From positions 128,001 to 192,000 of the forward strand of contig OY968769.1 in assembly GCA_963695345.1 (NCBI GenBank): DNA of 64,000 nucleotides, written 5' to 3'. Made by a program: the position numbers and the translations under genes. The notes under the pieces were generated by a model. That model did not search any database and was not told the DNA's origin. It worked only from the letters and a program-made list of their open reading frames with translations. This stretch comes from an uncultured Methanomassiliicoccales archaeon. GTDB taxonomy: Archaea > Thermoplasmatota > Thermoplasmata > Methanomassiliicoccales > UBA472. Positions 1 through 64,000 of this stretch are shown here, one piece after another; within the stretch, counting starts at the first letter, position 1, and every line of letters starts with the position of its first letter.

Positions 1-516
1 GTCATTGTCGGTGCTATGCGAACCGACGATGGAGTTCGTCGTCCCATCGGCGAGGCGGATGGTCACGCCGGCGTCACCGGCAATCTCCGGGTCATACGCA
101 TTATGGACCAGTATGGCCGGGGCTGAGCTGCATGACAGGGTGATCCCGTCAAGGATGAGGACTACTTCGTCGCTGTCGTCGGCGTTCACGAATATCTGAG
201 TTTCGTCGGCCGATCCGCTTATGGAATATACACCGGCCTGGACTATGTCAATGATGGCGATCCCGGAACTGGACGACAAGTATACCGCGGACGTGGAATC
301 CGATGTTATGGCTGAACCATTGACGGTTACAGTGGTACCGAGAACGATGCTGGAGGTCACGCTTTTGTCCGCAGTGGTGTCTATAGCGGAATCGTCGCTG
401 CTTTGACCATCGTTTTCATTTGAACCAGCATCGTTCCTGATGAAAGCGACCGCACCGATGAACGCTGCCAATATCACCAGGACTACGGCAATTGTTGCCA
501 ATTTCTTCTTTGACAT
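1..516 (-). CDS. Secreted/membrane-anchored carbohydrate-binding domain protein (Cthe_2159/DUF4353-like), truncated by window edge
   Basis: Manual translation from ATG at 516: MSKKKLATIAVVLVILAAFIGAVAF (signal anchor), then IVQAGVYSISGS..QIFVNADDSDEVVLILDGITLSCSSAPAILV..VTIRLADGTTNSI. Open to position 1. Confidence 0.75.
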   Translation of the reverse strand, partial: MSKKKLATIAVVLVILAAFIGAVAFIRNDAGSNENDGQSSDDSAIDTTADKSVTSSIVLGTTVTVNGSAITSDSTSAVYLSSSSGIAIIDIVQAGVYSISGSADETQIFVNADDSDEVVLILDGITLSCSSAPAILVHNAYDPEIAGDAGVTIRLADGTTNSIVGSHSTDND

Positions 517-556
517 GGGCTCACTCTGATTTGTCTGTTTGACTGATAACTAAACT

Positions 557-592
557 CAACTATATAGTTGCTACTACAATGTATAGTAGCAA
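557..592. promoter_or_regulatory. Overlapping palindromes upstream of the Cthe_2159-like gene (candidate operator/TATA region)
   Basis: CAACTATATAGTTG (557-570) is a perfect palindrome. TTGCTACTA-N7-TAGTAGCAA (568-592) is a perfect 9-bp inverted repeat. Confidence 0.5.
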
Positions 593-820
593 ATCTTGAG
601 TGTTTTTGAGTGCACCCTGATGTGATCGGGGATCCAATGCACTGGAAAACGACTTGAAGAGAGCATAGGTGGACTCTGCATGCCGAATTTGAAAGAGCGG
701 GGACGAACTCATTCTCATAGGACTGTGGAATAAAAGCGCTGCCGCATTTGTCGGAACTGACGGCCAGGGAATGACAGAAGACTAATTGTTCTTAATCGGC
801 GGCGTGGTCAATACATAGAC

Positions 821-1395
821 ATGCCAAGAAATGAATTGCAGACAGTACCGACGGGTTATCATACCGTCACTCCTTGACTCTTTGCCAAGAACGCTGGACA
901 ACTTGTTTCTTTCATTGAAAACATTTTCGATGGAAAGGAAATGGAAGGCAGTCGCCTGAGGGATGCGCAGGGGATTATCGACCATGTCGAGGTTCGTGTT
1001 GATGATTCCGCCATTATGCATTTCGACCGCAAAGAAGGCGGGCCATCAAATCCAGGTTTGATGTGACTCTACGTTGATGACGCAGAAGAGGTCATGCTGC
1101 GAGCAAGAGATGCTGGAGCGGCCGTGGTAACTGAATGACACCGCTTTTCTGGGCCGATCGGGTTGGACGTATCCGGGATCCGTGGGGAAATATCTGGTGG
1201 ATCCAAGAACGGATGGATGAGCCCGACCTTCCCGAACAGGAGAGCCGTATGAACGACCCCCGTTCGATCCAGTTAATGAAATTCGTCGAGGAATCGCTAG
1301 ACCGGGCGATGAGGATCATCGATCACAAGAGAGCTAGAGACTTCCATCGCCACGACGAAGATCAATCCCGGCTGACATGTTCCATTCATCGATAA
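821..1395 (+). pseudogene. VOC/glyoxalase (PhnB-like) pseudogene
   Basis: MPRNELQTVPTGYHTVTP*LFAKNAGQLVSFIENIF..IDHVEVRVDDSAIMHFD..LM*LYVDDAEEV, then a frameshift to TPLFWADRVGRIRDPWGNIWWIQ. In-frame TGA at 875 and 1064. Confidence 0.75.
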
Positions 1396-1723
1396 TGCTC
1401 TTCAATAACCGATTGATGGCAACAGCGATCCTGCATGGCAACAGTGAAGTTATTGGAGCAGCTGAGACAGGATGGCTAGGTTCTGAAAGAGTGACCTTGA
1501 TCGAAGGCGGGCAGATCGGCATTACTTCATGGTCCGTTATGTCCAGAAGCCAGGAACCGCATGTATGATGATATTTTAACGGTCAATGACAAATAGTAAC
1601 TTCGACCCATCACTTCCATGACAGATACCATAAAATCGATGGTATCAGCATGTTCCATCATACCAATGCAATACAGTGACGTTGAGATATGGTGGCAGAA
1701 ATCATAGTTCGTAGGCGATTGGA

Positions 1724-2839
1724 ATGTCGAATGCTCAGGAAATGATTGACACATGCGTGCAGTGCGGTAATTGTACCGAGGTCTGCCCCTTCTATAAGGC
1801 TACGGGGAATCAAGCGTTTGGGGCAATGGCAAAGGTGGAGGCGGCGAGATCCCTCTTCAGCGAAGAGGACCTTTCGGACGACATGCTGAAGACCCTTTTT
1901 CTGTGCACTCGTTGCGATCGATGCAAATCCGTGTGTCCAGTCGATATTTCGGTCCCGGAGATCATTCAAGTGGCAAGAACTATGATTCGGAAAAGAGGAC
2001 TATGGCCCCAGAAATGCATCAACATCGCCAAGGCGATAATCGAGCATGGGTCACCGATGGCGGCGCCCCCACATGATCGGGTCAGGTACTTGCCCGTTGA
2101 TTACAAACCACCGGAGAAAGCTGAGTACCTTTACATCCCTGGATGCTGGGCAGGAGTGAAGCTCCCGGAAACCGCCAAGGCGACTTTCCAGCTGCTTTCT
2201 CTCGCAGGATTGGACTTCACCGTAGTCGGTGATAAGGAAGGATGCTGCGGCCTGTTCCTTATCGACAATGGCATGATGGACGAAGCGAGGGCGATGGCGG
2301 AGAAGAACACCTTGTTGTTCGAATCGACGGAGGCCAAGGTGATCATCGCCGAGTGTCCCGCTTGTTATGATGTCTATAAGAGCGTCTATCCAGCGCTATT
2401 CAGGAAGCCTAACTATGAGGTGGCCTACATCTCCGAGATCCTGGAAGATCTGATCGGATCTGGAAAGATCAAGGTCCACGGTTCGGGGAAGAAGGTCATC
2501 TTCAAGGACCCCTGCCCCCTGGTCAGAAGGTACGATATGATCGAATCCCCTCGTAACGTCCTGGCCAGCGTGGCCGAGGTGGTGGAGTTCGAAGAGCATG
2601 GAAGGGACGCCGTCTGCTGCGGGGCGCCGGCGGGAGTGAAACCGCTATATCCGGAGATCGCCAATAAGCTGGCGGAGATCCTGCTGGACGAGGCCAGTTC
2701 AAAGAACATCACGCAGGTGGGCGTGGGATGTGCATTCTGCATGTATCACATGAGCGGGGTTCTGAAAGGACCCCAGGACCCACGAAGCATCAAGACATTA
2801 TCACAACTGGTCCTTGAGAACGCCGATACAGAGCAGTGA
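1724..2839 (+). CDS. HdrD/GlpC-like Fe-S oxidoreductase (2x[4Fe-4S] + two CCG domains)
   Basis: CVQCGNCTEVCP and CTRCDRCKSVCP ferredoxin motifs; PGC..CCG..CPAC and DPC..CCG..CAFC CCG motifs. Confidence 0.88.
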   Translation: MSNAQEMIDTCVQCGNCTEVCPFYKATGNQAFGAMAKVEAARSLFSEEDLSDDMLKTLFLCTRCDRCKSVCPVDISVPEIIQVARTMIRKRGLWPQKCINIAKAIIEHGSPMAAPPHDRVRYLPVDYKPPEKAEYLYIPGCWAGVKLPETAKATFQLLSLAGLDFTVVGDKEGCCGLFLIDNGMMDEARAMAEKNTLLFESTEAKVIIAECPACYDVYKSVYPALFRKPNYEVAYISEILEDLIGSGKIKVHGSGKKVIFKDPCPLVRRYDMIESPRNVLASVAEVVEFEEHGRDAVCCGAPAGVKPLYPEIANKLAEILLDEASSKNITQVGVGCAFCMYHMSGVLKGPQDPRSIKTLSQLVLENADTEQ

Positions 2840-3028
2840 TATGGATCATGGACCAGTGTAACTTTCAGAATTGCACGACTGACAAATTCAATCGAAACAT
2901 TTTACAAGTGAGAATCAATGATTCACCATCACAATGGGACTTGTTCAACAAGAACGTTTGTTCACGAACAGGCATCGATGGTCAATATAAAAATACATTA
3001 TATAATATAAATAGTTAATAATGAAGAA

Positions 3029-4733
3029 TCATGTGATAATCATGTCAGTTTCAAGTTGACGCCAATTGCCTTGGGGAACAACAATCTCAAATCTGGCCCC
3101 TTTGCCTTCTTCACCCGTCTCAGTTATTGTAATTCCAGTCATCTTCAATATCTCTCTGGATATGTAAAGCCCCATTCCACTGTTACTTCCGAAACCCATT
3201 TCGAAGATTCGATCCTTAAGGTCTTTTCTCACTCCAATGCCATCATCCTGGAAGATTATCACGCATTCTTTCCCGGTCTCTTTTTTCTCAACAACGATGG
3301 AATTGACTCCTTTACCATGTCTCTTTGCATTGTCCATCAGATTGTAGAACAGACGTTCGAGCATCAGATCGGCATAGACTTCAAGCCTTCCCGTGTTAAT
3401 AGTAATGTTAACTGGTGAGAATGGTCCAGTGTTTCGCACCTTGGTCAAAAGAATATCCACCCTTTGCCATTCTGGTTGCTTGATACCCACAGCCTGGTAG
3501 TCCCTAGCGAAAGCGAACTGGTCGTCTATTAGAGCTGAAGCATTAATGATGGACCTAGCGTATCGATCTATCTCCTCAGGTCTATTTTTTACCCTGGAAA
3601 GAAGCTCGGCATATCCTCTTATAACGACTATTTGGTTCTGGATATCGTGACGGGTGACGTTCGAAAGGATGTTCAGCTTGGTGTTGGCGTTTGTCAGGGC
3701 ATCCTTCATAATCTTCTCGGTCGTGATATCCCGGACAATAAGGAGTTGACCGGCAGGCCGACCAGCACGGTCTTTCATGGCCGAGACCTGAAGATCATAA
3801 TGTCTCGTACTTCCGTCCTTCAGCACAATTAGCTCTGAATGGCTCTTGGACAATGCATCTGGAGAATGATCCTGCCCCAACCAGGTTATCTCTTCTTTTA
3901 TGCTCTTCCTGAATACTTCGTTCAGGCTTTTACCGATCATTATTTCGGCGGAAGGATTGATATGGACGATCAATCCCTTGTTGTTGAGCACGATTGCCCC
4001 TTCATTCATTGTGCCCATCACAGTATCGGTGGCAATCGGCATCAGGTCGTTCAGTTCATATTTGAGCAACCCGAAGAACATCATTATTCCTCCTACCAGG
4101 AAGGAAAAGATGGTCACCATTGTCATAGAGACTCCATCAAGGCCGATGTAGCCAAATGCTAGGATCAGGAGTGGCACGGTGGAGGTCAGAATCAGGAACC
4201 TTACCTGCTTTCGGAACATCTGACCCGATTTGAGGTAGGTCATGAAGAGGCAGAATAGGGCATAAAAATAGATGATCACCATATTGATCACGGAAAGGAA
4301 GAATATGGGTCCATGTGAGGGTACGAAAGACCCAAAGCCGTTGCCACCGCTGACACTGGTGTAGAACATATGATGCCAATCATTTGTATAGAGCGAAGCG
4401 AGGATGAAAGCGGGAAGAATGGATAGCAGTAACACTCCCTTCTTGTTATTCCAACGTTGGTTGCCTGTATATGCCGTGATGAAAAGGAAATAGAGCGGGG
4501 CCAGTGAAACGTTGGATACGTACTCGAGGTCGTTCCACAGCAATTTGGTTTCTAGATCCGGAGCAAGGATCTCCATGAGGAATGTGATTGCCAGGAAAGC
4601 GACGGCCAATGCTAGGGCTAGAAATGGCCATCTTAAAGGGGACAGAACTCTTTTGAGATGTCAGGAAAGCAATGACTAGGAACAAGACGGCGGCCAGAAC
4701 TAGGGCGAACCCTAAAATGAAATCTATGACCAT
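3029..4733 (-). CDS. Membrane sensor histidine kinase (N-terminal 7TM region, PAS, HisKA, HATPase); frameshift near 4615
   Basis: ORFs 4446-4733 and 3029-4609 join. Hydrophobic N-terminus with TNDWHHMFY; H-box RHDIQNQ; NLMDNAKRHG, DDGIG and GMGL boxes. Confidence 0.85.
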
Positions 4734-4946
4734 TGGGCGGTTGATGGAATGGGTTAAATAAAGAAAGTCCTCTGTTATTATTGGTCTCGATATTCAGTAT
4801 GGCTACCGTTAGTTTGTCTTTCCGCTTTGGTCGTGGAATTTTCAGTATGATTGGTTGAATGATTGGAGGAAATGATCCGATGCCCTGTTGTAGAACATCG
4901 AACATCGGAACCACCTATGAATTAAGGTCCATGTCGGTTCAGTTTC

Positions 4947-5513
4947 TCATGCCTTAACCATTATCTCCCCGAATTGATTGGAGTCGATCGAAAGCATGAC
5001 GATGTCGCCCACTGTCCGAATGTCCTTCGTTGCGATGCTGATCAAAGGAGTCGAGAGCAGGGACCTCTTGGCGTTCATGTCGGCAACGACCCCCTTCGCC
5101 AATCGGACGCTGAAGGATTGGACCATCCAGGGACCCTCGGTACCGAATGTGATTGATTCAACGGTCCCGATCTCGTGACCTTGGCGACCTACCACCCTTC
5201 TGCCGATGATGTTTCCCGCCATCAGCGGCACCTGTGATGGATTGATCAGGGAGTTTCTCAGATCGTCTAGCGTCTTCGAAAGGGTCACCAGGTCCGCAAC
5301 GTTTTCGACGTTGGACGATTCCATGAAGATACAGGCCGCCCCGAACAGTGGCTTGGTAACGCCCAGCGGCGCGTCCACTCCCCGGTTCAAGCAAATCCTG
5401 ACGACTGGCGCTCTCCAGGTTTCCGTGTCGATTGCGATTCCGTCCAGCACCCCGATTATATTCCCATCGGAGCTTATCACTTCGTCCCCTATCACATCTT
5501 CTAGAGCAAACAT
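4947..5513 (-). CDS. Tandem PRC-barrel domain protein
   Basis: Two repeats, VIGDEVISSDGNIIGVLDGIAID and IIGRRVVGRQGHEIGTVESITF, ending in VADLVTL and VGDIVML respectively. Confidence 0.8.
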   Translation of the reverse strand: MFALEDVIGDEVISSDGNIIGVLDGIAIDTETWRAPVVRICLNRGVDAPLGVTKPLFGAACIFMESSNVENVADLVTLSKTLDDLRNSLINPSQVPLMAGNIIGRRVVGRQGHEIGTVESITFGTEGPWMVQSFSVRLAKGVVADMNAKRSLLSTPLISIATKDIRTVGDIVMLSIDSNQFGEIMVKA

Positions 5514-5717
5514 ATCGTTCCCATATCGACTCGCAGGACATTCATTATAAATTTTTCTCCGGATAAGCTTCCATCTGAAAGGCAGAGGATACTATCGACG
5601 TGTGGAAATCCAGTAACCTAAGCCTAAGAGTTTGTGAAATGCCTTTGGAATCGTTCCGCCATCGTGTTTGTTCAGATCATTCCCAGGTCCAGATACCGCA
5701 GGCCTCGAATTGATCAT

Positions 5718-7412
5718 TCAATTCACACGGATCTTGGGGATAGTGAATAAGAAGGTTGCTCCCTTCCCTTCTACCGATTCGACCCATATTCTACCCCCAT
5801 GACGTTCGACGATCTTCTTTGCTATTGCCAGACCGATCCCCGTGCCGGGATATTGATCGACCGTGTGCAGCCGTTGGAACATCTGGAATATTCTATCGGC
5901 ATATCTTGGGTCGATTCCTATGCCATTGTCCTTAACCGAAATGATCCAGGAATCGCCTCCGTCGTGTGCAGTCACAAGAACGACAGGCCTGGCGTTGTTT
6001 CGGTATTTGATCGAATTACTTATCAGGTTTTCCAGCAACAGCACCATCTGCAATTTGTCAGCATTGACCGATGGAAGATTATTTGCCGTTACATCCGCCT
6101 GGCTTTCTTCGATGGAGAACTTGAGGTCGTTAAGAACAATGGCGATTACCTCATCCATGTCGACCGCCGTAAACGGTTTTCCGTTAGTCGTCACCCTGGC
6201 ATAGGCTAGGAGATCTTCGATTATGACCTTCATCCTAAGAGCGCCGTTCATGGCGTAATGCATGTAGTCTTTTGATTCCTCATCCCACCTGTCCCCGTTC
6301 CTCTTTTCCAGTAGATGAAGGTAACTGGTGACCATTCTCAATGGCTCTTTCAGATCATGGGATGCAACGTTGGCGAACTGTTGAAGGTCCTCATTTGATC
6401 TTTTCAGTTCCATTTCAAGGTCCTTCTGATCAGTCACATCGACACTCGTCACAATGTAATGCTCTATGCCAACGGGGACGTGTGTCGTTAGATAGAACCG
6501 ACCATTGAAGTCGAATTGCACAACTTCAGATATCGGTTTACTGGCGGCCAACATTTTCCTGCAACATCCGAGAGATCTTTTTGCCATTTTCGGGCTGAAA
6601 ATTTCTGTGATTTTCTGACCTATGATGTCCTTGGTCGAAAGATTACCCATGCCTACGAGGGCGGCTGCGTTCACATCAATGATTTCAGCATCGACAACCT
6701 CGCCCTTTCCATCGAAAATCAAGCGCCGATAGCTCACGGCCTCTCGGAGATTGTTGAACAGGCTTCGGTACTTGGACTCGCTTTCAAAAAGGGCTTCCTC
6801 AGTTAACCTTTTCTCCGTAACATCGGTGAGGATGGATCTGAACCCGGTGTTCAGGCCTGTTTCGACTCGATTACTTTCGAATTGTACCTGAAGCTCATTT
6901 CCCATCTCCACAGGTATATGGAACACACTAACCTGTTTTTCTTTTCGATTATCCAGCAGTCTATAGTGTAAGTGCAGAGATTCTTGTGAGGTCGGTGCGA
7001 CGAAAGTCGACAATCTCCTATTTATGAGATTCTTTCTATCTGTTACCAGAAGTCTTGAGGCTGCCAAATTTGCCTCCTTTATTATCAATTCTGGCGTAAG
7101 CATGAGGTATCCGACCGGTGCCAGATCATATAGCTCGAAGTACCTGGCTCGCGATACTTCTAGTTCCACCTGGATCCTTAGCAGTTCCTCATTCTGAATC
7201 CTTAGCTCTTCTTGATGGATTATAAGCTCCTCTACTAGCTTTCTTACATCATCTGAATGGGACTGATAGACCAACCCATTTCCTTCGATTCGTTTCTTAG
7301 CCAGCTCCCTTAAGCTCGACTCGTCGAGTTTATTCTCCATAAGGATATCGAATACATTGCGATCCTCATTATTAATAAAATAGGATAAATGCTTCTTTTT
7401 CAAAATAGTCAT
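5718..7412 (-). CDS. Cytoplasmic PAS-PAS histidine kinase (start may be 7340)
   Basis: EELIIHQEELRIQNEEL coiled coil, LYDLAPVGY PAS, ASHDLKEPLR H-box, NLISNSIKY, DNGIGID, GTGIGLAIAKKIVERHGG. Confidence 0.92.
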   Translation of the reverse strand: MTILKKKHLSYFINNEDRNVFDILMENKLDESSLRELAKKRIEGNGLVYQSHSDDVRKLVEELIIHQEELRIQNEELLRIQVELEVSRARYFELYDLAPVGYLMLTPELIIKEANLAASRLLVTDRKNLINRRLSTFVAPTSQESLHLHYRLLDNRKEKQVSVFHIPVEMGNELQVQFESNRVETGLNTGFRSILTDVTEKRLTEEALFESESKYRSLFNNLREAVSYRRLIFDGKGEVVDAEIIDVNAAALVGMGNLSTKDIIGQKITEIFSPKMAKRSLGCCRKMLAASKPISEVVQFDFNGRFYLTTHVPVGIEHYIVTSVDVTDQKDLEMELKRSNEDLQQFANVASHDLKEPLRMVTSYLHLLEKRNGDRWDEESKDYMHYAMNGALRMKVIIEDLLAYARVTTNGKPFTAVDMDEVIAIVLNDLKFSIEESQADVTANNLPSVNADKLQMVLLLENLISNSIKYRNNARPVVLVTAHDGGDSWIISVKDNGIGIDPRYADRIFQMFQRLHTVDQYPGTGIGLAIAKKIVERHGGRIWVESVEGKGATFLFTIPKIRVN

Positions 7413-7538
7413 TCGAAGTGGCCGATAACAATTATGATTCTCTGCACCATGTGCAAAATATATGCGCTGAGTAACTTACGGATTTCGACGGTGTTTCTGC
7501 AGGACAAAATCTGTAAGCAAGGACAACCGATACGGTAG

Positions 7539-10529
7539 ATGCCTGAGGTTTATGGTGAGATTCTGAGGGGTGACAGAATGGTAAAAGATGGTATTAAAAA
7601 TGGAAAGGATAGAGGCAAGGTGTCTGCTGAGAAGACCTTCCCATCCGATAAGTCATTCCCAATCGTAGCCATCGGCTCCTCGGCTGGTGGCTTGGAAGGA
7701 ATCGAGGCTTTTTTCAAGTCGGTCCCTCCGGATTCTGGTCTAGCATACATTGTAGTGACTCATCTTGAACCCCATCATTCTAGCATGCTGGCGGAGATCA
7801 TCTCGAAAACCACGACGATGGAAGCGATCCAGGCCGTGAACGGTGCCCTGGTTCGAAAGAACAAAATTTATGTGATCCCGCCGGGAAAGAAAATGATTAT
7901 TGTCGATCGGCGATTGCATCTCTTCGACCGCAGCAGTGAAAATGAACCGTTCATGCCAATAGACAACTTCCTCCGATCTCTGGCCGAAGACCGAAAGGAA
8001 AACGCTATTGCCGTCATCCTTTCCGGCAATGGATCAGATGGCTCTTTTGGCATAAGGGCGATACATTCCAGTCTGGGGATGGTCATGGTACAGAGCCCGG
8101 AAACTGCAAAGTACGATAGCATGCCCCGTAATGCTATCGGGACCGGGTTGGTGGACTATGTCCTTCCTCCGATCGAGATGCCTGGAATGATTCTAAAATA
8201 CATCCACGCATTGGGAACCAGCAGGGTACCGCCAAAAGCGGAGCCAATAGGAGTGGTAGATGCCGAGCACAGGATATTGTCCATCGTAAAGATCGGGACT
8301 GGTCATGACTTTTCCCTCTACAAAAAGAGCACAATTAACCGCAGGATCGAGCGCCGCATGTCACTTCATCAGCTGGAAAGCAAGGACCAATATGCAACCT
8401 ATTTACTGGCCAACCAGGAAGAGATACATTTTCTGTTCAAGGATTTGTTGATAGAGGTCACTAACTTCTTCAGAAATCCAGAGGCTTTCGAATCGCTGAA
8501 GGTTCTATTCCTGAAATCATTCTTCGCCCCCCATTTAAAAAGGGAGGAACTGCGGGTATGGGTGACCGGCTGCTCCACCGGCGAAGAGGTCTATTCCCTC
8601 GGTATCATTCTAAAGGAATTGACAGAAGAATCGGGCAGGAGCCCCATTATCCAAATCTTTGGATCGGACATCAATGAAGACGCCATCGACATCGCCAGAA
8701 CCGGCGAATATCCCCTGGCCATCGCAGAGGATATCTCCTCAAGACGTCTAGATAGGTACTTCACAAAAACGGAAAACGGTTACAGAGTGAAAAAAGAGAT
8801 CAGGGAAATGATCATTTTCGCTCCCCACGATGTGACCCGTGACCCACCATTCATTCACCTTGATTTGATCTCTTGCCGGAACCTGCTTATCTATTTTGAG
8901 CCAGGGCTCCAAAGAAGAGTGCTTGAAATGTTCAGCGCCGCCCTCAATCCTGATGGCATCCTATTTCTTGGGGAATCCGAGACAATCACCGGTTTCGAGG
9001 ACGATTTCGTCTCGATCGATTCAAAGCATAAAATCTACAAGAGAAAGACCTACACGCCTCCCATAGCAATAAAGGAAATGAATATTAAATCCAGGCTGAA
9101 CAAGGATATCAGCCAGAGAGGGATTACTCCCAAAAAGGGACACTTAAACAGCGAGAGAGCTGAAAAGATACTGCTTTCAGAACACACGCCGCCATGCCTG
9201 ATTGTGAACGAAAGAAACGAAATCACCTATTTCCATGGTCGAACCCGAAGATACTTGGAACATTCTCCAGGCAAAGCTAGCCTCACTATCCAAGACCTCC
9301 TGGTAGACGATATCAGGTCTGAAGTCATTCTCGCTCTGAACGAGTCCCGGGAAAGCGGGGGCAAGGTGATCCGGGAAGCGGTCCTGGTCCATACGAACGA
9401 TGACGCTTCTTTCCTCAACATCATCATAAGGCCGCTTGAGGAGATGATTCCAGTCACCGATGTCCTAGTAATCTTCGATGAGAAGAAGATACCACGTAAC
9501 ATCCTCAAAGTGAAACAGGAGCTGACAATCGCACCGAACCGGGAGAATCGGATCGAGGAGCTGGAGAAGGAGCTTAGATTCACCAAAGAGAACCTGAGGA
9601 ACACGATCGAGGAGCTGGAATCCTCGAACGAGGAGCTTACATCCACCAATGAGGAGCTCCAGTCGAACAATGAGGAATTGCAGAGCGTTGTCGAGGAATC
9701 GGTAACGGGAAAGGAAGAGCTCAATTCATTGAATGAGGAACTGCTCACCGTCAACACGGAACTGGAAAGGAAGAACATGGAGCTTTCGGTCATCAATAGC
9801 GACACAAAGAATCTGCTTTATGGGATCGACGAGGCGATCGTCTTCCTCGACCCTCTCCTGAGGATCCGGAGATTCACACCCCAAACGGAAACGATCATGA
9901 ACCTGCTCCCTAGCGATGTCGGTCGACCGATACAGGACATTGCCTTGAAACTGCATTATGAGGACCTACTCATCGACTGCAATGTCGTTCTGGACACCCT
10001 CAACACCATCGAAAAAGAAGTCGTAACAAAAAATGGCCGATGGTATAGGTTGAAGATTATTCCCTACAGAACGGTTGAGAATGTCATTGATGGAGTGGTA
10101 ATGACCTTTGGCAATATCGATGAGCAGAAGCAATCCCAGAATAAATTGAAGCAACTGACATTGGAAGCTAGGGCCTCTCAGGAGTATGCGGAGAGCATAG
10201 TCAATACGGTAAGAGAACCTCTTTTGATCTTAGAACCGAATCTGATCATTCGTTCCTCCAACACCGCTTTTTTTGATACTTTTAAAACCTCTCTGAAAGA
10301 AATCCAAGGCGCCTCACTTGAACAGGTTCTCAACGGAAAATGGAAAATTCCATCGGTCATGACCAAGCTCAAAGAACTAAGCTCGAATGAGGTCGAGTTG
10401 GAAAAAATGAATGGCGAGATCGCCATTCCCGAGGGTGGTATGAAGGCGGTGCACGTTACCGCAAGGAAGATGCAGATTCCATCTGTAGAAACAACACTAA
10501 TTCTCCTCAGCATCCATATGGACGAATGA
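7539..10529 (+). CDS. CheB methylesterase-CheR methyltransferase-coiled coil-PAS fusion (start may be 7578)
   Basis: IGSSAGG, VTHL and GSDG (CheB triad); YKKSTINRRIERRM, VTNFFRNPEAF, GCSTGEEVYS, SCRNLLIY (CheR); NEEL heptads; PAS domains. Confidence 0.93.
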   Translation: MPEVYGEILRGDRMVKDGIKNGKDRGKVSAEKTFPSDKSFPIVAIGSSAGGLEGIEAFFKSVPPDSGLAYIVVTHLEPHHSSMLAEIISKTTTMEAIQAVNGALVRKNKIYVIPPGKKMIIVDRRLHLFDRSSENEPFMPIDNFLRSLAEDRKENAIAVILSGNGSDGSFGIRAIHSSLGMVMVQSPETAKYDSMPRNAIGTGLVDYVLPPIEMPGMILKYIHALGTSRVPPKAEPIGVVDAEHRILSIVKIGTGHDFSLYKKSTINRRIERRMSLHQLESKDQYATYLLANQEEIHFLFKDLLIEVTNFFRNPEAFESLKVLFLKSFFAPHLKREELRVWVTGCSTGEEVYSLGIILKELTEESGRSPIIQIFGSDINEDAIDIARTGEYPLAIAEDISSRRLDRYFTKTENGYRVKKEIREMIIFAPHDVTRDPPFIHLDLISCRNLLIYFEPGLQRRVLEMFSAALNPDGILFLGESETITGFEDDFVSIDSKHKIYKRKTYTPPIAIKEMNIKSRLNKDISQRGITPKKGHLNSERAEKILLSEHTPPCLIVNERNEITYFHGRTRRYLEHSPGKASLTIQDLLVDDIRSEVILALNESRESGGKVIREAVLVHTNDDASFLNIIIRPLEEMIPVTDVLVIFDEKKIPRNILKVKQELTIAPNRENRIEELEKELRFTKENLRNTIEELESSNEELTSTNEELQSNNEELQSVVEESVTGKEELNSLNEELLTVNTELERKNMELSVINSDTKNLLYGIDEAIVFLDPLLRIRRFTPQTETIMNLLPSDVGRPIQDIALKLHYEDLLIDCNVVLDTLNTIEKEVVTKNGRWYRLKIIPYRTVENVIDGVVMTFGNIDEQKQSQNKLKQLTLEARASQEYAESIVNTVREPLLILEPNLIIRSSNTAFFDTFKTSLKEIQGASLEQVLNGKWKIPSVMTKLKELSSNEVELEKMNGEIAIPEGGMKAVHVTARKMQIPSVETTLILLSIHMDE

Positions 10530-10951
10530 ACAAATATCCCGCCCGCTATGATTAACTGACATGACCCGAAGAATGAAGTGGGTAATGCTGCTCAGGATAG
10601 CTATCAACCAAGTCTAGAGTCAAGATTTGTTGGAACAGGAGGAAGAAGAACTGACCTTTCAGGATTGACTCTGAAGGAACATACAGGGCAATAACTTCGA
10701 AGAAAATTATGTTGGTGAGATCTGGTTGATTTTCATACTCAAGTAGCAGGGATGCAAATGTGCATCGAAAAAAAGTTATAAGATGGGCTCCCCTTCTTGT
10801 CTTCGGCATATATCGATCAGGCCAGCCCATATATGATCTTAAGCACTTGGGCTGAGCAAGCATTCAGCCATATATCGCCATTCGCTTACGCGATTGATCA
10901 GTTCTTGCTCTTGTCGAGCGTCTATGTTCAAAATTGGGATTGTGAGGAAAG

Positions 10952-12085
10952 ATGAGTGAAAAAACAGAAAAAAGTGCAGTGCGCGGACTGAAGGATGTTG
11001 CCGCGGCGGAGACCAGGCTCAGTTTCGTCAATCCAATGGGTTTCCTCTACTATTTGGGATACAACATCGATGATCTGATGGGTAAGGTCGTGTACGAGGA
11101 GGTAGCCTACCTCCTGGTTCACAAGAGACTGCCCAACCGGCGCGAGCTGGATGAGTTCACAGATGCCTTGATTTCCGAAATGAGGCTGCCTGAGGAGATT
11201 GTCGAGAGCATAAGAAGAACCCCCAAACACGCCCATCCGATGGACGTTCTGAGGACCGAGGTTTCCCATCTCGGGGAGTTCGATCTTGACGCCCGAAATC
11301 TCTCGGAAGCCAATAACCTGAAGAGGGCGACCAGGCTCATGGCCCAGGTGCCCACGATAGTGGCCACCCTGCATCGGACCCGCAATGATCTGCCGGTCCC
11401 GACACCGAAGATGGACTTCAGCTTCACCAAGAACTTCCTTTACATGTTCCGGGGGACCCCGCCGAGGGACGACGAGACCGATGTCCTCCATCGCCTCATG
11501 GTGCTTCACGCGGACCACGGGTTCAACGCTTCGACGTTCGCCGCCCGTGTGACGGCCAGCACCAATTCGGACATGTATTCAGCCGTAACGTCCGCCATCG
11601 GGACACTGGTAGGTCCCCTCCATGGCGGGGCCAGCGAGAAAGTGATGGAGATGCTGGATGACATAGGCCTGGAGGGACACGTGGAAGATTATATCCAAGG
11701 CCTGCTGGAAAACGACAGAAAGGTCATGGGCTTTGGCCACCGGGTCTACAAGGTGGAGGACCCGAGAACGAAGCATCTCCGCGGCATGGTCCAGAATCTC
11801 TGTCATCGGGAACGGACGATGAGCCTGTACAACCGGTGCACCAAGATCGAGGAGATCGTTCAGCAAAAGAAGAAGATCTATCCCAACCTGGACTTCTATG
11901 CCGCGGTGGCCATGGACGCGTTGGAGATCCCCAAGAACTTCTACACGCCGTTCTTCTCCTCGAGCAGAATATCTGGCTGGGTCGCTCACGTGATAGAGCA
12001 GTATGAGGATGCGATTCTCCTCCGTCCTTCATCTGAATATGTGGGAGAGTATGGAAAGGCATTTGTCCCGATGGATAGGCGGTGA
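10952..12085 (+). CDS. gltA: Citrate synthase / 2-methylcitrate synthase family
   Basis: LHADHGFNASTF, GPLHGGA, GFGHRVYK and YPNLDFY; catalytic His/His/Asp present. Confidence 0.92.
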   Translation: MSEKTEKSAVRGLKDVAAAETRLSFVNPMGFLYYLGYNIDDLMGKVVYEEVAYLLVHKRLPNRRELDEFTDALISEMRLPEEIVESIRRTPKHAHPMDVLRTEVSHLGEFDLDARNLSEANNLKRATRLMAQVPTIVATLHRTRNDLPVPTPKMDFSFTKNFLYMFRGTPPRDDETDVLHRLMVLHADHGFNASTFAARVTASTNSDMYSAVTSAIGTLVGPLHGGASEKVMEMLDDIGLEGHVEDYIQGLLENDRKVMGFGHRVYKVEDPRTKHLRGMVQNLCHRERTMSLYNRCTKIEEIVQQKKKIYPNLDFYAAVAMDALEIPKNFYTPFFSSSRISGWVAHVIEQYEDAILLRPSSEYVGEYGKAFVPMDRR

Positions 12086-12488
12086 GACGACAGCGCAGAT
12101 AGGCCGACAAAGACATTGCCCTTGACCGTGGGGCAATGGACCCTGACATCACATGGTGTTCCTCATATCGAATAGTCGAACAGGCTTGGTTTCCAGGTAT
12201 AGCCCAGAGCAAGATTGAGGGACAACGTGCGTTCGAAGGTCTCCGAGGAAGACACTGGAAAAGACGGGGCTGGTGGAAATGCATTGGAGAAAAACCTAGG
12301 GTCCTTGAAATGATCAGCATGACCATCTAGTGCAAGACGTGTCATAGGCAAACTGCTGTCGTGCCTGATGGCACCCATCCCACGGGTAAAGAGGACGGAG
12401 TCCTATGCCCCGAATTCACGACTCTGTTCTGCAAACCTTTCCACCGAGTACTCTACCGTTGATCAAGCGTGATGGAACTTTCACGAGC

Positions 12489-12740
12489 TCACATTCTTTC
12501 GCGGATCAGCAGCTTCAATTTGGCGCCCAGCATGCTGGGGATCTCTTCTTCGCTGATTCTGTGGGTCTCTGGCAGATAGGAGATATAATCATCGATCCAG
12601 TCATCCAGCTCATTGTCGGTCAACCCTCCCAGCGAATCATAGAAGAAATCCTTCTCGAAATAGCGCTCGATTATCTGCTCATCGGTCAACCTGGCGAACT
12701 CGTAATCCGTTCTGGATTGCATTACAGTGGTGGTCGTCAT
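12489..12740 (-). CDS. Small acidic hypothetical protein
   Basis: MTTTTVMQSRTDYEF.. preceded by a GGAGG RBS on the minus strand; protein-like composition. Confidence 0.5.
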   Translation of the reverse strand: MTTTTVMQSRTDYEFARLTDEQIIERYFEKDFFYDSLGGLTDNELDDWIDDYISYLPETHRISEEEIPSMLGAKLKLLIRERM

Positions 12741-12837
12741 GTTCGCCCTCCATGGGTTTACGGAGATTTTTAGCGACCCTCCTCTATTTATCGAACGCCC
12801 GATGGTCCAGCGGCCTTGTGGGGTGGAAGACTTGGCA

Positions 12838-13215
12838 ATGTCGGCGCAGGATTGGGAATGGATCGTGTTTGTCCAGCCCGATTTCAGCATTAATTATTTG
12901 TGCCAAATCATACCTGGTGCATCCATGTACGACAAAACGACCGCCATGATAGAGGTATTAAGAAACAACTATCATCTCAGGGTCCAGTTGAGCGGCGGAC
13001 TGTCTGCAAAACTGATCGGGCCGGTCCATAGGATATTCCTGACCACGGGGAAGAAGGAGACGAGATATCACCTCGGGGATGAAGATCTCCAAATCCTAGT
13101 TACCAACATTGCATGGGAGAAACTCGGAGTGGACTTCGATTCCTCCGACATGCAGGAACTAAAAAAGCGTTTGAAGACGCTGACAGCCCAACCACCTGTA
13201 CCATACCAGAAATGA
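12838..13215 (+). CDS. Hypothetical protein
   Basis: ORF MSAQDWEWIVFVQPDF..; no recognised motif; start uncertain. Confidence 0.45.
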   Translation: MSAQDWEWIVFVQPDFSINYLCQIIPGASMYDKTTAMIEVLRNNYHLRVQLSGGLSAKLIGPVHRIFLTTGKKETRYHLGDEDLQILVTNIAWEKLGVDFDSSDMQELKKRLKTLTAQPPVPYQK

Positions 13216-13442
13216 CCGCCTGTTTTTCAGATCTGCCCGTATGACCGACCAGACCAATTTCGGGGCCATCCATCGACCTGAATCCGAGCCTTGATGGTCC
13301 TCCAATTATCTTGTACGACGACTCCGGATCTTACCTCACGAGGGAATAGGATTTGCTTCCAAATAGGCAACAGCGCCGAATATGTTCAAAGTTGAAGGTC
13401 CATTCCCGTGACCGCAATGGAACGATGGGATGAGCATACCCG

Positions 13443-14036
13443 TTGATATATGGACAATCAGATACTAGTGATTGGTCGGGTGTTCAAATCTCCAAATACA
13501 AGATCGAGAATGTGGTGGCCTCTGCGTCGCTCGGGACAGAGTTGGACCTGCAATCGCTGGCGGTCTCACTGGATGGCGCCGACTACGAACCGGAACAGTT
13601 CCCTGGCCTCATCTACCGGGTAAAGGAGCCGAAAACGGCGACACTGCTGTTCCGCAGCGGAAAGGTCGTCTGCACCGGGGCTAAGAGCCTCGAACAGGTC
13701 AAAATGGCCATCGACAAGGTGATGACCCAGATCAGAAAGGCCGGTGTCGTTCTGAACAGCGAGCCGGAGATCACCGTCCAGAACATCGTCGCATCCTCGG
13801 ACCTGGGACAGAAGATCAACCTGAACATCATCGCCATCACCCTTGGATTGGAGCATGTCGAGTACGAACCGGAACAGTTCCCCGGGTTGGTGTACCGCCT
13901 TGATGAGCCGAAGGTGGTGCTCCTGCTGTTCGGTTCGGGCAAGCTTGTATGCGCCGGTGCCAGGGTCCCGCAGGACATCGAGGCGGCGGTCGACAAGATA
14001 ACCAAGGAGCTCAGAGAGGCCGGACAGCTGTCATAG
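13443..14036 (+). CDS. tbp: TATA-box-binding protein
   Basis: Two repeats, IENVVAS..YEPEQFPGLIYR..LLFRSGKVVCTGAKS and VQNIVAS..YEPEQFPGLVYR..LLFGSGKLVCAGA. Start codon ambiguous. Confidence 0.96.
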   Translation: MIYGQSDTSDWSGVQISKYKIENVVASASLGTELDLQSLAVSLDGADYEPEQFPGLIYRVKEPKTATLLFRSGKVVCTGAKSLEQVKMAIDKVMTQIRKAGVVLNSEPEITVQNIVASSDLGQKINLNIIAITLGLEHVEYEPEQFPGLVYRLDEPKVVLLLFGSGKLVCAGARVPQDIEAAVDKITKELREAGQLS

Positions 14037-14200
14037 TCGTAAGAGATCGACCCTGGTTAATAGCGACAGAACCGGTCAAGGGAAGCATTGGCCGGAAATG
14101 GAGGGTTGTTCTCTCGTTAATCGTCCTCCGGCCGCCCAGAGGGTGGCGGTGTATGCGTGACAAACGCCAAAATTGAATACCGCGGGCTCTTTTCTCCGTC

Positions 14201-14705
14201 ATGATGATCGACCGGGCGATGGAGGCGGACCTACCGGAAATCCTAAGGCTACAAAGACTGGCTTTCAAGTCTGAGGCGGATTTCGTTAACGACCCCAACA
14301 TACATCCTATGTCCCAGACCCTTGAGGAACTGAGGCAAGATTCTTGCGGCGGGCGTTATCTTGAAATTTGTCGAGAATGGTCAGATACTCGGATCGGTGA
14401 GGGCGCAAAGAGATGGAGATACTTGTCTCATCGGGAGACTGGTGGTACACCCGGACCATTGGGGGAAAGGCATCGGGAGGAACCTGATGAGAGAGATTGA
14501 GCAAACCTTCATCGATGTCAAGAGATACGAACTGTTCACAAGGATCGACCACCAGCGGACAAGACCGTTCTACCTGAGTCTAGGATATACGCCTTTCAGG
14601 ACCCAGAAGGTAAGCGAATCACTGACCTTCGTTCATCTGCAAAAGTTCAATGAGCGCCAGGCCGACCATAGAATCCCGTCAACGGAGTCTTGGAAAACAG
14701 GATAA
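14201..14705 (+). CDS. GNAT N-acetyltransferase (frameshift ~14350)
   Basis: DLPEILRLQRLAF..QTLEEL joins IGRLVVHPDHWGKGIGRNLM..FYLSLGY. Confidence 0.8.
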
Positions 14706-14733
14706 GGTGGGATGCCGATTTCTCATTGTACAT

Positions 14734-15363
14734 ATGTACAAACTTTTCCTGTTCGACATGGACGGCGTGCTGCTGAAACACCGGTCCTCGTGGCAATACT
14801 GTCAGCAGGCCATAGGCTGCGATCTGGAGCATTTCTACGATGAGTTCGAGCAGGACATCCGCGAAGGAAAGAACCTGATAGAGCTGGTCATGCGGAAGAT
14901 GGCGGATCATGGTCTCACGGAGAATGTCCTTATCGAGCTGGCCCGGAACGCGCCCCGGATGAAAGGAGTGGAGGTGGTGCTGGCCGAGGTACGGGCGCGT
15001 GGAGCCAAGGCGGTCATCATCTCCGGCGGCATCGGGTCCTTCGCAGAAGATCTGTCAAAACAATTCCCCATTTCTGGATATGTCTGCAACGAGGTTCACT
15101 TCAACGGTAACGAACGCGTTCCGACCTGCGAGATAAAGGTGGGTCATGAGGATAAGGGCAAGGTAGCCAGAATGATCATGGCGGAGCTGGGAGTCGCCCG
15201 GGAGGAGACCGTGGCGATAGGTGATTATTCCAATGATTGTGCGATGTTCGCCGAGGCCGGGATGAGCGTGGCCTTCAATGGCGACCGCGCCGCCAGGGCG
15301 GCGGCCACCCACAGCGTGAACAGCGATGACTTGGCCGATATCTTGCCCCTATTTTTCTGTTAG
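14734..15363 (+). CDS. HAD-IB phosphatase, phosphoserine phosphatase-like
   Basis: FDMDGVL, IISGG, K, and IGDYSNDCAMF motifs. Confidence 0.85.
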   Translation: MYKLFLFDMDGVLLKHRSSWQYCQQAIGCDLEHFYDEFEQDIREGKNLIELVMRKMADHGLTENVLIELARNAPRMKGVEVVLAEVRARGAKAVIISGGIGSFAEDLSKQFPISGYVCNEVHFNGNERVPTCEIKVGHEDKGKVARMIMAELGVAREETVAIGDYSNDCAMFAEAGMSVAFNGDRAARAAATHSVNSDDLADILPLFFC

Positions 15364-15541
15364 GCTTAAAGCCTCGAAGCATATTCTCAGGGCTGGCAGT
15401 ATGGCAACAGGTCCACAATGAACGATCTGCCGATAGGTTTGTAGAGAGGCCATCGACCAAGTCGGTTGAGGCATTTGTCATATTAGTCCGGTACGCTTGA
15501 TTGGTCAGGACCGATCCCGGAAACCGCACCTGTTCAATCGC

Positions 15542-15900
15542 TCAACCTCTCACCAATAGAGGATAGATCATGGATTCGGTCCTATCGGGATTCCTCTTCT
15601 CTTTTCCATGGGCACCGGATATTGGCAGGGCGAAGTAGAAGGTAGCTCCATTTCCTTCCCTCGACTTGACCCATATGCGTCCCCCATGCCGTTCGACGAT
15701 CTTCATGACGATGGCAATGCACCCCCCGGTTCCTGGAAAAGGGCCTTCCGCATCCAACCGCTGGAACATCTGAAAGATCTCCTGTGAATATTCCATGTTC
15801 GCGCCTATCCCGTTGTCCTTGACGGTAATTGTCCACTCACCTTCCCCCTCCTCGGCATTTATGCGGATCTCCGGCGGGAAGATCGACGATGATACTCCCA
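15542..15900 (-). pseudogene. HATPase_c fragment of a histidine kinase
   Basis: WTITVKDNGIG..IFQMFQRL..PGTG..IVERHGGRIWVKS; no H-box or sensor domain upstream; degenerate G boxes. Confidence 0.7.
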
Positions 15901-16086
15901 GCGTAGGCCAGGGCGAATAGCCCTGAACACCTTGACAATGGGCTTCCCTGAACCTCGTGACGTCCGTCACAGGGCAAGAGACAATTCTCAACTCACACCG
16001 CCTCGATCCAATTAGGACCACCAGACCGACATCTGAAAAGAGAACGGGCTGAGAATTATTGGCGATCATGTGTTGAGCAAATTTCT

Positions 16087-16100
16087 TATAGAAGCTCTAA
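16087..16100 (+). promoter_or_regulatory. Hsp20 TATA region with motif TATAGAAGCTCTAA
   Basis: 13/14 match to the thermosome promoter motif at 60858-60871. Confidence 0.55.
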
Positions 16101-16154
16101 CAATTATTTTTTTGGGTTGTAAACCCTAAGTTGTCTAGAAAAAGGAGGTCGATC

Positions 16155-16620
16155 ATGGCAGTGATAAAGAGACAGGACAGCTTGGTTCCGGTGGGATTCT
16201 GGAACCCCAGCGGCATGATCCAGGAAATGGAGAGAATGTTCGATGACTTCAGACTGGGGATCGGAGATATGCCCTTCAGGTCATCGGGTTCTCGGATGCC
16301 ATCCGTTGATGTTCGGGATGAGGATGGCCAATATGTAGTGGAGGCGGAACTACCTGGAATCAAGAAGGAAGAGGTCTCGGTGGAGATAGGCGATGAAGCG
16401 GTGATCATCAAGGCCGAGAAGGAGAACAACGTGGAGGACGCAGGGGAGAGGATATGTTCGCCGGGAAAGGGGATTCATCTCATTCTACCGTCAGATTCCT
16501 CTTCCGGCCGATGTCGACAGCACGGAGGCCTCGGCCAAGCTGGAGGACGGCGTGTTGACCGTGACCTTGCCGAAAAAGGCGGAGAAGATCGGGAGCAAGA
16601 AGAGGCTAGAGGTCCAGTGA
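16155..16620 (+). CDS. Small heat-shock protein Hsp20 (frameshift ~16450)
   Basis: AGGAGGT RBS; PSVDVRDE..EAELPGIKKEEV, continuing in another frame as FYRQIPLPADVD..AKLEDGVLTVTLPK..RLEVQ*. Confidence 0.88.
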
Positions 16621-16630
16621 ACCCGATCGC

Positions 16631-16652
16631 CTTCACTTTTTTTATTTTCATT
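16631..16652 (+). terminator. Oligo-T archaeal terminator after Hsp20
   Basis: CTTCACTTTTTTTATTTTCATT directly after the stop codon. Confidence 0.55.
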
Positions 16653-16797
16653 TGTACTTGATTATAGGTCATGAATGATCATTCAATTGCATTTGTTCCC
16701 ATATCAAATCCAGGTCTAACCTTCTCGGCACTTGCATCATCGATTGTGACGAAGTTATATTCTGACGTATCATCATAATGGACCATAGTGAGCGGGA

Positions 16798-17292
16798 ATG
16801 GGTAGGGACGATACAAGCGCCCAATGTCATGGCCAGACCGGAGAACTGGAGATCAATGATGATATCCTGTGCCGCATCGACCTGTTGAAATCGCTGCAAG
16901 AATCTTTTGAGTGCAGGCGTTGCGGAGAGTGCTGTTGCAGTCAGGAGGCTATCGCATTTACGGAAAGTGACCTTCAAAGAGCGTCCATCAGCGTGAGCCT
17001 GACTCCAATGGAGTTCAAGGAAAAATTTGGACTTCGTTTGATCGATGACCCTGGCCAGCTTGTGTTCTATCAATTGCCGACCAGTGAGATCGGTGCGTGT
17101 CCTTTCTATTCAGACCATTTTTGTTCCATTTATGATTCCAGGCCGCTTGTTTGTCAGGGATTTCCTTTTCTTACGCCTCAGAACGTTCAGAATGCATTCG
17201 AAATGAAGAATGCGATACAACTGGGTGGAAGATGCAAAGCAGCCATCGATCATGCCGAGAGGACGTTTGAATTCCGACCATCGACTGAATGA
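16798..17292 (+). CDS. YkgJ-family (CxxCxxCC) cysteine cluster protein
   Basis: FECRRCGECC..CPF..CSIYDSRPLVCQGFPF. Confidence 0.88.
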   Translation: MGRDDTSAQCHGQTGELEINDDILCRIDLLKSLQESFECRRCGECCCSQEAIAFTESDLQRASISVSLTPMEFKEKFGLRLIDDPGQLVFYQLPTSEIGACPFYSDHFCSIYDSRPLVCQGFPFLTPQNVQNAFEMKNAIQLGGRCKAAIDHAERTFEFRPSTE

Positions 17293-18046
17293 ACACAATG
17301 GATCCTGGTTTGAATGTTGATAAAAGTAATCTCTAATGATCTATCCTTAAAAAAACCCGATAGTGCCATTAATCTTGTTATGAGAAGAAAATGTTCCGAC
17401 TCGCCTGTGTGAACATAGTGGGGGGAGAAGGGGAGCCTCAATCGACGAGTCGGTATAGGTCAAGATGCCCCTTGACCTTATGATTGAACTTCCTTTCTAA
17501 TAACGAATCAACATTTTTCACTTATAAACCTCATCCCGTCATTATCACTATTGATTCCGTTCAGTACTATCACTGGCAGAGAAGCTTACCTACGCTAGGC
17601 TTAGGCATTGAACCATCGAGCAGGGTTATTAGGACCGGATGCCGACCTTCCGGCAGCACATGTCATTGTTGTTCTGAAGGCCAAGAACATGAGTCCTTTG
17701 ATTCAATGGGACTCCGGGGATCCTTCAGAGGACTGGAGAACAATATATTCACCAAATTGCTACTTAGCAAGATTATTCCCTGAATTATTAACGTTGGTCG
17801 AATAACACCAGACATTTTTTCATTTTTGATAATAATAAACAAACCATTAAGAAATCAGTCAACGGATTTTGAACGTCGTAGCGACATTAACACCAATCCG
17901 AGCAGTTTGTCTGAGGACATGGAAATAGGTCTGAGAATTGCTCGATGCCTTCGTGGGAAATGGATTTGGCAGAGTATGGCCAGATAGATCCTATCCATCG
18001 AAAGGAGACGCGGAAGAGTAGTATCGTTATCGGAGTAGGGTTCGAC

Positions 18047-18337
18047 ATGGCTGTCCGAAAGAAGTTGATTGACAGGGTGGCAGAGCAGATCGCAGAAATG
18101 ACAACCGAGCAGTTCATCGTCTTGGACGTCACCAGCGCCCTAGTCAGCTGCAGCGGCAAACCCCTCGCCACAAATGCCGAGGTCAGCTCGATAATGCGAT
18201 GCTATGGGTTGGCCCGCAATACTGGTGCCATAGTCAAACGTGGGGACGCCACCTTCACCGTCTGGGAAAGGTCCCCGGACCATGCTCGGGTCAGAGGAGG
18301 CAAGAAGGGCGGCGACGGCAATGGAGTGAATGCGTAA
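18047..18337 (+). CDS. Hypothetical protein
   Basis: MAVRKKLIDRVAEQIAEM.. with purine-rich RBS; no recognised family. Confidence 0.45.
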   Translation: MAVRKKLIDRVAEQIAEMTTEQFIVLDVTSALVSCSGKPLATNAEVSSIMRCYGLARNTGAIVKRGDATFTVWERSPDHARVRGGKKGGDGNGVNA

Positions 18338-18566
18338 GGGCTGTCCCCTGTTCACTTCATGGGCTTGAAGAGATAGGAAGATGTCACCCCTCATCACTTA
18401 TGGGGTTGCTGTGATTGATCTGACAGGTTATCGAGCCGGTCAAGGTCGATTTATCATGTCATATTGATCGACCATTTTAGGCCAAGTCGAACGCCCTGGC
18501 TCTATCTGAGAGGATCGATATTCCAGCCACTTTAGGCACTCGAAAACCGCTAAGGGCGACAATCCA

Positions 18567-18926
18567 TTATGAGAGATTGGCAGACATCCTTCTCGATGGC
18601 CATTCCCTGGGGACTATCTCCATGCCGATGACGACCCGGTCCTTGTTGGAAAGCTCACCGATCAACTTCTTCAGGGGCGAGGGCAGCTTTCTGATCGAGG
18701 TCAGTACCTCATCGTGCTTGACCTCTTCTGCCAGGTCCGAACCCTCATAGATGACCTCAAGCTCGTAAAATCCGTGCAGCTCCTGCTCACAGATCTCCCT
18801 GACCTTCCTGATCGCATCCTGAGATCTCGAGGTGATACCAGTCACATATAGTCTCAGAATGTACTTCAACCCCCTTTCGTAGACAAATTCCGTTTGGCTA
18901 TCCTTCATAGATAACACTGATCCCAT
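18567..18926 (-). CDS. kaiB: KaiB-like protein
   Basis: YILRLYVTG..S..AI..ICEQELHG.YELEVI..KLPSPLKKLIGELS..V.IG pattern. Confidence 0.8.
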   Translation of the reverse strand: MGSVLSMKDSQTEFVYERGLKYILRLYVTGITSRSQDAIRKVREICEQELHGFYELEVIYEGSDLAEEVKHDEVLTSIRKLPSPLKKLIGELSNKDRVVIGMEIVPREWPSRRMSANLS

Positions 18927-19165
18927 CCCTAACCACTGTTTGCGCTTTGAGACTACTTGAATCTATTGGGCATAGAATTGAATGGAGAAATAATGCGCAT
19001 GATCTCTGGAATATTGAACCGGTCGATATGCATCAACAATGAGATCTCAATAAAGCAGGGAAAGGTTGAAAAGGTGACAATTATCTCAACACCAGTTCTG
19101 AGAACCAATATCTCTCATGCTTCAGTTTGCTCGCGATTCATGAGGTGATAGATAATCCGGTACGC

Positions 19166-21892
19166 CTAGGTTCCGCCATTTTCCCTGAGGGATCCAGGCG
19201 GGGGGGTGATGACGAATACCGCCCCCTTTCCCGGTTGACCTCGCTCCTCGATGCCCATTCCGGTTATCGATAGGATCTCCCGGGACAGGAACAGGCCAAG
19301 ACCATGGTCCTTGCCGTAACCTTTGGTGAACAGCCTCTCTTTCATTTCCGCGGAGATACCGACTCCGTTATCTTCGCAGATGATTCTGCGGACACCCTCT
19401 TTCTCGTCGATATGGAAACGGATGACTATATCATCGCCGCCATGTCTCAGACAATTGGTGATGAGGTTCTGGAATACCTTGACAATGAGCGGATCCGCGA
19501 ACACCTCGGTGGAGGCAGACACGTCATTGACCACCACCACCTCACCCAATGGGATGCCGTCGATGCTTTCCGCGATCAGCTTCCTTAGATCCTGCCAAAT
19601 TGGCCTATGGAACCCTATCTTCTCATATTCTTCAGAGAACTGGATCATTGCCGAGACCTGGTCTGTTTCAATTTCCGCTTTTCTGAGGTGTTCATTTGAC
19701 GCGAGGGATGGTTGACTGATCGTCAGGAGGGCCAGGTGGCCCTTGATAGCGAAAACCTTGTTACTGATGTCGTGACGGGTCATGCTGGACATCAGGTTGA
19801 GCTTCCGGTTGGCTTCGTGCAAGGCATTCTCGGTGCGTATCCGCTCAGTGATGTCCCGGAACATCCAGGTCCGGCCATAACATTTTCCGTCGCGCCCCAC
19901 GACCGGGGCGGTATATCTTTCCAGCACCATACCGTTCTTGAACTCTAGCTCATCTCGGCTGGTCTCATCGATGTGGTCGTTGAGGTACCTTACCTTTTCA
20001 ATGAAACGTTCAGGGTATTTTGTCAGACAGGAAACGTGTTCCAGCAAGAGCGTGTCATCATCGTTATCGATGATCTGCTTCGGTACATTGAACAGTTCGA
20101 CGATACGCCGATTCACCATTATCCTTTTAAGATCCTGATCTATCACCAGGATCCCATCCAGAGATGCGGTGACCTGGGCCTCGAACAGCGCGGTCTCCTG
20201 GCGCAGTTCTTCGTCCACCTCCAGCTGGTGTGCCTTCGCCCTCAGGTTCTTTATCCCGAAGGCGAGATCGTCCGTCATCTCCTCCAGCAAAGCCACCTCC
20301 TCCTCAGAGAAACCGTTCGTGCGGTTGGAATAGACCATCAGAGCCCCGAAGGCCGCCTCTCCATCCTTAAGAGGGATGGCGACCAGGGATCGGAAACCAT
20401 TCCTCAGGACGGCCTCGCCTTCTCTGCTCCCTTTACTGATCTCCACCAGGTCCTGGACGAGGACGGTCTGTCCGGTCCTGATCGCCATGCCTGCGGGACA
20501 CTTGCCCAGTTCCCTGTCTGACCAGGTGGTGCAGATGTTCTTGACATATTCCTCGTAGAATCCGCTCCAGGCTACCGGTCTCACGGAACGGGCTTTGTCG
20601 GTCTGGGCCATACCGATCCACGCCAATCGATAGCCCGCCCGGACGGATATGATCCGACAGATCTTATCGAGAAGCTCCTGTTCCGTCTCGGCCTTGAACA
20701 ACGCCTGGTTGCATTCCTTGATCGCGATGAACTCCCGATTGATACGCCAATGCTCAGTTATGTCCTGGACAACTCCCAACAGATACAGCGGACGGTTCCC
20801 TCTTCCGGTGGTGACCTCCACGGTGTCCCTGACAGTGATGATCGATCCGTCCGACCTGACCATCCTATGTTCGATGTTCAGGTCTCCCTTGCCCTTCAGC
20901 GATCCTTCCAGCGCCTCGATCACCCTCATACGGTCATCGGGATGGACCATCTCGAAGAACAGGTCATGCTGCGGAGCGGTCTCAGATTTCAAGCCCAGAA
21001 GCTGGGATAGGCCCTCGGAAAACGCGATATAGCCTTTCTCAGCGCTCCATGTCCAGTATCCGATCTTTGCCAGGGAGGAGGCTTTCACCAGGGTGCGCTC
21101 CTTTTCGAGCAGGTCCGACTCCATGCGCTTCCGGTCGGTTATGTCAACGTTCGTGCTCATGTAGCCAGTGACTGATCCTTCTCCTTCCTTCAGAGGCACG
21201 ACCTTTCCCAAGATCCATTTGGTCCGCTGATCTTCGGTCACGTATCGATATTCGAAGGAATATTCCCCATCGCATTCGATGGACCGTCTCCAGTTGAGCT
21301 TGAACGACTCCCTGTCTTCAGGAGGTACACCGTGCACCCATTCCTTGCCCAGAGCTCCCTCCTCGGTCTGCGAGATCATCTCTAGCCATCTTCGATTCGC
21401 GTAAGTGCAATCGAACTTTGTATCGGTCAGGAATATCCCAACAGGCGAACCGTCGATCAGAGATCGGTAACGGGTTTCGCTCTCCTTCAATCCGGTCTCG
21501 GCCCTTGACTTGGCGACCGATACACGGATCTTGTGGGCCAGTTCTGAAAACACGGAACGGGTCTCGCCTCCCTTTTGGACATATGCGTCCGCCCCGCTGT
21601 CAATGGCTTCGATCACGATCTCTTCACGGCCCTTTCCAGTGAAAAGGATGAAAGGGGTGCGATCCTTCCTCGACCTCAATTCCTTGAGGAAGAATATCCC
21701 ATCCTCCGCCGGCATCTGGTAGTCGGACACTATGGCATCATAGCGACGCTGGGAGAGGATGGCCATCGCATCCCGTACCGAGAACGTCATGTCTACGCGG
21801 AAAGAGTCGAAGGTCTCGAGGAATGCTTTGGTCAGGGAACAAAGGTCGGGGTCGTCATCAACCGCCAGGATGCTGATCGAAGCCTCTTTCAT
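19166..21892 (-). CDS. Hybrid REC-PAS-PAS-GAF-PAS histidine kinase
   Basis: ILAVDDD..DAIVSDYQMP..LFTGKG (REC), LAWIG (GAF), RHDISN (H-box), NCLRHG, DNGVG, GLGL. Confidence 0.92.
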   Translation of the reverse strand: MKEASISILAVDDDPDLCSLTKAFLETFDSFRVDMTFSVRDAMAILSQRRYDAIVSDYQMPAEDGIFFLKELRSRKDRTPFILFTGKGREEIVIEAIDSGADAYVQKGGETRSVFSELAHKIRVSVAKSRAETGLKESETRYRSLIDGSPVGIFLTDTKFDCTYANRRWLEMISQTEEGALGKEWVHGVPPEDRESFKLNWRRSIECDGEYSFEYRYVTEDQRTKWILGKVVPLKEGEGSVTGYMSTNVDITDRKRMESDLLEKERTLVKASSLAKIGYWTWSAEKGYIAFSEGLSQLLGLKSETAPQHDLFFEMVHPDDRMRVIEALEGSLKGKGDLNIEHRMVRSDGSIITVRDTVEVTTGRGNRPLYLLGVVQDITEHWRINREFIAIKECNQALFKAETEQELLDKICRIISVRAGYRLAWIGMAQTDKARSVRPVAWSGFYEEYVKNICTTWSDRELGKCPAGMAIRTGQTVLVQDLVEISKGSREGEAVLRNGFRSLVAIPLKDGEAAFGALMVYSNRTNGFSEEEVALLEEMTDDLAFGIKNLRAKAHQLEVDEELRQETALFEAQVTASLDGILVIDQDLKRIMVNRRIVELFNVPKQIIDNDDDTLLLEHVSCLTKYPERFIEKVRYLNDHIDETSRDELEFKNGMVLERYTAPVVGRDGKCYGRTWMFRDITERIRTENALHEANRKLNLMSSMTRHDISNKVFAIKGHLALLTISQPSLASNEHLRKAEIETDQVSAMIQFSEEYEKIGFHRPIWQDLRKLIAESIDGIPLGEVVVVNDVSASTEVFADPLIVKVFQNLITNCLRHGGDDIVIRFHIDEKEGVRRIICEDNGVGISAEMKERLFTKGYGKDHGLGLFLSREILSITGMGIEERGQPGKGAVFVITPPPGSLRENGGT

Positions 21893-21911
21893 CTTACCAC
21901 CCCCTTGTTCC

Positions 21912-22989
21912 TCATTTACTTAAATCTTGATATGATCCGTACTTCTTTGCCGAATCGATGAGGGCCAGTATGTTCCTTTCTGGTAACGCGTGATGGACCT
22001 CGCATCCAGCGCTTAACCAGAACATGCCGTTGTCCTTGGCCACGTCCAGGACCTTCTTGGCCGCCTCTTCGACCTCCTCCGGGGATCCTTTGCACATGAC
22101 CGATCCCGCCTCGGAAACCCCGAGGTTCCCTGCCAGGATCAACTTCGATCCGTACTTCCGCTTCACGGACTCCATATCGACCATTTCATGGAACGAAATG
22201 GCACCGCATCCTGTTCCCACCATATCCTCCAGGAAGGGAGTGGCGTCCTGACATTGATGGAGACAATAGGGGACCTTCAAGACACGACAGGTGTCCGCCT
22301 GGTATGCCGCCACGAACTCTCTGAACTGGTCAGGGCTAATGGTTATGTTGTTGAACCCCCCGCTGACCGAGGCTAAGCCGAACGCCCCGGCGGCGATCAT
22401 CTCCTTACCGAAAAGGATGTTGAAGTCGGTAATCTTTCTGAGAAGGCGGTGCAACAGCTCCTTGTTCTTGGCCAGCATCGGAAATATGGTGGAATAGTTC
22501 CCTGCCAGGATGTCCGTGGCGGAGTCCAATCGGGGATGCCAGGAATCCGATGGTCGGCACTTTGTTGCCATACTTCGCGCTGAGCTCTGAGATCGTCCTA
22601 AGAATGACCTGACATCTTGGCACTTGATTCGGGTCGGGGACCTCCAGTTCGTCTATTTCCTCGATCCTCTGAATGGCATATTCAGTAACGACTGGCATCC
22701 TCATACCCCCTCCGCTCTTCATGGTGTACTCACACCGGCTGCCGAAGGCCTCGCCGGTCAGGCGGAAATCCAGAGGCAGGAAGAAGTTGTCAGCGCCATA
22801 ATACTCGTATTGCTGGCGGACGTTACGATACAGTTTGCTGGAACTGTTCAATAGCTCATGCCAGCTAACGTCGTCACGAACCGCCGCGTGCTGTGCGGCG
22901 GATTGAAAGAACAAGACCACCGGGACCCGGTCCGGAATGTCCCGGTCAATCGTAGCCTGGACCCGCTGTAAGGGGGACGACTCCTTCAA
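21912..22989 (-). CDS. MtaA/CmuA-like methylcobamide methyltransferase (URO-D family); frameshift ~22530
   Basis: PDRVPV, EAFG, zinc ligands LHQC and SAGCE, LAGNL..GSPEEV; ORFs 22405-22989 and 21912-22571 join. Confidence 0.85.
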
Positions 22990-23639
22990 TGGTCCACATC
23001 CATCTTAGACCGGACTTCCAACCATGCAATGGTGTACCTATCATTGGCACCGTAGAAATCCGCCCCTATCGAGTCGGCGAATTGCTGCGTCATTTGGCCT
23101 CCCCCGATCAATATCTTCCGACCCTCTCGAAGGCCTTCCTCCCTGATCTGCTGGACCAGGTCACGCACCCCGATCAATGTGGGGGTCATCAAGGTCGATA
23201 TGGCGATATAGTCTGGTCTGGTCTGCTTTATGCTCCCGAGAAAGTCATCGTTCGGAACATCCCTTCCCAGGTCAACGCAGGTGTATCCGTGGGCCTCGAC
23301 GATCACCTTGATCAGGTTCTTGCCGATGTCATGGATGTCCCCTTCCACCACCCCGATGACCATTTTTTGGCCAGGATGGTACTCTCCTACGCTTAGATGG
23401 GGACGGAGTATGTCAAATGCGCTGTAAAAGGCATTGGCCGACGCCAACACCTGCGGGAGGTATAGTTCTCTCCTATCGTACCCTTTCGCAACTTCCTGCA
23501 TACCGGCATTGAGTCCATTGATCACCGCATCATTTATATCCAGCCCCCTAAGGACAATCTCACGGGCGGTATCTGATGCAATTTCACTGTCCATCCTCAC
23601 GATGGCGTTCCTCAACCTTTCCGATAATTCTGAACTCAT
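22986..23639 (-). CDS. Methyltransferase cognate corrinoid protein (MtaC-like)
   Basis: Cap domain GLNAGM..YLPQVLASA; GDIHDIGKN (DxHxxG), STLMT, IGGG; start/stop overlap with the MtaA-like gene. Confidence 0.92.
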   Translation of the reverse strand: MSSELSERLRNAIVRMDSEIASDTAREIVLRGLDINDAVINGLNAGMQEVAKGYDRRELYLPQVLASANAFYSAFDILRPHLSVGEYHPGQKMVIGVVEGDIHDIGKNLIKVIVEAHGYTCVDLGRDVPNDDFLGSIKQTRPDYIAISTLMTPTLIGVRDLVQQIREEGLREGRKILIGGGQMTQQFADSIGADFYGANDRYTIAWLEVRSKMDVDH

Positions 23640-23925
23640 CTCCAAGCCCTTGCTGCCAAGCTTTCTATTCGAAACACATGTTCATTCGACCGCCTTCTTC
23701 CCCAAGTTCGGCCTCGAACTATGGTCTAGTGTGGATGTGCATTCAAGTGTTAACAGACTATACTCTTGGACTCTATTTATACGAGCGTTTTAAAATTCTT
23801 GATGTTGTCCATCAGCCCAAGAAACGGCAACATTGAGATTAGGACCTGAACGGGAAATTAAGATGATGATGAAGATAAATGGAAAAGGTTTATATTTATT
23901 GAAAAGTCGGACTTTGCTTAAGAGC

Positions 23926-24363
23926 TCAGCCCTTGTTCTTGATCATCATTACCTCGATGATCTTCATTGCTTGGGCTTCCGGGATGCCCATCATGACCTG
24001 GATCTTGGTTATGACCTGCTGCTCCTTGGCGTCGACATCCCCGTCCGCGAACACGAGGTCAGTGGCGACGGCGAAGGCGGTCTCCTTGAGATCGGCCGGC
24101 AGTGATTCGTTGGACATCTTCATCAATACATCGAATCCCTGGTGCTGCACGATGTTGATCAGCTTGTTGAGGAGGTTGCCCATCTGGTTCTGGGTGAAGT
24201 TCTTGAACATGTTCATCCGATACAGACCAGTGATGAAACCGCGGCCTTCCTCCTCGGTGATGCTTCCGTCGGCGGCGATGGCGGCCAGGCCAACTGCGGC
24301 GAAAGCCTCTTCCTTGGTCAACTTTTCCGGCTCTTTCGGTAGTACTTTGTCGAACAGACCCAT
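23926..24363 (-). CDS. TerB-family (tellurite resistance-like) protein
   Basis: AAIAADGSITEEE and DLVFADGDVDAKE duplicated motifs; GAGG RBS. Confidence 0.85.
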   Translation of the reverse strand: MGLFDKVLPKEPEKLTKEEAFAAVGLAAIAADGSITEEEGRGFITGLYRMNMFKNFTQNQMGNLLNKLINIVQHQGFDVLMKMSNESLPADLKETAFAVATDLVFADGDVDAKEQQVITKIQVMMGIPEAQAMKIIEVMMIKNKG

Positions 24364-24718
24364 ATGAATTCCTCTTGCTCTCCTATTGAAGCTCGAAACA
24401 TGACCGAAACCGGCTACCCAGATTCGATCGAACGCCATTCGAGCCTTCGGCCAGATGTTCGGAACCTTGATTAAGGTTTTCGATTCAATAATGCATTCGT
24501 GAATTGATGACGAGAGTGTCATAATGCAAGCCAGTGGGTCCTTGCATGGAGTGACTAGTGGTGAAAAATGAATTGCCTATCGGTCAACCAGTGGTTCCTG
24601 TTCAACATCTTCTGATACACGGTGATCCTCTTCATCAGCCCATCTTGACATCGGGATAAATGGTCTATGGCAAGTTACATATACTCTTTGTAATCATATG
24701 GTGATAATGGTGATTTAG

Positions 24719-25111
24719 GTGAGAATGACACCTGCGAATGTAGACCCAGAATATGTTTGGCTAAGGGAAGAGAGGCGCCTCAACGCCGGATCGGCAGGAA
24801 CTGGACCCATGAAAGCTGAGCGAAAAGAAAACGCCTCTGACAATGGGATGGGCTTAGGCAATGGCATTAACGCGGCTTACCGTGGATTCACTGAAAGTAT
24901 CATCCGTATGGGGTTAATCGGAGTCTCGCTCCATTGCCTAGGGCTGATTTGGCTCCTATCAGCGGCGGGATTCGATGTTCCCTGGTATTCAGTGTTCCCA
25001 ATTACTACTATGGTCGTCGGAGGGGTTTTAATTCTTAGAGCCATTATCCTTGATCGGGATAGATCAGCGAGGGAGACTTTCAGTGACCGACGTAACCATT
25101 CGAGGAATTGA
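24719..25111 (+). CDS. Small membrane protein (2 TM)
   Basis: Two hydrophobic segments; start uncertain. Confidence 0.45.
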   Translation: MRMTPANVDPEYVWLREERRLNAGSAGTGPMKAERKENASDNGMGLGNGINAAYRGFTESIIRMGLIGVSLHCLGLIWLLSAAGFDVPWYSVFPITTMVVGGVLILRAIILDRDRSARETFSDRRNHSRN

Positions 25112-25463
25112 GGACGAGACCTATTCTCAGTTCGCGGCCGAAGCAAAGAAGCGTGGCATTCCGATCGGTGAGTACACGACCATTGCCATGAAGGCCATGA
25201 TAGCCAATTCCACAGCGCCGGTCTACCACATAGGCAACCTGGAACACCTGTCGGTGTCCAAGGCGGACCTCGAATCCATCGAATTGCCGGTAATACTCAG
25301 CAATATCGAGGTTCTCGATTTCGACCATACCGTTGATTGGCCTACCTTCAACAGACAGGTGAAGGAGATCAACAACATCGAACTGATCCGGGTCCACAAA
25401 TCCCTTTCGAAGTTCCAGGTATTGACCAAGGCAAAGAATGTGGAAACGATAGAATCCAAGTGA
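25083..25463 (+). CDS. Hypothetical protein with N-terminal ribbon-helix-helix-like segment
   Basis: GTG start after GAGGGAG; TDVTIRGIEDETYSQFAAEAKKRGIPIGE. Confidence 0.65.
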   Translation: MTDVTIRGIEDETYSQFAAEAKKRGIPIGEYTTIAMKAMIANSTAPVYHIGNLEHLSVSKADLESIELPVILSNIEVLDFDHTVDWPTFNRQVKEINNIELIRVHKSLSKFQVLTKAKNVETIESK

Positions 25464-25665
25464 TCGATGGCTGGCAGGGGAGACGGCATACTGCCGAACC
25501 GCTCGAACCGAGATCAACAATGGCTCCTTTCTGAGGAATGATCGATTTTCATGAGTCGAGACCACGAAGCTGTTTAGGCACCACCCATCATCTTTCCTGA
25601 TGTCCGTGTTTTAGAAGGGAAGTTTTAATACCTCGCCGACTCAAGTTGTATGCGAGTACTAGAAA

Positions 25666-26052
25666 ATGAGCGAGAACAACAGCATAAGTAGATTCACATT
25701 ACTGGAGAAGACACTGGAGGCCAAGGCAGGGTTCAATCAGGAGACGGCGCAGGAAGTGACACTGAGGATCCTGAACTATTTCGGATATCACGACGAGATC
25801 ATCGACAACGCGTTGAACCAGGAGGACCGGAGGTTGTTCTATTACCTTCAGGACATAGACCTGCTGCAGACCCACTGGGAGGAGACACAGCTGGCAAGCG
25901 GAAGGAACTGGCGCATTTTCTACTGGGCGCTCAATCTGGAACGGCTCAAGGAGTGCGAGGTCAAGTTGACCAAGAAGGTCGAGGACCCTAACGTCTACAT
26001 GTCCCTTCCAGAGACCGCCTGGAACAAAACGCATTTTCCAGCCCAGACCTGA
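25666..26052 (+). CDS. DUF6015-like conserved Thermoplasmata protein
   Basis: ILNYFGY..IIDN.L..EDR..FY.LQD..LL...EET.L.SGRNWRIFYW pattern. Confidence 0.75.
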   Translation: MSENNSISRFTLLEKTLEAKAGFNQETAQEVTLRILNYFGYHDEIIDNALNQEDRRLFYYLQDIDLLQTHWEETQLASGRNWRIFYWALNLERLKECEVKLTKKVEDPNVYMSLPETAWNKTHFPAQT

Positions 26053-26094
26053 GCGTTCAAAACCAATTTATCCCCGGTCCTGTATCAATGGACC

Positions 26095-26409
26095 GTGAAG
26101 TTCTGCTATTGTCCTGAATGCAAGGAGCTCCATCCTAAGAATTGGTATGGAGGGCGTTCTTGCGAAAGGTGCAACGGGACCTGCGCCATTATCATCATTC
26201 CCACTTCCATCGTTGGATATCTGATGTACGCATTCAGCCTCCTCGCCGTCGTTCTGATCGCGATCAACCTACTGGCGATCAGATGGGCACTTACCGATTA
26301 CACGATCCCGCTGATCTTCGCCGCGATCATCGCTGGATTCGTCTGCTCTTTCATCGAGATCGGGAGGGGAACGAAACTGGCCTATGAACGCATCCGGAAG
26401 AGAAACTAG
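26095..26409 (+). CDS. Zinc-ribbon membrane protein
   Basis: CYCPEC..CERC followed by two TM helices. Confidence 0.7.
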   Translation: MKFCYCPECKELHPKNWYGGRSCERCNGTCAIIIIPTSIVGYLMYAFSLLAVVLIAINLLAIRWALTDYTIPLIFAAIIAGFVCSFIEIGRGTKLAYERIRKRN

Positions 26410-26888
26410 GCGTACCTGACCGTCAGCACGTATGAGCAGAGGCCGGAGGGTGCCGCGACGGTCAGGCTGGATACGAAGATGTCGCCGCCGGTATCATTTC
26501 CGAGGGCACTGCCGATAGTGAAGGAATAATCCCCGTCCGAACAGACCCACTCCGCCTTGTACTGGGGTTGGAACAGGCCCCGCAGCATCGCGTCGATCTC
26601 CGTATGAATCCTATCGGGAAGCGGTTTCTTGATGAACAGCAAGGTGGCGATAGCATCCGACACGGGCATGAGTTTCTCAGAGGCTTCTGACCAGGAACTA
26701 AGAGTTGCTCCCATGAGGACCGAGTGGCACTTTTCCACATACGATTGCACATTCCCATCGACATCATGGACGGGGTTAAAGGCGACCAGCACGGTCACGG
26801 AGACAACTGACATCACCGAGAGGAACATGAGCGCGTCGAACAACGCCGCCATTCCGCCCATATCCCCGGACAATCGTCTCATTGCCAC
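26406..26888 (-). CDS. Pilin-like protein (class III signal peptide-like)
   Basis: RRLSGDMGG|MAALFDALMFLSVMSVVSV: charged leader, Gly, hydrophobic helix. Confidence 0.55.
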   Translation of the reverse strand: MAMRRLSGDMGGMAALFDALMFLSVMSVVSVTVLVAFNPVHDVDGNVQSYVEKCHSVLMGATLSSWSEASEKLMPVSDAIATLLFIKKPLPDRIHTEIDAMLRGLFQPQYKAEWVCSDGDYSFTIGSALGNDTGGDIFVSSLTVAAPSGLCSYVLTVRYA

Positions 26889-27349
26889 ACGATCACCGTC
26901 ACCTTGCCGGCATGAACGGTCCTGTCGGAAACGGAGATGAGAACCGGGAGCGAAGACGAACGGGTATCATTGTCCCCAGACATCGGACCTGTCCGCAACA
27001 GGACCTTTGAGGTGGAATTCGTGGATATGTCCTGCAACGTCAGACAGTAGCCAGCTACCATGGCGCCGACGTGAAAGAGCGATGAGTTCAAAAGGCCCAA
27101 GGATGAGCTCTGAAGGGTCTGCCCTTCGAAGAAGGGAGATCCAAGCGAGAAGAACTGGTCAGTGAGCGACTGGCACGTGGCCTGTAGCGAGCTCGTATCC
27201 GAACCGCGCCTCAGGTCGATCCCGACGAACGCCAGCGAGGCGGTCACCAGAACCACCCCGCAGATGACCACCATCATCGCCAGGACCGACTCCATGAACC
27301 CTCCGACGCCGGCCCTGCCGGGACGCCGGCCTATGGTGCGCTCGCTCAT
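26879..27349 (-). CDS. Pilin-like protein (class III signal peptide-like)
   Basis: RRPGRAG|VGGFMESVLAMMVVICGVVLV; C-terminal LPVLI..HAGKVTVIVW; overlaps the next gene. Confidence 0.6.
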   Translation of the reverse strand: MSERTIGRRPGRAGVGGFMESVLAMMVVICGVVLVTASLAFVGIDLRRGSDTSSLQATCQSLTDQFFSLGSPFFEGQTLQSSSLGLLNSSLFHVGAMVAGYCLTLQDISTNSTSKVLLRTGPMSGDNDTRSSSLPVLISVSDRTVHAGKVTVIVWQ

Positions 27350-27406
27350 ATGCGGAGATAGAACCCCGGCCACCAAGACGGTAACGGCTACAGTGAGCCT
27401 AACCGC

Positions 27407-29356
27407 TCACGGCACGCCGTTCTGGTAATGGGCGGAGGTGATCGGCCCGCACTTCTTCTTGAGGACCGCCTTGCTCTCCAGGTCCCTTTCGTGGAACACC
27501 TTGGCGGCCATCTCGGCCAGGTCCGGGTGCCTGCGGCGCAGGTCCAGGGAGAACGAGTCTATGCCCATGTCCTCCATCTCCTGCAGGTAGTCGAGCAGGA
27601 ACAGGTCGGACGAGTTGGTTATGTGGGCATAGCCGTCCGTGTCCCGGTAGACCTGGAAACGCTTACCCAGATGGTCCATCAGGAACCCTTCCTTCAGGGA
27701 CGGGTCCTTGGTGATCATGAGCTCCACCCGGCCGAACGCCAGCACCTCCAGCCGTCCGTCGTAGTGCTGCACCGTCTCCCAGATGTCGTCATGCGAAAGC
27801 TCCACCGACATGGTCTGCTGGAAGAGCCGGGGGGTGGTGAGCGAGTTGAAGAAGTTCATCGAGTGGTGACCATAGAGGCGCCGGTCACCGTACTGGTGAG
27901 CCTGGCCCACATTGCAGACCATGATGGACCGGTCTTCGAGCAACGGCATGTCGACCGACACCCGGGGCATGATCGGCACGAACTCCTTGCCGACGTCGGC
28001 GCACATGGCCCTGGCCTCGTCGATCTGCTTGTTCCGCTCGAAGTAGATGCGGTCAGAGAACGGCAATACCTTCTCCAGCACCTTGAGGCTCGAGGCATAT
28101 ACCGACATCTCCGCCTGCCGGGGCTGACGGCGGTGCTTCGCCGGACGGAGCTGGACCGGACGTCTTGTGGCGGTGAGTTCGGGGAACTGCATGTTATCGA
28201 TCATCTTGCGCATGGAGTCGAACTCCCGGTCCTTCGTCTTATAGACCGTGAACTCGCCCACCTCCATCTTGAACGGGGAGCGCAGATAGACGGTTCCATC
28301 CCGGGTGCTGCTCTGCTCCTTGACCTCGAACCCGGCCAGCTTCTCATCGCCCCGGTACATGGTGATCCCGTCCCCCGGCAGGACCTTGTCCGTCTTGAGC
28401 GCGAGCCTGGTGCCGTCGGAGGTCGCCTTTCCCAGCGGCAGACCGCGCGAATCCGCGTACTCCCGGGCCATGACGTTCGTGTCCATCAGGTAGCCGCGCG
28501 AGAAGCCGCGGTTGAACACCGTTTCCAGCAGCTCGCGTTCCCGCGGCGTGATAAGCTCACGGTCGCCCGCCTGGGCCCTCTTGATGACCGACTTGTAGAT
28601 CTTGGTGGCCACATAGACGTACAGCGGGTTGCGCATCCGCCCCTCGATCTTGATGGACTTCACGCCCAGGCGCAGAAGCTCCGGGATCGCCTCGATGCCG
28701 AAGGTGTCGGCGGTGCTCAGCAGGAACCCGCGCTCGTTACCCAGCTCATACTCCTTCCGGCAGGGCTGGGCGCAGAGCCCGCGGTTGCCGCTCCTGCCGC
28801 CAAGCATGCTGGAGAACAGGCACTGGCCGGAGACGCAGTAGCAAAGGGCGCCGTGCACGAAAACCTCGAGGCCGACCTTGGTGCCTTCCTTGATCTTGCG
28901 GATCTGGGCGAGGGACAGCTCCCGCGCGAGAATGACCCGCTCGACCCCCTCCGATTGGGCCCAGAGAGCGCCCTCCAGGGAATCGATCCCCATCTGGGTG
29001 GAGGCGTGCACCGGCATCTTGATGCTCTCCTTGATGAGGCGCAGAAGGCCTCGGTCCTGCACGATCACCGCGTCCGCCCCGATCGCCCGGAGCATATCGA
29101 TGTAACCGGCGGCCGTTTCCAGCTCGCTCTCCTTGATCAACGTGTTGACAGTGACGTACACTTTGACGTGATGGTCGTGGGCGAGCTTGATCGCTGAGCG
29201 CATCTCCCCATCGTCAAAATTCTCGGCCAGACGCCGGGCGCCAAAGTCCTTACCGCCCAGGTAGACCGCGTCCGCTCCTCCGATGATGGCCGCCTTCAGG
29301 GCGTCCTTGTAACCTACCGGCGCTAACAGCTCCACGACATCGGCTATGCACTCCAT
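27407..29356 (-). CDS. Peptidase U32-family Fe-S protein (RlhA/TrhP-like)
   Basis: ELLAPVG, GADAVYLG, HASTQM, LARELSL, HGALCYCVSGQCLFSS..SGNRGLCAQPCR, KIEGR. Confidence 0.93.
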   Translation of the reverse strand: MECIADVVELLAPVGYKDALKAAIIGGADAVYLGGKDFGARRLAENFDDGEMRSAIKLAHDHHVKVYVTVNTLIKESELETAAGYIDMLRAIGADAVIVQDRGLLRLIKESIKMPVHASTQMGIDSLEGALWAQSEGVERVILARELSLAQIRKIKEGTKVGLEVFVHGALCYCVSGQCLFSSMLGGRSGNRGLCAQPCRKEYELGNERGFLLSTADTFGIEAIPELLRLGVKSIKIEGRMRNPLYVYVATKIYKSVIKRAQAGDRELITPRERELLETVFNRGFSRGYLMDTNVMAREYADSRGLPLGKATSDGTRLALKTDKVLPGDGITMYRGDEKLAGFEVKEQSSTRDGTVYLRSPFKMEVGEFTVYKTKDREFDSMRKMIDNMQFPELTATRRPVQLRPAKHRRQPRQAEMSVYASSLKVLEKVLPFSDRIYFERNKQIDEARAMCADVGKEFVPIMPRVSVDMPLLEDRSIMVCNVGQAHQYGDRRLYGHHSMNFFNSLTTPRLFQQTMSVELSHDDIWETVQHYDGRLEVLAFGRVELMITKDPSLKEGFLMDHLGKRFQVYRDTDGYAHITNSSDLFLLDYLQEMEDMGIDSFSLDLRRRHPDLAEMAAKVFHERDLESKAVLKKKCGPITSAHYQNGVP

Positions 29357-29527
29357 GACTTAAAGACAACGCAGAATCGCCACGGAAGCGTAGCTAAAGC
29401 GGGATTGACGATGGCTTACAGAAGCCTACGGAGTTCCTCGAAAGTAAGGATTGTTCCATTAATGGACCTAGGGGGACCGTACTTCCAATGAATGGCAGCC
29501 ATGGGATGACATGACATATCTCGTGGA

Positions 29528-30094
29528 ATGGATAACTGGCAAACATTAACTATCAAATCACTTTACCCTGCCAGAGTGATACGTTTGAGCCGGGAATTCG
29601 ATTCTTACAACGTCGGACGGAATCTGTATCTGAGCAAGTTCTGTCTGGAGTCCGGTCTTGAAGATTCGCTTGAGACGCTCTTCGAGGAAATCTCAAGCTG
29701 CCTGGCGAATCTGGACATCCATATCGAGTCCGCCAACATCGCCGAGGCGGATAACATCGATGAGTTCCTGTTCGACAAGCTGAGCGAGAAAGAGATCGCC
29801 TTGCTGAGCTTGGGGGTCGCGGTAGGAATGATCCGGTCAGCCCTGCTATCTCTCAGCTCGGAGCACAGGCCAACACCTCGATCGACCCAGGACAAGATGA
29901 AGGGGACGATCGACCTGGCACTGCACAGGATCCACATCGTGCTGGCCGAGCTTGGAACCCTGGAGATCGAAGGCACATTGGTGGAGAAAGTACAACCTCT
30001 GCTCGGCGACTTCAGCAAGCTGAAGGCTTCCGTACCGCTCCTTCAATCAGAGGTCCAGGCCCTCGAAAGACGGATCCGGACGCAGTTTGAATAA
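29528..30094 (+). CDS. Hypothetical helical protein
   Basis: 188-aa ORF with typical codon usage; the true start may be the TTG near 29586. Confidence 0.6.
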   Translation: MDNWQTLTIKSLYPARVIRLSREFDSYNVGRNLYLSKFCLESGLEDSLETLFEEISSCLANLDIHIESANIAEADNIDEFLFDKLSEKEIALLSLGVAVGMIRSALLSLSSEHRPTPRSTQDKMKGTIDLALHRIHIVLAELGTLEIEGTLVEKVQPLLGDFSKLKASVPLLQSEVQALERRIRTQFE

Positions 30095-30417
30095 AACCCG
30101 ATTTAAATGGTCAGGCGGAAGAGCGGTCAAGGTAACGATGTTATTGCATCGTAACATGTGAAAAGAACTCCCTATCTCGAATGGACTGTTGCATGCTATT
30201 CTGTCGCATCGGCAGGTCGTCAGGTGTGACCCCGATACGTCTCGGAAGGTCGCCTTGGAATCGCCATCATTGTTCTCGTGGCTTGTCGAGCACCTATCCC
30301 TGATGCATTGACCATTGATGAATTTCAACGATTACGATCCGTCCCATTCGAGGAAAAGATGTGTAGGGAAGCCCCATCCAACTACCGAGGCTCCCCTTAT
30401 TTCTGGAACTCCTGGGG

Positions 30418-31785
30418 TCACGCGTGCGGTGCCGCGTGGACCTCCGCGCTCAATGGCCCTTCACCGTTCGCGTTGACCGCGGAGACCTTGTAATAGTAGG
30501 TGACTCCGTTCGTCATCCAGGAATCGGTATACGCTGTGCCGGGGCTGATTGTCTTCACGAGCGTTTCAAATCCGGAAGACCAACCCCGGTAGATCTTGTA
30601 CCCGGTGATGGCCGACCCGCCGTTGGACGGTGCGGTCCAGGTCAGCTTGATCACGCCGCTGGCACCGGTCGCGGTCGCGGATAGTCCGGTTACCGTTCCG
30701 GGAACCCCGGAGGCGGTCGGTGGAGCAACCGGAGAGCCTATGGCCGGTGCCGCGTGGACCTCTGCGCTCAATGGCCCTTCACCTTTCGCGTTGACCGCGG
30801 AGACCTTGTAATAGTAGGTGACTCCGTTGGTCAACCAGCTGTTGGTGTACGAGGTGGCTGGGCTTATGGTCGCTACCAGCTTTTCCGTCCCGGAGGACCA
30901 GGCCCGGTAGATCTTGTACCCGGTGATGGCCGATCCGCCGTTGGACGGTTCGGTCCAGGTCAGCTTGATCACGCCGCTGGCACCGGTCGCGGTCGCGGAT
31001 AGTCCGGTTACCGTTCCGGGAACCCCGGAGGCGGTCGGTACCGTGGTCGGTTTTGCCTGGACCTCGGCGCTCTTTGGCCCTTCACCTTTCGCGTTGATCG
31101 CGGAGACCTTGTAATAGTAGGTGACTCCGTTGGTCAATGCAGTGTTAGTGTACGTGGTAACCGCGCCTAAGGTCACCCAGAGCGTTTCCGATCCGGAGAC
31201 CGTAGACCGATAAATCTTGTAGCCTGTGATGGCCGATCCTCCGTTGTATGGCGCGGTCCAGGTCAGCTTAATATTTGCATTCCCGGCGGTCGCGACAACG
31301 TTTTGAGGTGCAGCGGGCGTTACAGAACTGCCGATCAGTTTCAGAATGTACGATTCAAGGTTGGACATGATCGCGTTCTCGCCTATGAGCACTACCATGT
31401 TCCTTATGAACAGCGTAGGTGTGACCTCGCTCCCCGTGTTGAATTCAGCGTTGAATTGCTTGAAAAGTGCATAGTTGGCAGCACTGGCCTTTATATCAAT
31501 TTCCAAGAAGGTGATCTGCGTGTAACTTTTGTATTTTGTTTCCATGCTTTTCATGAACGGTGCCGCAATCGCGCAGTGTCCGCAGCCAGTTTTCCAGAAA
31601 TAGTATATCGTGGTGCTGGACGTCGCGCTTGCTGTGACGCTCACGGAACCGGTGACCGCATTGGTCATGTTATCGTTCGTCTGTGCTATGGGCTGTGTGC
31701 TTCCTCCTGGAACGGCGGGTACCGCAACTAATGCCAGCGAGAGCACTATGGCTAATGCTATCAATATCTTCAAACCAGATTTCAA
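30418..31785 (-). CDS. Secreted thioredoxin/glutaredoxin-like (CGHC) domain + three fibronectin type III domains
   Basis: Signal peptide; YYFWKTGCGHC..TPTLFI; three LTW..P.NGGSAITGYKIYR..YYYKVSA.NA.GEG repeats. Confidence 0.88.
   Translation of the reverse strand: MKSGLKILIALAIVLSLALVAVPAVPGGSTQPIAQTNDNMTNAVTGSVSVTASATSSTTIYYFWKTGCGHCAIAAPFMKSMETKYKSYTQITFLEIDIKASAANYALFKQFNAEFNTGSEVTPTLFIRNMVVLIGENAIMSNLESYILKLIGSSVTPAAPQNVVATAGNANIKLTWTAPYNGGSAITGYKIYRSTVSGSETLWVTLGAVTTYTNTALTNGVTYYYKVSAINAKGEGPKSAEVQAKPTTVPTASGVPGTVTGLSATATGASGVIKLTWTEPSNGGSAITGYKIYRAWSSGTEKLVATISPATSYTNSWLTNGVTYYYKVSAVNAKGEGPLSAEVHAAPAIGSPVAPPTASGVPGTVTGLSATATGASGVIKLTWTAPSNGGSAITGYKIYRGWSSGFETLVKTISPGTAYTDSWMTNGVTYYYKVSAVNANGEGPLSAEVHAAPHA
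30427..31039. repeat. Near-identical ~295-bp duplication (318-bp period) encoding FN3 domains 2 and 3
   Basis: 30427-30721 versus 30745-31039 are visibly near-identical. Confidence 0.9.
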
Positions 31786-32174
31786 ATAAAACCCCCCGAT
31801 TAATACACGACGGATTGACCTTCCTACCCTCGCCCAATGACCATTCATCAGGATTGAGAACAATGAAGGCTGTAGAATATTCTAGACAAACATGCTATAA
31901 AAAATTTTCGCTCGATACATTTGAGGACCTCTGGAGTCCCTTTTCAATACAATCTTAGGTCGGCATCTCAGATGTCGTTCGACCCACCGAATCGTCATCG
32001 AAGAATTACATTTTTATAGTAAACGCTTCGAGTTGAAAAGTGCAGGTCGTATACTTTTCCTTCCTCCGATCAAACCTATCTTGACGTCATTTCTATGATG
32101 ACAATCGGGTAGAGCCATTGAGCTCACTGGCCATATCAATGGGTCTGTGCTTTGCCTTCTGTGCCACCTTTTTA

Positions 32175-32201
32175 CCATAGACGTAGTTTCCATAGACGTA
32201 G
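32175..32201. repeat. Tandem 12-bp direct repeat CCATAGACGTAG upstream of the pilus ATPase operon
   Basis: 32175-32186 and 32190-32201 are identical, with a TTT spacer. Confidence 0.75.
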
Positions 32202-32257
32202 CCTACAGTTACATGTTAACCGGATTACCTCGAACACGTTTCTAGGCATCAGATAGA

Positions 32258-32813
32258 ATGAGGGCAAAGCGAGTTCTGGTGGCAAAAAGGCCGGTCGTCC
32301 ATCCGATGGAACCGAAGAGGACCGGATGCAATTACTCTCGTTCTGAGGACAGCCTCCTGTTCGAATGTCGCGGCTGCCCTCAAGGCGAAGGACCTGAATG
32401 ACATCGTGTGCCTGAAGCGGGTGATCTCCGTGATGGCCGAGCAGAGCGATGTGGAGGAGGTCGTCCTCTCCGGCGACTGGGAATCACTGTACCGGGATGG
32501 TTGCGTTCGGGTACTGAACGCCTATGCCGAACTTGTCCGAACCTGCCGCTCAAGCAGCCTGATGACATCGGGAGGGGAGCAATGTCAGACATGTCCGAAC
32601 GACCCCCGGAAGTTGGCGGCCGCTATCGCCGATCGGGCCCCGATGCCGTGGGACGACCTGCGCCGTCGGGCCACCTCCGCCAACGTACGTCCCGGCTGCT
32701 ACGCTTGCGCCGCCTCCACCGCATCCTTGATGACGCGCTTGGAATCCATCACCAAGGGTATAGACCGGACCGTGGCCAAGGAAGCCTTCCGCATTGTGGG
32801 GGTTTCCGAATGA
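32258..32813 (+). CDS. Cys-rich protein translationally coupled to the secretion ATPase (frameshift ~32395)
   Basis: ECRGC..CLKRVI..CQTC..CYAC; ATGA overlap with the ATPase start. Confidence 0.6.
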
Positions 32814-34532
32814 TGCCCCGAATCATAACCGACCAGGTCGCTGTCCGCCATCCCAATGAGGTTCCCAGAAGCGTCCGCCAGCTGTTAGGCCGGGACCGTA
32901 TGAAACGCCCCCGTTTCTCGCAATGCTGGACATTGCCATCGCAGGCCAACGGGTCCACGGCATTGGAAGCGTACGCGGTCTCCGATTCCCAGATCCAGAT
33001 ACTATCCCGGGGCACGCAGACGTTCTATCATGTCTCGCCTTGGGAGTACAACATCCCGAAGGAATGGTCGCTCACGGTACAGGAGACCATCGACGCTGTT
33101 TCGAATTGCCCTCCAGCAGACGTCTCCTTGTCGTACGAGGAGCTGCGACGATACGTCAGGGAGACCGCTGGCCGTTCCATCCGGAGGATCGCCCAAAGGG
33201 ACCGGGTCGACCTCGGATCCGACGAGAAGGAGAAGACATCGATCATCGAGAAGCTCGCCAATGTGACCGCCAGGTACACCGTAGGATTGGGGCTTTTCGA
33301 GGTCCTTCTGGGGGACGACCGCATCGAGGACATCTATGTAGATGCGCCGAGCCAGGACAACCCGGTCCATGTGACCGTCGGAGGGATTAAGGGGATGCGG
33401 GACGGTGGTCCGCTGCCAGACCAACATCGTCGCCTCGCGCAATGAGATCGATGGGCTGGTCTCACGTTTCAGGCAATACAGCCGGCGTCCCTTCTCCGAG
33501 GCGTTCCCGGTCCTGGAGACAGACGCTGTCGGGTTCGACGCCCGCGCCACGTTCATCGGCAAACCGCTTTCACCCAACGGGACCGCCCTCGCCCTCCGGA
33601 GGCACTCACGGAGCGTCTGGACCTTGCCCCGGTTCATCTTCAATGGGACCGTCGACGCCATGACCGCTGGCCTGATATCCTTCCTCATCGACGGGCGCAG
33701 CACCATCCTGTTCTGCGGCCCGCGAGGATCTGGCAAGTCCTCTCTGCTTTCAGCCTCGCTCTTCGAGTTCCCCATCAGCCAGAGGATCCTTACCATCGAG
33801 GACACCATGGAACTCCCCTGTCGCCAGATGCAGCGCCTCGGATTCAAGGTGCAGTCGCTGCTAGTGGAGAACCGCATGGGACAGGACCAGGAGGACAGGA
33901 CGGACGAGGCCCTGCGGGTCTCGCTGCGCCTGGGCGAATCCGCGATAGTTCTGGGAGAGGTGCGGGGAAAGGAGGCTATGACCTTATACGAGAGCATGCG
34001 CACCGGCAAGGCCGGTTCGTCGGTGCTGGGAACGATCCACGGTGATTCTGCCCGATCGGTCTTTGAGCGGGTCGTCCATGATCTTGGAATATCCGGTGAG
34101 GCGTTCAGCGCCACCGACATGGTGATCACGCTCGGCCTCAACCGGATCGCCGGAGGGCAGCGCCAGGAACGCAAGGTGCTGGAAGTGGCCGAATGCGCCC
34201 GGTGCAGGGGCATAGGCGAATTCGACAGGCTCGTGTTCTTCGACAACGCCGCCGGCGCCCCTGTCTTCGACCGCTCCTTCCGTTCGGAGTGCATTTCCCG
34301 CATCGCCTCCTCCTGGAACATCAGCTACCAGGAGGCGATGCTCAACATCGAGGCCCGGGCCCGTATGAGGCAGGTCCTGGTCGACGCCGCGAAGGCCGGT
34401 AGGATGGAGCACCTGGGACCGGAATGGACCTGCAAATGCAACGAGTTCTTCTGGAGCCGCGTGGAGTCGGAGGAACGGGACTACGATGCGATGGTGAAGG
34501 ATTTCTCCCAGCTGGTCCTGGGAGGAATGTGA
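32810..34532 (+). CDS. Type II/IV secretion (TadA/VirB11-like) ATPase (frameshift ~33400)
   Basis: LLGDDRIEDIYVDAP; Walker A GPRGSGKSS, IEDTMEL, Walker B IVLGEVRG, GTIHG. Confidence 0.9.
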
Positions 34533-34533
34533 G

Positions 34534-36287
34534 ATGTCGGTTTTCATCGGGAAGGAACGGACAGCGCCGGAATGGTTCTCCGCCATGTTCAAAACGAAGA
34601 GGACAGAGGCACAATCCGATTGGATGCGGAGGCATAAGGTGACCGAAGGCGCGCTCCGAGCCAGGGCATACCGGATCTTTGCCGTGATCGGTATCGCGGG
34701 CACGGTGGTTCTCGCTATGTTGAGCGTCATTTTCGGACCTCCTGCCCTCCTCTATCTCCTGGCGCCGTTCTCACTGTTCCTGATCATCGTCCCTTCACTG
34801 GTCATGGGCTCTCCGGCCAACGGGGCCAAACGCGAGGAGCTGGATATGCTGAGGGAATCCCCTACGGTAATTGGGGCGATGTCCATGAGCATGCAGCTCC
34901 AGCCATCCTTGGACCGGGCGGTGGCATTCGCATCGCAATGCGACGACGGGTCGCTGAACCTGCGCCTCAGGACGCTTCTGTGGCAAGTGCTCACCCGGGT
35001 GCGGTACGACCTTCCCACCTCCATGATGGAGTTCGCCTCCACCCTCACGGATGAGAACGAGAGTCTGCGCCAATCGATCCACCTGTTCATTTCCGCCACC
35101 CACGAGTCCTCCCGGGAAGGAATGGACCGTCTGCTCGACAAGGCCAATACCCTGGTCATCGACGGGGTGAAGGACCGGGTCGAACGCTACGTTGCCTCGT
35201 TGGCCATGCCCACCATGGTCTTCTTCGCCTTCGGCATTCTGCTCCCGGTGATGATGTTCTCCCTGGTGCCCCTTCTCACCCTCGGTAACGTATCGTCCAT
35301 CGGTTCCGCGAAAAACGCCGCCCCGATAATCACCGACCTTGATCTGGCACTTCTGCTCCTGGTGGTCTTCCCGGCCGCCTCGTTCCTATACTCCCGCTCC
35401 ACCCTTTCCCGGAACCCTCTGCAGAGCGTTGGACGGCTGGAGATAGCCCTCGGCGGGAAGGCCATCGGGGCCATCATCGCGTACATCGTTGCCATGTCCG
35501 TTCTCACAGTGCTGATGTCCAGCTCCTTTCCGGAAATGCGTCTTGGTGGCGGGCGTATGCCTGCCCTCGGCATATTTCTACCTGCGATTCAAGTCCGATG
35601 CACGTCCAGGCATCCAAGTTGCCGGGGATCGAGAAGGATTTCGTCAACGCGCTTTACCAGATGGGGAACAGGATGACCACCGGCACCAGCTTCGATGTCG
35701 CGTTCGAGGAGGTGGCCCGTTCCCGTTCCTCTTCCGCTTTCGGGGAGTTCGCCCGCAGGACCAGATACAAATGCCTGACCACCAGGCAGGAACTCTCCGC
35801 CATCATCTCCAATGACGAAGAGCTGCAAAGCCTGTCCCCGCTGGTCAGGAACGCCGTTGTTACCGTGGCCGAGTGCGCCGCCTCCGACCCGCAGGCGGCA
35901 GGCAAGGTCGCCCTTAACCTGGCCCAGTATCTATCCGACCTGCGCACCTGTCAGGCGAAGATACGCGAGAAGCTGCAGAGCGTGGTGGACATGATGACCT
36001 CGACCAGCGCCATCTTCGCGCCGATCGTCCTGGGCATAACCGGCAGCCTGTTCTCCCTGGTCGGAGTCGTTTCACCCGGTTCCGGTTCGGTGCAGAACAT
36101 GACCTTGATCGGAGGTGCCTACGTGGTCGAGCTGACCTTCATCGTCTCCTTCTTCACCGTGTTCCTGATGGGCGGTAAGAATTGGACCGAGGTCGCCTAT
36201 CGGTTCTTCACCAAGGCCCCGGTCGCCGTCATCGTGTTCATTTCAGTTTCACTAGTCGCTCGGGGAGGCCTGACGCAACTTCTGTGA
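34534..36287 (+). CDS. TadB/C-like (T2SS F) membrane platform protein (frameshift ~35550)
   Basis: Multi-TM protein directly after the ATPase; FGILLPV, and DFVNALYQMGNRM..G..APIVLG in the second half. Confidence 0.75.
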
Positions 36288-36675
36288 CCCAGAAGATGTC
36301 CTTCTCATCCGCCTCCAGTATCTCGACGGACAGCTGTTCCTCGTTGTGCTTGGTCATCAATCCATCGATCCGCTGCCGCTCGGATTCGAGCAGCCTTATC
36401 TCCAGCGTCTTCGTGGAATCGACGAAATGGACCACCGGCAGATGACCATCCCGGACCACGATGTTGTTCTTGCCCAATGTGCAACCGGTGGTGAACTGGA
36501 TGCCGTCGATCAAACATGACATGGGAGGGTGCCTGCCGGTGAAGACCACTGCCGTCATCCTGCCCCCGAACCTCTCGCGGGCCATCTTACCCATGCGATA
36601 GCCGATGACCACATACGGTCCGAGATGTCCGTGGAAGCGCTTCAGCGGGATCAGTTCGTCAGGCAGTTCGGTCAT
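36238..36675 (-). CDS. FmdE/FwdE-family protein
   Basis: FHGHLGPYVVIGYRM and CLIDGIQFTTGCTLGK. Confidence 0.88.
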   Translation of the reverse strand: MTELPDELIPLKRFHGHLGPYVVIGYRMGKMARERFGGRMTAVVFTGRHPPMSCLIDGIQFTTGCTLGKNNIVVRDGHLPVVHFVDSTKTLEIRLLESERQRIDGLMTKHNEEQLSVEILEADEKDIFWVTEVASGLPERLVKLK

Positions 36676-36848
36676 GATCCGCGTTAATAATCACGAGCTA
36701 GATGAAGATTGCCAAGGTCAGTTCCAGGATATGGCATATCGATTCTCATCTCTGGTGGCTTACCATGTCCTGACGCGTGGAGAACCGCGTTCTCTGCGCG
36801 CTGTCGTTAAAAAACGTTAATTACTTGGCCGCGTCTGCTTGGGACTGG

Positions 36849-37418
36849 ATGAGCGACCGGAGATCACCGTTCCAGAAGTGGAAACTGACCATGCTGGCAA
36901 TTTTCGTGGCGTGGCTAGCGGTCATCCTGATCGCCCCCCTGTCACTGCCGACCGGAAGCGTGAAGGACCTGTCCGGAGCGGTGGGAAGACTGGACAATCC
37001 CGGGCAAGAGGCCAGGATGAACCTGTTCGCCCAGATCGTGTATACGATGGGCGACATCGAATGCCATCAGATCGCCGAGCGCTCGTACTACCTCAACGGC
37101 AACGAGCTGCCGATATGCTCCAGGGACGTCGGGTTATCAATCGGGCTATTGGTCGGAATGCTGATCGGCCTATTGTACGCCAGACGCATCAATCCTACCA
37201 TTCTGGCACTGGGCATCCTGCCTTTATTGATCGACGGCGGGCTGCAGTCGGTATCCAGCTATCAATCCAATAACACCCTCCGGATCGTCACCGGCATCAT
37301 CGCTGGCGTGGTGGTGGCACTGCTTCTGTGCGAGTTCGCCGCTAGATATCTGGAGGTCGGTCGGAACGGGACCGCTAAGAACAGTGAGCCAGACAACGTC
37401 CCCAAAGAACAGTCCTAG
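36849..37418 (+). CDS. DUF2085 membrane protein
   Basis: CHQIAERS..GNELPICSRDVG..PLLIDG..SNNTLRIVTG. Confidence 0.85.
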   Translation: MSDRRSPFQKWKLTMLAIFVAWLAVILIAPLSLPTGSVKDLSGAVGRLDNPGQEARMNLFAQIVYTMGDIECHQIAERSYYLNGNELPICSRDVGLSIGLLVGMLIGLLYARRINPTILALGILPLLIDGGLQSVSSYQSNNTLRIVTGIIAGVVVALLLCEFAARYLEVGRNGTAKNSEPDNVPKEQS

Positions 37419-37452
37419 GGCGTTTCCAGCGTTATACGCAGAGGCCATATCG

Positions 37453-37470
37453 GCAAAATCTATATATAGA
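37453..37470 (+). promoter_or_regulatory. BRE/TATA of the psmB-aCPSF1 region
   Basis: GCAAAATCTATATATAGA about 70 nt upstream of the ATG. Confidence 0.5.
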
Positions 37471-37538
37471 GTAGTCCCAATTGGAGTTGTGACAGATTTG
37501 TCTGTTCATCCTTTTACCAATTCTGGAAGGTGTGATGT

Positions 37539-38192
37539 ATGGTAGAGGCTACAAAGACGGGTACGACCACCATAGGAATCGTCAACAATGACGGAGTAGT
37601 GCTAGCTTCGGAGCACCGCGCGACAATGGGCAACTTTATCGCCCATAAGGAAACGCAGAAGGTCTTCAAGATCGACGATAACCTTGGACTTACCACGGCT
37701 GGATTGGTCGGCGACGCGCAAGTGCTCGCCCGCTATGTCAAGGCGGAGGTCGAGCTGTACAAGCTCAGACGCCAGGCGCCCATGTCGGTCAAGGCTGCGG
37801 CAACATTGATGTCCAACATCCTCAGGCGGGGCGGGGGGTCCCAGGGATTCTACTACGTTGGACTGATCGTCGGCGGTCATGACAACGAGGGAGGCCACGT
37901 GTATTCCCTGGATGCCGCGGGCGGATCGATCCCGGACAACTACATTTCCGTCGGTTCCGGCTCACCGTATGCGTACGGTGTCCTCGAGGACCACTATAAG
38001 AAGGACGTGTCCCTCAGCGACAGCATCGACCTGGCCATCAGGGCGCTGAACGCCGCGATGAAGAGGGACTCAGCAAGCGGTGATGGCATGGCCATCATCA
38101 CCATAACCAAGGATGGTTATGTGGAGGTCTCCGATGAGGAGATCTCGAAGCGGGCTTCGCGCATGGGCATCAACGTGCCCAAGCCGAACTAA
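37539..38192 (+). CDS. psmB: Proteasome beta subunit
   Basis: KTG|[30 protein letters not shown]. Confidence 0.97.
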
Positions 38193-38240
38193 ACCCCTTT
38201 CCAAAAACCTTACTGTTGTTAATAGCCAAAAGTTGATTTC

Positions 38241-40148
38241 ATGAGCGCCGAGAGAATTCTGGAAGATGCCCGAGAACAGGTACGCAAGATAGTACCGTCG
38301 CACATCAACATTACTTCGATTGACTTCGAGGGCCCGGTAGTGGTCATCTACACCAAGGACATGGATGCCTTCGCATCCAACAACGATATCGTCCGTCAGC
38401 TGGCACAGGGATTGCGGCGGCGCGTCGCCATAAGACCGGACGCCTCACTGCTGGCCGATCCAGACATCGTGGAGAAAAAGATCCGCGAGATCATTCCGGA
38501 GGAAGCCCAGATAACCGACATATTCTTCGAGCCGGAGACCGGCGAGGTGACCATCGAAGCGATCGCGCCCGGCCTGGTCATAGGCAAGCAGGGCGCCATC
38601 CTGAACGAGATCAAGAAGGAGGTCGGTTGGGCCCCCAAGGTGGTCCGGGCACCGCCGATACCGTCAAAGACGGTCTCCGAGATACGTTCCTACCTGAGAC
38701 ATATCCAGACCGAACGCAAGGATTTCCTCCGGAAGACCGGGAGGAGGCTGGCCCGGCAGAAGTACGAGGGAGAGTCCTGGATACGCCTGACCGCGCTCGG
38801 CGGTTTCCGTGAGGTCGGACGCTCTGCCTCACTGCTCTCGACCCGGGACTCGAAGATCCTGATAGACTGCGGACTGGACGTCGGCGCCGACGGCGCCACG
38901 CCATACTTCAGCGCCCCTGAGATCCAGCCGCTGGACCAGATCGACTGCGTGGTCATCACCCATGCTCACCTGGACCACTGCGGCCTCCTGCCGGCACTGT
39001 ACAAGTACGGCTTCGATGGGCCGGTCTACTGTACCGCCCCGACCCGGGACCTGATGTCGCTACTTCAGCTGGACTACATCAAGGTGGCCAATTCCGAGGG
39101 AAAGAAGAGCCCCTATGAGTCCGCCCAGGTCCGGGACGTGGTCAAGCATTGCATCCCTCTCAAGTACGGCGAGACCACCGATGTGGCGCCCGACATCCGC
39201 CTGACGTTCCAGAACGCCGGGCATATCCTAGGTTCGGCCGTCTGCCACTTCCATATCGGGGACGGCCTTTACAACATCGCCTTCACCGGCGACATGAAGT
39301 TCGAGCGGACCTGGCTCTTCAACGCCACGGTCAACAAGTTCCCCCGGCTGGAGACCCTGATCATCGAATCCACCTACGGCGGCTACCATGACATCCAGCC
39401 GAGCCGGGTCGAGGCGTCGACACAGCTGCGCGACATTGTGGTCCGGACCCTGGAAAGGAAGGGAAAGGTCGTCGTGCCGGTCTTCGCCGTCGGACGTTCC
39501 CAGGAAGTGATGCTGGTAATAGAGGAGCTGGTCCGGACCGGCAAGATCGACAAGCTGCCGGTCTACCTGGACGGAATGATCTGGGAGGCGACCGCGATCC
39601 ATACCGCCTACCCCGAGTTCCTGAACTCGCAATTGCGCACCCAGATATTCCAGATGAACCAGAACCCGTTCCTGTCGGACATATTCAAGCGGGTCGACTC
39701 GCAGGAGATGAGGGAGAAGATCCTTCACGACCCGGACCCGTGCGTCGTGCTCGCCACCGGCGGCATGATGAACGGCGGACCGATCCTCGAATACGTCAAG
39801 AACTGGGCGGACGATCCGAACTCGACGCTGGTGTTCGTCGGTTACCAGGCGGAAGGGACGATCGGACGGAAGATCCAGAAGGGCGTGAAGGACCTCACGA
39901 TGATGGAGAAGGGCAAGCCGATCACCGTCGAGTTCAAGATGGACTCGGAGACGATCGACGGGTTCTCCGGCCACTCGGACCGGCGCCAGCTGATCAACTA
40001 CATCGCTACCCTGGAACCGAAACCGGAAAGGATCATCATCGGACACGGCGAAGAGCACAAATGCCTGGACCTGGCTTCGGCGTTGTACAAGAAGTTCAAC
40101 ATCGAGACCCGCGCCCCGATGAACCTCGAGACCATCCGGATGAAGTAG
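38241..40148 (+). CDS. fttA: Beta-CASP ribonuclease aCPSF1 / termination factor FttA
   Basis: KH domains, LGGFREVGRS, THAHLDH, AGHILGS, FSGHSD; follows psmB as is typical in archaea. Confidence 0.97.
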   Translation: MSAERILEDAREQVRKIVPSHINITSIDFEGPVVVIYTKDMDAFASNNDIVRQLAQGLRRRVAIRPDASLLADPDIVEKKIREIIPEEAQITDIFFEPETGEVTIEAIAPGLVIGKQGAILNEIKKEVGWAPKVVRAPPIPSKTVSEIRSYLRHIQTERKDFLRKTGRRLARQKYEGESWIRLTALGGFREVGRSASLLSTRDSKILIDCGLDVGADGATPYFSAPEIQPLDQIDCVVITHAHLDHCGLLPALYKYGFDGPVYCTAPTRDLMSLLQLDYIKVANSEGKKSPYESAQVRDVVKHCIPLKYGETTDVAPDIRLTFQNAGHILGSAVCHFHIGDGLYNIAFTGDMKFERTWLFNATVNKFPRLETLIIESTYGGYHDIQPSRVEASTQLRDIVVRTLERKGKVVVPVFAVGRSQEVMLVIEELVRTGKIDKLPVYLDGMIWEATAIHTAYPEFLNSQLRTQIFQMNQNPFLSDIFKRVDSQEMREKILHDPDPCVVLATGGMMNGGPILEYVKNWADDPNSTLVFVGYQAEGTIGRKIQKGVKDLTMMEKGKPITVEFKMDSETIDGFSGHSDRRQLINYIATLEPKPERIIIGHGEEHKCLDLASALYKKFNIETRAPMNLETIRMK

Positions 40149-40266
40149 GTCAAAGCCCGGTAATCGGCATTTTCCATCCCCGCCGCAGACTGCGGGCATG
40201 GATCCATTCGATTTTCCATACCACATACGCTAGATTTTCATATGTGGAACTCCTCGAATCACCGAA

Positions 40267-40689
40267 ATGAAAGAAGGAATGAAGACCGCGATTGCGGCAA
40301 TTTCCATGATCCTACTGTTGATCTGTTTCATCATTTCTACCGCACTGACCACCGGTTCTCTGAGATCGCTCGTTCTCGGTGTCTTCCTTGGCGGTACATT
40401 CCTCTTCCTGGTCTCGACCGGAATGGCGATGATCTTCGGACACGCAGGATTCCTGCTGACCGGATGGAACACGATGACCCCGGAAGAGAGGTCCCGTTAT
40501 GATGAGAAAAAGATGCTCAGGTTCGGAGGAATCCTCATCATCGTGACCTCGATGGGGATCCTGCTCTCGCTCCTCAGCTTCACCTTCGGACAGCCTTGGT
40601 TAGGATGGATATTGCTGGTTTTGAGCTTGACCGTTGTGTTCGCTGGTGCGGTCCACATGGGAAGGAAAGGCAACATCTATTCCGTCTGA
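40267..40689 (+). CDS. DUF3784-like membrane protein
   Basis: LLTGWNTMTPEERSRYDEKKM flanked by TM helices. Confidence 0.75.
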   Translation: MKEGMKTAIAAISMILLLICFIISTALTTGSLRSLVLGVFLGGTFLFLVSTGMAMIFGHAGFLLTGWNTMTPEERSRYDEKKMLRFGGILIIVTSMGILLSLLSFTFGQPWLGWILLVLSLTVVFAGAVHMGRKGNIYSV

Positions 40690-40814
40690 GCTCGGTTTCT
40701 CCGAAGCTTTAGGCGATTGGGTCGATGGTGAACGATCGAACATGATGCCCCCTCTATCGCCGAAACGACAGGGTAAAAAAGGGAACCTCGCAATGTTGTG
40801 CTCTCTCGGACCGA

Positions 40815-41744
40815 TCATAGCCCTGGGATCTTGGTTTCCTTACCTTCCTCGCCCAGAAGGATCACCCTGCTGTCGTCCTTCCTCTTGATGACCGACATGC
40901 CCATCTCCTCCCCCACCTTCTCCCCGAACTGGATCACATCGCCGATGGAAGGCATGTTGTCCATGGTCATCCGGCGCCGCGAATCGCCCACGAACACGTA
41001 TCCCTTGGGCTCGATGAACAGGGGGTCGGCGATCGCGTCAAGCTTGGCGTACTCCTTCTCCCATCCCAGGTTCCAGTCTTTGACCAGCGTGTGCCTTATG
41101 ACGGTCCTGGTTTTCAGTGATGGGAACAGCTCCAGAGTGCGCATCAGCCTCTTCCATCCATCCTCTATGCGGGGAACGCAGAGCCTCTTGTACAGCTCTT
41201 CGTTGGGCGCCGCCACCGTCACGTACAGCTGGGTCGGCAGCGTGTCCATCTTTTCCAGCACTTCCGGGAAGGTGCCGTTGGTCACCAGGAACGTGGTCAT
41301 GCCCCGGCGTGTGCACAGGGCGATGAAATCGGACAGGTAGGGATACATGGTCGGTTCTCCCGCCAGCGATATCGCCACCTGTTTCGGCTCGCGGCACTCG
41401 TCCCACATCTGCCTGGTGCAACGAGGATCTCCCTTGAACCCGGAGACCAGCTTGCGCTGCTGCTCGATGAGCGTGTCCAGCATCTCCTCCGGTTCCTTCC
41501 ATTCGTGGACCGTGGACTCGAACCCCCGCACCCTCCAGCAGAACAGGCAATTGTGGGTGCAATCGTTCACCGCCGGGGTCATCTGCAGGCAGCGGTGCGA
41601 CTTGATCCCATAGAAATCCTGCTTGTAGCACTGCCGTCCACGCAGCATGCTCTCCTTCATCCAGTGGCAGAGCTTGACCGCCGCATGGCCGCCGTTGGTC
41701 CGGTATCCCTGCTTGTCGAGGATGGACCTGAGGTCGTCCTTCAT
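40815..41744 (-). CDS. taw1: 4-demethylwyosine synthase TYW1 (radical SAM)
   Basis: HAAVKLCHW, CYKQDFYGIKSHRCLQMTP, CTHNCLFCWR, AISLAGEPT. Confidence 0.96.
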   Translation of the reverse strand: MKDDLRSILDKQGYRTNGGHAAVKLCHWMKESMLRGRQCYKQDFYGIKSHRCLQMTPAVNDCTHNCLFCWRVRGFESTVHEWKEPEEMLDTLIEQQRKLVSGFKGDPRCTRQMWDECREPKQVAISLAGEPTMYPYLSDFIALCTRRGMTTFLVTNGTFPEVLEKMDTLPTQLYVTVAAPNEELYKRLCVPRIEDGWKRLMRTLELFPSLKTRTVIRHTLVKDWNLGWEKEYAKLDAIADPLFIEPKGYVFVGDSRRRMTMDNMPSIGDVIQFGEKVGEEMGMSVIKRKDDSRVILLGEEGKETKIPGL

Positions 41745-41746
41745 GC

Positions 41747-43294
41747 TCAGCCCTCGAAATCGAACAGCGATTTCTGTTTGGTCTTCTCTTCCGTCGCCGT
41801 CTCCGCCCTTTCCGGTTCCGGTTCCTTTTTCGGCTCCGCTTTCGGCTCCACCCTCACCGGTTCCGTTTTCGGCTCCGGTGCCCTCTCCGCCGCTTCCAGC
41901 AAAGGCTCGGACTTCTTCCGCCCCTTCTTCTTCTTTTCGGCGGACTTGGGGCGGCTCTCATCCTCCTTGATGGCGCCGGTCGCGTTCCCCTTGATGACGG
42001 TGAGCTCCTGCATCAGTTGCTTCACGGCGGCCGAGTCCACCTTCTGGTCCAGAAGGTACGCCGCCTCCTCCTGCTGCACATCCAGCCGGATGGACATGTT
42101 CAAACGGAACTCCTTGTTTGCCTGGTACAGCGTTTGGAAATAGGGAAGGATGTCGGTCTGGGTCTGGGCCTTGGACGCGTGGCACTCCCGGCCGATCTTC
42201 AGTATGACATCCCCTTCCACCCCGCGGGCGTTCTTGGACGATGCCAGACGCATGATGTTGAACGGGAACCGGTACTGCACCCAGGCATGGTACAGCTTCT
42301 TCTTCGCCAGGGTAACGCCTAATGCCATGTTGTCCGTGGCATACGACCAGAACCCGTAGTACTGGCGGCGGCTCACCCGCCCGAGGAAGATGTCCGCCCG
42401 GGAGAGCCGTTCGAACGCCCTCTCCAGATCGGCGTGGTCCTTGTACTCCAAGGGCACGTTCTCGTCAAGCCATTTGAGAACGAAATCGGGCGCCTCCCCG
42501 ATGTCCATCATCGTGCGCTTTGCCTTCTGGCCGTTGCTGCCGTGGAGGATCTCGCCCATCAGGTCGTACATCGATTTGGTGGACAGCCGGGAATCCATGA
42601 CATTTGCGTCGTCGTCCCCGACGCTGAGCGCCCCCAATGAGACCGCCTGCAGGTCCCGCACCGCCGCCCTCATGTCCCCATTGGCGTTCTCGGCGATGTG
42701 ATCCAGGGCCTTTTCGGATATCTCGACACCCTGATCCTCGGCGATCCGGCGGAGCACCGTCTTCATGGTGTTCGCGTTGATCTTGTTGAATGAAATGGCC
42801 TTGGCCGACTTTATGGCCGAGCTGCGCCGGCTCAGCGCGTACAGATCGTTCACGATGAGAATGACCGGCTGTTTGGTCGTCTGGATCAGCTCCGCGATCG
42901 CCGGTACGCCCCCGTGGTCCTCCCGGCCGAACACGTTGTCCGCCTCGTCCAGTATGATCAGCTTGTGCCTTCCGTCCTTGGTGGAGAGGAACTCCCCGGT
43001 ATCGCTGAACGTCTCCCCGACCGCGCCCCTGATGGCTATCCTTTGGATCGAATCGGCATTCCGGTGGTCGGAAGCGTTCATCTCCACCACTCCCCAGCCC
43101 ATATCCCTCGCCAGCGCCAGCGCGGTGCTGGTCTTTCCGATCCCCGGAGGTCCCTTCAGGACCACCGCTTTGTCCCGCGGCCGCCCCTGTTCCCAGGACA
43201 AGGCCCAGTCCTTCAGCTCCTTGACCGCCTTAGGATTCCCTACCACGTCCTTCAGGCTCTTAGGCCGGTAGAGCTCGGTCCAATCGTCACCCAT
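41747..43294 (-). CDS. rfcL: Replication factor C large subunit
   Basis: WTELYRPKSL, GPPGIGKTS, EMNASD, ILDEAD, charged tail with PIP box QKSLFDF. Confidence 0.96.
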   Translation of the reverse strand: MGDDWTELYRPKSLKDVVGNPKAVKELKDWALSWEQGRPRDKAVVLKGPPGIGKTSTALALARDMGWGVVEMNASDHRNADSIQRIAIRGAVGETFSDTGEFLSTKDGRHKLIILDEADNVFGREDHGGVPAIAELIQTTKQPVILIVNDLYALSRRSSAIKSAKAISFNKINANTMKTVLRRIAEDQGVEISEKALDHIAENANGDMRAAVRDLQAVSLGALSVGDDDANVMDSRLSTKSMYDLMGEILHGSNGQKAKRTMMDIGEAPDFVLKWLDENVPLEYKDHADLERAFERLSRADIFLGRVSRRQYYGFWSYATDNMALGVTLAKKKLYHAWVQYRFPFNIMRLASSKNARGVEGDVILKIGRECHASKAQTQTDILPYFQTLYQANKEFRLNMSIRLDVQQEEAAYLLDQKVDSAAVKQLMQELTVIKGNATGAIKEDESRPKSAEKKKKGRKKSEPLLEAAERAPEPKTEPVRVEPKAEPKKEPEPERAETATEEKTKQKSLFDFEG

Positions 43295-43513
43295 GTCGCC
43301 CCTAGCTATGTAGGAAATGGATTTATAATTAGGCCTAGGCCCGCCCTATTGTCCGGTCCGTCTGAGCTTCCAGGATAGACAAGGACACCTGACATAGTCC
43401 TCAAGGATCATGATCCATACGTCACCGGGCGACCCGGATTTCTCAGTGGCACCTTATTATCAGATCGAACCTTTCACGAAACAACATCTTTAATAATCCC
43501 GGCAAATCAAGAA

Positions 43514-43858
43514 ATGATAAAAATGATCGAATACGGAGATCTCTCAAAGGATGCAAAACAGGTCTTAAAACTGACCATGGTTTATCCACATCTGAGTTCC
43601 AACCTTAAGGCGGTCATGGATATGGGAGAAGGCCCGTCGATGGACGACCCATTCTTCAGGAACGGCCTCACCGAGTTGAGGAACGCGGGACTGATCGACC
43701 TGAATTCCCCGGTTTCCGATGACAGGCTGCTGACCCCCCTGGCCTACCAGATCGTGCCGAAGGAGGTCCTGACGAACACCCTGGATGAGGCGAGAAGGTC
43801 CCTGAAGAAACTGATGGAGGACAACTCCTTCAGCCAGAAAGGAAGATCATTCTACTGA
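43514..43858 (+). CDS. Hypothetical protein (possible winged helix)
   Basis: LTELRNAGLI..LLTPLAY pattern; TTTAATA upstream. Confidence 0.6.
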   Translation: MIKMIEYGDLSKDAKQVLKLTMVYPHLSSNLKAVMDMGEGPSMDDPFFRNGLTELRNAGLIDLNSPVSDDRLLTPLAYQIVPKEVLTNTLDEARRSLKKLMEDNSFSQKGRSFY

Positions 43859-44116
43859 GGATCGGCTAGATGGTGCCGGTGATGGGACCGGCAAAAGAAA
43901 CCCCCTAATTTTTGAACGGGTCGATCCTTTATAGATCAATGATTAATGACCTCTCAGTTCTTCACGTCGTTGATAGACAGTCATGATCGGTGATGAAAAG
44001 GAACCGTTCATTGATCCCTAAAACGTGATCGGAATAGGCTGTTCCTTTCATCGTGAATTGTAGAAAAGTGAGGAAAGGGTTTCTAAGAGGTTGGGACGGC
44101 CAGCTGGCCGGTGGGA

Positions 44117-46591
44117 TCACTGCTTCCACTTGCTCTTCGGCTTGACCCTGCGCATCACCACTATGACCGCCACTGCGATCACCACTACCGCGATCACTCC
44201 GGCGATGACGAGCAGCATCAACGATGAGTCGTCGGTGGAGGCGGTGGAATATGCGTTGATCGAGAACTCCTGGGACATCACCGATGATCCTTCCGAGTTC
44301 ACTGCCACGACCTTATAGAAGAGCGTGTTGGTGTTGCCGACCGTCGTGTCGTTGAACAGCAACGACGTACCGGAGACCTCACCTACATAGGCTTCAGCGC
44401 CGGACGATTCACCGCGGTATATGACATACTTGGTGACGTCCGATCCCCCGTTCGATGTTGGGGATATCCAGGTCAGCCTGACGAAATGGTCTCCCCTGGT
44501 GCCGTTGACATTGGACGGGCTGGTCGGGGTGGTGATCGAGACCGCGTAGAGCAGGTCGCTGGTATTTGCCGCGTAGTAGCTCACGTGGTACCGGTCGTAC
44601 TTGTCCACCGCCATCGATAGGGATGCCCCGATCGGCGCCGTGTCCACGTCCGAGCTCATCCATATCCCGTTGACCTTCCCTATCACCCTCAGGGTCGAAT
44701 CGGACGGCGAGCCCAATGAGATGGCAATCTTCGGATTGCCCTTCGAGTCCAGGTTGATGGATGTGTCGGAAACGATCATGTTGGCCAGGACGATGTCCTT
44801 GGCGGACCAGCCCGATGCCTGGTATGAGCGGTACACCAGCTCGTTCGTGCCCACGATGTAGTAGCTCACGTGGATCTGGTTAGCGGTGTCGATGAGCACG
44901 GACAGCCCGGAAACCACCCGCGGATCGACCACGGAGTTGATCCAGGTGCCATCCTTGTTGGTCACCATTTTCAGACCCTGTGAGGTCGTGTAAACGATGT
45001 AGACCTTGTTGTTCGAGTCCAGGAGGATCGTGGCGTTGGTGTTCATTATGTGGTCGGTGTCACGCGGATTGATGCTCTTGCTGTCGTTCACGTATTCCGC
45101 GACGATCAGGTTCTGGCTGGAATCATCGCGGTATGCGATGAACAGCGTCCCATTGCCCCCGACGACGATGGAGCTGACGGAACCGAACTCTCCGGTGTCG
45201 ACGGTGCTCAATACCCAGTTACCGTTGGCGTTCGTGGCGTACTTGAGCTGGTTCGCGCTGTTGTTGTAGAAGCTGACATAGACCTTGCCGCTCTGGCTCA
45301 GGGCGAGAGCTGGTTGGATTGCGTGGTTGGATATCAGCGCGTCCTGCCATCCGCCGTTGGCGTTGGTCACATAGAACAGTTTGGTGTCATTCGGATCGGT
45401 CCTGTCGGTGTACACGATATGGGTGTTGCCGGCACTGTCCATCGCCATGACGTTCTGTGAGCCTACGTCCCCGACGGTCTCCAGCACGTTCAGCGCCCAG
45501 TTCGAACCGCTCGATGTCACATACATCAGGTGGCTGGAGGCGCTCATATAGGCCACGTGGACCTTGTTGTACGAATCCATGTCAATCGAGCATACGCCGT
45601 TGGAGTATACCGACGAATCGACGACATAGGTCGTCCATGCGCCCGCCGCATATTTGGCGTACTTCAGGGTGGCGTTGGCCTTGTCATAGTATGCCAGGTT
45701 CATATCGAGGTTCGAGTCCATGGTGATAGCCGAATAGGGCGCTCCGATCACCGCATCGACGTCGACCGGGGCAGACCAGGAACCGGCGCTGCCTTCGATG
45801 CTCTTCAACAGTTGGTGCGTCTGGTCATAGTAGACCACCATGACCTTGCCCGATACATTGTTCATCGAGAGGGCGGTGAATGGCGCCACCAGTCCGGTAC
45901 CGGCTATCTGCTCGTTTCCCCAGATGCCGTTGGCGTTGGAGGCGAATCTCAATTGCGAGTTAACGCTCTCGTAGTAGCTGACGTAGTTCTTTCCATTGTT
46001 GTCCACACCTATCGAGATCCCCTGACCGGAAATCCCCGTGCTGTCGATGACAATGGGTGCGCTCCAGATGCCAGCGACCCTTTCCGCGTACATGACCTTC
46101 TGACCGTTCGAGTCCTGGTAGGCCATATGGACGTTTCCGAGGGGTTCGACGGCCAATGAGACATACTTGCCACCGGAGTCAACAATGGTCGGAGAAGACC
46201 AGGAACCGCTTGTCTTGAAAATGTAGTTGAGCTTATTGTTGGCGCTGTCATAGTATGCCAGATGGATCGTTCCGCTTGAGTCGGACGCTATCGAGCTGTA
46301 CATACCGTTGTTTGCTCCAGCTATCTGAGTGGTCTTCCAGGACCCATCAGCATTGGTGGCGTACATTAGCACAGACAGGCTTGAATCGAAATAACTTATG
46401 TGAATGAATCCCGAGGGATCAACCGTCTCGGAAAGCCATTGCTGAGTTGTGCTCTTGTTGTCTATCGTTCCCTTTTGCCATGAAACATCTGGCAATTGGG
46501 CCACAGCTGCTTGTGCCGGCGCGACCAGGACGAACCCGAACAGAATCGGGAGCATCATGATTGCCACTACGGCTGCTATCTTTGCCTTCAT
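44117..46591 (-). CDS. Cell-surface beta-propeller repeat protein with FN3 domain and C-terminal TM anchor
   Basis: Signal peptide; ~14 repeats of S(I/L)AxDxxG..H(I/V)xY..L.Y.T...G.W; FN3; TM followed by RRVKPK. Confidence 0.88.
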   Translation of the reverse strand: MKAKIAAVVAIMMLPILFGFVLVAPAQAAVAQLPDVSWQKGTIDNKSTTQQWLSETVDPSGFIHISYFDSSLSVLMYATNADGSWKTTQIAGANNGMYSSIASDSSGTIHLAYYDSANNKLNYIFKTSGSWSSPTIVDSGGKYVSLAVEPLGNVHMAYQDSNGQKVMYAERVAGIWSAPIVIDSTGISGQGISIGVDNNGKNYVSYYESVNSQLRFASNANGIWGNEQIAGTGLVAPFTALSMNNVSGKVMVVYYDQTHQLLKSIEGSAGSWSAPVDVDAVIGAPYSAITMDSNLDMNLAYYDKANATLKYAKYAAGAWTTYVVDSSVYSNGVCSIDMDSYNKVHVAYMSASSHLMYVTSSGSNWALNVLETVGDVGSQNVMAMDSAGNTHIVYTDRTDPNDTKLFYVTNANGGWQDALISNHAIQPALALSQSGKVYVSFYNNSANQLKYATNANGNWVLSTVDTGEFGSVSSIVVGGNGTLFIAYRDDSSQNLIVAEYVNDSKSINPRDTDHIMNTNATILLDSNNKVYIVYTTSQGLKMVTNKDGTWINSVVDPRVVSGLSVLIDTANQIHVSYYIVGTNELVYRSYQASGWSAKDIVLANMIVSDTSINLDSKGNPKIAISLGSPSDSTLRVIGKVNGIWMSSDVDTAPIGASLSMAVDKYDRYHVSYYAANTSDLLYAVSITTPTSPSNVNGTRGDHFVRLTWISPTSNGGSDVTKYVIYRGESSGAEAYVGEVSGTSLLFNDTTVGNTNTLFYKVVAVNSEGSSVMSQEFSINAYSTASTDDSSLMLLVIAGVIAVVVIAVAVIVVMRRVKPKSKWKQ

Positions 46592-47024
46592 TTTCGTATC
46601 CCATCCCCTTCGCACCTTAGGTGCAGATCTAGGTCAATAAATAACACTATGGATATTTATATTGTGGCTCGCCTTTTGTGGACGATTCCTGGAATATGAT
46701 GGCGAAGTATCGGCCAGCAATATGAATTTGTGCAGTGGACTTTATCGTATTTCCTAATCGGAAAAAGTCATGAGACAGGGGAATGGACGCAGGATTTGAA
46801 TATGATCGGTTAGATCGGTCGATGGCTTTCTGATCGGGGTCCGTCAATCTCTGCGGTCAATGATGCAATGCAGACATCAATGACCGGTCTAGACCCTGAT
46901 TGTCAATTTATTACATCAACATTGTTAACAAAACTCAAGAGCTGGCCCTGACCGAAACATTGAACATCATCGAAATCTAATTGAAATTGACGCATGAAAG
47001 ACCGGTTCAATCCGTTCACAAAAC

Positions 47025-47699
47025 ATGTCGCCACTGAGAAGGATCTCATTGTTGGCGGACGTGCTCAATATCCTTACCTTTGTCTCGATGCCATCCTTCA
47101 TTCTGTACGACCAGGTGAGGGGTGCGGATTACATCCTGGGGACGGGCCCTGATGCGGCCGCCACCTTAGGCGGTATTCTGGAAATCATCGTAGCCCTCGC
47201 AGGCATAGGAACCGCCGTGGTGCTGTTTCTGATGCTCAGGAAGCAGAATGAAACTCTCGCGCTCGGACTCGTCGGCTCACGGATTTTGGAAGCCGGCACC
47301 ATCTTTGTCGGTGTCGCGTTCATCCTATCGATAGTCAGTCTGCGGCAACCGGGGCGGGATCAGATGCGCTGACCATCAGCAAGATGCTGTTCACGCTTTA
47401 TGACCGCATATTCCTACTCGGACAAAGCTTCATCCCGGCGATAAACGACCTGTTATTGGGATTCTTGTTGTACAAATCGCGGCTGGTGCCGCGAGCCCTT
47501 TCCCTGATCGGGATCGTCGGAGCGGGACCCCTTGTCTTTGCCTACCTTGCCATCATGTTCGGCCTCATCGGACAACACGATTCCTCGATCGGGTTAGGCG
47601 CGCTGCTTGTTCGCGGTATTTGAATTTACCCTGGGTGTCTGGCTCATCGTCAAAGGTTTCGATCCCAAGGCCGTCGCGAAATTGGAGTCTGAAGGATGA
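47025..47699 (+). pseudogene. DUF4386-like membrane protein split by two frameshifts
   Basis: LEIIVALAGIGTAV..SRILEA / LLYKSRLVPR / FEFTLGVWLIVKGF in successive frames. Confidence 0.7.
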
Positions 47700-48649
47700 T
47701 GCCGTACTGAGTTGGAATGGGTTGCATATAGGGCGAAGCGTACCAACGGGCTGGTTTGGTCATATGAATACCAGAGCAACTATGTCAGTTCCTTATCAGG
47801 AATATGACCAATTTAAATCAGACGAGCTTTGACCGAGAATTCAAGAATCATGAGCGGACAGATCAATTACGCACAACCATTGGAGAAGGAGGCAAATGCC
47901 CGGACCTTTTCAGAATCAGGATGATTGGCAAATAGTATGAGAAATCGGATTTGGTAATGGTTTGAATTCAATTCAAACGATGACGAGATGAAATCGATTG
48001 TCTTTCAGTTTGTTTGCCAATTCGCTCGGCATATCATGGTTTTATCGACTAATTTTGCATCGATGTAACCATTAATTATTAAGTTCAGACCTAAACAATA
48101 ATCGTGTGTTGAAAATGTCCCGAATCGATCTTGATCGAGCCTTGATCATGGAGTCGCCAATGCCGTCCTTGAAAATTGCTCGAAATCCGACTTATAAATA
48201 GTTTATTTTTTATTAATAATATTACAATATAACAATTACATTTTATTATATTTATATAGTAACTATTTTCTTATTATAGATAATTTAATAGAAATATGAT
48301 CTAAAACGAATTGGGAAACATTTATTAGTGATTGAACTGTAGAAAAGAAAAAGTAATCATGTCCATTGCTTGGATTGCAGAAGCATATCGAATTGTAATC
48401 AATGTTAAACAGCAATTGAATCTCATGAATACCATTAGAATCTCAATCATTAATGTGTAAAATATTCCCAAAAAAGTATCCAATATTCTATATTTATAAC
48501 AATGAATTTATTGATTATTGATATTAATATATTATTATCTATATTTACATATTCCATGATTATACACTGCAACAATTCTCTGAATGGTCAGCAGGAGGAC
48601 AAGATTCGACTTACTGAAATTCTATATTAGAGGTCCGTTATCCTAGGGC

Positions 48650-49291
48650 GTGCATCTCAGCATAGCTTGCGATTTCGACGGGACAATTACTACCGTAGAT
48701 ACGGCCGAGTTAACCCTTAGAAAATTCGCTGCCGGAAAATGGGAAGTTTTCGATGCCCTTCTTGAAGAAGGGAAAATATCCCTCGAAGAATGCATGGTAG
48801 AACAGTTCAAACAGATCAAGGCCCCGAAAGAGGACATCATAAGAGTTCTCGACGCTGCGGTTGGACTTAGACCAGGCATTGAAAACTTGATCGAGTTCTG
48901 CAAGAACAAAGAGATCGAGTTCACAATTCTAAGCGCAGGCCTTGACTTCTACATCGACCATATCATCACGAAATACCGATGGGATCAGGTCAGAAGGGTG
49001 TCCGGCAAGACAAACATGGAAGACGGGATAGTTGTGGAATTCCCAAAACATCATTTTTCCGATTCCAGGACCTTCAAGGAAGATTTCGTCCGGGTCCAGA
49101 AAGAAATGTCCAAGGATGTATGGTATCTTGGAGACGGGACGTCCGATCGGGAAGGGGCGATTGCCGCCGATATGGTTTTCACAGTCACCGGTTCTCGACT
49201 GTCTGAGATAATGAAAGCGAAGGGGAAGATCCATCGGGATTTCCAGGATTTCTTCGAAGTCCTCACATTACTGAAGAATTCCCTGGCGTAG
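48650..49291 (+). CDS. HAD-IB phosphatase, MtnX-like
   Basis: CDFDGTITTVDT, LSAGLDFYI, K, YLGDGTSD. Confidence 0.88.
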   Translation: MHLSIACDFDGTITTVDTAELTLRKFAAGKWEVFDALLEEGKISLEECMVEQFKQIKAPKEDIIRVLDAAVGLRPGIENLIEFCKNKEIEFTILSAGLDFYIDHIITKYRWDQVRRVSGKTNMEDGIVVEFPKHHFSDSRTFKEDFVRVQKEMSKDVWYLGDGTSDREGAIAADMVFTVTGSRLSEIMKAKGKIHRDFQDFFEVLTLLKNSLA

Positions 49292-49590
49292 AGTGGAACT
49301 TTCCTTCTTCATCCCATAATGGCCTAAATGTTCCTTCATGGATGACTCAGGTCCTTCGAATGTACATATTGATGAAAATTGTGAAATAGTTTAGCATGTA
49401 TTGATAATTAACAAATTATTATAGCTACAATCTAAACCGTTCTCATCCCAATTTTAATAGCTTAAGATAAATCATCTCTCCCAGGTTCATCTTTCTATCC
49501 TACGACTGAGGACTCTTCGTTTTCGAGAATGTAAGTTTGGCGAATCCTATTATCATATCCCGCAGCATTGATTGATAAGGCGAACATCCT

Positions 49591-50983
49591 TTGAGAACTG
49601 GAATCAAAGACGAGAAGCTTATTCTTGTTTCATCCATGGTGGTAATTGTCGTAGTCCTTTCTGCATTCGGCTATGGATGGATATCTCGTGAGGAGTCCAG
49701 GACCGGAGGTATGGGCGAGAAATGGCATGTGGCAGTCTCTGATACATACCAACCGGACTTGGATATCATAAGACCGGATGGGTCAATGCTTTTCACCGAT
49801 ACCGAACATCACCTGATATCACTGGTCGATCAAAATGGTGTAGCCATATGGACCCATTATTATGGATCAGAGCTGATCTACCGACAGGTTGTGGGCAACG
49901 ACATCTACCTGATCGATGTTGCGAAAAATGGCAATTACTCCTTGGAATGCATCGACCTGAACGGCGTTTGGAAATCCTCGACGCCTTGCCCGGCGGTCTT
50001 TGGTTTTGTTCCCGGAGACGACGGCGCAATCTACGCCTACGGTTATGAAAACGGCAATTCCTCTATATACAATATAGAAGGAGGATCGATCAAATGGATC
50101 TTCACTCTGAACGGATCGTTGGGTGTCTACAAGGTGTGGAATGATGGAAATGTCCTACTGAAACACATTCACTATGATTCAGACTACGTCATCAATTCGT
50201 TAAGAATTGGCTATGACGTGGATGAGGCGATATTAATTTCCCCGGAGGGCGTTGCCCAATGGACCGTGCAATTTCCCACGGAGCACGGATTCTACGGTTC
50301 ATCCGATGCCCATGTCGCGGACAACGGAACGATCTCATGGCTTACCAGTATGATGGGATGAGACAGACCCGGGGATACTCGCTGGTTGGTGAACTGCTCT
50401 GGACCATCGAATGAGACGATCAACCTGTCATCTCCTGAGGAAGCCCACTATGGATGCCAATCCATGGGCGGCGATAGTCGACATGAGTATATCGAAAGGA
50501 TCTACAAGGCGGATCAGGCCAATCCCTCCAACAACTGGGAAATATTGTTGAATGACACCATGGGTGGTTCGATCTATAATCTGGAAGGGATCGAGGTATT
50601 CTTGTCGAACGATGGCCAGGCGTTTGGTATCGACCCGAACGGTACACTGCTCTGGCATATCACCACAATGGTGAGTAGACACCCCTCAGTGCTCTGTCGA
50701 CCCAGAACAGGGTTTGCTGGTACGATCGGATAGCCTGGTCACGAAGATCGGCTTGGATGGATCATACTGGACCTACGATGGGCTGGACTCATCCGTCAAG
50801 GATGTGAGGTTCGGGCCGAACAGCACTGTATATGTATTGACCGATGACAAAATGGTCGTTCTTTATAGACCGACCGTGTCCACCCCGACCCAATACCTGA
50901 TCGTTATGCTATCTGTGGACATGCTGATAGTCCTGAGCTCGGGTGTGTGGATAGCAGATCGGATGATGAAGAAGCCGTATTAA
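49591..50983 (+). CDS. Membrane-anchored PQQ-like beta-propeller protein (split by frameshifts)
   Basis: N-terminal TM; xDxNG...W repeats across three consecutive ORFs; C-terminal TM. Confidence 0.6.
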
Positions 50984-51000
50984 AAATGCGAATCCCAGTG

Positions 51001-51020
51001 CCTGCCCTTGGGAGGGCAGG
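51001..51020. terminator. GC-rich hairpin between convergent genes
   Basis: CCTGCCCT-TGGG-AGGGCAGG, a perfect 8-bp stem. Confidence 0.45.
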
Positions 51021-51033
51021 TGGGGGGTTCGGG

Positions 51034-51189
51034 TTATTTCTGTTCAGTTGTATTCGATTGGGCCGATTCGTATAGATCGGACAGTTCGTTGAGGAACTGA
51101 TCGTATGTCTTCCGGAACTTCAGTTTGTAGAGCCGGTCCCGTGTCGCAGGTGTCACCTGTATGCTGGTTTTCTTCTCCTCTTCGTCCAT
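51034..51189 (-). CDS. Small ribbon-helix-helix/antitoxin-like DNA-binding protein
   Basis: KKTSIQVTPATRDRLYKLK..TYDQFLNEL; GGAGG RBS (start 51198 or 51189). Confidence 0.7.
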   Translation of the reverse strand: MDEEEKKTSIQVTPATRDRLYKLKFRKTYDQFLNELSDLYESAQSNTTEQK

Positions 51190-51639
51190 GTTGATCATTT
51201 GCCTCCGAACGAAGAGTCCCATCCCTTCGATTAGCTAACCCCGCCATAGCGCCTATAGCACTATGTAATTTGAATGACACTATAAAACAATGCCTGTTAA
51301 ATTTCCATATATTGTATATCAGACCATATGCGACAATTGAAATGATGGTCCAATTGTCCCGTACAATGCCGATGATATTGTGGAGAACGATAGTTTGTTG
51401 TGCAGAATTGCGTAAAATAGTGAACAACGGTCTCCCGAATGTCTACTTGTTAGGCAGGCTTTTCGCACGAAAAGCCCAGGATTTTCGTGCACGGGAGCTC
51501 GAAGAGCGAATTGTTCAATTTAACGGCGTTAAGAGCATTTTCCCTAGACCGCTCTCGATCAACCTATCGAGCGATCTTGGCATTGAATGATATGGTGTTA
51601 GCACTGTACATGGTCCTTTCGATTGATAGACATTGTCTA

Positions 51640-52456
51640 TCACGGAGCCGGACTTCTTCCCTGTTCCTCGAGATCGCGCAGGTACTTCAAGCGCCGGGCG
51701 ATGTAGGGTCCGCTTTCCTTTCCGAACGGAACGTACTCGGAGACGAGCAGGTTGTTCTGCGCAAAGGCTAGCTTCGTCCGGTCCGCTAGACCCTTTGAGG
51801 AAACTGAACTCGGTCCTGCACGGATCGACCACCCCGGAGAGCTCCATCCAATCGAGCAACTCCGAGTCGTGCGTCGCTACGCAATAGGGTTTGGCCAAGA
51901 AAGTGAGGGCTTGGGTCAGCAATTTGTAGCTTTCGCCGATCATGTGCCTATCGGCGGTATCGCCGAGGTAGGCGCCCTTGACCAGTCGGAAACGTATGTT
52001 CTCGAGGCTGGACAATTCATCGAGGTCGTCCAATGTCCTCTTAAGATATGCTTGAAGTGCCAGTGTGACAGGCATGCCGGCGGCGGCACAGGCTTTGGTG
52101 ATTGAGATGGTTAGGTCAACGCTCTGTTTCCCTTCCATGTCGATCTCGAACCCGACCGCCTTGTCAAGGGCCGCCCTGGCCAGGTCCATGGTGTTCTTTT
52201 TACACAGATCCTCATCGAACATCCCACCGAGGGCGCTGAGCTTGATCGAGATCGATGCGTTGAGCTTGTTCTGGTGTGATCTGGCCTATGCATTCCAGAT
52301 AGGCTGCCTTGGCAGAATCGGATCCATCTTTTGTGGTGGCGAACTCTCCCAGCACGTCTATGATGCATCTTATTCCCTGGGAATTCCGGGCCCGGCACCA
52401 TTCCAGTGTCGTCGCCCAATCGGGGAGGGTCCAGCGGTCAGGTTTCCGACGTCCAT
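51640..52456 (-). CDS. Monofunctional proline dehydrogenase family protein (several frameshifts)
   Basis: IIDVLGE, ISIKLSALG, IDME, LQAYLKRT, RLVKGAY, VATHD and YVPFG..YIARRL across frames. Confidence 0.8.
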
Positions 52457-52506
52457 GCAGTAGGTAGCGAAATCATGCCAATAAATAGGTATCATACGTC
52501 GAGCCG

Positions 52507-53349
52507 TCAAAGGACCGCCGGAGGCTGGATCTCCGTATCTAGGATCTTCACTCGGCTCTTCTTCTGGTCACGGATCCGGGAAGACAAGAGCCTCTGGACA
52601 TCGTTGAACGTGGGAATGTCGACAATGGCTCGGTGGGTTGTTTTCACCATGATGCCGTCCCAACGCCTGAAACCGGCATAGGCTGGGTTCCTCAACAATC
52701 TGGATATGGAGTAGATGGTCCATCCGTTCCCCCTCCGGGTCCGAACGTCCTTCTGGTTCAGCCCCTCCGCGATCTCCTTCATCTTCCGGCCGGCCAGATA
52801 GGAGGCGAAGACTTCCCTCACGACCTCGGCCTCGGCCTCGACTATGGCGAGATCGTCCTCCTTGATGCAATAGCCATATGGAGGGTTGAACCCCAGCAGC
52901 CCGGTTCCCGACTCAGCCTTCTGGGCCATGCCCATGTAGGTCCGTTCTCCGATCTGTTCCGATTCCAGTTGGGCGATGCGCTGGATGATATCTACCACGA
53001 AACGGCCGACGGCGTTGGAGGTGTCCAGGGACTCGTTCATGCTGGTGAACTTCTTGCCCCATTTCTCCAGGTCCTCCATCATGGTCATGAAGTTCTTCGA
53101 GTTACGGTGGATACGGTCCATCTTCATGACCAGGATCAGGTCCCAGCGGTCCTTGTCCGCCATCATCCTTTGGTATTCTGGCCGCTTGGTGTTGCGTCCG
53201 CTGTGGCCATCATCGATGTAGAACTCGACGATATCCCAACCCTGAGCCTCACAATAGGCCGCCAGCCGTTCCTTCTGGGCGTCCAGAGAATAGCCCTCTC
53301 TAGCCTGATCGTCAGTGGAAACCCTGGTATAGATCGCAGCTTTCACCAT
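52507..53349 (-). CDS. Serine recombinase (resolvase catalytic + 'recombinase' DNA-binding domain), copy B
   Basis: YTRVST.DQ, SG, RP, KMDRIHRN, AQLESE.I.ER, PPYGY, LRNPAYAG, HRAIVD; ends without a zinc ribbon. Confidence 0.95.
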   Translation of the reverse strand: MVKAAIYTRVSTDDQAREGYSLDAQKERLAAYCEAQGWDIVEFYIDDGHSGRNTKRPEYQRMMADKDRWDLILVMKMDRIHRNSKNFMTMMEDLEKWGKKFTSMNESLDTSNAVGRFVVDIIQRIAQLESEQIGERTYMGMAQKAESGTGLLGFNPPYGYCIKEDDLAIVEAEAEVVREVFASYLAGRKMKEIAEGLNQKDVRTRRGNGWTIYSISRLLRNPAYAGFRRWDGIMVKTTHRAIVDIPTFNDVQRLLSSRIRDQKKSRVKILDTEIQPPAVL

Positions 53350-53447
53350 GGCCAGTTCCCATCATTTTCCAGTTTGGTTAGTATCGCGGTGACTCGATTT
53401 AGATTTATAGTCATATGATAGGGCCGATATCGAATTGTATGGCTTGA

Positions 53448-54281
53448 TCATACCGCCGTCACGGTCGCCTGTGCCGATACAGGAGTAGAGGATCCAGGCA
53501 TTTTTCTTGAACATTTGGCGAGAAGTTCCTGGACCTCTTCATATGTCGTCATGTCGACGATCTGGGCGTGCTTGCCCTTCTGCAATATCATGTCCCAAAC
53601 GGAATAGCCAGTGTATATCCGGTTGGTGAGGATGCCATAGACGGTCGCCTTCTCCCATTTGGAGGCGTGCTTGGTCGGAACCTGCAAGAGGTTCAGTCTG
53701 GCGGCTATCTGGGATAAGGTGCAGCAGTCCTGGTAATCCTGGAATATCTGCCTGACAACCTCTGCCTCACCGGGTATCAATACCAGATCGTGCTCATCCC
53801 AGGCATAGCCATAAGGAGCGGGGAAACCCAAGAGACCTTTGCCTTTCTTGGCCTTCTGGGTCATGCCTACCTTGACCCTTTCACCGATCTGTTCAGATTC
53901 CAGCTGGGCAATGCGCTGTATGATATCCATGACGAAACGGCCCATGGCGGTTGTGGTATCGAAGCTCTCCTGCATCGAGTTGAACTCCTTGCCAGAATCC
54001 TTGAGCACGTTCATCATCAGAGTGAAATTGATCGAGTTACGGTGGATACGGTCCATCTTCAGAACCAAGAGAACATCCCACTTGTCGATCTCTGACATCA
54101 TCGATTTGTATGCTGGTCTTTCAATCGAACGGCCACTGTGCCCTTCATCCACATATTCGCCCGCGACCGCCCATCCACGCGCCTTGCAATAGGCGTTGAG
54201 CCGTTTGACCTGGGCTGCGATGCTGAACCCTTCCTTTGCTTGGTCTTCCGTCGAAACCCTGGCATAGAGAGCAGCACGCAT
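53448..54281 (-). CDS. Serine recombinase (resolvase catalytic + 'recombinase' DNA-binding domain), copy A
   Basis: YARVST.DQ, KMDRIHRN, AQLESE.IGER, APYGY, LTNRIYTG, HAQIVD; ends without a zinc ribbon. Confidence 0.95.
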   Translation of the reverse strand: MRAALYARVSTEDQAKEGFSIAAQVKRLNAYCKARGWAVAGEYVDEGHSGRSIERPAYKSMMSEIDKWDVLLVLKMDRIHRNSINFTLMMNVLKDSGKEFNSMQESFDTTTAMGRFVMDIIQRIAQLESEQIGERVKVGMTQKAKKGKGLLGFPAPYGYAWDEHDLVLIPGEAEVVRQIFQDYQDCCTLSQIAARLNLLQVPTKHASKWEKATVYGILTNRIYTGYSVWDMILQKGKHAQIVDMTTYEEVQELLAKCSRKMPGSSTPVSAQATVTAV

Positions 54282-54290
54282 CGCCTTCTC

Positions 54291-54501
54291 ACCTTGTCAG
54301 ACATTATTGGCTCAATAATCAATAATAATCCGACAATAAGCCGACATCTGTCTGACAACTATTAATATCCTTCATCATCAATTATCATTCTAGACATCAT
54401 ACATATAATAATTTAGCTAGTTACGTTACTATAATAAATAATGCTTGATGGTTCCATTATTGAAAGCTATTTATTAATTGAAAACCTTGTTTGACATTAT
54501 T
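54291..54501. promoter_or_regulatory. Repeat array (TGTCnGACA-type palindromes) in the recombinase/SSB divergent spacer
   Basis: TTGTCAGACA (54294-54303) and TGTCTGACAA (54349-54358) form an inverted repeat. ACCTTGTCAGACATTATT (54291-54308) and ACCTTGTTTGACATTATT (54484-54501) match 16/18 as a direct repeat. Confidence 0.6.
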
Positions 54502-54643
54502 TAATTAATCAAATAACGATAATACATTCATTATTATCAGCCAATCCCTTTCCGAAACTTTAATACCCAAGATTGAATCCTCGTGACTACGTCGCAAGGG
54601 ACATTGTAGGATCCTGAACGGCAATATTAATGGGGGCCGTATC

Positions 54644-54952
54644 ATGGCTGACAAGAAAATCGCTGAACTTAAGGACAGGGAAGAGGCCACCATCGAAGTG
54701 ACCGTAACAAAGATTATGCCAGTTCGTCAATTCACAAAGAAGGACGGCGGACAGGGAAAAGTCAGGAACGTAAGCGTCAATGATGAAACCGGTTCCTGCA
54801 GAATCGCGCTCTGGGACGCCGACGCCGATATGATCGAGACCCTGGGCATTGCTGAGGGGACGAAATTGAAGTGTGTCAATTGCTTTGTCAAGCAAACGGA
54901 CTTCGGTATCGACATCTCCAGGGGACGGAAAGGAACGATAGAAAAAATCTAA
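54644..54952 (+). CDS. Single OB-fold ssDNA-binding protein (RPA/SSB-like)
   Basis: KIAELK..VTKIMPVRQFTKKDGGQGKVRNVSVNDETGSCRIALWD; T-tract after the stop codon. Confidence 0.88.
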   Translation: MADKKIAELKDREEATIEVTVTKIMPVRQFTKKDGGQGKVRNVSVNDETGSCRIALWDADADMIETLGIAEGTKLKCVNCFVKQTDFGIDISRGRKGTIEKI

Positions 54953-55173
54953 TCCGTTCAAACCTTTTTAATTATCGTTAGTTACGATATCACATTTATT
55001 TATTTATGAACTAGCAACAATAGGCTAGAATCGATTTTTTCTGAACCATCCAGTATCATATTCGCATCATATTTGATTTATTGTTAATAATAATTATTGA
55101 TATATTAATCAACGATTATGACCAAAATAGGAAAACTAGAATATGAAAAATAAGGAAAGGGGAAGAGAGCCCA

Positions 55174-56750
55174 TTACGGCTCATTCTTCGTTTTGATCCT
55201 AAGCGCAACGACACCGACTATCGCCACACAGACCAATGCGATCAACGCGATCATCGCCCAGAGGTCGGTCGAATCCTGCGAAGAGGTGCCCACTATTGTG
55301 TTCGCCGCCGTTTGCGTTTCCGTGGTCTCTACCTTACCCTCTGTGATGTTACCAATCGCCTGACTGGCCACGACCGGGTCGGTTGGCGCCAATGTCATTA
55401 CGGTGTTCATCTGGGCTACGTCCATTATCTCACCGCTCACCTGATCCATTGTGCTATCGGAAGGGGTCTCGGTCACTTCGGTCGCCGGAGCGGCTGCAGC
55501 GGGAGTGTCGGTTGTCGATGGAGTCCGGTCACTTCGGTCGCCGGAGCGGCTGCAGCGGGAGTGTCGGTTGTCGATGGGGTCTCGGTCACTTCGGTCGCCG
55601 GAGCGGCTGCAGCGGGAGTGACAAGGAATGGACTGAGTATGCCGTTGGTGGGTATGCTCATCAGGCTCGGCAGGTCGAACTGTGGATTCAGCGACAATCC
55701 GGTTATGAACTCGGTGTTCGGTGAATAGTAGATGTGAGTACCAGTGCGCGACTCCACGACGTCGAATACCGTATTGCCCTTGTTGTAGCAAGTTTGGTCG
55801 GCATTGCTTACCCCGACACAGGTCATGCATGTTTTTAGATCGAGAGATACTGGGCCGAACGCGCCTTTGTCGAGCGGGATGCTGCCCAAGGACGTGAGAT
55901 CCTTCAGATAGAGCGTACCGTTGAATGCCGCTGCGTCCTTGTCGATCTTACAGAGTATTGAATTGGGAAGGCCAGTCTCCTTGAAGACTCCATCGATCTT
56001 TCCCTTCACGGTCATGGTGGTGTCGACATTCCAGGTGTTCCCCACGCACATCGGGAAATCAAGTAGCTGCAGTGCCGGACAGAACTCGATGGTGTCATTC
56101 AGGGTGAGGTGCAGTGACTCATGGACATCTAAGGCATTATAGGTCACCTGCACATTGAGGGCGTCCAATAGCGAGCCCATCGATGGCATGCAATCAACCT
56201 TCAGCGACAAGCTCTGGTCGACGGCAGTGTTGGATACGATGCGTTCGATACCCATGGTCGATTTCTCAACGGTCACGGTTCCACATGAAGTAACTGTGAG
56301 GCACAGACTGACCGCACCGCTCACTGAGGTCTTCACATATTTCATGTCATTAAGGCTGTAGACTCCGGAAACCGGTAAATCACCGCATATTTTGACGTTA
56401 ACGCATGCCCACATATGGATGGCGGCGCTGTATCCCAGGACATAGGTGTCGTCCGTTACTTCGGTCACCTTGAACACTACATAGGAACAGGCCTTGCCTT
56501 TGACATCGAGATTCTCGATGGTAAGGTCATGGCCCAGAACGGCCAATTCCTTTTCGAGCGCGCATAGATTGTCCTTCGCCACGCTGGCTAGGTCTATCTC
56601 ACCGCTGATCGCCCAGGTCTGACATTTGGTCCAGGTTGGGGTGGGGGCAGACTCGCCCTGTGCCATGACCGCGCCAGATGAAATGATCAACATGGAAAGT
56701 ATAGCCAAAACCGAGATTATTTTTGCAGAATTGTTGTAGGGAATTCTCAT
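55174..56750 (-). CDS. Cys-rich cell-surface protein with Thr/Pro/Ala linker and C-terminal TM (frameshift inside the tandem repeat)
   Basis: Signal peptide, APTPTWTKCQTWA; ORFs 55473-56750 and 55174-55830 join through TPAAAAPATEVTETPSTTD repeats. Confidence 0.8.
55463..55620. repeat. 57-bp tandem repeat, ~2.8 copies
   Basis: Units start at 55463 (57 bp), 55520 (56 bp) and 55576 (partial). Confidence 0.92.
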
Positions 56751-57589
56751 GGTGATAGAAGATATATCTCACCTAATAAGTTAGTTTTGTTTAAAATCAA
56801 AAAAGAATAATTGAGAAGCAAACCTTTTATAATAGATTCGGAAAACTAGGATAATAATTCAGTAATTGAAATATTAAATGACCGTGTCTGAAATTATGAT
56901 CCCAAGTGTGAAGTTCGAGAATTGATGCCAAGATTGGTCCTTTTGGGGCTAGATACACCTTCATATTAGCTGCCCATTCCCGGAAGTACTCTGCCTTTAT
57001 TGGCTGGTTTACCGGGAGTCTACCTGGAGACGATAACGGCGCCGATGCTCAGGATAATTGTAGCGACCAACAATAATGTCCCTTGATATTGATATTGATA
57101 ATCACGATCTTAGCGAAAAATGGATGGAAAAATGGACGGCGAGGAAGGCCAACGATTGACGTGATTAAGATTGAGCGGGTTCATAGTTATTTTAAAAAGG
57201 TCGGTAACGAGGAGAGCCTAGAATGATGTGTCATGGTTCCGGATCCTTCATGATCGCACTAAATGAGACGGATCGGAGACATCAAACACTGGCATTGAAG
57301 GGAGACCGGATTGAACGAGTGACGAAGAGAATGATTGATCAAGTCTAACCATTCTGACAAATATAATGTTATTTACATTTAATAATTTATTAGTTTAGTA
57401 TATGATAACCAACGATTTTCATCGAAAACCATTGATAGCCAGTGTTTTGATGCATGAATACTTAATCGACAATAATAAGATAAAATATTATATTATAGAT
57501 AAATTTGAATATGATGATTGTAGAAATGGACGGATGGTTACGAAGGAGATGAAGAAAAGAGGAATGGGTTTGAAGGGTTTTTCTGCACA

Positions 57590-58957
57590 TCAACGGCTCT
57601 TTTTCTTAAGGACCCAGAACAGTAGGACGGCGCAGACCAGAGCGGCGATTGTCACTAGCCCTATCCAGAAAAGACCAGTGATGGGGCCGGCCGGTGAATC
57701 CGTCGTTCCAGAGCCCTCCGGGATAACCAGAGAGACTGGCTCGATCCCCTGGATGGCTCCTATCTGGGATATCTCGCTGGTGGCGTTTGTCGGGTTGGCG
57801 GATTCGATGGAGATGTCGGTTTTCAGGTCAAGGGCGCTGGTGATGCTGTTCTCTGGAAGGGGCATTACCCCGTTCAACATGTCCATCTGAGGTTTCACCA
57901 AGGCACCGACCAGGAACTCGCTGTCCGGTGAGTAGAACAGGTGGACCCCGGTCTGCTTTTCCTCCACATCGAACACCGTCCTGCTGTCTCCGGCACCTTC
58001 GATCGATTCTGTCCCAACGCATTCCATCGCCGCGGTGATATCCTGTTCCATCGGGGATATGGTGCCGTTAGAAATCTCGATGCTACCGAGCTTTGTCAGG
58101 TCCTGGACAAGGACCGAGCCGGTGAACGGACCGTTCTTTGTGGCAAATGCGGATGTCATCGATGAGGGCAGACCGGTAGCGTTGAAATACCCCGTTGCCG
58201 ACCCTTCCAGGGTCATGAGGGAATCGATCCCCCATTTGTCCCCCACGGTCATTGGGAACTTCAGGATCTGCAACGAGGGGCTGAAATCTACGCATGATGT
58301 TAGTCCCAGGTGCAGCCTCTCATCGACCTTGAAGTCATCATAGTTCATGTTGACGGTTATTCCGTTCATGTTGATGGTGGAAGAATAGGTCGGGAAATTC
58401 GAGGCCTCGAAGGTCAATTGCTCATCCAAATATGTGAGGGATGTCATGCCGCTGATCGCCATGGTGGCCTTGTCGATGGTCACGAATCCATGCGAGGTAA
58501 GGCATAGGTCCAGGCAAGCCAGCATCGTGACGGTCTTGTTCTCGGTGGTCATGTAGGCCAGTTTATAGGTCCCTTCCGCGGGCAGATCCCCGGAGATGTT
58601 CAGACCGATTTCTCCATGGATGCGGACCCCGATGCTGAATTCTAGAAGGTATGTGTCCTGTTGGACATCAGCCACCTTGAATACCATCCAGGCTCCAGCT
58701 TTTCCCTCCAATTGGATATGATCCACACTGATGTTCCCGCCCAGCAGGGCCAAGGCATCCTGCAGAGAGCCGATGTTCTCCTGAAGCTCACTTTCCAGGT
58801 CCCTCTCCCCGCCGACCGCCCAGGTCTGATTCTTGGTCCACGTGGGCAGAGGGGCGGTTTGATCGTCCGCAATGACCGCGGACGAGGAAATGATCACTAG
58901 AGAAAGGACAACGAAGAAGGAAAGCATCTTCCCGGTCGCACGACTGGTAATCCTCAT
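57590..58957 (-). CDS. Cell-surface protein, paralog of 55174-56750
   Basis: Signal peptide, APLPTWTKNQTWA; shared FP.TVG..W, TGLP, TVFDVxE..TG.H..YSP motifs; C-terminal TM and KKKSR. Confidence 0.85.
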   Translation of the reverse strand: MRITSRATGKMLSFFVVLSLVIISSSAVIADDQTAPLPTWTKNQTWAVGGERDLESELQENIGSLQDALALLGGNISVDHIQLEGKAGAWMVFKVADVQQDTYLLEFSIGVRIHGEIGLNISGDLPAEGTYKLAYMTTENKTVTMLACLDLCLTSHGFVTIDKATMAISGMTSLTYLDEQLTFEASNFPTYSSTINMNGITVNMNYDDFKVDERLHLGLTSCVDFSPSLQILKFPMTVGDKWGIDSLMTLEGSATGYFNATGLPSSMTSAFATKNGPFTGSVLVQDLTKLGSIEISNGTISPMEQDITAAMECVGTESIEGAGDSRTVFDVEEKQTGVHLFYSPDSEFLVGALVKPQMDMLNGVMPLPENSITSALDLKTDISIESANPTNATSEISQIGAIQGIEPVSLVIPEGSGTTDSPAGPITGLFWIGLVTIAALVCAVLLFWVLKKKSR

Positions 58958-59172
58958 TAAAACAACAGTGACGTGGCATGATATCTTTGTTTTGAGCATT
59001 CTAGGGGAAAATGAAATAATGCACCGCCAAGAATGGACCGTTCGACGAAGTTTCGTTACAAAATGTTTGCGGATCCGTTCGATGATTTGATGATCGACTT
59101 GGACAGATAGATCGAAAAAAGAGTGAAAGGAAAGGGATTTGATTAAGGTGTTTTGGGACGCTCGGAATGCGT

Positions 59173-60831
59173 TCAGCCCATTCCCGGCATGCCCATTCCC
59201 GGCGGCATTCCACCCTGTGCGCCTGGCGGCATCGGGGGTGCCTTCCTGGAGGCGATGACGTCGTCGATCCTCAGGATCATGTTGGCGACCTCTGCCGCCG
59301 ACTTGACCGCCTGGGTCTTGACGCGGAGCGGCTCGATGACGTTGAGCTTCAGCATGTCGTCCGGCTTGCCGGTGTCCAGGTTGATGCCCATGTTCTTGCC
59401 GTTCTTCTTCTCGTGCGCGCTCTTCAGCTGGATGACGACATCGATGGCGTCCAGTCCAGCGTTCTCGGCGAGGGCCCACGGGATTACGTCCATGGCGTTG
59501 GCGAAGGCCTCGATGGCCAGCTGCTCCCTTCCTCCGACGGTGGAGGCGTAGGATGCGAGCCTGAGGGACAGCTCGATCTCAGGGGCTCCAGCTCCCGGAA
59601 CGACCTTGCCGTCCTCGAGTGCCACTCCGACGACGCGGAGCGAGTCGTGCATGGCGCGCTCGACCTCGTCGATGACGTGGTCGGTGCCGCCACGGATGAT
59701 GATGGAGATGGCCTTCGGGTTCTTGCAGTCGGTGATGAATGTCATCTCTGCCTCGCCGATCTTCTTCTCCTCGACCTGTCCGGCGGTTCCCAGGTCAGCC
59801 GAGGTCAGCTCGTCGATGTTGCCGACGACGTTGGCTCCGGTGGCCTTGGAGATCTTTTCCATGTCGGACTCCTTGAGGCGCCTGACAGCGAAGATATCCT
59901 GCTTTGCCAGGTAGTGCTGCACCAGGTCGTCGATGCCCTTCTGGCAGAAGACGACGTTCGCGCCGGCGGCCTTGATCTTGTCGGCCATCTTCTTCAGGGT
60001 CGCCTCTTCCTCATCGAGGAAGCGCTGCATCTGGGACGGGTCGCGGATCTGGATCTTGGCCTCGACCTCGGTCTTCTTGATCTCCAGTGCGGCGGAGAGC
60101 AGGGCGATCTTGGCCTTCTTGACGACCTTGGCCATCCTCGGGTGCACGCGCTCCTTGTCGATCACGATGCCCTTGATGATCTCGGTGTCAGCGATGGATC
60201 CGCCGGTCTTCTTCTCCACCTTGATGTTGTCGACGTCGACGGTCCACTTGCCAGCGCTGTTCTTCTCGGCGATGGCCTTGATGGCCTGGACGCTCAGGTC
60301 GGAGAGGAAGTCCCTCTGTCCGCCCACGCTCTTGCCGGTCATGGCGGTCATGGCCACCCTGGTCAGCATGTCCACGTCGTCGACGGAGACCGGGACCGCG
60401 ATGGTGTCCAGTATCTTCAATGCCTCAGCGGCCGCCATCTTGTACCCGTTCGCGATGATCGTCGGGTGGATGTTCGACTCGATGAGCGCCTCTGCCTTCT
60501 TCAGGAGCTCGCCGGCGATGATGACGGACGATGTTGTCCCATCCCCGCACTCGCTGTCCTGGGTCTTTGCGACCTCGACGACCATCTTGGCCGCCGGGTG
60601 CTGTACATCGATCTCCTTCAGGATCGTTACGCCATCGTTTGTGATGACGACGTCTCCCATGGAATCAACCAGCATCTTGTCCATGCCCTTTGGTCCCAAG
60701 GTCGATCTTACAGCGTCAGCGACGGCGCGGGCGGCAGCGATGTTGTTCGTCTGCGCGTCCCTGTTCTTCGATCTCTCGGTCCCTTCTCGGAGCACGATGA
60801 CCTGTTGACCATTACCCATTCCGTATGACAT
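59173..60831 (-). CDS. ths: Thermosome (group II chaperonin) subunit
   Basis: [40 protein letters not shown]-rich tail; GGAGG RBS. Confidence 0.98.
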
Positions 60832-62482
60832 TAGAAATCCTCCGTGTGGGCGGTATTTTAGTGCTTCTATATAAGGTTTTCTTGATCAGCTGCCCTCCCC
60901 ACTTGTGTGTGGCATAGGCAATGGACCTCTCCGGCCAGCTCAGCTGGAGATTTCGGTGCAGTTCGGCATCGATGCGGGGATATGGAACGTCGATACCAGC
61001 CTTCTTGAGCTTCGCGAACGCCCGCTCACGGAAGTCGGATAGCGCCTTCTTCCGGACATTGGCATCGTTGACCCAGATGTAGCAGACGAAGTCGAGCCAA
61101 GAATCGTTGAACCCGGTCAAGATGACCATGGGGATGAAGCCTGGTTCGTGCGATGCGTCTGGGAATTCGATCGCCGCCTCGAGCAGAAGCCCTTTGACCT
61201 TCTCCACGTCCGCGTCGTATGGTATGTGCAGGTCCGCGCGGAGACGCATCTTCCTGTCTGGACGGATCACGTTCGTGACCCTCTTCATGGCCATGATGTT
61301 GTTCGGGATGACCACGGTGGTCGCGTTATCATTGTCATAGAGGCGGGTCGAGCGCAACCCTACCTTGATCACCTGGTAGACCTTACCGCCATCTAATTTC
61401 ATGAGGTCGCCGGGTTTGTATGGCCGGTCCACCATGATCTCCATGCCCCCGAAGAAGTTCGATAGGGTCGGTTTCGCCGCCAGCCCGATGACCATTCCCA
61501 TGAAACCGAGCGTAGCCAGCAGCGCAGTCACATTGTAGCCCAGCCGGTACAGGACGATCGTCAATCCGATCAGGGGTATGATTATCGCACCGGTCTTCTC
61601 GGCGACATTGACCACCACATCGTCATACTCGACCTTCGACCTGGCGGCGGCGCTTTTACCGTACTCCAGGACGATGCTGTCGAAGACCCCGTAAGCCCAC
61701 CAGGTGAGCATCAGCACGGTCAGGACGAAATAGCCGTTCTCGATGCCCGGCAGCCATTCCCTTGGCAAAGCCAGTATCTCAAGCGAGGTCTTCGTCCCGT
61801 ATCCAAGGACGACTATGAAGAGAGGCCATTTGCTGACCTTCAGAAGCCGATCGTCAAGTTGGGTATCGGTCTTGCGGGTCAGGAACTTGACCGTAGGGAA
61901 AAGGACCATGATGAACGCGGCGGCGATACCGGCCCAGATGAGCACCGATATGAGGAACGTGACCGGGCTTTCATTCAACGGTGCCGGAAGCGGATTGGGA
62001 AACTCGCCCAATATCTTGTTGAATTTTGACTCCTCGCCATAAAGTGAGGCGACGTGGAGGGCGGCGGCCTTGGAAACGATTATCTCGCTTGCGGGATCGT
62101 CCATACGGGTTATGTTCAGCGAAACGGCGAAGGAATGGTCGGCCAAGGGGGCCAAGGTCGAGGCGGTCACGCTCAGCAGCACCTCAGCGTTCTCCCCCGG
62201 ACCGATGACCAGGTAGCTGGGATGAGTGGTCACCGTCAGGTAGTCCGGGGAGGCTCCGGCATAGGTGTCCACGAGAAGTGATGAGTTGCCGCCGTTGAAT
62301 ATGCTCCAGCGGAAGGTGGCTGTATCCCCCGCGGTGATGGATTTTTGATAATTATCTACGTCGAACACCTCGGCTCCGGTGGGTTGAGCCAAAGAGACCG
62401 AAGGCAACATCAGGAGTGAGAATACCGCGACCGCCAGGACCATGGCGAACACCCACCCGGAGACACTGAATACCCTTCTCAT
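60812..62482 (-). CDS. mscS: MscS mechanosensitive channel with N-terminal extracellular domain
   Basis: [39 protein letters not shown]. The true end is probably near 60940, since the ORF tail runs over the thermosome promoter. Confidence 0.88.
60858..60881 (-). promoter_or_regulatory. Thermosome BRE/TATA with motif TATAGAAGCACTAA
   Basis: Minus strand reads GAAAACCTTATATAGAAGCACTAA. Confidence 0.65.
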
Positions 62483-62581
62483 GCGGAACGCTGGGGGATG
62501 AATATGGACCATATTAATCATTGGCCTGTCCGAAGAAGCAACTGGAGAAGGATTTAATATCCCACAGACCAACTCGAACGC

Positions 62582-63310
62582 GTGCCGGAGGAAGGGTTCG
62601 TCGTCGAAGGATTGGTGAAACGTTTTGGCGACAACGTCGCCGTGGACGGAGTCTCGCTGAAGGTCGACCGGGGGGAGATATTCGGACTGCTCGGTCCGAA
62701 CGGCTCGGGCAAGACGACGCTCATCCATTGCCTGATGGGGATATATCGCTTCGAAGGGACGGTCTCGGTCCTCGGCCACCCGATACCGAGGGAGAAATTG
62801 GCGGCCCGGAGGCGGATCGGTTTCATGCCCCAGGAGATCGCCATATACAATGATCTAAGCCCCCTGGAGAACGCCTTGTTCTACGGGAGGATCTATGGCA
62901 TGGAGGATGAGGCGATTCGCAGGAAGTTCGATGAGCTATGCCGTCTTCTGCAGCTGGAAGATAAACGGGACCGGACGGTCAGGACGCTTTCAGGAGGGCA
63001 GAAACGGCGGGCATCGCTCGGAATCGCGCTGCTGACCGACCCGGACCTGATCGTTCTGGATGAACCGACGGTTGGTGTGGACCCTTTGCTCAGGCGTGAG
63101 TTCTGGCGGTATTTCGAAGGTCTGCGCTCGAAGGGCAAGACCCTCCTGATCACCACCCACATCACCGACGAGGCGCTTCGGGTCGGCCGGGTGGGGATGA
63201 TGCTTCAAGGCAAGCTCATCGCCACCGGGACGCCCAAGGACCTTATGGATTCGGCCCAGGTCGAAACACTGGAGGACCTTTTCATCAGATATGAGGGAGG
63301 AGTGAAATGA
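62582..63310 (+). CDS. ABC transporter ATP-binding protein
   Basis: GPNGSGKTT, LSGGQ, LDEPTVGVDP, TTH. Confidence 0.95.
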   Translation: MPEEGFVVEGLVKRFGDNVAVDGVSLKVDRGEIFGLLGPNGSGKTTLIHCLMGIYRFEGTVSVLGHPIPREKLAARRRIGFMPQEIAIYNDLSPLENALFYGRIYGMEDEAIRRKFDELCRLLQLEDKRDRTVRTLSGGQKRRASLGIALLTDPDLIVLDEPTVGVDPLLRREFWRYFEGLRSKGKTLLITTHITDEALRVGRVGMMLQGKLIATGTPKDLMDSAQVETLEDLFIRYEGGVK

Positions 63311-64000
63311 GGGCGCCGTTCGCGATCGCATTGCGGATCGTTCGCCAGCTGACCAGGGACCGGCGCACCATCGCCATGATATTGGTGGTGCCGATCATCA
63401 TCATTCTCCTGTTCGGCTATGCCCTTCAGGGAGAATCCCACAACAATCCGGTGATCATCGTTAACCTGGATAAGGTGACGGCCGGCAACGTCAGCATAGG
63501 CGACAGGATGGTGGAGCATCTGAGATCGGACGATCGCGTCGAGGTGCGGGAGGTCACCGATGACTTCGCCTACGCCATCCAGAAGGTGCATGACCGTACG
63601 GTGCGGGGGGCGATTCTGATACCGGAGAACACCAGCCATCCGCTCCTGCATCTGGGAACCCCTTCTGTCATCGTGGTGGCGATAGATGAGGCCGAGCCGT
63701 CGATATCGTCGAGCATCATCGCCGCCACGAACCAGGCCTTGCAGACATCCCTGAGCGAGAGCGGCGTCGTTGTGCCCATCGAGGTAAAGACCCAGCTCAC
63801 CTGGGGATTGGATACACCGAGGGGACTGGATATCTCCCTACCTCCGGTCATCGGGTTCGTCATCATGTTCCTGGTCCTGCTCTTGTCGTTGTTGCTCTTG
63901 GTTCGTGAGGACACCGAGGGGACGAAGGCGAGGTTCTTTGCCGCACCGGTCTCCAGATGGCAGATACTGGGCGGTTATGTACTTGGCATGACGTTCTTCG
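63307..64000 (+). CDS. ABC-2 type permease (partial)
   Basis: MRAPFAIALRIVRQLTRDRRTIAMILVVPIIIILLFGYAF..LVREDTEGT; ATGA overlap with the ATPase; open to the window edge. Confidence 0.88.
   Translation, partial: MRAPFAIALRIVRQLTRDRRTIAMILVVPIIIILLFGYALQGESHNNPVIIVNLDKVTAGNVSIGDRMVEHLRSDDRVEVREVTDDFAYAIQKVHDRTVRGAILIPENTSHPLLHLGTPSVIVVAIDEAEPSISSSIIAATNQALQTSLSESGVVVPIEVKTQLTWGLDTPRGLDISLPPVIGFVIMFLVLLLSLLLLVREDTEGTKARFFAAPVSRWQILGGYVLGMTFF

Follow-up and report, generated by a model that had tools for sequence, protein, structure and literature searches.

Paired compact serine recombinases and a single-copy candidate site in a Methanomassiliicoccales genome: a possible chromosome dimer resolution module

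Two recombinase genes lie in tandem on the minus strand of the 64,000-nucleotide stretch of DNA that was analyzed here (the window). A gene for a single OB-fold protein diverges from them on one side, and a short conserved element and a third small gene follow on the other. The features of the locus are:

51034..51189, minus strand: DUF7557 protein, 51 aa with the second Met as start (possible ORF start at 51222); PF24434
51413..51448, minus strand: candidate dif/res-like site, ...AAGTAGACATTCGGGAGACCGTTGTTCACTATTT..., core CGGGAGACCG, asymmetric arms; single-copy in the genome
52507..53349, minus strand: serine recombinase B, 280 aa, gene 2 of the operon; PF00239 and PF07508, without a zinc ribbon
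53448..54281, minus strand: serine recombinase A, 277 aa, gene 1 of the operon; PF00239 and PF07508, without a zinc ribbon
54293..54370, minus strand: promoter/operator region of the pair, with palindromes, repeats, and a TATA-like box
54644..54952, plus strand: RPA-type single OB-fold gene, 102 aa, divergent from A; NF009034 (replication factor A)

Judged by their sequences, A and B are serine recombinases of a compact form carrying the Recombinase domain. In a profile search, both matched the Resolvase family PF00239 (E 8e-38 for A and 1e-38 for B) and, after helix E, the Recombinase family PF07508 (E 4e-17 and 1e-19, respectively), and the same search of both proteins gave no match to a zinc-ribbon family. 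Their C-terminal ends are found 15–20 residues past the Recombinase domain. A preliminary description of this DNA had proposed two intact, co-oriented paralogs that stop after this domain, with a conserved catalytic core and a diverged DNA-binding half, and each of these points was borne out. The two proteins are 51% identical over 268 residues, and Y7, R9, S11, and D78-R79-x-x-R82 (B numbering) were near-invariant in 84 sequences (28 A, 28 B, and 28 from other orders). Copies from the same genome share 62% identity in residues 1–150 and 36% in residues 151–262. The short length, which had been named as a possible artefact, is real: the best 120 of 3540 homologs (E<=1e-10) all have 206–302 aa and the same two domains. 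A and B are the only PF00239 matches in the genome. Open frames of 508–635 aa in three genomes (G030, G238, and G285) that look like A-B fusions are B's frame open across A, and were discarded as an ORF-calling artefact. A structure prediction for the A+B complex scored 0.02 against a mark of 0.32 and is uninformative either way.

The same catalytic and Recombinase domains occur in the large serine recombinases, such as the A118/LI, TP901-1, and phiC31 integrases, CcrA/CcrB/CcrC, and XisF. CcrB (158 bits), CcrC, CcrA, and XisF were the best named matches of A and B, over residues 1 to about 230–270, and among solved structures the matches were the N-terminal domain of the TP901-1 integrase (3bvp) and the Recombinase domain of the A118 integrase (4kis, profile positions 138–266). 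CcrA and CcrB are themselves a co-acting recombinase pair. However, against the CcrA/CcrB equivalog models the scores were 158 and 124 bits, with residues 1 to about 230 aligned and a cut-off of 900 bits; the cut-offs of the large serine recombinase families, 700–900 bits, are far above the scores obtained. These enzymes have 440–700 aa and a zinc ribbon/coiled coil, while A and B have 277–280 aa and neither element. In large serine integrases, the zinc ribbon with its embedded coiled coil controls the directionality of attP x attB recombination. Such integrases are carried by phages, ICEs, or cassettes and use attP/attB, whereas A and B are chromosomal, vertically inherited, and accompanied by a single site per genome.

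The catalytic fold is also that of the Tn3/gamma-delta res, Sin, beta/six, and RK2 ParA resolvases (2gm4, 1gdt, 5cy1), which resolve multimers at a gene-adjacent site and repress their own promoter. Those enzymes, of about 185 aa, end in a small helix-turn-helix instead of PF07508, need multi-site res regions with accessory sites, whereas the module is known here by one site only, and serve transposons and plasmids rather than a chromosome. Matches to other families were weaker. In the small resolvase/invertase family (Tn3, Hin, Gin), whose members total about 180–200 aa, a helix-turn-helix of about 40 aa comes straight after helix E; for its model NF009949 (Mpi invertase), A and B scored 23–27 bits against a cut-off of 272 bits. 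IS607-type serine transposases, which occur in archaea, gave a weak match in the catalytic domain (E 1e-11 to 1e-12; 42–47 bits against a cut-off of 110), but A and B have no N-terminal DNA-binding domain, their domain order differs, and their genes are unrepeated and stay at one syntenic locus.

The tandem pair was found in 38 of the 41 related genomes (17 of 17 genera) and, in the class sample, in all 35 genomes of one family (f7) and all four of another (f1); the proteins of close relatives carry the label Methanomassiliicoccales. In the relatives' loci, the order thermosome, surface protein, OB-fold gene, A, and B is conserved, and in twelve loci A and B overlap by exactly 8 nt. Values of dN/dS were 0.05–0.10 for A and about 0.06 for B. 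The pair is host-fixed, given its near-universal and syntenic occurrence and the purifying selection on it throughout the order, in agreement with the host domestication first suggested for it; it is also ancient and inherited. In the tree, all 28 copies from position 2 (B) form one order-wide clade (SH-aLRT 99), and the position 1 (A-type) copies fall outside it and group coherently by family, so the two are ancient paralogs and not species-specific duplicates. The family-wise grouping indicates vertical descent. B is the ortholog of the single catalytic recombinase of other Thermoplasmata orders, in which the second gene encodes an HNH/Recombinase-domain protein with an HNH that is intact in some families (f20, f26, and f27) and degenerate in others (f31, f28, and f32). 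This HNH partner and the multiple copies in certain genomes (seven matches in G150 and five in G086) point to a mobile ancestry.

The pair itself is off any mobile element. In a profile search of 18 neighboring ORFs, no transposase, capsid, or conjugation family was detected, as the preliminary description had held; of the replication genes that it also described as lacking nearby, the host gene for the RFC large subunit is about 9 kb away (41747–43294), next to Tyw1 (40815–41744). The proposed linkage to a single-stranded DNA-binding protein gene was found within the order only. The OB-fold gene matches NF009034 over one domain (E 1e-17), far under the full-length cut-off, and Pfam PF01336 with E 1e-3 only; it is the divergent neighbor in 13 of the 20 relatives' loci. 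It is a conserved neighbor, and at most a putative functional partner, of the pair in the order. None was seen beside the module in the loci of other orders, where HMG-CoA reductase and RFC-L are neighbors instead. Paralogous surface-protein genes lie at 55174–56750 and 57590–59479, and a relative of them adjoins the pair in 13 of 21 sources. In one genome (G297), a surface-protein-type gene is located between A and B.

The region upstream of A contains the operator palindromes TGTCWGACA at 54295–54303 and 54349–54357, three 11-bp TGTCnG repeats at 54325–54357, and a TATA-like box at 54360–54369. The first recombinase gene is preceded by the element GTCnGAC-N4-GTCnG in 19 of 55 loci (downstream controls, 0 of 55), and smc in 29 of 30. 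For a second box, G[AG]ATGGG, the upstream counts were 28 of 55 loci for the first recombinase gene and 28 of 35 for smc, compared with 13 of 639 for control ORFs. In one family (f28), the recombinase and smc promoters have both changed to a CCGGGCC-type palindrome. This covariation of the operator with the smc promoter indicates integration into host regulation. The spacer between A and the OB-fold gene had been proposed for recombination assays; it is not the candidate substrate, as it carries the operator shared with smc and the candidate site is elsewhere. The operator was rejected as the crossover site because the same element is present at the smc promoter, 1.26 Mb away. Archaeal dif is likewise linked to SMC: a study of T. 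kodakarensis places an archaeal Smc-ScpAB boundary at dif (PMC11840125).

Directly after the B stop codon, no motif is conserved across the order. The candidate site is instead located 1.06 kb downstream of B, as an ultra-conserved element of about 33 bp (30–36 bp) whose left arm, TAGACATTCGG, and right arm, CCGTTGTTCAC, flank a core that reads CGG-GAGA-CCG in this genome. A core of 10 bp with arms of 11 nt is the architecture of serine recombinase sites. In a whole-genome PWM scan, the candidate site was the best match at 34.9 bits, followed by one of 17.1 bits. Of the 20 relatives having the 29-nt site element, 19 have it in single copy, and in 17 it lies 0.1–3.7 kb downstream of B in the same orientation; the reversed 29-nt pattern, used as a control, gave 0 matches in 41 genomes. 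The core CGG-N4-CCG recurs beside related recombinases of other Thermoplasmata orders, at −6 to +290 nt after the module in eight other families, and the site is single-copy genome-wide in G084 and G064. Family f6 retains the site at 64–123 kb from the pair, without the adjoining DUF7557 gene, while in family f7 no site was found in 8 of 9 loci (about 8 kb on each side, where the contig allowed). No tRNA or known RNA was found in the window, and beside the site no tRNA was found in 11 loci and no known RNA in 4.

One catalytic recombinase goes with palindromic arms, two with asymmetric arms. Among 11 arm positions, 6–10 were symmetric in 16 of the 17 sites with one catalytic recombinase, and 2–5 in all 16 sites with two; the background mean was 3.05 over 312 sites. 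An asymmetric candidate target, as foreseen for a heteromer of A and B, is present and compatible with that proposal. The arms vary, as the Recombinase domains do. Among metagenome contigs, the best match to the window covered 0.44 of the sampled words, and the four runs compared with the window gave only fragmentary contigs of related organisms. The few joints in these contigs (e.g., 53158>53839) probably reflect reads of one paralog, A or B, mapped to the other, and are uninformative on inversion or excision.

The DUF7557 gene is the third conserved gene of the module. In 30 of 61 loci across orders, it follows the site by 150–290 nt on the same strand, and its protein sequence is near-invariant. 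The copy in the window matches PF24434 under the cut-off (E 1e-3), as its sole family match, and its relatives carry PF24434. From its sequence pattern, the protein looks like a ribbon-helix-helix DNA-binding protein, a kind of dimer in which an N-terminal beta-strand precedes two helices; an AlphaFold2 monomer of low confidence (pLDDT 69) consists of one long helix (residues 14–50).

No full-length tyrosine recombinase was detected in this genome, in which PF00589 gave two fragments only and the best match to the XerA model NF040815 reached 25 bits against a cut-off of 220. Among the 301 genomes of the class sample, 23 have both the recombinase and a XerA-like protein, 73 the recombinase only, 185 a XerA-like protein only, and 20 neither. 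Of the genomes in this sample, 96 have the recombinase, 4 of them with above-cut-off XerA, and 205 do not, 118 of them with above-cut-off XerA; these counts are not independent, as the recombinase-bearing families may form few clades. In the phylum sample the corresponding figures were 6 of 158 and 67 of 243. Recombinase-positive lineages are thus mostly without XerA, and the two distributions are largely complementary. The exceptions include G042 and G086 (both of family f9), with the recombinase and above-cut-off XerA, the mixed genus g38 (family f20), and G104, again with both. In family f48, tyrosine recombinases under the cut-off were found in 16 of 37 genomes that have the serine recombinase and in 8 of 16 that do not. 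Replacement of XerA at the same chromosomal position was considered and rejected, as 20 XerA-model loci have no gene cluster in common with the recombinase loci; the operator was also absent near the XerA loci.

A dimer resolution site would be expected in the replication terminus region. With origins placed from the orc1 genes only, plus the GC skew for this genome, both orc1/cdc6 genes are at the GC-skew maximum and 41% of the genome length separates the site from orc1, the maximum being 50%. The distance of the site or pair from orc1 is 30–49% in another 11 complete genomes of the order (at least 37% in 10 of them), a placement for which shared synteny within the order could be the explanation. 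Outside the order, the locus is 14–22% of the genome length from orc1 in three of four complete genomes.

Since XerA was not found, the promoter element is shared with smc, and the locus is far from orc1 in the complete genomes of the order, chromosome dimer resolution is the best-supported function of the module. We infer that A and B form a heteromer that cleaves the dif-like candidate site and resolves chromosome dimers there, a reading that we hold at slightly under even odds (about 0.45). The module would read, in order, operator, A, B, about 1 kb of DNA, the unique 30–36-bp site, and the DUF7557 gene. One A and one B would occupy the two unlike arms through their diverged Recombinase domains, with the conserved catalytic domains meeting over the core CGG-GAGA-CCG. 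On a chromosome dimer, with its two directly repeated copies of the site, two site-bound dimers of the proteins would synapse. They would cut both DNA strands at the central bases, which are not palindromic, and then rotate their subunits, so that one chromosome is deleted from the other; the central bases would permit only this direct-repeat (deletion) product. The DUF7557 protein, and the HNH/Recombinase-domain partner in other orders, may be accessory or regulatory DNA binders. The module would then be a working analogue of XerA/dif and be co-expressed with SMC.

In archaea, XerA/dif is regarded as the system that deals with chromosome dimers, and the role proposed here is that of XerA/dif, XerC/XerD, XerS/difSL, and XerH/difH, each with a unique site of about 30 bp per chromosome. 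As in XerS/difSL, the recombinase genes lie beside their candidate site and, as in XerC/XerD, two paralogs would act on an asymmetric site. However, XerA is a tyrosine recombinase and A and B are serine recombinases, of an unrelated family and chemistry, and the loci are not positionally equivalent. In its wider form, the proposal is that Methanomassiliicoccales and many other Thermoplasmatota use serine recombinases rather than XerA/dif for dimer resolution, in this order through an obligate A/B heteromer whose diverged Recombinase domains each read one arm of the site, with DUF7557 as an accessory protein and expression tied to smc; this is advanced tentatively, as a possibility short of even odds. 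If true, the system would be the first chromosomal dimer resolvase of the serine type. A literature search on these points, with supplementary files outside its range, found no paper about the module. The module raises testable questions on how chromosomes segregate in large archaeal clades without XerA, how Recombinase-domain enzymes function without the zinc-ribbon/coiled-coil control module, and how half-site specificity is divided between paralogs, for which the one-subunit/symmetric-site and two-subunit/asymmetric-site forms offer a natural contrast. Recombinases of 277–280 aa with short, defined, and programmable-looking half-sites may also be of practical interest for genome engineering.

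Other explanations were weighed against dimer resolution. Enzymes with the Recombinase domain are typically integrases, and to the right of the site the DNA is AT-rich and lacks conservation, as would suit a host-encoded integrase with an attB "landing pad". Its main activity would then be, in place of chromosome maintenance, to integrate and excise viruses or plasmids that have a matching site but no integrase, by analogy with elements that exploit Xer. Integration would be a cost or side-effect, however, which leaves the order-wide purifying selection on two genes and the co-regulation with smc unexplained; moreover, the loci read contain no insert flanked by a second copy of the site, and the 21-nt site core pattern occurs in no viral contig, so that we consider this role unlikely. 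It is improbable that the module is a fixed selfish cassette, derived from a recombinase and an HNH homing-type nuclease aimed at one conserved chromosomal site and maintained by drive or addiction with no host benefit. The alternation of intact and degenerate HNH domains among families does resemble the decay cycle of homing endonucleases, and G150 and G086 have many copies, but the catalytic recombinases stay intact (dN/dS around 0.05–0.1) also where the HNH is degenerate or missing, their trees follow vertical descent, and the operator covaries with the smc promoter.

The surface-protein genes that adjoin the pair, and in G297 separate A from B, would be the substrate if the recombinases were a DNA invertase or shuffling switch for phase variation of these secreted proteins. 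That is highly improbable with a single site per genome, a gene order and orientation constant in all loci read, with no inversion polymorphism, and modules in other orders that are retained without surface genes. Distinctly unlikely, too, is that the 33-bp element, instead of being a crossover site, serves the DUF7557 gene as an operator or upstream element, with the recombinases acting elsewhere or in another chromosomal role. It is always 150–290 nt upstream of that gene, whereas B can be anywhere from 0.1 to 3.7 kb away, and its invariant core parallels the near-invariant DUF7557 protein. Against this, the element of family f6 stands alone, far from the pair and from any DUF7557 motif, and its core and arms have the layout of a serine recombinase site; the symmetry of the arms follows the number of catalytic recombinases, and the arms vary in step with the Recombinase domains.

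Both recombinase genes lie where the preliminary description had placed them, A at the first and B at the second position of the pair. The features of the window needed here are as follows.

51034-51189, minus strand: DUF7557 gene, with a near-invariant core; relatives carry PF24434
51413-51448, minus strand: candidate site, the top weight-matrix match (34.9 bits), 1.06 kb downstream of B
52507-53349, minus strand: serine recombinase B, 280 aa, PF00239 + PF07508
53448-54281, minus strand: serine recombinase A, 277 aa, PF00239 + PF07508
54644-54952, plus strand: divergent OB gene, 102 aa, a single RPA-type OB fold; NF009034 at E 1e-17, far under the full-length cut-off

A and B each combine the Resolvase catalytic domain PF00239 (E ~1e-38) with the Recombinase domain PF07508 (E 1e-17 to 1e-19), and a Pfam-type family search found no further domain in either. 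They are 51% identical, and the proposed conserved core with a diverged DNA-binding half was borne out: A and B of one genome share 62% identity over residues 1-150 versus 36% over residues 151-262. The catalytic residues are near-invariant across A, B and the enzymes of other orders of Thermoplasmata. That the short length might be an artefact can be discounted, and the zinc ribbon is truly absent, because the best 120 of 3540 homologues (E<=1e-10) are all 206-302 aa long with the same two domains. The window occupies bases 128001-192000 of a single contig of 2.56 Mb, in which A and B are the only PF00239 matches.

The window is archaeal host DNA. Its genes include those for a thermosome, aCPSF1/FttA, the RFC large subunit, Tyw1 and an MscS channel; no tRNA or known RNA genes were found in it, and close B homologues come from sources labelled, for example, "Methanomassiliicoccales archaeon". 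A search with B gave matches in 38 of 41 related genomes (17/17 genera, 7 families), nearly all with two adjacent co-oriented copies, one 59-88% and the other ~47-57% identical to B. In the class-wide sample, the recombinase was present in every genome of families f7 (35/35) and f1 (4/4). The 20 fetched loci have a common gene order, namely thermosome, secreted surface protein, divergent OB gene, A, B, and then a proline-dehydrogenase-like gene or RFC-L/Tyw1. A and B overlap by exactly 8 nt in 12 loci; the window's genus instead has a ~100-nt spacer. Against three relatives, dN/dS of A and B was 0.05-0.10, values that are rough because dS is saturated. As had been proposed, the pair is an inherited host feature and not a mobile element.

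A quick maximum-likelihood tree was built from 93 full-length recombinases, with two 391-aa zinc-ribbon relatives from f14 as root. In it, all 28 B copies of the order formed one clade (SH-aLRT 99), and this clade joined the other orders' single catalytic recombinase (56 rows, support 89). The A copies fell outside it in three family-coherent groups on an unresolved backbone; the rows of locus L067, which have long branches, cannot be placed reliably. Whether A and B form two ancient clades had been posed as a check: a B clade was recovered in this tree and a monophyletic A was not. The duplication is therefore older than the radiation of the order, and A and B are ancient paralogues rather than species-specific duplicates.

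The candidate site was traced from a 31-nt string common to two loci of different families. It is a ~33-bp element, (cc)AAGTTGATATTCGGGAGACCGTCGTTGACTAAAATG, with a CGG-N4-CCG core, sharp edges and flanks that are not conserved, and no tRNA or Rfam family was found to account for it. With a tolerance of 3 mismatches over 29 nt, it was detected in 20 of 41 relatives, in exactly one copy in 19 of these; a reversed control pattern had no occurrence in the 41. Seventeen of the 20 carry it downstream of B, at a distance of 0.1-3.7 kb and with the orientation kept; in f6 it is 123 kb (G029) and 64 kb (G033) from the pair, and G011 has it on another contig. A weight matrix derived from 11 sites gave one standout match in the window genome, the runner-up scoring 17.1 bits; this match lies just past the proline-dehydrogenase-like fragment, and its variant recurs in the two same-genus loci. 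The second copy in G025 (L138, G025:C1:202312-206340, ~2029, minus strand) is 171 kb from the first in the same orientation, with identical arms and an altered core (GGGCAAGCG in place of GGGAGACCG).

Other orders share the module in a different form. In f31, f28, f26, f20, f27, f9, f32 and f34, HMG-CoA reductase and RFC-L/Tyw1 flank a B-like recombinase, after which there is usually a partner of 227-272 aa with a Cys4/HNH N-terminus and a Recombinase domain, without the catalytic serine domain. PF01844 matched the f20 partner at E 3e-10; read by eye, partners in f20, f26 and f27 have an intact HNH motif, those in f31, f28 and f32 a degenerate one. In two f31 genomes the recombinase and its partner are followed by a second catalytic recombinase. 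Beyond the module's last gene, at -6 to +290 nt, the other orders have a site with that 10-bp core (core variants CGGTAGACCG, CGGTTCACCG and the reverse form CGGACTACCG); it is single-copy genome-wide in G084 and G064. At the scale of the phylum, the recombinase was present (E<=1e-50) in 158 of 401 sampled genomes. Matches on several contigs (G150, 7; G086, 5) suggest that some lineages may still have a mobile or amplified form of the family.

The symmetry of the site differs with the number of catalytic recombinases. Dyad symmetry of the 11-nt arms outside the core, scored out of 11, was 2, 6, 6, 6, 7, 7, 7, 7, 7, 8, 8, 8, 8, 9, 9, 10 and 10 at one-recombinase loci (n=17) versus 2-5 at two-recombinase loci (n=16: 14 of the order, the window included, and the two f31 three-gene loci). 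Background CGG-N4-CCG elsewhere in the loci averaged 3.05 (n=312; 22 score >=6). The Mann-Whitney p of 4e-6 overstates independence, because no more than two lineages contribute the two-subunit sites, and the count omits 28 of 61 sources without a filter-passing site, including 8/9 f7 loci, both f6 loci and contig-end loci. By eye, the order's left arm resembles f20/f26 arms and its right arm (CCGTCGTT) f9 arms. Judged from these sequences, the pattern fits a division in which the fast-evolving Recombinase domains recognise the arms and the conserved catalytic domains the core; the bases at the centre are non-palindromic and would lend the site polarity.

Cumulative GC skew of the window genome peaks at 1.17 Mb and has its minimum at the contig ends. 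Both orc1/cdc6 genes are at 1.235 and 1.297 Mb, and the distance from orc1 to the site (0.179 Mb) amounts to 41% of the genome length, the maximum being 50%. Placement far from orc1 holds within the order.

Distance from orc1 in the 11 other complete genomes of the order, % of genome length (origins inferred rather than measured; G279 and G291 lengths rounded)
G007: 43.2
G014: 43.1
G029: site 48.7, pair 44.9
G098: 48.5
G116: 38.9
G107: 30.2
G174: 42.5
G232: 37.4
G238: 44.4
G279: ~42.8
G291: ~47.6

Outside the order the distances were 14.1% (G096), ~42.7% (G581), ~15.5% (G635) and ~22% (G642), and the placement within the order may reflect shared synteny.

The archaeal tyrosine recombinase for dif, XerA, was not found in the window genome: the best match to its model scored 25 bits (cut-off 220), and PF00589 gave two fragments only (28-30 bits).

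Recombinase and XerA-like genes in the class sample (301 genomes; recombinase E<=1e-30, XerA-like E<=1e-40; overlaps read by eye)
Recombinase present: XerA-like present 23, not found 73
Recombinase not found: XerA-like present 185, not found 20
f10: recombinase 0/39, XerA-like 31/39
f16: recombinase 0/37, XerA-like 36/37 (34/35 minus G135 and G245, flagged unpublished)
f21: recombinase 0/41, XerA-like 40/41
f24: recombinase 0/33, XerA-like 33/33
f7: recombinase 35/35, XerA-like 3/35
f31: recombinase 16/16, XerA-like 0/16
f28: recombinase 7/7, XerA-like 0/7

With the curated cut-off, XerA was present in 4/96 recombinase-positive versus 118/205 recombinase-negative genomes of the class, and in 6/158 versus 67/243 of the phylum sample. 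Exceptions are the f9 genomes G042 and G086, which have both, and genus g38 (f20), which is mixed. Sub-cut-off tyrosine recombinases in f48 occur regardless of the serine recombinase (16/37 with it versus 8/16 without), with E-values scattered like those of integrases. No neighbour gene common to XerA and recombinase loci was found. In f21 and f14, many XerA-model matches span only model positions ~89-263 in open frames of ~185-230 aa (e.g., G105:C5:20349-20870); XerA there seems to be split or without its N-terminal domain. The one sub-cut-off enzyme inspected, from G029 (319 aa; L098, G029:C1:74224-91057, 7926-8885), is flanked by BspA-type leucine-rich-repeat and Listeria-Bacteroides-repeat surface-protein genes and looks like an invertase; L098, from a genome of the same order, may be a surface-protein locus that can invert.

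The spacer between A and the OB gene contains TGTCWGACA palindromes and 11-bp TGTCnG repeats. In 19/55 loci (downstream controls 0/55), GTCnGAC-N4-GTCnG precedes the first recombinase gene by 20-85 nt. The 2.56-Mb genome has 10 occurrences, both strands counted; one of them, accompanied by a TATA box and a GGGATGGGATGCA box, is ~90 nt upstream of smc. The palindrome lies 87-106 nt upstream of smc in 29/30 smc loci across the order; f31 has it as well, as does f26 with a spacer of 5 nt, and the smc and recombinase promoters of f28 bear a CCGGGCC-type palindrome instead. The box G[AG]ATGGG was found within 120 nt upstream of 28/55 first recombinase genes, 28/35 smc genes and 13/639 control ORFs. 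The GTCnGAC element is taken as a predicted operator common to both promoters, and its candidacy as a crossover site was set aside given the same element at the smc promoter. Archaeal Smc-ScpAB is reported to form a domain boundary at dif (PMC11840125). The GGGATGGG box belongs to the composite upstream of smc; this composite of TATA, GTCnGAC-N4-GTCnGAC and GGGATGGGATGCA is found again in front of a 58-aa ORF and of an ORF for a small membrane protein (composite positions in the same genome, outside the window: C1:1443061-1443153, C1:944989, C1:1917768).

Together these parts very probably (roughly 0.85) make up a recombination module of several components that is passed on vertically, is under selection and has a unique site of its own. 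An A/B heteromer that resolves chromosome dimers at the asymmetric site would account for more of the observations than any other reading; we infer this function tentatively, at slightly less than even odds. Among its rivals, the pair as an inversion switch has to be reconciled with a site that is nearly always single-copy, and the module as a landing pad for integrase-less elements or as a fixed selfish cassette with the low dN/dS. The site could also be the DUF7557 operator only. In 30/61 sources across orders, the DUF7557 gene was found on the strand of the site and 150-290 nt beyond it, probably an undercount because the search used a strict regular expression; in f6 the site is kept without a DUF7557 gene nearby. 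The 44-60-aa protein, with the core TSIQ.T..TRDRLYKLKFRKTYD.FL.EL, was read as probably ribbon-helix-helix-like, a fold that a monomer model did not confirm (pLDDT 69); one NCBI record labels a relative "BfmA/BtgA family mobilization protein". No description of a system like this module was found in the literature searched, and according to a 2021 review archaeal serine recombinases were never fully investigated (PMC8371274).

Some minor features of the loci were also observed. Two paralogous secreted surface-protein genes lie at 55174-56750 and 57590-59479 (both minus strand). The former is split across two frames inside a Pro/Thr/Ala-rich tandem repeat, into overlapping ORFs 55473-56750 and 55174-55830, the latter of which encodes the C-terminal membrane anchor. 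A frameshift, an assembly error or phase variation through repeat length may explain the split. At L076 (G297:C27), and in this genome alone, a 516-aa surface-protein gene (8967-10517), from a family elsewhere found beyond the OB gene, lies between A and B, which therefore indicates local rearrangement within the module. The proline-dehydrogenase-like gene between B and the site (51515-52222, minus strand) matches Pfam Pro_dh over residues 12-88 only; its same-genus orthologues are 272 aa, and the window copy looks frameshifted or truncated. Finally, a patch of GC 0.40 at 48001-50000, with 0.50-0.60 around it, contains a HAD-hydrolase gene and the beginning of a run of three ORFs (49591-50983) that cluster together and have no Pfam match.
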